Positions 1 to 32,000 of a stretch of 32,000 nt of DNA are shown here, in pieces. Positions within the stretch are counted from its first letter, which is position 1, and the number at the start of each line of letters is the position of its first letter. The DNA is from Bacillota bacterium (lineage in GTDB: Bacteria > Bacillota > DTU025 > MWDF01). A model generated the notes under the pieces. That model searched no databases, was not told the DNA's origin, and saw nothing but the letters and a program-made list of their open reading frames with translations. The stretch covers positions 1 through 32,000 of the forward strand of contig JAGOKM010000006.1 of NCBI GenBank assembly GCA_017994615.1, written 5' to 3'. The translations under genes and the position numbers were made by a program.

Positions 1-800
1 AGCCTGTCGGCGTTCTCCCCCTGGCAGATCAACAGGCCGGACTGTGCGAGCGACGCGGATATGGCCTCGTCGTCCACGTAGACGCGCACAGCGGTGCCGT
101 CCAGCGCCGGAAGCGGCTCGAGGGCTATCTCAAGAAGGTTCTTCAGGTCGAACTTGTTTGACTTGGTCGGCGCGACGACCTTGGATTCCCATGAAGTCCC
201 GGCCGGTATGGCGAGCCTTGAGCCGACGATGACGTCCTCGTCTACCGTAATCACCGCTATGTCCCCCGGCTTCGATTTCAGCGTGCTCAGCGGCGTATCT
301 ATGGTCACTACCAGCTTGGTGCCCTTGGCCAGCTTCTCGTAACCTATATCGACCCCGCCCTTGCCAGATGTGGCCTCAATGACCCTGGCTATCCTGACCG
401 GAAGGGCCTCCCTGCTTACATAGCCGAAAAGCGCCTTCTCCAACGCAGCCACCTTGTCCAGCAGGGAAGTGCCCCCCACCCTTCCGTCTACTATCCACTG
501 GGCGAACACCACCTTGTAGCCCAGCGACGCAACGCTGAGCTTGTCTCCGCCCAGCTCCGACCACAGCTTCTCCACCCGCTCCGCAAGGTTCCCCGCCCCT
601 GGCTTGGCCAGTACTATCTCTTCGAGCTTCGAGACGCGGGGCAGTATGGGCCCGTCCACGGGCCTGCCGAATAGCGTCTTCTCCATCTCGGACAGCATCT
701 CCGACTGGGAGATCGGAGGGGGGGCGGCAGTCGAAAGGGCCGCCGCGATCAGCAATATGGCTAGAATGGCGGCCGGGATAGTCGATATCTTCCTTTTCAT
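1..800 (-). CDS. exported hypothetical protein (3' end cut by window edge)
   Basis: I translated the minus strand by hand from ATG at 800-798. The frame stays open to position 1, which is why the ORF track (no stop in window) does not list it. The N-terminus MKRKISTIPAAILAILLIAAALSTAAPPP looks like a signal peptide. An internally repeated motif occurs twice (EMEKTLFGRPVDGPILPRVSKLEEI and ALEKALFGYVSREALPVRIARVIEA). It starts 21 nt after the stop of the upstream OMP gene. I recognise no family. Confidence 0.55.
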   Translation of the reverse strand, partial: MKRKISTIPAAILAILLIAAALSTAAPPPISQSEMLSEMEKTLFGRPVDGPILPRVSKLEEIVLAKPGAGNLAERVEKLWSELGGDKLSVASLGYKVVFAQWIVDGRVGGTSLLDKVAALEKALFGYVSREALPVRIARVIEATSGKGGVDIGYEKLAKGTKLVVTIDTPLSTLKSKPGDIAVITVDEDVIVGSRLAIPAGTSWESKVVAPTKSNKFDLKNLLEIALEPLPALDGTAVRVYVDDEAISASLAQSGLLICQGENADR

Positions 801-821
801 CTCTTCACGCTCCGGTTCGTA

Positions 822-2150
822 TCAGAACTTGATGCTGATCCCCAGCGCCGTAAGGTTCTTCTTCAGGTCTATCTTGTCGAAGTCGGAGAAGTCGATGAGC
901 CTGTATCCTACCATGATGGACGCGTTGTTGAATATCCTGTAGCCTAGGTCGATGCCGGCTAGCTGCTTTACGCCGACGTCGCTGTTCAATCTCAGCGAGC
1001 CGCGGAATAACCAGCTTAAAGGCGAGCTGTCGTCATAAAGCCATGATTTCGTCGAAAGGGCGTCCGAGGCGATTATGTTCCTGACCTGCTCCACCTGGTA
1101 TCCAGCCTGCATGAAGGCCGATTCGCCGAGCAAAAGCTTGTAGAAGATGCCGAGGGACGCCGACGATTGCAGCTCAAGGCCCTTGTCCGCCGCCGTCTTC
1201 AGGTCGCCGCTTTCTATGTTGTAGCCCGCCTGTATTGTAAGGGAGTCCGTAACGCTCCTCAACGGCACTATGCTGTCGATCCTGTACTTGATCCCGACGC
1301 CCGTCTTGGCTGTCAGGTCGGTTATGGCCGAGTCCTCGCCGTGGCTTCCCGTCATCCTATAGTCGAGTGTAAGCCCGCCTCCCTGGCTGTTCCCGAGGAG
1401 CAGCCCTACGCCGGCGCTTGACTTGTTCTGCTCCCGCTTTTCGTCGGCGAACAGGGAGGCGCTGACGTTCAACACCTCGAACAGGCTGACCTGCTTGGAC
1501 TTCTCGGGGTTTATCGTGTCCAGCTGGAGCGGCTGCATCTTCGGCACTATCGAACCCGGCAGCAGCTCCTTGTCAGGCATTGTGAGGGACGCCTGAGACA
1601 CCGCAGACGGCATGTTGATCTTTTCGAGGACTTCAGTTAGCGATAGGACGGACGTGCCGGTCTGGACCGGCACGTTGGCGCCGCCTGATGGCATAAGGTA
1701 TGAGTAATCGATGCCGGAAGGCGCTTCGGCCGATTGTCTCTTCCCGACAACACCCCTTGCCATGAGCTGGACCGAGAATTCCTTTACGAGGTCGTTCAGG
1801 AGCCACGCGTCCCTGGATGTTATCTTCTGCGCCGTGGTCCCCATTATGGCGATGTCGATGGCAGCAACGTTTGTAAGGTCCAAATCGGTCAACCCGAGCT
1901 TCAGCAGCGCCCTTTCAATGGAAGCGGCGGCGAAGTCCTTGTTGATGGGTATCTTGGTGAGGTAATAGGGAGAGTCCTTGATGTCCAGGACGTTGTTCTT
2001 GGCCAGCTCCGCCAGCGCCCTGTACCTCCAGTCGTCGGATTTCAGGATCTCCGGTTCCGAGGCAAGGCCGGGCAAGGCGAAAAGGAGCACCAGCAAGGAG
2101 CACATGAGGGCTGTATTCAAGCTGTAGGCCCTTTTCAAGCTGCGCTTCAT
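822..2150 (-). CDS. OmpM-like outer-membrane beta-barrel protein with degenerate N-terminal SLH-like segment
   Basis: 442-codon ORF with ATG at 2150. Signal peptide MKRSLKRAYSLNTALMCSLLVLLFALPGLASE. The segment DDWRYRALAELAKNNVL...KDFAAASIERAL resembles a weak SLH motif (W-x-Y-x-A-L...LA...V, then FA..I.RAL). The C-terminal half alternates hydrophobic and polar residues like beta strands and ends LTALGISIKF, an aromatic C-terminal OMP beta-signal. Confidence 0.6.
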   Translation of the reverse strand: MKRSLKRAYSLNTALMCSLLVLLFALPGLASEPEILKSDDWRYRALAELAKNNVLDIKDSPYYLTKIPINKDFAAASIERALLKLGLTDLDLTNVAAIDIAIMGTTAQKITSRDAWLLNDLVKEFSVQLMARGVVGKRQSAEAPSGIDYSYLMPSGGANVPVQTGTSVLSLTEVLEKINMPSAVSQASLTMPDKELLPGSIVPKMQPLQLDTINPEKSKQVSLFEVLNVSASLFADEKREQNKSSAGVGLLLGNSQGGGLTLDYRMTGSHGEDSAITDLTAKTGVGIKYRIDSIVPLRSVTDSLTIQAGYNIESGDLKTAADKGLELQSSASLGIFYKLLLGESAFMQAGYQVEQVRNIIASDALSTKSWLYDDSSPLSWLFRGSLRLNSDVGVKQLAGIDLGYRIFNNASIMVGYRLIDFSDFDKIDLKKNLTALGISIKF

Positions 2151-2200
2151 CCCTTTCTACCCGTATCAGTATTTATTCTCCGGCCGTCAGCCATTTCCTT

Positions 2201-2617
2201 TTATGCAGTTTTGCCCTTTATGCTTAGATACCTTCTGGCTATCACCTCGGCCACATAATCGTCCCAAGGCCTGTCCGGTGTCCTCAGCCCTATCGGTATC
2301 AGACGGGCCCACCACGGCTTCCTGTTGTCCAGGAGGAAGAGCCGCCTGCCTTCCACTGTGGAGTTCCTCTCGTCCACGCGCACTATCCTGAAGCCGTCCC
2401 TGGCGCCCATGGCGGATATTATCTCGGCTTCCACTTCCCTGGTCTTGGTCCCGTCTCCCAAGGCGATCTCCACAGTCCTTCCAGCAGAAAGGGCTGCAAT
2501 TTCCTCTGCTGCCGAGCTTCTCGGGACGATGCAACGCTTAACAAGCCTCCCGCCCTCCTCCAGAAGGGCGAGGCCCACCTTGCTAAGACCGGGATCTACT
2601 CCTATAACGAAATCCAA
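2201..2617 (-). CDS. YqgF/RuvX-like RNase H-fold nuclease (putative)
   Basis: 138 codons. TTG start at 2617, with GGAGGA (2625-2630) 7 nt upstream. N-terminus MDFVIGVDPGLSKVGLAL (the D-x-G of the RNase H/YqgF fold), then VRVDERNSTVEGRR and DDYVAEVIARRYL, resembling the DER-x-T/S and D-x-x-AA-x-IL motifs of YqgF-type proteins. Confidence 0.5.
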   Translation of the reverse strand: MDFVIGVDPGLSKVGLALLEEGGRLVKRCIVPRSSAAEEIAALSAGRTVEIALGDGTKTREVEAEIISAMGARDGFRIVRVDERNSTVEGRRLFLLDNRKPWWARLIPIGLRTPDRPWDDYVAEVIARRYLSIKGKTA

Positions 2618-2640
2618 TCAATCATCCTCCGAGAAACCTT

Positions 2641-2674
2641 ATTATATTATACCCTGCAGGATGCCGATAAAAAA
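2641..2674 (-). promoter_or_regulatory. candidate promoter for the YqgF-like gene
   Basis: The minus strand reads TTTTTTATCGGCATCCTGCAGGGTATAATATAAT. Two overlapping TATAAT hexamers lie at 2646-2651 and 2641-2646. A T-tract sits where the -35/UP element would be. There is no good TTGACA match. A TSS here would leave a ~20-nt leader containing the RBS. Confidence 0.3.
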
Positions 2675-2708
2675 GAAAGCCCGGGGGCATCTGCATGCCC
2701 CCGGGCTT
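2669..2708 (-). terminator. rho-independent terminator after the SlpA/OmpM-like gene
   Basis: Perfect 14-bp stem (2677-2690 aagcccgggggcat pairs with 2695-2708 atgcccccgggctt) and a 4-nt loop. On the minus strand it is followed by TCTTTTTT (2669-2676). It begins 15 nt after the TAA stop at 2723-2725. Confidence 0.85.
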
Positions 2709-2722
2709 GTCCGCGTTTAAGG

Positions 2723-5700
2723 TTAGAACTTGGTGCTCAGCTTTACGCCCAGTGTATTGACCAGGCTGTCCGGGTAGACAGCGTTGGTGTACTTCGCGTA
2801 CCTGGTCGTGAAGTCCGCTACCAGGCTGGTGTTGTTGAATATCTTCTGGTTGTATCCCACACCTGCGCTAAGTACGAATCCGTCAGGCTTGGTTCCGTCC
2901 ACGTAGTTCCTGTACTCGACTCCGCCCATCGCATAGAGGCTGGCCTTCTCGGTTATGTTGTAGGTCAGCTTCATGTCGGCGAACACCTTGAGCATCTCGA
3001 TGCTCTTGAAGTACGCGCCGAGGTTGGCGGCCAGGTTCCACTTCAGGAAGAAGCTGGTGTTAAGATGCAGGTCTCCGTATATCATCTGGTAAGGAGCTAT
3101 GCTGCCGAGCCTCTCGCTCGTGAACGTATCTCCGAACCTGCCCTCCCAACCGGCGTTGGCCCAGAGTACATCCTGGATGAGCTGCAGCTTCTCGAGCTTC
3201 AGGAATGCCAGGTAGGTGTTCCTGAGTGCCATTCCGGGCGCCTTTTCCGTCTCTCCGTAGTAGCTGAAGCCTGCGTCGAAGATATAGAGCTTCAGCTTAA
3301 GGTCGGCTCCTGCGTAGCAGAACGCGTCAGCCACGGAAGCGGGAGCCTGCCATGTGCCACCGATGATGGTGTCGGCTTGCCTGCCGCCGTAAAGCTTCAG
3401 CGAGCCCTTGGTCAGGCCTGCCACTTCGAAGGAGTACTTGGCATAGATCTCGTTGGTATGGGTCATGTTGGCCCATGCCGCATCGCCGTAGAAGCCGGTC
3501 AGAAGGCCGAACTCCAGGTTCGGAAGCACTTGGAACTTGTTGTAGATATCTACGTTCATGACGTCGCTGGATATGATGTCAGGATCCGTGCCGTCGGCGA
3601 ATTCGGCGAACTGAGGGGCGTAGCCGGCGCTTACGCGCTCGAACGACATGCCGGTGCTCCAGATGCCTACCTTGCCGTCCAGGTATGCCGTTATGGCCTG
3701 CTCAGGCATCGGGGCCGCCTGGAATACGAGGTTTGCGAACCCGCCCGCGCTCCAGTTCTCGTTCAGCGTCAGGTCGAGGTTAACTCCGATGTTCTTCTCC
3801 TTGGTGGACACCGTCGTGTCTCCGGAGAAGAGCCTGTCGTCTACCGCCAGGTAATGCAGGGTGAGGTCAACTATTTCGGCGTAGTTGGCATTGCCCGCGA
3901 GTCCCCAAACGTAATTGAAGTCGGTAGTCGAGCCGAGCTTCGCAAGTATGGCCGATGCGCCGAGGGTCATGTCCTCGACCAGCGTCGGGGTGTACTTCAT
4001 CCATCCGCTGAGGCCCTCATAGCCGGCTGCGGTGAACTTCTTGTCCGACATTACGTACTTGCTGATGTACTTGGGCCTCGACTGCTCCCCGCCGAGGATC
4101 TGGCCGGAGCCGTTGGGTCCGGTCACCTTGACGTCGAGGTCGCCGTTGAATACGTATGCCGCTACGTCCGCAATCCCGTAGGTGTCTACGCCGCCCGTCA
4201 GGCCGACGTTGATCTCCACTCCGGGCTCGGGCTTGATTGTGCCGTTGAGGGTGAGCGACGCTTTGTAGAGGTTGCTGGGATCGATCGTTCCCTTGGCGCT
4301 GTTGTACGGATCCTTGTAGGCAGGTCCGAACTTGACCTCCGTATCCTTGAACTCAACCGCGAATGTGCCTGAGAGCAGGAACTTGTTGACCCATAGGCTG
4401 GCCAGCTTGTCTGTCAGGCCCATGAGCCCGCTCTTGAGGCTCAGCACGTCAGCAGCGCTGGTCCCGGCCGCGCCTTCGAGGCTTGCGACCTTTGCGCTGA
4501 GGGCGTCTGCGCTGATTTTGTTGCTGGCTTCGAGAGCTGCAATCCTCTCATTGAGGGCCGCATCCGCCGCTGCCAGGTTCTTCAGCAGGTTCGTGTCATG
4601 GTTCTGCTGGATGTACAGGTCGTTGATGTCGTTCGCGTTCTGGGTTATCTGGTCCTGAAGAGGTCCGAGCAACCCAAGGTTGGCTGCCTGCTGCTCGAGG
4701 AGCCCTATTCTCATTAGAGCGTTGTCGACCTTGCCGCTTTCAAGCGAGGCCAGGTCAAGGTTGAGGAGGGCTATCTTCTCGTCCAGGAGCGCCATCTTGG
4801 CGTTTGCAGCTTCGCAGCACTCGTACAGGTAGTTGACCTGGTCGTAGAGCGCCTTGAGCTTCGTGATGTCATCCTGGGCCTCCAGAAGGTCGAGCCTTAG
4901 AAGGGCGATTTCTTCCTTGGTCACATCGGTGCCGGGCACTACGACCGGTGCCGGTGTAGAAGATGCCGTCGCTGCGGGCGCTGGCAGAGCCTTGATGGTG
5001 GCCTCAATGGCTGCGAACTTGGCTGCCATCTCTGCCTTGAGGGCGTTGATGTCGTCCGCGTTCTTATAGTTGAGGCTGTAGAGGTCCACGATGTCGGCGG
5101 TGTTCTGGCCGACCTGCTTCTTCATGGCGTCCAGATCGGCGGTGTTCTGGCCGACCTGCCAGTCCAAGGTGCCCAACTTGGCGTCGGTCTCGCTGGCCTT
5201 GAGCTCCAGCACGCCGACCCTGTTGTCTACTGTGTTGACCTTTGATTCGACAGCGTTCAGCTTGGAGGCCAGCGCGTCGTTGTTCATGGAACCGAGCTGC
5301 AGCTTGAGCGCTGCGATGTCGGCCTCGTTCTTGGCAACCCTGGCTTCCAGCTTCTTGAACTGCTCGTCAAGGGCGTCTACGCGGACGCCGAGTATAGAAA
5401 GCTCGCGGGAGAACTCGGTCCTGAGGTCCTGGATCATGGCATAGAGCTCGGCTATCCTTGCGTCTATGTCCTCGAGCTTCGGTCCTACTTGGGCCTCTAT
5501 CTTCTCCTTGATGATCTGCTCGAGGATGGTCTGGTCAGGTTCGACCTTGACCACCGTGGTCACCGGCGCAGGTGTCGGTACGGGCGTCGTCGTAACGGTG
5601 ACGGGTGTGGCCGCTGCCACATGGGCCACGATGCGCTCGTCCAGCCATTTCAGCAGCCTGGCTATTACGACTGCCAATTCGTACCTGGTGGTGGCTTGCG

Positions 5701-5875
5701 GGCCTTTGAAGGTTCCGTCAGGGTACCCTTCGAAGATTCCCAGTGCGGTCAGCTCCTTAATCGATTCGGTCGCCCAGTGGTAGTCCGGGACGTCCGGATA
5801 AGGGCTCGCCATCGCCGGCATCGCTACCGCCATGGCAAGCAGAACCGCAATTAGCATGGCTACGGTTCTCTTCAT
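2723..5875 (-). CDS. SLH-domain / long coiled-coil / large C-terminal beta-barrel outer-membrane tether protein (SlpA/OmpM-like)
   Basis: 1050 codons, ATG at 5875, RBS AGGGGGGT.
- Signal peptide MKRTVAMLIAVLLAMAVAMPAMA.
- Clear SLH motif PDVPDYHWATESIKELTALGIFEGYPDGTFKGPQATTRYELAVVIARLL.
- TPV-rich spacer.
- Heptad-like coiled coil at residues ~114-296 and ~318-494, split by the Pro/Ala/Thr hinge LPAPAATASSTPAPVVVPGTD.
- Residues ~495-1050 show a beta-strand pattern ending GVKLSTKF. Confidence 0.8.
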   Translation of the reverse strand: MKRTVAMLIAVLLAMAVAMPAMASPYPDVPDYHWATESIKELTALGIFEGYPDGTFKGPQATTRYELAVVIARLLKWLDERIVAHVAAATPVTVTTTPVPTPAPVTTVVKVEPDQTILEQIIKEKIEAQVGPKLEDIDARIAELYAMIQDLRTEFSRELSILGVRVDALDEQFKKLEARVAKNEADIAALKLQLGSMNNDALASKLNAVESKVNTVDNRVGVLELKASETDAKLGTLDWQVGQNTADLDAMKKQVGQNTADIVDLYSLNYKNADDINALKAEMAAKFAAIEATIKALPAPAATASSTPAPVVVPGTDVTKEEIALLRLDLLEAQDDITKLKALYDQVNYLYECCEAANAKMALLDEKIALLNLDLASLESGKVDNALMRIGLLEQQAANLGLLGPLQDQITQNANDINDLYIQQNHDTNLLKNLAAADAALNERIAALEASNKISADALSAKVASLEGAAGTSAADVLSLKSGLMGLTDKLASLWVNKFLLSGTFAVEFKDTEVKFGPAYKDPYNSAKGTIDPSNLYKASLTLNGTIKPEPGVEINVGLTGGVDTYGIADVAAYVFNGDLDVKVTGPNGSGQILGGEQSRPKYISKYVMSDKKFTAAGYEGLSGWMKYTPTLVEDMTLGASAILAKLGSTTDFNYVWGLAGNANYAEIVDLTLHYLAVDDRLFSGDTTVSTKEKNIGVNLDLTLNENWSAGGFANLVFQAAPMPEQAITAYLDGKVGIWSTGMSFERVSAGYAPQFAEFADGTDPDIISSDVMNVDIYNKFQVLPNLEFGLLTGFYGDAAWANMTHTNEIYAKYSFEVAGLTKGSLKLYGGRQADTIIGGTWQAPASVADAFCYAGADLKLKLYIFDAGFSYYGETEKAPGMALRNTYLAFLKLEKLQLIQDVLWANAGWEGRFGDTFTSERLGSIAPYQMIYGDLHLNTSFFLKWNLAANLGAYFKSIEMLKVFADMKLTYNITEKASLYAMGGVEYRNYVDGTKPDGFVLSAGVGYNQKIFNNTSLVADFTTRYAKYTNAVYPDSLVNTLGVKLSTKF
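4925..4987 (-). other. Pro/Ala/Thr-rich hinge interrupting the coiled coil (residues 297-317)
   Basis: Hand-mapped codons encode LPAPAATASSTPAPVVVPGTD between two heptad-rich segments of 183 and 177 residues. Confidence 0.7.
5094..5159 (-). repeat. perfect 24-nt direct repeat spaced 42 nt apart (14-codon duplication inside the coiled coil)
   Basis: tcggcggtgttctggccgacctgc occurs at 5094-5117 and again at 5136-5159. It encodes QVGQNTAD twice, in ...WQVGQNTADLDAMKKQVGQNTADIVDL... Confidence 0.9.
5642..5800 (-). other. SLH (S-layer homology) domain, residues ~26-78
   Basis: YPDVPDYHWATESIKELTALGIFEGYPDGTFKGPQATTRYELAVVIARLLKWL matches the SLH consensus (W-A...I..L...GI..GYPDGTF.P...iTR.E.A). 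Confidence 0.85.
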
Positions 5876-6072
5876 GTGTTCTTACCCCCCTTGGCTTTGT
5901 TGATAATTCTCAACCTAAAACCCTCAAGCCCGTGAAGTGGCCTAGTTTCCTTCACAAACATCGGGTTTTACGCCCCTACGCACCGTTTTTGCGATGTATG
6001 TGCATAAGGGCTCGGTTACCTTGCTGGTTCTTCCTTTATAACTTCGATAATAAGTGCGGTAATCCTTCTTCA

Positions 6073-6102
6073 TTTATACATCTTATTGCGGTTATTTAGC
6101 AA
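6073..6102 (-). promoter_or_regulatory. candidate sigma70-type promoter for the SlpA/OmpM-like gene
   Basis: The minus strand reads TTGCTA (6097-6102), an 18-nt spacer ending in TG, then TATAAA (6073-6078). It lies in a 250-nt AT-enriched intergenic region and implies a ~190-nt leader. Confidence 0.35.
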
Positions 6103-6125
6103 GATTGCCGACAATTTCCCCGATA

Positions 6126-7469
6126 TTACGGCACCACCACAAGGGACATGCTGGGCTGCCCTTCGCTCCTTCGGATGTCCGTATCGGCGATTACCTGCAC
6201 GTTGACCTTCCTGCCGGTCTGGAGCACGTCGATTATGGCCTCTGTGAACTGCAGCGCCTTAATGAAGGTGCCGATCCTTCCTTCTTCGTCGCTGACCATG
6301 CCCTTGGCAAGGCCGATTGTGTTGACGTCCTCGATGAGCCTGAGTATCTCATACTGCACCTTGTCCGGGGAAAGCGCTCCGTCGACGACCCTCGAAGAGA
6401 CCACCTGGCCCTTGAAGAAGACTATCTCGTCCTCGAAGGTATGCAGAGAGATCCACAAGGGTTCTCCCGGCCAGCTGTTAACCGGCGACACAGCCCTCAT
6501 GATAACCAGCTTGCCCTGGGAAGAATACAGCTTCTGGAATGCCGCCAGCACGTTGTCCTCGTCGAAGTTCAAAGCCGATCCGTCCTGCCTGCCGGCGACC
6601 TCGCCCGCCCCTTTGGCCTTCGCTATTTCGTTCACCTTGATCAGGAAGTCGTTTATCTGCTGGTGTATGCCTCCTACCGGCTGAGAGCAGTCTATCACCG
6701 AGCCCAGGATTATCTGGTCGGCGTAGAATATCACCTGCGTCGTCATCGACGCCTCCTTGCTCTCTATCAGCAGCATGCTGGTCTGTATCAGGTTATCAAG
6801 CCGCTTTTCGAGGGAGGCGACCTCTTCTGTCAGCGCGTTCCTCGTCCCCTGGAGCTCAGAAATGTTGCGCTCGAGGTCCTTCCTCTCCTCTGAGAGGGTG
6901 GTTATCTCGCCCTGCTGCTCTTTGAGCAGTATGCCGGATTTCTGCACTTCCCTGCTCGCGTCGGTTAGCTCTCTTTCCGTTTCGGAAAGCTTCCTCTGGA
7001 TGTCCTGGAGGCCTTTCTTGAGCTCGTCGAGCTGCCTTGCGGTCACTGTCTTCTCGGAGTTCACCTTGCTGAGTTCCGCCGAAATCGCGCTGTAGTCGGA
7101 TTTCAGCTCTTCGTATTGCCCTCCGATGGTCGCCACCCTTGCGGTTAGCTCGTCTGCCTCGCGCATCTTGGCTGTCAGCTCGGACTTCGTGGCCTCGAGG
7201 GCCTCCCCGGTCTGTTTCAGGTCCTGTCTCAGCTGCTCTATCCTGAAGAGCGCTATGCGCACGTTCTCGGAGATGAGCGACAGGGCGCCGACAGTCAGTG
7301 CGACGACCAGCACCCCGGTTATGAAGGTAATCACTATGGAAGTGTACTTGGGCCTCAGTCCGAAAAGCGTTATCTTCTTCCTGCCGATGCGCATGCCGAT
7401 GCGGTCGCCCACTATGGCGAGCACTCCACCTAATATCCCCAGGAACACTATCAGCAACGCACCGTTCAA
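6126..7469 (-). CDS. DUF3084-like membrane protein: two N-terminal TM helices, ~170-aa coiled coil, C-terminal globular domain
   Basis: 447 codons. TTG start at 7469, with GGAGG (7475-7479) 5 nt upstream, 11 nt after the lptB stop. The N-terminus LLIVFLGILGGVLAIVGDRIGMRIGRKKITLFGLRPKYTSIVITFITGVLVV matches my memory of the DUF3084 N-terminal signature (GDRLG.K.GK.R.SLF.LRP). Residues ~68-238 are heptad- and charge-rich. Confidence 0.6.
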   Translation of the reverse strand: MNGALLIVFLGILGGVLAIVGDRIGMRIGRKKITLFGLRPKYTSIVITFITGVLVVALTVGALSLISENVRIALFRIEQLRQDLKQTGEALEATKSELTAKMREADELTARVATIGGQYEELKSDYSAISAELSKVNSEKTVTARQLDELKKGLQDIQRKLSETERELTDASREVQKSGILLKEQQGEITTLSEERKDLERNISELQGTRNALTEEVASLEKRLDNLIQTSMLLIESKEASMTTQVIFYADQIILGSVIDCSQPVGGIHQQINDFLIKVNEIAKAKGAGEVAGRQDGSALNFDEDNVLAAFQKLYSSQGKLVIMRAVSPVNSWPGEPLWISLHTFEDEIVFFKGQVVSSRVVDGALSPDKVQYEILRLIEDVNTIGLAKGMVSDEEGRIGTFIKALQFTEAIIDVLQTGRKVNVQVIADTDIRRSEGQPSMSLVVVP

Positions 7470-7480
7470 ATGTGCCTCCG

Positions 7481-8200
7481 TTACAGGTCGAACTCCTCGC
7501 CCAGATAGAACCTCCTGGCCAGCGGGTCCGCAGCCAGCTGCTCAGGTGAGCCCGATACGAGTATTTTCCCTGAATACATTATATACCCTCTGTCGGTTAT
7601 CGCCATCGTGTCGCGGACGTTGTGGTCGGTTATCAGCACTCCCAGGCCCGCGGCCTTCAGCTTCCTCACTATGCCCTGTATCTCCAGCACTGCCAGGGGG
7701 TCGACACCGGTGAAAGGCTCGTCTAAAAGCAGGTAAGACGGAGACGTGGCAACGGCCCTGGCTATCTCTACCCTCCTGCGCTCGCCGCCTGAGAGCGTAT
7801 ATCCCATCTGCCTTGCGACTTTTCCCAGGTTGAACGACTGCATAAGGTTGTCGGCCCTCTCCTTGATGCTCTGCCTCGGCAGCTTCATGGTCTCCAGGAT
7901 GGCGAGGATGTTCGCCTCGACGCTCATGCGCCTGAATATTGACGGCTCCTGGGCGAGGTAACCTATGCCCAGCTGGGCTCTCATGTGCACCGGCATATTT
8001 GTCGCATCCCTGCCGTCCACCTCGATCCTGCCGGAATCCGGCGGCTCCAGCCCCAGGAGCATATAGAAGGTTGTGGTCTTGCCTGCCCCGTTCGGGCCGA
8101 ACAGGCCGACTACCTCCCCCTTTTCCAGCTTGAAATCCACGCCGTCCACCACCTTGCGGCCTGAGAACGACTTGGTCAGACCGGATGCCGAGATGCCCAT
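7481..8200 (-). CDS. lptB: LPS export ABC transporter ATP-binding protein LptB
   Basis: 239 codons with ATG at 8200 and RBS GGAGGT. Walker A GPNGAGKTT, Q-loop YLAQE, ABC signature LSGGERRR, Walker B LLLDEP. It sits directly after lptC-lptA, the same order as in E. coli. Confidence 0.9.
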   Translation of the reverse strand: MGISASGLTKSFSGRKVVDGVDFKLEKGEVVGLFGPNGAGKTTTFYMLLGLEPPDSGRIEVDGRDATNMPVHMRAQLGIGYLAQEPSIFRRMSVEANILAILETMKLPRQSIKERADNLMQSFNLGKVARQMGYTLSGGERRRVEIARAVATSPSYLLLDEPFTGVDPLAVLEIQGIVRKLKAAGLGVLITDHNVRDTMAITDRGYIMYSGKILVSGSPEQLAADPLARRFYLGEEFDL

Positions 8201-8220
8201 CGCCTACCTCCGCATGGTTC

Positions 8221-8883
8221 CTATACAGTGAAGTTGATCTCTATCTTCTCGCCTTCTGCCTCGAAGGTCTCCTTGTCGGTGTAGATAATCGCGCTGTCAG
8301 ACTTCACAGTGTCTCCGTCCACTGTGGTGATTACTACGCCCTTCGTCAAGGTCATCTTGCTCTCCGCATCGATGTACCTGGCTTCTGCGGCCTGAGCTTT
8401 CTGCTTGTCCTTCGTAATTGTGACGCCACCGGTCGCCGTGAAGTCGTTGGTGTTGATGTCTATCTCCATCCTCTGCGTAAGCAGTACGATGACGTCTTTG
8501 AGGGGTTTGCCTGCCGCGTCCTTTTCGGCCAGCTCCTCTGTCAGCTCTAGCTTCACATTGCCTGTGACGGTCATCTTCTCCGTCTTGAAGTCGGCGGTCA
8601 TCACGTTTGCCGTGATTACGATGTCGTCCTGGACGATCCTGACCCCTGTGTCTATCTTCGCAATCTTGGTGTCGCTGTTGAAAAGGAGCTTCTCCGCATA
8701 GATGAACGTGGTCCCGTATTCGATCTTGACGTTGCCCTCGACCATGGCGTCGCCCTTCTGGCCCTGGTAGTTCAGCTTCTTGGTCGCGGTTATGATGACC
8801 TGTTTGGCCGCCAGAGCCCCTGACGCGACAACAAGCACTAGTATAGCTGCCAATATCATTGTCCCGGTCTTCGTCCTATACAT
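8221..8883 (-). CDS. lptA: LptA-like periplasmic LPS-transport protein (OstA-like beta-jellyroll)
   Basis: 220 codons. Cleavable signal peptide (ILAAILVLVVASGALA-AK). Repeated GNVKI/GNVKL/GGVTI beta-strand motifs typical of the OstA/LptA fold. Located between lptC and lptB. Confidence 0.7.
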   Translation of the reverse strand: MYRTKTGTMILAAILVLVVASGALAAKQVIITATKKLNYQGQKGDAMVEGNVKIEYGTTFIYAEKLLFNSDTKIAKIDTGVRIVQDDIVITANVMTADFKTEKMTVTGNVKLELTEELAEKDAAGKPLKDVIVLLTQRMEIDINTNDFTATGGVTITKDKQKAQAAEARYIDAESKMTLTKGVVITTVDGDTVKSDSAIIYTDKETFEAEGEKIEINFTV

Positions 8884-8897
8884 TTCACTGCCCCTTT

Positions 8898-9545
8898 CTA
8901 GAGGTCGATGACAATCCTCAAGGGTCCGATGATCTCCATCTCGCGCCTTGTTACCGAATACCTCATGTTCCCTGCCGTTATGCTGACATTGTCGCCCTGC
9001 TTTGCTATGATGTCCGCCGTCGTATATATGTATTCGTCGTTAAGGTCCACGACCAGGTCCTTCGCCTTGACGGTGCCGCCGTCGGCAGTCACTTCCGCAT
9101 AGCCGGGGATGTGCACCTTCTGGGTGGCAGGGTCCCATGACATGGATTCTGTGGTCATGAGAGTTTTCCCTTCGGATGAGACGACCACCCCTTCGGTAAA
9201 CTGCATGCGGTTCCTTCCGTCCACGCTGGCCCTGCCTGCCTTGAAACCTAGGTAGGGGCCCTGCTGCCTGTAGATTACCCCTTTTGTGATATTGTTCAGC
9301 ACGGCGTTCCTTCCGAACCTCGGAAGCTCCATGCTTTCGACCTCCATCTCCCAGACCTTCTCGCCGTCGGCCCAGCTGGACATCGAAAGGCCCTTGATGA
9401 GGACCTCGGGCATCCCTTCCTGCCCGGGCGGCGCTTCTGTGGCCTGCAGGGGGTCTGTCGATTCCCTCACGAAGCCGTAGTAATACATGGCCGCAAACGC
9501 TACGGCCAGAACTGCGAATGCCGCGATGCCCGCCTTAAGGTTCAA
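8898..9545 (-). CDS. lptC: LptC-like membrane-anchored LPS-transport protein
   Basis: 215 codons with a TTG start at 9545. An uncleaved N-terminal TM anchor (GIAAFAVLAVAFAAMYYYGF) is followed by a beta-rich periplasmic domain. Its position immediately upstream of lptA-lptB fits LptC. Confidence 0.6.
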   Translation of the reverse strand: MNLKAGIAAFAVLAVAFAAMYYYGFVRESTDPLQATEAPPGQEGMPEVLIKGLSMSSWADGEKVWEMEVESMELPRFGRNAVLNNITKGVIYRQQGPYLGFKAGRASVDGRNRMQFTEGVVVSSEGKTLMTTESMSWDPATQKVHIPGYAEVTADGGTVKAKDLVVDLNDEYIYTTADIIAKQGDNVSITAGNMRYSVTRREMEIIGPLRIVIDL

Positions 9546-9569
9546 GGTTCACCTTGCCTCCTGCCTGCG

Positions 9570-12500
9570 TCAGTTGAACAGCGTCCAGTCCCCGGTGCCT
9601 ATGCCGAGAGGGACATCGGGGAAAGCCTTGATCTTGAGGTTTACGAAGAACCTCTGCTCCACTGCCTGGTATCCTGCCGTTATCTCCCTGCAGTGCAAGT
9701 CCTTGGTTATGGCGAAGTCCGCCTTCCTAAGCCCTTCCCGCGCAACGTCGTAGATGAGCGCCCATACCAGGCGCCATTCCTCAAGGAACTTGAGGTCCCC
9801 GCTGGTCTCCACCTTGCTTATCTTCCCTGTCGACCCGTTGTATTCGGCCCCGAACTTCAATGCCACCTCCGGCACAGGCTTCAGGGTAAGGCGCGCGGTG
9901 AGAGTCGACAGTCTGAACAACGGAAGCGAGAACCTGGTCGTCACATCGGCCTGGTACTTGTCCTCATACTTGTAACCTACCGAAGCTGCGAAGCTGTCGT
10001 ACGTGGACTTCAGGAAATCATAGCCTGTGGAAGCGGCCAGCGTCACTCCGTAGAAAGTGGCTGAAGTCGAGCCTGTTATCTTGTTCCTGTCTCCGGCGCT
10101 GTCGAACCTGAAAGGCGTGCTCCCAAACCCTTTCGCATAGTCGTAGGACAGCTTTATGTCCCAGCCCTTCACGGGTTTGACTGTCAACGATGTGGAAACT
10201 CCCAGCCTGGTCCTGGCGTTTCCCGTTGTGTACAGGCTGCCAAGGAATGACCCGGACAGGTCGAAGAATCCATATCCCCAGAGGTTCATCCGGTCCAGGG
10301 ACAGCGAGATGTCGGCCTCGCCCTTGCCTGCGTCAAGGAACTCTACCGGATCGGTGTTCAATATCCTTTCGACGTACCTGCCGGCCGTCACCTTGACAGC
10401 GATCCCTGCAGGCAGCGAGCCCAGTTGCGTCCTGAACATCTCCATCTGCAGCTCCGGAAGCCTTTTCAGCGATGAGAGCACCACAGTCTGCTTCTCGTCC
10501 ATCGTCTCGGCGGACTGCAGGTTCAAGGTCAGCCTCCCCGACTTCTGCGAATGGACGAGGCTTGCCTTGTAGTTGATGCTCTCCATGCTCTTCGCCCCGT
10601 CTATCCCGGTCAGGCGGTAGCTGACATTGCCGCTCAGCTTAAGGCCCTCTGCCAGGTCGGAGCTGTGGTTCGCCGAGATGCTCAGCGTGGATGTGTCCTG
10701 CGCCGCATCCCTGAACCTGTACGAAAACTGCGCCGAAGTCCTGTCCTTGGCAGCGCTCCTGTCGAGCTTCAGCTCAGCGTATTGCTCGTCTGTGAGAATC
10801 CCGGCGCCGTCGGAGGACCCCTTGATGGAATACTTGACCGATGCGGTTATGCCCAAGGGTAGCCTGACGGCCTGGGAGATCTCGGCGTTCCAGCTTGCTG
10901 CAGTGGAAGTCAGGCTCTTGAGACCATAAAGGCTGTAGTATCCGTCGCCTTTCCCCTCTATCGTGTAATCATGCCGCAATCCGGCGCCTATGCCGCTTAT
11001 CTGGAAGAAGTCGAGCCTGATCGTAAGCTTGCCGGCGTCATCCAGAGGCCTTCTGAAGGTGTTCTTCACGTAAACGCCGTCGGCGCTGCTCCAGCCGAAT
11101 TCGGGGAGCGTGATCCTCTCCTGCTCCTTCAGGGGTATGGTGAGCACGGGCAGCTTCAGCAGCCTCATGTTCGCCTCGAAATAGGACACGTTCCTGGCGA
11201 TGATGTAGTCGCCCTCCACGAACTCTATGCTCTCAGCCTCTATCCGGTAGTGGGGCTGAGGTAGTTCGCAGGTCGTGAGATACCCTTCACCCAGCTTGTA
11301 CGACCCGTCCTTCTGGGTGAACTCCGCGCCGTTGAGGTATATGTATCCTTTGACCCTGTCGTCGCTGATCCTGCCCTCGAAGTTCTCGAAAGAGACCTCT
11401 CCTGTCCTTATGTCGACGTACGCCTTTTCGGAGGATACGACGCTGTCCCCCGTCTCTACGGTGACTATCCCTTTGAGCTCGGCCATGCCTGTCGTGACAT
11501 CTATCTGCGCGCTCCCTGCCTTGATGAGATAGCCCTCGAAGGAGATGACGACGTCTCCCTCCGCCCTCCAGACGTCCCCTCCGTCGTAGTAAATCCTTCT
11601 GGCGCTGACTTTGACGTTGGTCCCTGCGGCGGACGCCCCCCATGGGGCTGAAAGGACAAGCGCCGCTGCGAGCAACAACGCCAAGGCCGGCAGCCTCGGC
11701 TTGAACCTGGGCTTACGGCCCATCCTCCTTGAATCAGCCCTTATCAACAGGATTACGGCTGCGAGGGCGAACGCGATGTCCGCCGACCAGGCCGCCAGCC
11801 AGGGCTGGATCCTGGTCGCCTGCAGCATTCCGTAGGACCTGACCACCGATTCGAACACGAAGTACAGCGTCACTATTACAAGCCCGGCTCCTATGCTGTA
11901 GACGGCTCCACCTCTTCTCGGACTCCTCAGCGCAAGTGGCACGGCAAGCACCGCGAAGATGAGCGATGAAAGCGGCTGTGCGAGCTTGAGGTAATAGTCT
12001 ATCATCAGGTTCTTGGCCTTGATACCGCTCTTTGTGAATAGGGCTATGCTCTCCCTGAGGTCCTTCATGGACATCTCGGACGTAGTCCTCCCCGAGTTCG
12101 TATACTCGGTGACGGCCCTTTCCATCCTGATTTCCAGCACGTCGAAGTGCGCCGTCGATACGACCCTTCCGTCCTGGCCGCATTCGTGGATGTTGCCGTT
12201 CTCGAAGGCCCAGACGCCGGAATCGGCCTTGCCCTTGGCTGCGGTGATCAGCTGGGGATACCTTCCGTAGCCTATGTCGTATATCATCACGTCCTGGACC
12301 GTGGCCCGGTCATCGCTTATCCGGCCGATGTAGAAGAACTTATTGTCCGGCCCCCTGAAGAAGACGTTGTTTTCTATGCTTGGGATGCTGTCGCCCAGGA
12401 TCATCCTGTTGACGATGTTCCTGGATTCGAGGTTGGCCTTCGGCGCCACCTGGTCTCCCATGTAGAAGCCGAAGAGGCTGATTGCCGCCGAAAGGATTAT

Positions 12501-12809
12501 AAGGGGAAGGGCGATCCTCGACAACCTGAGGCCCGCCGCCCTCATGATCGAAAGCTCGCTGTCCTTGGATAACCTGCCCAGGCTGAGCAGTACGCCGAAG
12601 AGGGTGGCAAAGGGAAGCACCTGAACGATTGCCGCAGGCATGTTGTAGATGACGAGCTTCATGACAGTCCCGATGGGCGTTCGCTTGACCACGACCATCT
12701 CTGCCAGCCAGTATAGCTGGACGCTGAGGGATATGACTATGAACGCGGTTATCGCCGCCAGGAAGGGGCCGAGGAACTCCCGCGTTACATAACGGTCAAG
12801 CTTCCTCAT
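9570..12809 (-). CDS. in-frame fusion: LptF/LptG-family permease (res 1-362) + signal-peptide-like TM (363-394) + LptD (OstA N-domain and beta-barrel, 395-1078)
   Basis: This is a continuous 1079-codon ORF.
- The N-terminal part starts MRKLDRYVTREFLGPFL, has six hydrophobic segments and a periplasmic beta-jellyroll insert (res ~120-270), as in the YjgP/YjgQ (LptF/G) family.
- The C-terminal part carries OstA-like strands (WRAEGDVVISFEGYLIKAGSAQIDVTTGMAELKGIVTV), the LptD-like TTCELPQPHYRIEAESIEF motif, and ~500 aa of beta-barrel-like sequence. Confidence 0.8.
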   Translation of the reverse strand: MRKLDRYVTREFLGPFLAAITAFIVISLSVQLYWLAEMVVVKRTPIGTVMKLVIYNMPAAIVQVLPFATLFGVLLSLGRLSKDSELSIMRAAGLRLSRIALPLIILSAAISLFGFYMGDQVAPKANLESRNIVNRMILGDSIPSIENNVFFRGPDNKFFYIGRISDDRATVQDVMIYDIGYGRYPQLITAAKGKADSGVWAFENGNIHECGQDGRVVSTAHFDVLEIRMERAVTEYTNSGRTTSEMSMKDLRESIALFTKSGIKAKNLMIDYYLKLAQPLSSLIFAVLAVPLALRSPRRGGAVYSIGAGLVIVTLYFVFESVVRSYGMLQATRIQPWLAAWSADIAFALAAVILLIRADSRRMGRKPRFKPRLPALALLLAAALVLSAPWGASAAGTNVKVSARRIYYDGGDVWRAEGDVVISFEGYLIKAGSAQIDVTTGMAELKGIVTVETGDSVVSSEKAYVDIRTGEVSFENFEGRISDDRVKGYIYLNGAEFTQKDGSYKLGEGYLTTCELPQPHYRIEAESIEFVEGDYIIARNVSYFEANMRLLKLPVLTIPLKEQERITLPEFGWSSADGVYVKNTFRRPLDDAGKLTIRLDFFQISGIGAGLRHDYTIEGKGDGYYSLYGLKSLTSTAASWNAEISQAVRLPLGITASVKYSIKGSSDGAGILTDEQYAELKLDRSAAKDRTSAQFSYRFRDAAQDTSTLSISANHSSDLAEGLKLSGNVSYRLTGIDGAKSMESINYKASLVHSQKSGRLTLNLQSAETMDEKQTVVLSSLKRLPELQMEMFRTQLGSLPAGIAVKVTAGRYVERILNTDPVEFLDAGKGEADISLSLDRMNLWGYGFFDLSGSFLGSLYTTGNARTRLGVSTSLTVKPVKGWDIKLSYDYAKGFGSTPFRFDSAGDRNKITGSTSATFYGVTLAASTGYDFLKSTYDSFAASVGYKYEDKYQADVTTRFSLPLFRLSTLTARLTLKPVPEVALKFGAEYNGSTGKISKVETSGDLKFLEEWRLVWALIYDVAREGLRKADFAITKDLHCREITAGYQAVEQRFFVNLKIKAFPDVPLGIGTGDWTLFN
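11628..11723 (-). other. internal signal-peptide-like / seventh TM segment at the LptF/G-LptD junction
   Basis: Codons 363-394 encode MGRKPRFKPRLPALALLLAAALVLSAPWGASA. This has a basic n-region, a hydrophobic core and an A-x-A motif. The in-frame ATG at 11723-11721 is immediately preceded by AAGGAGG. Confidence 0.7.
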
Positions 12810-12837
12810 GGCTGAACTGCCTTTCGATTATGTGAAT

Positions 12838-12865
12838 AGAGGGGCGCAGTCAATTGCGCCCCTCT
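12838..12865 (-). terminator. GC-rich hairpin between skp and the lptF/G-lptD ORF (weak or partial terminator, or RNA-processing element)
   Basis: 11-bp perfect stem (agaggggcgca 12838-12848 pairs with tgcgcccctct 12855-12865) and a 6-nt loop. On the minus strand it is followed by ATTCACATAA, which is not a real U-tract. Confidence 0.35.
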
Positions 12866-12885
12866 TCAAAGGAAACTGCAGCCTG

Positions 12886-13344
12886 CTACTTCGTTGCACC
12901 CTTGGCGAGGACGGCTGCGGTCATGTCCATTCCGCCTTCGATGACTATCGAGCTGTTGAGTATCACAGTGACGCCCATTTCCTTTGCGACTGCCTTGACT
13001 GCCTCTTCCAGCTTTGCGTATGCCGGATCGAGAGTCTTCTTTGCATAGTCGTTGTAGCTGGCGTTGTACTGCTCTACGAGCTTGTTCTTGGTGTCAGCGT
13101 CCTGGCCCTCCGCCTTCTTGTTCAACTCCGTCTCAAGGGCCGCCTTCTTGCTGGCGACCGCCGCCCATGCCGTCTTCAGGGCCGGGAACTCCGAGTTGAG
13201 CTTGTCGGTATCGATATGGCCGATGACTGCATATTCCGGGGCCGCGCCTGCCTTTCCGGTGGTTACGTTGCTGATCGTGGCGGCTATGGCGACCAGGGCA
13301 ATGGCCATGACAATCGCCGTGGTGTTCCTGAAAAGGTTCTTCAT
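12886..13344 (-). CDS. skp: Skp/OmpH-family periplasmic chaperone
   Basis: 152 codons with a signal-anchor-like N-terminus. The helical, Lys/Glu/Ala-rich body (KKAALETELNKKAEGQDADTKNKLVEQYNASYNDYAKK) is typical of OmpH. It lies immediately downstream of bamA, the conserved bamA-skp arrangement. Confidence 0.75.
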   Translation of the reverse strand: MKNLFRNTTAIVMAIALVAIAATISNVTTGKAGAAPEYAVIGHIDTDKLNSEFPALKTAWAAVASKKAALETELNKKAEGQDADTKNKLVEQYNASYNDYAKKTLDPAYAKLEEAVKAVAKEMGVTVILNSSIVIEGGMDMTAAVLAKGATK

Positions 13345-13391
13345 TCGGGTTTGACCTGCCTCTCATTAGTTAATTTCATACAACAAATTTT

Positions 13392-13420
13392 ATTATAGAA
13401 CTTAGGGCCCCTATTGTCAT
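13392..13420 (-). promoter_or_regulatory. candidate sigma70-type promoter upstream of skp
   Basis: The minus strand reads ATGACA (13415-13420), exactly 17 nt of spacer, then TATAAT (13392-13397). It sits in the 83-nt AT-rich gap between the bamA stop and the skp start, giving a ~40-nt leader. Confidence 0.5.
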
Positions 13421-13427
13421 TCACATA

Positions 13428-15134
13428 TTAGAACGTATGCCCGAAGCCGAAATACACCCGGCCCTCTCCGTTGGACACTCCGTAGTCCAGCCTCACCATC
13501 CCGAGTATCGGTATGTTCACCCTCGCGCCTATGCCCACACCGTACTTCAGGTTGTCCCATGTGAACTTATCGCCCTTGCTCCAGGTCTCCCCGAGGTCGA
13601 AGAACACGACGCCTCCGATCACGTCCTCATAGATCCTGAACCTGTACTCCGCGTTGGCGAACGCAATGTAGTCTCCGCTTAAAGGCACTTTGAGCCCCCT
13701 TAGGTTGGTGCCGCCTCCGAGAAGGAAGGCCGCATGCTCTGGAAGCGCAGGGAAACCGCCGCCGATGCCTATCCTGCCCGCTATTACGTGCCCGTCCTTG
13801 AACTCATAGTACCCGGTGGTCTGCGCATAGAGCTTCGTGAAGTTGTCGTCGCCCCCGAGTATCCCGCCTGCGAACTCGGTCGACGCGAATACTGTGTAAC
13901 CTTTGGTGGGGCTTATGAAATCGTCCCTCGTGTCGCGCGTCAACGACAGGGTAAAGCTCCTGGTGGAGGAGTCCTGTGGAACCGCAGGGTCGGGCACTTC
14001 GGTGTCGTTGCTTATGAAATCGAGCCTGAAGGATGCGTTGGCCTTAGTGTACAGGTCGAAATAGTAGCCGATCCATGCGTTGCCGCCGGTGCGGTACTGC
14101 TTGTATGTCAGGTCGCCCTCAGGGCCTTCAGGGTCATACTCGATGGTCTTGTTGGCCATCCTCCGGTATATGTCCAGGCCGGCTTCCAGCTTGTCGGTGA
14201 AAAGGTAGGGCGTAGATACGCTGAACTCCCCCGTGACGAGCTTCTCCTTGCCGCCTGCCTCGAGCCTTCCTGACACTTTTATACCGTAGCCGAATATGTT
14301 CTTGTCGGAGATCTCGACGTAGCCTATGAGGCCTTCGGACGAGTTATATGTGGCCCCCACGTTGAATAGGCCTGTCTGGCTCTCCTTCACCACGAATACG
14401 ACGTCGGCGTATGGCCCCTCTTCCACGGGTTTGAGCTCCACTCCGACCTCGTCGAATATGCCTGTGTTGTAGATCCTCCTGCTGTCGTCCGAGATGACGC
14501 CCATGTTTATGAACTCGCCCTCTGTGAGCCTGATGTTCCTCCTTATGATCTCTTCCTTCGTCTTTGAGTTCCCTGAGATCACTACAGAGCCGACCTTCCA
14601 CTCCAAGACTTTGACGACGACGGAGCCGTCCATGCTGATCTCCGGCTCAAGGCTCGCTATGTATCCCTTTTCCTTATACAGCCCTACTATCCCGTCGAGG
14701 TCAGCCCTCAATGTGTTTGCATTGATCATCTTTCCGACCACGGATTTCATCCTTGAGAGAAGTTCGTCCGTGCTCATAAGGGTGTTGCCGGTAACCTCTA
14801 TGCTTTTCAGGTCGGGGAACTCGAGCACCGTTATGATGAGCTTTATCCCGCCCAGGAATACCTGGGAGCGGGCCCCCAGGTCCGCGAAGTGCCCGCTTGC
14901 CTGAAGAGCGGCGAACGCCTTGTCGAGGTCCTGCTGGGTCAGTTCCATACCGATGGTCAGCGGCACGAGGCCCTTTATGTAGGCTGAATCCAGCTTCTTG
15001 TTCCCCTCTATCTCTATGCCGGCAAGCCTGCCGTAAGACTGCTCAGCTGCAGCAGCCGGCAGGGCCAGCGCCAGTGCCAGTGCCAATCCTAGTGTCAGCA
15101 GGGCCAACGTCCTGCCCTTGCGGCTTTTAAACAT
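13428..15134 (-). CDS. bamA: outer-membrane protein assembly factor BamA (Omp85), three POTRA-like repeats
   Basis: The ORF track starts at 15200. The ATG at 15134 (MFKSRKGRTLALLTLGLALALALALPAAAAE) has AGGAGGT (15141-15147) 6 nt upstream and gives a proper signal peptide. There are three ~75-aa POTRA-like units, then an Omp85 barrel with GGGTNLRGL and the C-terminal RVYFGFGHTF. Confidence 0.9.
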   Translation of the reverse strand: MFKSRKGRTLALLTLGLALALALALPAAAAEQSYGRLAGIEIEGNKKLDSAYIKGLVPLTIGMELTQQDLDKAFAALQASGHFADLGARSQVFLGGIKLIITVLEFPDLKSIEVTGNTLMSTDELLSRMKSVVGKMINANTLRADLDGIVGLYKEKGYIASLEPEISMDGSVVVKVLEWKVGSVVISGNSKTKEEIIRRNIRLTEGEFINMGVISDDSRRIYNTGIFDEVGVELKPVEEGPYADVVFVVKESQTGLFNVGATYNSSEGLIGYVEISDKNIFGYGIKVSGRLEAGGKEKLVTGEFSVSTPYLFTDKLEAGLDIYRRMANKTIEYDPEGPEGDLTYKQYRTGGNAWIGYYFDLYTKANASFRLDFISNDTEVPDPAVPQDSSTRSFTLSLTRDTRDDFISPTKGYTVFASTEFAGGILGGDDNFTKLYAQTTGYYEFKDGHVIAGRIGIGGGFPALPEHAAFLLGGGTNLRGLKVPLSGDYIAFANAEYRFRIYEDVIGGVVFFDLGETWSKGDKFTWDNLKYGVGIGARVNIPILGMVRLDYGVSNGEGRVYFGFGHTF

Positions 15135-15259
15135 CGAAGTACCTCCTGATGGTCGAGCTTCGTGGGGTGTACGCCCCTGTCTGCGCCAGAATGTCCGCAC
15201 TGCTGTTATTATCTAACGCACTGCCCGCAGAACACGTTCCCGCGCCTACTTTATATATT

Positions 15260-16957
15260 TTACTTCACTTCCGACTCTTCTGAAACGAAACCTTTTACGA
15301 CGCTCTGTATTATTACGCTGGTCCTATACAAGGGCTCTCCGTCATATGGCTCGCCTTCGGCCCCCTGATCGTACGGAAGGGCCTCATCCTGGGCCCCTTC
15401 GCGCTCATAGTAGATCTCGAGCACGACTTCGTTGTTCTGGTCGGCGGACCCTATGTCTTCGAGCAATTCGGAAACGGACCTTCCGCCAGTGTCCCCGACC
15501 TTGTCTCCGATTGTGTAGGCTTCGTCCTCGTCCTCGGAGGCGCCGCCGAAGGCTGATACCGACACCGTTCCCGGGTCCGTACCTGCGGGAAGCATGACCT
15601 CGATCTGCTTTGTGTACTCCTCGCCCCTGAAAGGCCTTATCCTCACGCCGACAGACTGCGGAGTCCCCGGCACGAAGCCCCCCTCCGGAAGCTCTATGCC
15701 AGTGATTACGGATGTCAGCCTTACTGGGGCGATGTCGACGGTCACTTGAATGCCGGATACTGCCGCCTCTTCAACGTCGTTTCCGAGTATCAGGGCGATG
15801 ATGTCGGAGACTTCCCCCGTCACCGATGTCCCTATGTCGTTGCCCGACCAGACCATGTCCTCCCTTATTAGCTGCCCGGAGCCTGTCTTTATGAGCACCG
15901 ATATGTAGGCGGTGCCTTCCCCGACCCTCATTATCGAGCCGTCTATGGTGGACAGCACGGCCGAGGCTACGAGGTCCTCCATCAGCCTTTCATCCCGCAC
16001 GCATTTCAGGCTGGACGATTTCCTCCTGCCCGTTTGCATGTCGTTCGCCCTGACGGAAACGTCAGCCATGGAAGCTGTAGTGCCTATCGTGCCGGCCAGC
16101 CCATACGACCGGTCCTGCGTCACCACGGCCGACGGGGCTTCGAAAGTGCCGAGCTTGAACGGGAAGGAATCTGAGGGCAGCACTGCAAGCACCGTAGACT
16201 TCGACATGGGAAGCTCCACGGAGCCTATGTTCAGCATCGGATGCCCGAAGGCGAGGAAGCTCCTGCCGTCGGTCCATGTGAGTGTTCCTATGGCGCCGGC
16301 CTCGACGTCCCCGTTGCACATCTGGACTGCGATCGACGAGCCTGCCACGTAGCCTCCGTCCCTGTCCTCGTCGCTTGAAGATGCCCCTATCGCCATGACC
16401 GGGCTGACCTTGTAACCCTTCGACCTGAAGCCCTCCTTCAGCTCGTCAAGGGCCCTTCCGGCAAGGCCGCTCACCCATACTGGCGTCGAGGCTGGCTTGA
16501 AGCACCCCCATCCGTCGATTTCGATCCTGTCTCCGGCAGATGCCAGCTTTCCTGCCTCAAGTAGCCTGACCATCGCGCTCATCGGCGTTATTATGCCGAT
16601 AAACGGGTCGGGACCTTCTAGCACATGCGAGAGCGCGCCGATCAGCTTGCCTGAAAGATAGCAGGGGCTTCCGCTCATGCCCGCAGCTATGCCGCCTATC
16701 TCGTCTATGCTGGGGCCGGACACCCTGGCTATTATGAGGTAGTCTGAGCTGTCTTCGCCCTTCGTTACTGCCAGCACCTTGAAATCGAAGCTGGAAGGCT
16801 CGCTGCCCGCGAACACGGTGAGACCGTATCCCGACACGCCCGGCTTGATATCCTTCGGTTCCAGATAGATTGGGGCGCCAAGGGCCGCGGCTGCAAGGAA
16901 GGCGATTGACAGCAGCGCCGATGCCGCAATCCATGGGATGGCGCGTCTTCTTTGCAT
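15260..16957 (-). CDS. secreted S55 (SpoIVB-like) serine peptidase homologue with permuted motif order and long acidic C-terminal region
   Basis: 565 codons with signal peptide IAASALLSIAFLAAAALGAP. GGIAAGMSGSPCYLSGKLIGALSHV (Ser95) resembles the SpoIVB Ser motif GIVQGMSGSPII.NGK.IGAVTHV. AGAIGTLTWTDGRSFLAFGHP (His239) resembles the SpoIVB His motif AGIGTMTFY...ALGH. The comparison is from my memory of B. subtilis SpoIVB. Confidence 0.5.
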   Translation of the reverse strand: MQRRRAIPWIAASALLSIAFLAAAALGAPIYLEPKDIKPGVSGYGLTVFAGSEPSSFDFKVLAVTKGEDSSDYLIIARVSGPSIDEIGGIAAGMSGSPCYLSGKLIGALSHVLEGPDPFIGIITPMSAMVRLLEAGKLASAGDRIEIDGWGCFKPASTPVWVSGLAGRALDELKEGFRSKGYKVSPVMAIGASSSDEDRDGGYVAGSSIAVQMCNGDVEAGAIGTLTWTDGRSFLAFGHPMLNIGSVELPMSKSTVLAVLPSDSFPFKLGTFEAPSAVVTQDRSYGLAGTIGTTASMADVSVRANDMQTGRRKSSSLKCVRDERLMEDLVASAVLSTIDGSIMRVGEGTAYISVLIKTGSGQLIREDMVWSGNDIGTSVTGEVSDIIALILGNDVEEAAVSGIQVTVDIAPVRLTSVITGIELPEGGFVPGTPQSVGVRIRPFRGEEYTKQIEVMLPAGTDPGTVSVSAFGGASEDEDEAYTIGDKVGDTGGRSVSELLEDIGSADQNNEVVLEIYYEREGAQDEALPYDQGAEGEPYDGEPLYRTSVIIQSVVKGFVSEESEVK

Positions 16958-16960
16958 GGC

Positions 16961-18217
16961 CTACTCCCTTCTCATCCTGGCGCCGCACCTGGAAAGGCGC
17001 CCCTCGAAGTTCTCATAACCCCTGTCAAGATGGGAAACGTTGTGGATGTGGGTCTCACCTTCGGCGGAAAGCGCAGCCGTCACGAGGGCCGCCGACGCCC
17101 TGAGGTCCGTGGCGTTGACATGCGCTCCGGTGAGCCTGGGCACCCCTTCGATGATGGCGGTCCTGCCGCTGATCTTCACGTCGGCCCCCATCCTGGCAAG
17201 CTCCGGCGCGTGCATGAACCTGTTCTCGAATACGTTCTCCGTAACCTGCGAAGTGCCCTCTGCCGTACAGAGCGCGGCCATGAGCTGGGCCTGCATGTCG
17301 GTCGGGAAGCCTGGGTAGGGCATCGTGGTGACATCGACCGCCTTGAGGCGCCTTTCAGCGCTGACCTTTATCGCCCCCTCGAAAGCCTCTATGCTGGCCC
17401 CGGCCTCGGACAGCTTCGCCTCCAGCGGCTTTACGTGTTCTACCACGACGTTGTCGATGAAGAGAGACCCTCCGGTCGCCGCCGCGATTATCATGAAGGT
17501 CCCAGCCTCTATCCTGTCGGGTATCACGGTATGGGAAGATGCCCCCAGCTGCTCGGTGCCGTCGATCCTGAGCACAGGCGTGCCGGCGCCTCTTACCTTG
17601 GCTCCCATCTTGTTGAGGAAGTTCGCAAGGTCAACTATCTCAGGCTCCCTCGCAGCGTTCTCTATGATAGTCCTTCCTTCGGCCGTGGCTGCGGCCATCA
17701 TTATGTTCTCTGTCGCCCCTACGCTCGGGAAGTCCAAGTATACCCTGTCGCCCTTGAGCCTTCCGTCGACGCTGGCCTTTACGACGCCGCCGCTCATGTC
17801 GATCTTCGCCCCCAGCGCCGCGAAGCCCTTGAGGTGCAAGTCGATCGGCCTTGCGCCTATGGCGCAGCCGCCCGGCTGGTAGATATGCGCGCTGCCCAAC
17901 CTAGCAAGCAGGGGCCCCATGACGAGAAACGACGCCCTCATGGCCCTGACCATCTCATAAGGCGGTTCGTTGCCGTCGAGGGCGGTGGAATCGACGGTCA
18001 GGACGTTGCCCTCCATGATCACATGGGCGCCCAGCGCCTCCACCACGCCCCGCATCGTCTCGATGTCCTTGAGCCTCGGGACGTCCTCTATCGTCGATAT
18101 GCCTGAGGGAAGCAGGGCAGCGGCTATCAGGGGCAGGGACGAGTTCTTCGCCCCTCCCACCCTTACGGTTCCGTCTATCTTCCTGCCGCCTTCTACTACA
18201 AGCGTGTTTAGATCCAT
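16961..18217 (-). CDS. murA: UDP-N-acetylglucosamine 1-carboxyvinyltransferase MurA
   Basis: 418 codons with RBS GGAGGT. GGAKNSSLPLIAAALL at the N-terminus, the active-site loop PGGCAIGARPIDLHLKG, and a C-terminal HLDRGYENFE. Confidence 0.95.
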   Translation of the reverse strand: MDLNTLVVEGGRKIDGTVRVGGAKNSSLPLIAAALLPSGISTIEDVPRLKDIETMRGVVEALGAHVIMEGNVLTVDSTALDGNEPPYEMVRAMRASFLVMGPLLARLGSAHIYQPGGCAIGARPIDLHLKGFAALGAKIDMSGGVVKASVDGRLKGDRVYLDFPSVGATENIMMAAATAEGRTIIENAAREPEIVDLANFLNKMGAKVRGAGTPVLRIDGTEQLGASSHTVIPDRIEAGTFMIIAAATGGSLFIDNVVVEHVKPLEAKLSEAGASIEAFEGAIKVSAERRLKAVDVTTMPYPGFPTDMQAQLMAALCTAEGTSQVTENVFENRFMHAPELARMGADVKISGRTAIIEGVPRLTGAHVNATDLRASAALVTAALSAEGETHIHNVSHLDRGYENFEGRLSRCGARMRRE

Positions 18218-18234
18218 TTCGTTACCTCCGGAAC

Positions 18235-19374
18235 CTATGCGTAATCCTCGGGCCTTGATGAAAGGCCGAAGGAGTATTTCACGGCTTCTGTTATCCTCGA
18301 CGACGCCTTGCCGTCCCCGAAAGGGTTGCGGCTGCCTGACATCCTCTTGTATTCCTTCTCGTCCTCGAGCAGCTCCCCTGCCATCCGCCTTATGACGCGC
18401 GGGTCTGTGCCTGCGAGCTTAAGCGTGCCGGCATCCAGCCCCTCGGCCCTTTCGGTCACGTTCCTCAGGACGAGCACCGGCTTTCCGAGCGAAGGGGCCT
18501 CCTCCTGTATGCCGCCCGAATCGCTCATGCAGAAGTAGGAGTTCTTCATGGCCAGCACCATGTCCGGATAAGACATCGGCCGGGTAAGATGGCATCTGTC
18601 GACGCCGTCCAGCAGGCCTCGGACCGTCGATGCGACACGCGGGTTCGGATGCACCGGCAGCAGGACCTTCACGTCAGGGTAGTCTTGAAGGATGCCCTTT
18701 ACGGCCGCGCAGATGTTCTCTATCCCTTCGCCGATGCTCTCCCTCCTGTGGGCGGTCACGAGGATCAGGCGCCCCGGTCCGAACACCGCCTCGGCCAGGT
18801 CGCCGTCCTCAAGCCTGTCGACCCTTGAGGCCGTCTTGAGCACCGCGTCGACCGCGGTGTTGCCTGTCACGAAGATCGACTCCGGCGCGACGCCCTCTTC
18901 GGTGAGGTTCCTCCTGTGGGTGCCAAGCGGGGCGAAGTGCAAGTCGGCAAGGCTTCCTATCAGCTTCCTGTTCATCTCCTCGGGGAACGGGTTGAACTTG
19001 TCGTGAGTCCGCAGCCCCGCTTCGACGTGCCCCACCTTGATGCCAGAATAGAAAGACGCAAGGGATACCACGAAACCTGTCGATGTGTCCCCGTGCACCA
19101 GCACGAGGTCCGGCTTTGCCTCTGCCAAAGCCTCCATGCATGCAGGAAGCCCTCTGGTTACGATGTCGGCGAGGCTCTGGTCCGGCTTCATTATCCCGAG
19201 GTCCATGTCGGGCTCCACACCGAAGACCCTCAGGACATCGTCCAGCATCTGCCTGTGCTGCCCCGTCGAAAGGGCGAGCACCTCCAGGTCCGGCTCCTTT
19301 TTGAGCGCTTCTACCACCGGCATCATCTTTATGGTGTCGGGCCTGGTTCCGAAGGCCGCCATTATCCTCTTCAA
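18235..19374 (-). CDS. wecB: UDP-N-acetylglucosamine 2-epimerase (non-hydrolysing), WecB/MnaA
   Basis: FGTRPDTIKMMPVV near the N-terminus, plus HVEAGLRT, DSGGIQEEAPSLGKPVLVLR and NPFGDGKAS. The ORF-track start (19488) gives an Arg/Gly-rich extension that overlaps the upstream gene, so I reject it. I prefer TTG at 19374 ([12 protein letters not shown], a complete first beta strand). ATG at 19362 is the alternative. Confidence 0.9.
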   Translation of the reverse strand: MKRIMAAFGTRPDTIKMMPVVEALKKEPDLEVLALSTGQHRQMLDDVLRVFGVEPDMDLGIMKPDQSLADIVTRGLPACMEALAEAKPDLVLVHGDTSTGFVVSLASFYSGIKVGHVEAGLRTHDKFNPFPEEMNRKLIGSLADLHFAPLGTHRRNLTEEGVAPESIFVTGNTAVDAVLKTASRVDRLEDGDLAEAVFGPGRLILVTAHRRESIGEGIENICAAVKGILQDYPDVKVLLPVHPNPRVASTVRGLLDGVDRCHLTRPMSYPDMVLAMKNSYFCMSDSGGIQEEAPSLGKPVLVLRNVTERAEGLDAGTLKLAGTDPRVIRRMAGELLEDEKEYKRMSGSRNPFGDGKASSRITEAVKYSFGLSSRPEDYA

Positions 19375-20426
19375 CCTTTGCGTACCATCCTCTCCCTTAT
19401 CTTCCGCCCGAGCTTCCCCAGCTTGAACATGCCGGCTACCGCCCCCAGGCCGATTAGCGCGGCGAAGGCCACGAAGGCGATGAACCATCCCTTTGAGGTC
19501 GCATCCTGCCTGGAGATGTAATAGCCGGTAAGGGAGAGTACCACTGTGACAGCGTAGATTATGCCCACCGCCTGCCTCTGGGTAAGCCCCATCTTCAGCA
19601 GCCTGTGGTGTATGTGCTGGTCGTCGCCCTCCCCTATGCTGGCCTTCCTGGCCACGCGCCTTAGTATGGCGAGAGTAGTGTCCATCACGGCCACCCCCAT
19701 CAGGACGACAGGTATTGCTATAGTCAGGGTGGCCGGCCCTTTAAGCGCGCCGACGGCGCTGATGCCGCCCATGGCGGCCCCTATGAACATCGCACCCGTG
19801 TCGCCCATGAATATCTGGGCGGGGTGGAAGTTGTGCCATAGGAAGCCCAAGCAGGAGCCCGACAGTATGACCGAGATTATCGCGACGTCGATGTGCCCTT
19901 TGCCGTAGGCTATTATGCCCAGTCCCATCGAACTTATAGCAACAACCCCGGACGCCAGGCCGTCGAGACCGTCAAGGAAGTTTACTGCGTTCACGAAGGA
20001 GAGTATCCACACTACGCTGAACGGGTAAGACAGCCATCCCAGGTATATCATGCCTCCGAGCGGGTCCGATATGAACTCCATGCGCACTCCCATGTACACC
20101 ATGGCGGTCGCGCCTATGAGCTGGCCTGCGAACTTCACCAACGGCCTGAGCTCAAGGATGTCGTCTATTACGCCGACTGCCATTATGAAGCCCGACCCTA
20201 GTATCAGCCCCCGCACCCAGCCTGACAGCTCCAAGCGCATCAGCGACGTCGCAAGGAAGGCTACGAATATCGCGAGCCCGCCGATGAGCGGGACGGGCCT
20301 TTCATGTATGTGCCTGCCCCTGGGTTTGTCGACTATGCCTGCCTTCGTGGCCAGCCAGCCCACGGCCGGTGTCAGCGCAAGGGATATGGCCGTTGCGAGC
20401 ATGAAGCCTATTGCCATGAGGTTCAA
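19371..20426 (-). CDS. polyprenyl-phosphate N-acetylhexosamine-1-phosphate transferase (WecA/TagO, MraY-like family)
   Basis: 351 codons with ~10 hydrophobic segments. Family motifs [34 protein letters not shown] and HIHHRL are present. The TTG start at 20426 overlaps the upstream TGA, with AGGAG 10 nt upstream. ATG at 20417 is the alternative. Confidence 0.8.
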
Positions 20427-20890
20427 TTCTCGGTAGCTCCTTCCGGATCAAGCCTTCTGAGCCTGATGCCCGCCTCGGCCAGCATGGAAACCGACATGTC
20501 GTCTGGGTATCCGCCCTCGTAGACGATTTCCGTTATGCCTGCGTTTATGAGCATCTTGGCGCACACCACGCAAGGCTGGAAGGTGCAGTAGATCGTGCTG
20601 CCGTCCAGCTGCACGCCATGCACCGCCGCCTGTATGATGCAGTTCTGCTCGGCGTGGAGCCCCCGGCAGAGCTCGTGCCTCTGCCCGGAGGGGATGTTCA
20701 GCTGCTGCCTTATGCAGCCGACCTCCTCGCAGTGCCTCAGGCCCTTGGGGGTACCGTTGTAGCCGGTGGCGAGTATCCGCCTGTCGTTCACCGCTATGGC
20801 GCCTACGCTGCGCCTCAGGCATGTAGACCTTGTGGCCACCATCCTGGCTATGTCCATGAAATACCTGTCCCAGCTGGGCCTGGAGTTCAT
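20423..20890 (-). CDS. deoxycytidylate (dCMP) deaminase, ComEB-type
   Basis: 155 codons with RBS GGAGGA. W-D-x-Y-F-M N-terminus, and zinc motifs HAEQNCI and [14 protein letters not shown]. Confidence 0.85.
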
Positions 20891-20903
20891 AGGGAGGTCC
20901 TCC

Positions 20904-21992
20904 TCACTTCGTTCCGTAAAGCCTGTCGCCCGCGTCTCCCAGCCCCGGCACGATGTAACCGTGGTCGTTCAGCTTCTCGTCGACCGCAGCTACGTAGATC
21001 TCCACGTCCGGATGGGCCTCGAGGATCTTCCTTATCCCGACCGGGGCGGATACTATGGAGACAACCTTGATGCTCCTGGCGCCGGCCTCCTTGAGCAGGT
21101 CTATCCCTTTGACTATCGTGCCGCCCGTCGCCAGCATCGGATCCACCAGGATCATGCTCCTCTCGGAGGTGTCGAGGGGCAGCTTGGAATAGTACTGGAC
21201 GGGCATGAGCGTCTCGGGGTCTCTGTAAAGGCCTATGTGACCCATCCTTGCGCCGGGCATCATCTCAAGTATCGATTCGGCCATCGCAAGCCCGGCCCTC
21301 AGAACCGCCACTATGCCGAAATGCTTGCCCGCCATGACCTTCGCCTTGGCCTTGCATATGGGAGTCTCGATGTCTACTTCTGCAAGCGGCACGTCCCTTG
21401 TCACTTCATAGGCCATCAGCTTCGCCATCTCGGACACCAGCTCCCTGAAGTGCCTGGGCTCGGTGTCCTTCTGCCTCATGAGGCACAGTTTGTGCTGTAT
21501 CAGCGGGTGCTCTATGACATGCACGTTCGCATGGCCCTCCCAGCCGCCCTTTGGGGCGGGGGCCTCCTCCAGCTTGCACACGCGCCTCCTGTGCCTGCCC
21601 TCCTGGAACTCGGCCGCAAGCCATGTCTCCAGCATCTCGGGTGCTATCTCCGCGCTCGGGGTGCGGGCCCCTATGCACATCACGTTCGCGTCGTTGTGCT
21701 CCCTTGACAGCCTTGCGGTCTCAAGGTCGTATACTACAGCCGCCCTTATCCCGGGCACTTTGTTCGCCTTGATTGACATGCCTATGCCGGTCCCGCAGAT
21801 GAGGACCCCCCTGTCCGCCTCGCCTCGCGCCACGTCCTCTGCCACGAGGGCCGCGAAGTCAGGGTAGTCAACCGACGTCGAAACGTAAGTCCCGCGGTCA
21901 ACAGCAGTATGACCGAGGGATTGGATCTTGCCTATAAGCTTCTTCTTAAGGTCGAAACCAGCGTGGTCGGAACCGATGGAAACCTTCATCAT
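20904..21992 (-). CDS. rpiB/upp: in-frame fusion of ribose-5-phosphate isomerase B (res ~1-143) and uracil phosphoribosyltransferase (res ~156-361)
   Basis: The N-terminal part carries [29 protein letters not shown] and [11 protein letters not shown] (RpiB/LacAB). A 12-aa linker follows ([12 protein letters not shown], 21528-21563). The C-terminal part carries [23 protein letters not shown] and [17 protein letters not shown] (Upp). There is no stop codon between the two parts. Confidence 0.85.
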
Positions 21993-22007
21993 CGCACCTC
22001 CGGAACG

Positions 22008-23105
22008 TCATCTCTCCTCGACCGTGAAAACCCTGCCGTCGCAGGCCCTGATGAGGCGGTTCATGACCGCGAACCCCGGGCCTTCCTCGACGTATGAAGT
22101 AGCCAGTATGATGTCCACCTCGGACATGTCCAGCTGCCTCAGGCATGAGAAGAGCGACGAGGCGACCTCGCTCATTTTCTCTCGCCTGCCTGTCGCCGCA
22201 TAGACTATGTCCGAATCAAGGCTCGGGGCGTCAGCGGCCGAAAGCCCGGCCAGCCTTGCCGATTTCCTTATCTTCTCTATCTCGCCGGTGGCGGCGAGAA
22301 TGCCCACCCTGCTGGAGTTCCTGGCCAGGGAGACCATCTCCCTGCCTATCGTGGATATCTGCTCTTCGACGGGCCCTTTGTAAAGGAAAAGGGGGGCCCT
22401 CGGGGCGTAGTGCCTGTGCCTCAATCCCGGCGACCTGGCTGGCCCGTCCGGGTTGTCCATCCCCATCTCGATGGACGGAAGCACCAGCTTGATATCCTCC
22501 AGCCCCAATCCGCCCGGCCTTAAGAGGCTCGGCATCGGGCCGCTCATGTCTACCACCGTCGATTCGACGCCTATCCTCGCCGGTCCGCCGTCGATCACCA
22601 TGTCTATTACCCCGGAGAGGTCGCTCATCACATGCTCCCCGCTAGTCGTGCTGGGCCGGCCCGATACGTTGGCGGAAGGGGCAGCGATCGGCACGCCGGA
22701 TGCTTCTATCAACCTCAAGGCTATGTCGTTCGCCGGCATCCTTATGGCCACGGTCTTAAGGCCCGCCGTCACCACATCCGGCACGATGGGCCTCTTCTTC
22801 AGCACCATCGTCAAAGGCCCTGGCCAGAACATATGGGCCAGGCGAAGGGCGTCATCCGGCACCTCCGAGGCCAGCTCATGGAGCGACTCCATGTCGGAGA
22901 TGTGCAGGATGAGGGGGTTGTCCTGGGGCCTTCCTTTGGCTTTGAATATCTTTGCCACCGCATCCGGGTCGAATCCGTTGGCGCCGAGTCCGTATACGGT
23001 CTCCGTCGGGAAGGCGACCAGCCCCCCGGCCTTTATGATCCCAGCCGCCTTCTGTATGCCCCCCTCGTTAATCCCGGAGGTCATGTTGACGTAGACGGTA
23101 TCCAT
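22008..23105 (-). CDS. tsaC: L-threonylcarbamoyladenylate synthase, long Sua5/YwlC type (TsaC domain + Sua5 C-domain)
   Basis: 365 codons with RBS AAGGAGG. Motifs FPTETVYGLGA, KGRPQDNPLILHI, APSANVSGRPS and ESTVVD, plus a ~130-aa C-terminal extension. Confidence 0.9.
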   Translation of the reverse strand: MDTVYVNMTSGINEGGIQKAAGIIKAGGLVAFPTETVYGLGANGFDPDAVAKIFKAKGRPQDNPLILHISDMESLHELASEVPDDALRLAHMFWPGPLTMVLKKRPIVPDVVTAGLKTVAIRMPANDIALRLIEASGVPIAAPSANVSGRPSTTSGEHVMSDLSGVIDMVIDGGPARIGVESTVVDMSGPMPSLLRPGGLGLEDIKLVLPSIEMGMDNPDGPARSPGLRHRHYAPRAPLFLYKGPVEEQISTIGREMVSLARNSSRVGILAATGEIEKIRKSARLAGLSAADAPSLDSDIVYAATGRREKMSEVASSLFSCLRQLDMSEVDIILATSYVEEGPGFAVMNRLIRACDGRVFTVEER

Positions 23106-23117
23106 GGGAAGCCTCCT

Positions 23118-23990
23118 TCATGCGGTCGCTAGCACTACCCTGTCCAGTCCTGCAAGGTCCTTCCGGATGCGGACCTGCTTGAAGCCCGCCTCATGGAGCA
23201 TCGACGATACTGGCCCGGACTGGCTGCTGCCTATCTCCATCACTAGAGACCCTTGCGGCTTGATCCATACCGGGGCCTCCGTGCAGATCCTCCTATAGAA
23301 TTGAAGCCCGTCCGGGCCTCCGTCGAGGGCCAGCCTCGGCTCATGCCTTGCTACCTCCGGTTCCAGCCCGTCGATCTCCGAGCTTGCGATATAGGGCGGG
23401 TTTGCCATGATTACGTCGAACTTGCCCCTGAAGCCCTCCGGCAGCGCGTCGAAAAGGTCGCCTGAAAACAGCTCGGTCCTGTCCGACAGGCCGTATTCCG
23501 ACACGTTCCTGCTGGCCACTTCGAGGGCGCATTCCGAGATGTCAGTGAATACGATATGGGCGCCAGGCACGCTGATGGCGAAATGGATGCCGGCAGCCCC
23601 GGCCCCGCAGCACAGCTCCGCAGCCAGCGGCCGCTCAAGCCCCCCGGCGGCCTCCACCGCCGCCTCCGCCATGAGCTCGGTTTCAGGCCTGGGTACCAGT
23701 ACATCCCTGCTTACGTGCAGCTGCCTGCCCATGAATTCCTTCCTTCCGGTTATATACGCCACGGGCTCCCGCCTTCCGCGCCTCATTATGGCCTGCCTGT
23801 AAAGGTCCACCGTCCGCTCGTCGAGCCCCCGGTCGAAGCCCACGTAGAGCTGGATCCTGCTGCAACCGAGAATGTCCGCCAGCAGCACCTCGGCATCGAG
23901 CCTCGGCGAGGACGACCCTCTGGCCGCCAGGTATGATGCCGACCTGTTAAGAAGGTCCAGCACCGTCGGGCGAGCCCCCGTTTCATTCAT
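23118..23990 (-). CDS. prmC: release-factor glutamine N5-methyltransferase PrmC (HemK)
   Basis: 290 codons. The start overlaps the prfA stop (ATGAATGA). PRPETE, an LCCGAGAAG-type SAM motif and the NPPY motif (ANPPYI) are present. Confidence 0.9.
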
Positions 23991-25050
23991 CCTTCTTCAG
24001 CCTTTCGCTCTGCTCGCTCAAAACCAGCGCGTCTATCACCTCGTCTATGTCGCCGTCCATGATCAGGTCAAGCTTGTGCAGTGTAAGCCCTATCCTGTGG
24101 TCGGTCATGCGGTTCTGCGGGAAGTTGTAGGTCCTTATGCGCTCGGAGCGGTCCCCGGTGCCCACCAGGCTCTTCCTGTGCTGCGAGTACTTGGACTGCT
24201 GCTCTTCTATCGTCTTCTCAAGGAGCCTCGACCTTAGGACCTTCATAGCCTTCTCCTTGTTCTTAAGCTGCGACCTCTCGTCCTGGCACTGCACGACCAG
24301 CCCGGATGGGATGTGGGTTATCCTCACGGCAGAGTCCGTCATGTTCACGCTCTGGCCGCCGTGGCCTCCCGAGCGGAAGACGTCCACTCTCAGGTCGTTG
24401 GGGTTGATCTCGACGTCCACCTCCTCGGCCTCGGGCATCACCGCCACGGTGGCGGCAGAAGTGTGTATCCTGCCCTGTGCTTCGGTATCGGGCACCCTCT
24501 GCACCCTGTGGACGCCTGATTCGAATTTCAACCTCGAGTATACCTGGTCTCCGGAGATCATCACTATGACCTCCTTGAACCCGCCAAGGCCCGTCTCGGA
24601 GGAGCTCATCATCTCCAGCTTCCAGCCCTTCCTCTCGGCGTACCTTCCGTACATCCTGAGAAGGTCCCCTGCGAACAGGGCCGCCTCGTCCCCGCCGGTC
24701 CCAGCACGTATCTCCAGCATGACGTTCTTCTCGTCCAGAGGGTCCTTTGGAAGCAGCAGCAACTTTAGCTTCTCTATAAGGCGCTCCTTCTCTTTTTCGA
24801 GGCCCTGGACCTCTTCGGAGGCCATGGCCTTCAGCTCCGGGTCCTCCTCGTGCCACATTATCTCCTGGGCCCCGGACAGCTGTTCTTCCACCGTCCTGAG
24901 CCTCCTGAAGCTTTCGACTATGGGCTGCAGCGAGCTGTGCGCCTTGCTCGTCTTCCTGAACTGCTCCATGTCGGACACGACATCGGGGGAGGACAGGCTC
25001 GCTTCGAGCTCCTCGAACCTCTTCTCAACGTCGACCAGCTTCTCTATCAT
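23983..25050 (-). CDS. prfA: peptide chain release factor 1
   Basis: 355 codons. The GGQ motif ([10 protein letters not shown]) and the RF1-type P-x-T tripeptide ([14 protein letters not shown]) are present. The ATGA overlaps the upstream DUF1385 gene. Confidence 0.95.
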
Positions 25051-25967
25051 CGGAATCCCCCTTGAGCCGCCCCGGCGTCAGCCATATGAGAAGCAGGCTC
25101 AGGTTCGCCGTCCATCTCCAGGGCCCCCCTGAACGCCGCCAGAGCCACTTCTACCATGCTGTCGTCGGGCTCCTTGGTGGTTAGCTTCTGCAGCTGGAGG
25201 CCAGGATATGATACAGCGCGCAGTATGGCGCTCTCGCGCCTCCTTGCGGCCAGCTTGAACAGCTCATAGGCGAGGCCCGCCACTAAAGGCAGCAGGATGA
25301 CCCTCGAGAGTATCCGCTCGAGCATAGTCTGCCTTCCCAGCAATGAATATATGAGTATGGACATGAACATCACAATAAGGAGGAAGTTCGTCCCGCACCT
25401 GGTATGCATGGTGTTGTGCGCCTGTATGTGCTCCGTGTCTAGCGGCTCGTCGGATTCGTAGGCCGCGATGACCTTGTGCTCGGCGCCATGGTATGCGAAC
25501 AGCCTCCTGATGTCCTTCATGAATGAGATCGCGTAAAGGTATAGGGCGAATATCGTGAGCCTCAACGCCCCTTCGATCAGGTTCACCGCCACTACGCTCC
25601 TGATGTACTTCGTGATTAGCCCTACCAGAAGGTTCGGCACTATTATGAACAGGCCTACGAAAAGGCCGAACGATGCTATCATAGTGAGGGCCACTTCCCA
25701 GCTCGAAAGCTTCTCGTCCTGGCCTGTGGCCTCGTTAGCCGAGAACATCAGGGCATCCATGCCGATTACGAGCGTCTCAACGAAGTTGACTACTCCCCTT
25801 ATGACCGGCAGCTTGAGGATGTGGTGTTTGTCCTGCTGCTTCATGAATTTCTTGTAGATGCTTATCTGCCCGTCGGGCTTCCTTACCGCCACGGCCATGC
25901 CCTTGCGTCCTCTCATCATGACGCCCTCCAGCACCGCCTGGCCTCCGTAACTGTGTTTTTCGCCCAT
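25047..25967 (-). CDS. DUF1385 (YqhQ-like) membrane protein
   Basis: 306 codons. The N-terminus [14 protein letters not shown] and the later AYHGAEHK are signatures I associate with DUF1385. It has several TM segments. Its position between tdk and prfA/prmC matches many Bacillota. Confidence 0.8.
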
Positions 25968-25978
25968 GTCTTCTCCTC

Positions 25979-26581
25979 TCAGTCGGCCCCCGGCCTTCCT
26001 GGGACCTCATGACACCTGCGGCACCTTGCCTCATAGGATTCGCTTGCGCCGATCATAACTACGGGATCGTCGAACCTGGCGGGCTTGCCGTTCACCAGGC
26101 GTTGGGTCCTAGATGCCGTAGCGCCGCATCTCATGCATATCGCGTTAAGCTTGGTGACGTCCTCCGCCAGGGCCAGCAGCGCTGGCATCGGCCCGAACGG
26201 CTCCCCCCTGAAGTTGGTGTCGAGGCCCGCCACTATTACCCTAACGCCCCCTGAGGCGAGCTTGTCGCACACGCCCACCAGACCTTCGTCGAAGAACTGA
26301 GCCTCGTCTATGGCAACCACCTGTGTGCCTACGGGGATCTTCCCGATCAGGTCGTGGGAATTTGCGACAGGCATGCCTTCAAGCTTGTCCCCGTCATGGG
26401 ACACGACTTCGCTTTGAGAGAACCTGTCGTCTATGGAATGCTTCAGGACGACCACGCGCTGCTTGGCGATCCTCGCCCTTTTCACCCTCCTTATGAGCTC
26501 CTCGCTCTTTCCGGAGAACATGGAACCGCAGATTACCTCTATCCAGCCGCCGGGGTTGCTTACCCTGAGCTCCATCTGCAT
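25979..26581 (-). CDS. tdk: thymidine kinase
   Basis: P-loop [23 protein letters not shown], and a Zn ribbon (C-x-x-C ... C-x-x-C: CMRCG ... CRRCH). GGAGG lies only 2 nt before the ATG at 26581, so the in-frame ATG at 26575 (8-nt spacing) may be the real start. Confidence 0.9.
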
Positions 26582-26610
26582 TACCTCCAGGAGTGCCTTG
26601 CCAATTAATT

Positions 26611-26654
26611 ATAAAATAATGTCGGAGCCTTAGCATATAGCAAGGCTCCGACAT
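26611..26654 (-). terminator. rho-independent terminator after rpmE
   Basis: 13-bp perfect stem (26619-26631 atgtcggagcctt pairs with 26642-26654 aaggctccgacat) and a 10-nt loop. On the minus strand it is followed by TATTTTAT (26611-26618). Confidence 0.7.
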
Positions 26655-26699
26655 ATTCGTCTTAGGGCAAGCAGGCTCGAAGCCGGCTCGCCCGCAGCT

Positions 26700-26897
26700 C
26701 TAAAGGTTGTGCTTCTTGCGGAACTTCTCCACCCTGCCGCCGGTGTCTACTATCCTCTGGACCCCGGTAGTGAAAGGATGGCACTTGGAACAGATCTCGA
26801 CCCTGAGGTTCTCTGCCGTCGAACCCGCCTCGAAGGTCTCGCCGCATGCACAGGTGACTTTCGTCACCTTGTACTTCGGATGTATCTTTTCCTTCAT
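26700..26897 (-). CDS. rpmE: 50S ribosomal protein L31 (Zn-binding type A)
   Basis: [27 protein letters not shown]...[10 protein letters not shown]...VEKFRKK. The true ATG at 26897 has GGAGGTG 6 nt upstream. The ORF-track start at 26999 adds a non-homologous 34-aa extension. Confidence 0.95.
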
Positions 26898-26995
26898 TTC
26901 GTTCACCTCCACAAAAGAGAAGGAACTGTCTCTTTGACGTAAAGCAATAAGTAGTTTAACACAATGCCCTGGAAGAATGGAAGCGGAATCTATCC

Positions 26996-28165
26996 TCACC
27001 AGGCCCTGAAAATCAGGAACTTCAGGTACTCCGTCTCGGGCATCGAAAGCAGCTGCGTATGGTCCCTCGCCTGCGACCTTGCCTCCACAAGCTGGAGGTA
27101 CCTGCCGGCGTCGGCGCCTGCCGAGGCTATGACGTCCTTGAACATCTCCATGTCTATATGCTGCGAACAGCTCGATGTTACGAGATATCCGCCCGGCCTG
27201 GTCAGCTTGATGCCCCTCAGGTTTATCTCCTTGTATCCTCTCAGGGCGCCTTCTATCGCTTCCTTGTTCCTCGTAAAGGGCGGCGGGTCCAGCATTACTA
27301 GGTCGTAAGACGCCCCGTCCCTTACTAAGCCGTTCAGCTCGTCGAACGCGTTCACCGCGCTGAACCGGCTTATGCCTGCAAGGCCGTTTATCGATGCGTT
27401 GTGCCTGGCCTTCTCTATGGCCTGCCCGCTCATGTCCATGAAATGGACGCTCCTTGCGCCGCGTAGCCCCGCTAATATGCCGAAGCTGCCGTTGTAGCAG
27501 AAGGCGTCCAGGACGTCTGCATCCTTCGCAAAGCCGGCTGCGACAAGCCTGTTCTCCCTCTGGTCAAGGTAATAGCCCGTCTTCTGGCCGGTGGAGACGT
27601 CTATGTCCATGAGCGAGCCGTTCTCCCTTATCCTTACAGCCGTGTCGAACTGTTCCATCAGGAAGCCCTGCTTCGGTTCGAGGCCCTCGTACCTTCGGAC
27701 GGGCATGTCGTTCCTCTCATAGGCCTTCCTGGTGCCCAGCAGCTCGGATACCAAGGAGGCGAACATCCCCTTCCTCATATCCATCCCGAGGGTGGTCGTC
27801 TGCAGGACGAATACGTCCTCGTAGACGTCAACCGTAAGGCCCGGCAGCATGTCGCCCTCGCTGTTTACAAGCCTGTAACAGGTAGCCCCCTGGGCCACCA
27901 GCCTCCTGTAGTCCAGACAGCCCGCAAGGGCGCGCCTGAAGAACTCCTCGTCGACCGGCACGTCTTTCCTTGTGAGCATCCTCGCCTTCAGCGTGTCCGA
28001 GCCGCTTACCATAGCCTTCCCCAAAAAAACGCCCTGGAAGTTTACTACATCGGCTATGTCGCCCGGCGCAGCGGATTCTATGGCCTCTATCTCGCCTTCG
28101 AATATCCACAGGTGCCCCGATCTTATTCTCCTGTCCTTCCCCTTGTAGATCCTGATCCTTCCCAA
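26996..28165 (-). CDS. rlmI: PUA-domain class I SAM-dependent rRNA (cytosine-C5) methyltransferase, RlmI/YwbD-like
   Basis: 389 codons. TTG start at 28165, with GGAGGG 7 nt upstream. The N-terminus [11 protein letters not shown] is PUA-like. [12 protein letters not shown] and the methyltransferase motifs [10 protein letters not shown] and MLDPPPF are present. Confidence 0.8.
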
Positions 28166-28184
28166 ATCGAAGCCCTCCGATGGT

Positions 28185-28221
28185 GGCGCCGCGGATTTGA
28201 CCCAGTCACCTCCGCGGCGCC
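28185..28221 (-). other. GC-rich stem-loop between the giant surface-protein gene and rlmI (no U-tract)
   Basis: 11-bp stem (ggcgccgcgga 28185-28195 pairs with tccgcggcgcc 28211-28221). An inner 4-bp TGAC/GTCA helix sits in the loop. On the minus strand it is followed by ACCATCGGAGGG, which is the rlmI RBS. Confidence 0.4.
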
Positions 28222-28242
28222 TCAGCTATGGCACAGGCCCTT

Positions 28243-31200
28243 CTACTTGTTGTAGGCCTCCACTTCGTATATCTTCACGAACTCGTCCTTGTAGAGCATG
28301 TCGTAGTAGTAGACCCTGATGGCGGTCGCCTGCACCCTGCTGAAGGTCATGCTTATAGCCACAACCTCGGTCTGGCTGGGAGTAGTACCTGCCGCCTTGT
28401 TGTCCTTGTAGTCGTAGATCTCTGTCCATTTCTCGTTTATCAGGGCCATCAGCTTCATGCTCTTAGGCGCGCTCGGTGCCGCTATCTTTATGACTACGTT
28501 GTTGAGCGCGACCGTCTTCTGGAAGTTGACCTCTATCCACTGAGGTGTGCCGGATGTGGCCGAGCCTTTGGACAGCCAGAAGGACGACACGTTCTCGTCT
28601 ATGGCTAGCGCCGCGGTGTTGCCCCCGGTCCATCCGTTGGTGTTTGTCTTCGTGCCCTGAGACTTGCCCGCCAGGTTGACCAGCCCGGGTTGCGTCGGCG
28701 TAACCGGAGGAGTCACTACAGGCGGTGTAACCACAGGAGGCGTTACAACTGGAGGCGTCACCGGAGGAGTCACGACGGGTGGCGTAACCACCGGCGGCGT
28801 CGATGTTGCCGCCGTGCGGAAGCTCGCCGTCTGGGATACCGCGACGTTGCCTGCAAGGTCCATCGCCACTGCCCTGAAATAGTACGTGGTATTGGGCTTC
28901 AGGCCCGTCAGGTTGAGGCTGAAGTTGGTGCTGCCTATCCTCGTCGGCGACGGATTCGGCGTTATTATTACCGTGCTTGGCTGGCTCGAGGTTGCTGCCG
29001 ACGACCTGACATCGGCGTCGCCTGAGACTGCGCTGAGCGAGGACGCGCTGGTGCCGAACTCCACGCTTCCGAAGGCCGGCTCGTTGGTGTACCAGGTTAT
29101 CGTCGCCGAGCTATCCGTTATGTTTCCGGACATGAGGTTCGATATGGTCGGCGCTTTGGTGTCCAGTATTATCTGCGCGACGTAGGCTTGCGAGACGTTG
29201 CCCGCAGCATCCCTGTACATGGCCCATATGTTCCTCTGCCCGTCCCCCTGGGCCATCGTGTAGGGCACCTTGCCGGCAAACTGCGTCCAGTTGCCCCATA
29301 CGACGTTGAACGAGCTTGTACCCTCGCCTATGCGGTATTGTATCGACGCCTGCGGCGTCACGTTGTCCTGGGCGTTTAGGTTCAAGTACACATACCTGGA
29401 CCTTGTATACATTGTGTTGTCATTGATCGTTATCGACCCTGTCGGAGGCATCGTGTCGGCGGGAGCCGCATCCTGTGTCCTGAAGCTGCCCACCTGGGAT
29501 GCCGACGCGTTGCCGGCGAGGTCCATGGCCACCGCCCTGAAGTAATAAGTGGTGCCGGGGCGCAGCCCTGTGATGGTGACGTTGAAGTTAGTGGCCCCCG
29601 TCCTCGTCGGGCTCGGGTTGGGGGTGATTATCACAGCGCTGGGCTCGGCCGAGCTTACCGAGGCCGACTTAGCCTCGCTGTCCCCAGTCGACAGGCTCAG
29701 GGCTATCGAAGAGGTGCCGTATTCTACGCTGCCGAACGCGGGCTCGTTGGTCATGAACGTGACTACGGCGCTTGTCTGCGTCACGTTGGCAAGTCCGAGG
29801 TTCAAGATCGATGGCGCCCTTGTGTCCAGTATTATCTGTGCGCCGTATGCCTGCGAGACGTTGCCCGCACCGTCCATGTACATCACCCATATGTTCCTCT
29901 GCCCGTCGCCGTAGGAGAGGGTGTATGGCACCCTGTTTGCGAACTGCGTCCAGTTGCCCCAGCTGATGCTGAAGGAGCTGATGCCCTCTCCTATCCTGTA
30001 CTGCAGACCGGACGTTGGAGTCATGTTGTCCTGGGCGTTGAGGTTGAGGTAGATGTACCTGGACCTCGTATACATCGTGTTGTCGTTGATAGTTACCGAC
30101 CCGCTCGGGGGCATAGTATCGACCGGCGCAGGGTCCGGCGTCCTGAAGCTTGCCACCTGCGTCGCTGCCGCGTTGCCGGCAAGGTCGACCGCGACCACCC
30201 TGTAGTAGTAGGTCGTGCTCGCCCTAAGGCCGGTTAAGCTGAAGTTGAAGTTCGTCGAACCGGTCCTGGTCGGCGAAGGGTTCGGAGTGATTATCACCGC
30301 TGTGGGCTCCGCCGAGCTCACCGAGGCGGATTTGGCCTCGCTGTCGCCTGCCGAGAGGCTGAGCGAGAACGACGCCGTACCGTACTCCACGTTTGCAAAC
30401 GACGGTTCGCTGGTCCTGAAGCTCACGACCGCACTCTGCGTCGTGACGTTGGAGACCGCAAGGTTGGTGATGGACGGCGCCTTGGTGTCTAGCACCACAT
30501 ACGCCCCGTAAGCCGGAGATGTGTTGCCAGCTGCATCCCTGTACATCACCCAGATGTTGCGCTGGCCGTCGCCGTAGCCCATTATGTACTGCACCCTGCT
30601 GGAGAAGCCCTGCCAGCTGCCCCATGCCACGTTGGCCTGGCTTGCGCCTTCACCTACCCTGAACTGTATCTCGGCCTGCGACGACCTGTCGTCCGTGGCG
30701 CTGAGGTTCAAGTAGACGTACCTTGAACGGGTGTACAGCGTGTTGTCGTTTATCGTAAGCGAGCCCGTGGGCGCCTTGGTGTCCGCAGGTATCGACGCCT
30801 GGGTCCTGAAGGACGCCACCGAGCTTTCGGCCGAGTTGCCGCCGGAATCGCGCGACATCACCTTGTAGAAGTATGTCGTATCGGGCCTGAGACCGGTGAG
30901 GAACACCCTATGTGCCCTCGTCGAGTCGCCCTGGCCTGCGCTGAAAGTCAGTGAAACGGATGATGTCCCGAAGAATACCCAGGAGTCCGAGTTCTCGTCG
31001 GTGTCCCATGTCACTTCCGCGTTGTCTATGCCGGCCTGGGCCCCCACCCAGCCGATCCTGGGGGCCGTCCTGTCAAGGGATATCGTGGTTGTCGCTTCGG
31101 TCGATACGTTGCCCGCTGCGTCCCTTACCCTTGCATAGACGGTCCTTGCCCCTTCCCTGTCGCTCAGCACGAAGCTGGCGAACGAGCTGTACGCAGACCA

Positions 31201-32000
31201 CGTGCTCCAGTTGGACGAGTCGTCCCTGAAGCTCATCTCGGCCACAAAGCCGGATTCGTCGGTGGCATAGAGCTCCAGGCTTATGGTCCTGTTGTTGGTG
31301 GAAGCCGCCCCGCCGTTGATCCTGAAGCTGTTGATCCTGGGAGCGCTCCTGTCGGCCGAGAGCGTGGTGAAGGTCCTGACGTCGGAATAGGCCTGCCGGC
31401 CGGCCGAATCCCACGCCACGATCTGGTACTGGTAGGTCGTTATCGGCTGGAGGGCCGAAATCGTCACCTGATGCCTCGTTGACGGGCCTACCTGCTGCGA
31501 TGTCAACTGCTGCCCGCCGCTGGAGTATACTATGTAGCCATATGCCTGCGCATCCGTAGACCATGCGACGGTCGCGGTATTCGCAGTCACGTTGCTGACG
31601 CTTATCCCCGTGATCGCAGGGGGCCTCGCTGCAGCGCTGGTCGTTAGCGTCACCGCCTGGCCTTCTGTCTTGAGGCCGTACGCGTCCACGGATATCGGCT
31701 TGAACTGGTAGGTCTGTCCCGGCAGGAGCCCTGCCACGTCGACGCTGTGCGACCTAGTGGAGGTCTCAGACCCCACGACGTTGGCCGACTGGCCCAGCTT
31801 GTATTCGACATAGCTGCTTGCTGGCCTGTCTGTCGCCCACTTGACGTTCACCGTGCCGGCCGATGTCTCCTGGGCCGTCACGTTGGTTATGACGGGCCCG
31901 GATATGTACTGGCTGATATCTACCTGCACAGGGGCGAAGTTCCCCGCCCCGTCCACCACTGCGGCCGAAACAACCCTGCTTGATCCCATCACGAACGTGA
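28243..32000 (-). CDS. giant repeat-rich cell-surface protein, 5' end outside window (Fn3-like + Ig-like modules, PVT linker, C-terminal discoidin/F5-8 type C-like domain)
   Basis: The ORF is listed from 31992, but the frame is still open upstream to position 32000, so it is probably N-terminally truncated by the window.
- Two Fn3-like units (res ~32-118 and ~123-210) follow the pattern V.W.T......V.Y........H.V.L.GL.P.T.Y.Y.
- Four composite Ig-like + Fn3-like modules follow.
- A (T)PPV(V) linker comes next.
- The terminal domain carries ALAIDENVSSFWLS...WIEVNF...IRVYY...IYEVEAYNK. Confidence 0.8.
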   Translation of the reverse strand, partial: TFVMGSSRVVSAAVVDGAGNFAPVQVDISQYISGPVITNVTAQETSAGTVNVKWATDRPASSYVEYKLGQSANVVGSETSTRSHSVDVAGLLPGQTYQFKPISVDAYGLKTEGQAVTLTTSAAARPPAITGISVSNVTANTATVAWSTDAQAYGYIVYSSGGQQLTSQQVGPSTRHQVTISALQPITTYQYQIVAWDSAGRQAYSDVRTFTTLSADRSAPRINSFRINGGAASTNNRTISLELYATDESGFVAEMSFRDDSSNWSTWSAYSSFASFVLSDREGARTVYARVRDAAGNVSTEATTTISLDRTAPRIGWVGAQAGIDNAEVTWDTDENSDSWVFFGTSSVSLTFSAGQGDSTRAHRVFLTGLRPDTTYFYKVMSRDSGGNSAESSVASFRTQASIPADTKAPTGSLTINDNTLYTRSRYVYLNLSATDDRSSQAEIQFRVGEGASQANVAWGSWQGFSSRVQYIMGYGDGQRNIWVMYRDAAGNTSPAYGAYVVLDTKAPSITNLAVSNVTTQSAVVSFRTSEPSFANVEYGTASFSLSLSAGDSEAKSASVSSAEPTAVIITPNPSPTRTGSTNFNFSLTGLRASTTYYYRVVAVDLAGNAAATQVASFRTPDPAPVDTMPPSGSVTINDNTMYTRSRYIYLNLNAQDNMTPTSGLQYRIGEGISSFSISWGNWTQFANRVPYTLSYGDGQRNIWVMYMDGAGNVSQAYGAQIILDTRAPSILNLGLANVTQTSAVVTFMTNEPAFGSVEYGTSSIALSLSTGDSEAKSASVSSAEPSAVIITPNPSPTRTGATNFNVTITGLRPGTTYYFRAVAMDLAGNASASQVGSFRTQDAAPADTMPPTGSITINDNTMYTRSRYVYLNLNAQDNVTPQASIQYRIGEGTSSFNVVWGNWTQFAGKVPYTMAQGDGQRNIWAMYRDAAGNVSQAYVAQIILDTKAPTISNLMSGNITDSSATITWYTNEPAFGSVEFGTSASSLSAVSGDADVRSSAATSSQPSTVIITPNPSPTRIGSTNFSLNLTGLKPNTTYYFRAVAMDLAGNVAVSQTASFRTAATSTPPVVTPPVVTPPVTPPVVTPPVVTPPVVTPPVTPTQPGLVNLAGKSQGTKTNTNGWTGGNTAALAIDENVSSFWLSKGSATSGTPQWIEVNFQKTVALNNVVIKIAAPSAPKSMKLMALINEKWTEIYDYKDNKAAGTTPSQTEVVAISMTFSRVQATAIRVYYYDMLYKDEFVKIYEVEAYNK
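28246..28680 (-). other. discoidin / F5-8 type C-like (carbohydrate-binding-like) C-terminal domain
   Basis: NAALAIDENVSSFWLSKG..TPQWIEVNFQKTVALNNVVIK...ATAIRVYYYD...VKIYEVEAY. The motif spacing is typical of F5/8 type C / CBM32-like domains. The protein ends here with no recognisable sorting signal. Confidence 0.65.
28693..28800 (-). repeat. 36-codon Thr-Pro-Pro-Val(-Val) linker, imperfect 12/15-nt periodicity
   Basis: Encodes TPPVVTPPVVTPPVTPPVVTPPVVTPPVVTPPVTPT. The DNA units (ggNggNgtNacNac on the + strand) differ at synonymous positions. Confidence 0.9.
28813..30783 (-). repeat. three tandem in-frame coding repeats (663, 663 and 645 nt) inside the surface-protein gene
   Basis: Copies lie at 30121-30783, 29458-30120 and 28813-29457. 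Each starts D-T-(K/M)-(A/P)-P-(T/S)-G-S-x-T-I-N-D-N-T-x-Y-T-R-S-R-Y and ends A/G-S-F-R-T. Long stretches are identical at protein level (GDGQRNIW, IITPNPSPTR, TTYY(Y/F)R(V/A)VA(V/M)DLAGN). The DNA is clearly alignable but diverged. Confidence 0.9.
30784..31353 (-). repeat. fourth, more diverged copy of the Ig-like + Fn3-like module (190 codons)
   Basis: DRSAPRINSFRINGGAASTNNRTISLELYATDESG...ARVRDAAGNVS...LDRTAPRI...AHRVFLTGLRPDTTYFYKVMSRDSGGNS...ASFRT. The module order is the same as in the three downstream copies, but it lacks their ~30-aa insert (AKSASVSSAEP..IITPNPSPTR). Confidence 0.7.

Follow-up and report, generated by a model that had tools for sequence, protein, structure and literature searches.

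In a clade of uncultured diderm Bacillota, the gene of an LptF/LptG-type permease is fused in frame to the gene of the outer-membrane translocon LptD, and this lptF/G–lptD fusion is genuine and evolutionarily maintained. The representative gene lies in a stretch of 32,000 nucleotides, which we call the window (Table 1). Its product of 1079 aa was read without interruption from ATG to stop. The initial annotation had described this frame correctly and had not given its strand, which is minus. The fusion probably arose by loss of the stop codon between two adjacent genes, and the segment that joins its two parts appears to be a retained LptD signal peptide. We put the probability that signal peptidase I cuts the product there and releases mature LptD at roughly 70%.

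Table 1. Positions of the fusion gene, its parts and the neighboring genes in the window
Feature	Position	Strand	Basis
lptF/G–lptD fusion gene, single ORF, 1079 codons + stop	9570..12809	minus	ATG start, no interruption
LptF/LptG permease domain, aa 1–359	11733..12809	minus	PF03739 match, hydropathy
Linker, aa 360–394, 35 residues, read as retained LptD signal peptide	11628..11732	minus	sequence pattern, homology
Linker n-region SRRMGRKPRFKPR, basic, aa 360–372	11694–11732	minus	sequence
Internal ATG (Met363), probable relic of ancestral lptD start	11721..11723	minus	position, conservation
Linker h-region LPALALLLAAALVL, hydrophobic, aa 373–386	11652–11693	minus	sequence
Linker c-region SAPWGASA	11628–11651	minus	sequence
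Predicted signal peptidase I site A394|A395 (ASA|AG)	between bases 11628 and 11627	minus	−3/−1 rule
LptD N-terminal β-jellyroll, OstA/LptA type, aa 395–559	11133..11627	minus	profile A2, model
Cys514 in TTC motif	11268..11270	minus	family alignment
LptD-like outer-membrane β-barrel, aa 560–1079	9573..11132	minus	AlphaFold2 model, Foldseek, profile
Cys1040 in DLHCRE motif	9690..9692	minus	family alignment
lptC, 215 aa, N-terminal TM anchor, 24 nt downstream of fusion	8898..9545	minus	PF06835 E = 7e-11
lptA, 220 aa, own signal peptide ...ASGALA|AK, OstA/LptD_N jellyroll	8221..8883	minus	PF03968, PF13100, PF06835
lptB, ABC ATPase, 239 aa	7481..8200	minus	PF00005 E = 3.5e-35
skp/ompH chaperone gene, directly upstream of fusion	12886..13344	minus	PF03938
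bamA, POTRA domains + Omp85 barrel	13428..15200	minus	PF01103, PF07244

Permease and translocon modules

The Pfam profile PF03739 (LptF_LptG) matched aa 6–357 of the product with an E-value of 4.7e-83 and 279.6 bits (cut-off 27.9). All of the profile was covered (positions 1–353 of 353), indicating an end-to-end match. A hydropathy scan gave six hydrophobic segments at approximately aa 8–41, 52–80, 92–119, 274–294, 300–324, and 336–358, and the periplasmic insert was located between TM3 and TM4. Both results agreed with the LptF/G layout initially read for codons 1–362. The scores for TIGR04408 (LptG) and TIGR04407 (LptF) were 196.9 and 177.9, below the equivalog cut-offs of 240 and 230, respectively, so by its sequence the permease is best described as an undifferentiated LptF/G that can be assigned to neither LptF nor LptG specifically. 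No second LptF/G copy was present in the window, as had been noticed before. A single undifferentiated LptF/G fits the literature on diderm Firmicutes, in which one LptF/G and a homodimer are pictured (PMC5007114, PMC13018214). The same papers agree with the earlier idea of a homodimeric transporter, which may be LptB2(F/G)2.

The second part of the product was invisible to public profiles. PF04453 (LptD), PF19838 (LptD_2), and PF03968 (LptD_N) of Pfam did not match aa 395–1079 even at E ≤ 10, and NCBIfam likewise gave no LptD match at this level. Searching PDB sequences with a shallow profile of the region did not detect LptD. Several family members had Pfam matches to LptD_N, all of them marginal. 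We then used profile A2, built from 65 family sequences. It matched the solved LptD structures 8h1r_A, 7omm_A, and 5iv9_A with E-values of 4.9e-27, 1.1e-26, and 2.8e-18, respectively, covering the jellyroll, the barrel start, and the C-terminal strands. It also matched LptA structures at about 1e-9, and it aligned the jellyroll region to both LptD N-domains and LptA structures. Proteins bearing PF04453 or PF19838 were reached by the family profile at about 1e-39. Thus, of the profile-HMM check proposed in the initial annotation, the LptF/G half succeeded with a public model, whereas LptD was detected by the 65-sequence profile and missed by Pfam and NCBIfam.

The LptD module was modeled using AlphaFold2 (pLDDT 92.8, pTM 0.80). 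The model was all-β with 42 strand segments, about 12 in the jellyroll (pLDDT > 90) and about 26–30 in the barrel by DSSP, the barrel strand number being approximate. In a Foldseek search against PDB the top 37 matches were all LptD, with a best E-value of 4.5e-25 at a probability of 1.00, and the alignments to LptD chains were full-length with a TM-score of about 0.56. The profile matches to solved LptD, the links to PF04453/PF19838 proteins, and the model with its fold search confirmed, at the level of sequence and predicted structure, that residues 395–1079 are LptD, consisting of a jellyroll and a very large barrel. The OstA-like N-domain and barrel first proposed for codons 395–1078 are therefore upheld.

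Across the family of the window protein, no block is better conserved than TTCELPQPHY, the motif quoted in the initial annotation. Its Cys514 is invariant and aligns with the cysteine of the FTSC/YTRC motif that ends the jellyroll in solved LptD. Cys1040, in the HC motif, is also invariant, and its counterpart in solved LptD is the CC pair close to the C-terminal end. In E. coli LptD, the interdomain cysteines are C31/C173 with C724/C725. One such pair is conserved in the window LptD and the second is absent. By the alignment, Cys1040 is the presumed partner of Cys514 in a putative interdomain disulfide.

The gene order around the fusion is bamA, skp, lptF/G–lptD, lptC, lptA, and lptB. The same context was found in the P0153 and P0018 lineages and not in P0245. 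No LptE-like match was obtained among the window ORFs scanned, and LptE is reported to be absent in diderm Firmicutes (PMC13018214).

Recurrence of the fusion and its origin

The window's own 90%-identity cluster contained eight independent copies of 1079 aa (NCBI, ENA, JGI, and Logan). Six clusters with 65–100% identity, all 1079–1083 aa, were recovered from JGI, ENA, NCBI, and Logan. The homologues P0001–P0006, P0013, and P0018 share the fused architecture at 1079–1106 aa, and the fusion was also seen in P0153, which is a Halanaerobiales MAG, and in the P0245 lineage. The fused clade is deep, with 24–31% identity between members. A survey of fused versus split relatives, suggested in the initial annotation, found fusions in 7 of the 80 species genomes examined (GTDB species), so the present assembly is not the sole fused case.

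A missed stop codon or frameshift between two genes, i.e., an assembly or sequencing artefact, had been suspected near positions 11724–11740. Such an error might be expected where neighboring lineages have separate genes, at times one in-frame stop apart (L007), and a fused-clade long-read genome (L005/P0007) does carry a frameshift farther downstream. However, dozens of independent assemblies, drawn from four repositories, carried the fused frame, as did seven species-level genomes. In five other species the junction frame was continuous, with different codons and no indels. These independent copies and varying junction codons excluded an artefact at 11724–11740, and we consider the chance that the fusion is an artefact to be practically negligible.

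At about 50 of the 80 loci, lptF/G was located directly upstream of lptD on the same strand without being fused. These non-fused relatives belong to Bacillota (including Limnochordia), Atribacterota, and Armatimonadota, and some of their proteins carry the NCBI name "LPS-assembly protein LptD". At 14 loci, the distance from the lptF/G stop to the lptD start was −3, 0, +1, or +3 nt. At L007, both stop-to-stop frames were in the same frame with one stop codon between them, and the first ATG followed 7 nt after. Split pairs have the same modules in the same order, with the C-terminus and signal peptide at the same positions; they differ in keeping the stop codon, which the window clade, the Halanaerobiales MAG, and the P0245 lineage have lost. 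The comparison of loci showed that lptF/G–lptD adjacency is ancestral. Since lptF/G abuts or overlaps lptD in about 50 non-fused relatives, the fusion is best explained as loss of the stop codon between adjacent, translationally coupled genes. The unlinked loci of E. coli, which framed the initial annotation, do not apply to these lineages. Here the two genes adjoin and often overlap, so fusing them is a small evolutionary step.

The linker and the fate of the product

The permease domain ends with ...IRADSRR, exactly where split LptF/G orthologues end with ...R(A/S)(D/E)xxR and a stop. Split LptD orthologues begin at this point with Met, followed by a basic-hydrophobic-AxA leader. From this coincidence the linker was shown, as far as homology can tell, to correspond to the ancestral LptD signal peptide and to the N-terminal ones of split orthologues. 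Its organization is tripartite (n/h/c), small residues occupy −3 and −1, and a helix breaker lies within −4 to −6. This pattern and the cleavage site were judged by eye with the −3/−1 rule. The same n/h/c pattern was observed in nine more fused sequences from five lineages. The predicted sites across fused lineages were ASA|A, SSA|A, AAA|Q, AMA|R, ARA|A, AVA|E, VSA|Y, VSG|T, and AFA|Q, and in every fused lineage Pro/Gly was retained at −4 to −6, as were the small residues at −3/−1. The linker is nevertheless the fastest-evolving segment, with 34% identity against 84% and 61% in the flanking domains. Its hydrophobic core comprises just 14 residues, with helix breakers after it. The hydropathy scan of the fusion protein placed a seventh hydrophobic segment at approximately aa 371–396, in agreement with the basic-then-hydrophobic joining segment described earlier, and the argument that a seventh TM segment would deliver LptD to the periplasm holds.

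The initial annotation had left two readings side by side. The linker's homology to signal peptides of non-fused orthologues, together with its retained cleavage-site pattern, leads us to favor the first of them, release of LptD from a polyprotein at ASA|AG. The six TM helices of LptF/G would insert with the C-terminus in the cytoplasm, and the basic residues 360–372 would stay inside. The hydrophobic residues 373–386 would enter the Sec translocon in N-in/C-out orientation and initiate export of the 685 residues that come next. Signal peptidase I would cut after ASA394, freeing a normal mature LptD. We infer that the seventh helix would be left on LptF/G as one extra C-terminal helix. Skp and BamA, encoded just upstream, would deliver and fold LptD into the outer membrane, and LPS would pass from LptB2(F/G)2 to LptC, LptA, and LptD.

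The other reading, an uncleaved signal-anchor, makes the product one covalent chain of inner-membrane permease and outer-membrane translocon that tethers both membranes. The uncharged stretch, including the c-region, is 19–29 residues long and could cross a bilayer. In principle this is enough for a stable TM anchor, which counts against cleavage. Retention of the fusion across deep divergence, together with its repeated origin, was also counted for a tether. Against it, the signal-peptidase-type c-region was kept in all fused lineages despite the fast divergence of the linker. In the model the first jellyroll strand begins about 6 residues past the predicted cut. With only about 5–6 residues between hydrophobic segment and strand, the LptA-docking edge of the jellyroll would be pinned at the inner membrane with the barrel in the outer one. 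BAM normally folds a 26-strand barrel from a free periplasmic substrate, which was also counted against a tether. In addition, separate lptC and lptA bridge genes were retained beside the fusion at the window-clade, P0018, and Halanaerobiales loci, implying a normal multi-protein bridge. Together, these points make a covalent tether unlikely.

LptD might also be made mainly by internal initiation at Met363 as an ordinary pre-LptD, with the read-through fusion minor or incidental. Met363 coincides with the beginning of the signal-peptide-like segment, at the position of the lptD start of split relatives, and is probably a relic of the ancestral start codon. Most of the close clade retains it (window, P0002, P0003, P0005, P0006, P0007, and L004), and purine-rich codons precede it. 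However, Met is missing in P0004 (Thr), P0013/L037, P0018, P0153, and P0245. In the window, AGGAGG directly adjoins the ATG (zero spacing) and the next purine run lies about 12 nt upstream. Both are thus off the normal Shine–Dalgarno distance, and the purine codons also encode conserved R/K residues. No promoter-like site was found near the junction, and ribosomes on lptF/G would read through it anyway because there is no stop. We regard internal initiation as quite improbable; both it and a tether are less likely than cleavage.

Related systems and a possible role of the fused state

The initial annotation knew of no LptFG–LptD fusion, but one had been published in 2023. The "pABC permease" G4FGC1 of Thermotoga maritima is reported to contain LptF/G-, LptA-, and LptD-homologous domains in one polypeptide (PNAS 2023, PMC10160955). 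It is conserved across its whole Terrabacteria-side phylum and associated with the outer envelope layer (PMC10160955). What is new here is a variant fusion, of lptF/G with lptD. Compared by published architecture, both have an LptF/G domain followed by a jellyroll and an LptD-like barrel in one chain (PMC10160955). Thermotoga lacks LPS synthesis genes, and the published proposal is that G4FGC1 moves other lipids and spans the envelope as a single chain (PMC10160955), whereas in the window organism the LPS/OM cluster is full and lptC, lptA, and lptB are separate genes. Thermotoga's fusion, enriched in the toga fraction, was drawn as envelope-spanning (PMC10160955), which supports a tether and counts against cleavage. 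Our reading of the window fusion differs from the published one in favoring cleavage at an internal signal peptide.

Compared with the canonical LptB2FGC–LptA–LptDE system of Proteobacteria, the window has the same parts and folds, namely an LptF/G-type permease, LptC, LptA, LptB, and an LptD with a jellyroll at its N-terminus, a very large barrel, and a conserved Cys pair that is putatively interdomain. It differs in having one LptF/G instead of an F + G heterodimer, contiguous and fused instead of unlinked lptF/G and lptD, one Cys pair in LptD instead of two, and an LptD too divergent for PF04453. Acetonema longum is a diderm Firmicute with an LptF/G homodimer and an atypical LptD (Nat Commun 2026, PMC13018214). 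Like the window organism, it has a single LptF/G, no LptE, and jellyroll-bearing LptD-like OMPs near LPS genes (PMC13018214). Its functional LptD, F7NLY8, is a 480-aa protein with 16 predicted strands encoded by a separate gene (PMC13018214), whereas the window module has 685 aa and about 26–30 strand segments and is fused.

A polyprotein of the proposed kind has a parallel in the FbcH cytochrome b/c1 polyprotein of Bradyrhizobium japonicum, which leader peptidase reportedly splits at an internal signal peptide (Thony-Meyer et al., PNAS 1991). It too joins a polytopic inner-membrane protein through an internal signal peptide to an exported component of the same machinery. Neither its proteins nor its pathway are related to the Lpt system, and its exported part remains at the inner membrane instead of moving on to the outer one.

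Should cleavage render the fusion neutral, its survival throughout a deep clade would call for another explanation and could hint at a function of the fused state. We consider it unlikely that the fused state as such is what keeps the fusion in place. Were it so, part of the product might remain uncleaved as a covalent inner-to-outer-membrane tether. The leftover seventh helix might also gain a structural role in the homodimeric transporter. Alternatively, co-translational export of LptD through the translocon that served to insert LptF/G may set each new outer-membrane translocon across from its own ABC transporter, a placement that would seed assembly of the Lpt bridge.

The fused frame and its LptD part

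The ORF is one unbroken frame, as the initial annotation had described. It has an ATG start, and its N-terminus, MRKLDRYV, is the same in all homologues. Pfam LptF_LptG matched residues 6–357 (E = 4.7e-83; profile 1–353 of 353), which is a complete domain. Hydropathy analysis indicated six hydrophobic segments in this domain and a seventh at ~371–396. These results bore out an LptF/G-type permease in the N-terminal part. The NCBIfam LptG and LptF equivalogs gave good scores, yet both fell under their cut-offs, so the permease can be classed as undifferentiated LptF/G.

The C-terminal domain claim stood as well, but not through curated HMMs. In the C-terminal 721 aa, neither Pfam nor NCBIfam found a match, even at E ≤ 10, apart from a TorF-type porin (E = 0.006), which was set aside as generic barrel similarity. 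A profile of 5 close homologues, searched against PDB sequences, returned nothing but a spurious proteasome match (E = 1.9), and an AlphaFold run from 5 sequences was unusable (pLDDT 52). A 65-sequence alignment of the family (A2) overcame this. When 1.84 billion representatives were searched exhaustively with HMMER, the LptD module proved to belong to a large family: 3048 proteins passed E ≤ 1e-3, of which 132 passed E ≤ 1e-30. The majority are stand-alone proteins of 700–780 aa, in which the module match starts 30–70 residues from the N-terminus. In NCBI, some stand-alone members are named 'LPS-assembly protein LptD'. The fused members (1080–1140 aa) go by 'LptF/LptG family permease' or 'hypothetical protein', apart from one named 'LptD'.

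The A2 profile matched solved LptD chains (8h1r, E = 4.9e-27; 7omm, 1.1e-26; 5iv9, 2.8e-18) and LptA structures (~1e-9 to 1e-10). In the alignment, the TTC...PHY motif of the family faces the FTSC/YTRC motif of LptD, and the C-terminal DLHC motif faces its CC pair. Cys514 and Cys1040 are invariant throughout the family. Word-index searches with A2 and a further alignment, A4, added the fused protein P0245 and showed that A2 also reaches proteins with Pfam PF04453 or PF19838; they gave no wider census. AlphaFold2 with A2 produced a confident all-beta model (pLDDT 92.8, pTM 0.80) with ~12 jellyroll strands followed by ~26–30 barrel strand segments. In Foldseek against the PDB, the best 37 matches were all LptD, with E down to 4.5e-25, probability 1.00 and full-length alignments; TonB-dependent receptors came next, at only ~1e-6. 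The profile matches, the model and the Foldseek results together show that the C-terminal half is LptD, too divergent for curated HMMs.

Spread of the fusion and its origin from adjacent genes

Six 90%-identity clusters, all of 1079–1083 aa and 65–100% identical to the window protein, were found in JGI, ENA, NCBI and Logan assemblies. The window's own cluster held eight independent full-length copies. A scan of GTDB species representatives for the LptD module yielded 80 loci, and HMM classification placed LptF/G and the module in the same stop-to-stop frame in L001–L006 and L037. The junction frame is unbroken at codon level, and synonymous and non-synonymous choices vary by species. An assembly or sequencing artefact was refuted by the independent copies, the fused GTDB loci and the species-specific junction codons. 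The unbroken frame across species confirmed the fusion as a real feature, with no missed stop or frameshift at the junction.

More distant fused lineages are P0013 (locus L006; 1100 aa, 31% identity in the module), P0018 (1106 aa, 24% identity in the module, GC 32%), P0153 (1059 aa, Halanaerobiales MAG) and P0245 (1143 aa, in another genomic context). In a neighbour-joining tree of low resolution, the window group, P0013 and P0018 formed one clade and P0153 lay outside, which suggests at least two fusion events. The fused state is kept across a deep clade.

Two irregular cases were noted among the matches. In L005, a long-read MAG locus of the fused clade, the LptD part is split into two frames and P0007 ends at 621 aa; this break is probably a homopolymer sequencing error, not biology. 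P0008 and P0009 (817–826 aa), among the weaker matches, were set aside as not bearing on the fusion. They are Lpt gene fusions of a different sort, LptF–LptG in tandem with two PF03739-type halves per chain.

The unlinked arrangement of E. coli, cited in the initial annotation, does not hold for these lineages. Of the 80 loci, ~50 have lptF/G directly upstream of an lptD-like gene on the same strand; their labels include Bacillota, Limnochordia, Atribacterota and Armatimonadota. In 14 loci, lptD starts at −3, 0, +1 or +3 nt relative to the lptF/G stop. Split LptF/G proteins end in ...R(A/S)(D/E)xxR-stop, exactly at the window's RADSRR, and split LptD N-termini are ordinary signal peptides, e.g. 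MWGIKVRTWRNLIKRAAALLALLALLGGAAWA↓KDP in locus L022 (↓, predicted cut). In L007, from Bacillota MAG UBA6811, the stop-to-stop frames of the two genes are identical with one stop codon between them, and the first ATG lies 7 nt past that stop. At the sequence level, L007 represents an intermediate one mutation away from fusion. The split gene ends and starts at the junction position and the LptD signal peptides indicate that the fusion arose by stop loss between two tightly coupled genes, and that the linker (aa 360–394) is the old LptD signal peptide.

The 'Betaproteobacteria bacterium' (L008) and 'Chitinophagales bacterium' (L031) MAGs also carry Bacillota-type lptF/G–lptD loci. L008 clusters with Bacillota sequences in the tree. 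Wrong taxonomic labels or mis-binning of the contigs probably explain both.

The linker and probable processing of the product

The linker stretch reads RADSRR-M-GRKPRFKPR-LPALALLLAAALVL-SAPWGASA↓AGTNVKV: a basic part leads into a hydrophobic core of 14 residues, and Pro/Gly and Ala-Ser-Ala come after it. A signal-peptidase-type c-region is kept in all fused sequences: −3 and −1 are occupied by small residues, and Pro/Gly is found at −4 to −6. Predicted cut sites were ASA↓A, SSA↓A, AAA↓Q, AMA↓R, ARA↓A, AVA↓E/K, VSA↓Y, VSG↓T and AFA↓Q. In the close clade, identity was 34% in the linker, 84% in LptF/G and 61% in the LptD parts. Low identity with a kept c-region pattern is the way signal peptides evolve. 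The C-terminus of LptF/G is cytoplasmic in the established family topology, so the basic stretch and the N-in/C-out hydrophobic segment are oriented as in a signal peptide. In the AlphaFold2 model, the first jellyroll strand begins ~6 residues past the predicted cut.

We consider it likely (probability about 0.7) that the fusion product is a polyprotein. Signal peptidase I would cut it at the internal signal peptide; LptF/G would keep one additional helix at its C-terminus, and LptD would be released in its normal mature form. Release by signal peptidase was one of two readings in the initial annotation. The other, an uncut chain that joins both membranes as a covalent tether, is disfavoured. 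Its uncharged stretch of 19–29 residues makes it possible in principle, and a Thermotoga fusion protein is drawn as envelope-spanning in a published figure. However, the signal-peptidase-type c-region is kept in all fused sequences, and in the model the LptA-docking edge of LptD would be held at the inner membrane if the chain stayed uncut. Nonetheless, lptC and lptA are kept directly downstream of the fusion in the window, as they are at the P0018 and P0153 loci; they do not adjoin P0245. In the window, skp and bamA lie just upstream.

Internal initiation at Met363 may contribute to LptD synthesis in some species. Most members of the close clade keep this residue, and AGGAGG precedes it, but the AGGAGG–ATG spacing is zero, the AGGAGG codons encode conserved R/K residues, and the Met is missing in P0004 and four deeper lineages. 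It is therefore not a general solution. No convincing signal for an internal Shine-Dalgarno site or promoter was found at the junction, and no promoter-like site nearby. The stem-loops over the signal peptide codons (see table) are probably explained by Ala/Leu codons; the terminator-like total for that region was within shuffled expectation.

Gene neighbourhood and relation to described systems

Coordinates of the fusion gene and of other features noted in the window and in related loci
Sequence	Coordinates	Strand	Feature
Window	822–2150	−	442-aa ORF; Pfam scan without any match
Window	2723–5875	−	1050-aa protein; N-terminal SLH, long coiled-coil-like middle, weak C-terminal barrel match (DUF5777)
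Window	6126–7469	−	DUF3084 coiled-coil protein directly downstream of lptB
Window	9570–12809	−	Fusion gene lptF/G–lptD, 1079 aa
Window	11659–11700	−	Four overlapping GC-rich terminator-like stem-loops exactly over internal signal peptide codons
Window	12810–12885	−	76-nt spacer, skp to fusion gene; GC-rich hairpin AGAGGGGCGCA-ATTGAC-TGCGCCCCTCT, then CATAAT
Window	15260–16957	−	565-aa protein with SpoIVB-type S55 peptidase domain, immediately upstream of bamA
Window	20904–21992	−	Apparent fusion ORF, 362 aa; ribose-5-phosphate isomerase B (aa 4–141) and uracil phosphoribosyltransferase (aa 159–361)
Window	28243–31992	−	1249-aa ORF from GTG start; repeated purple-acid-phosphatase-N/fn3 domains, C-terminal F5/8 type C domain
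L005 (CAWGMK010000010.1)	~6681–7288		LptD part in two frames
L007	5737–5748		Junction of the lptF/G and lptD-like frames, with the single separating stop
L081 (P0153, Halanaerobiales)	10101–12458		~785-aa unannotated membrane protein between lptA and lptB
L083 (P0018)	10936–13284		~785-aa unannotated membrane protein between lptA and lptB

The spacer hairpin and CATAAT could combine a terminator or attenuator with a promoter element where the lpt operon begins. The DUF3084 gene, found at the same place in L083, may be a conserved, uncharacterised member of the OM/Lpt cluster. The SLH protein resembles an outer-membrane tether of the OmpM/Omp-alpha type, but of unusual length. The sporulation-type protease in an OM biogenesis cluster may be related to the BamA-linked Son genes of sporulating diderm Firmicutes. 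The two ~785-aa proteins are 23% identical (E = 8e-45) and have no Pfam match; they were rejected as a second LptD or LptF/G, having no similarity to either. Their gene is absent from the window's cluster, and in L083 an additional ABC ATPase comes after it.

The observation in the initial annotation and most of its interpretation held, with its polyprotein reading favoured, but its novelty was overstated. It knew of no described LptFG–LptD fusion, and one had been published in 2023: Thermotoga maritima G4FGC1 (PMC10160955, PNAS). That protein, termed a 'fusion pABC permease', is described as combining LptF/G, LptA and LptD domains; Thermotogae as a whole conserve it, and it is enriched in the toga. 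As in the window ORF, LptF/G and LptD domains share one protein. The architecture is therefore not without precedent. In the literature, we found no account of such a fusion in LPS-producing Bacillota, of an overlapping-gene origin or of an internal signal peptide.

For diderm Firmicutes, one LptF/G and no LptD were reported (PMC5007114, eLife 2016), and lptD was counted as absent from 'atypical diderms' in a survey of 2022 (PMC8871954). For Acetonema, a 2026 study proposed an LptF/G homodimer, a lack of LptE and an LptD that is atypical in having 16 strands (PMC13018214). The family described here is a divergent yet genuine LptD encoded right after lptF/G, where the first two studies had reported lptD missing. 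For diderm Firmicutes and neighbouring groups, this bears on the debate about where the LPS outer membrane has its ancestry. As a bacterial polyprotein of a polytopic membrane protein and an outer-membrane protein, the fusion offers a natural test case for internal signal peptide processing, and the published 'envelope-spanning' Thermotoga fusion could be re-read in terms of an internal cleavage site.
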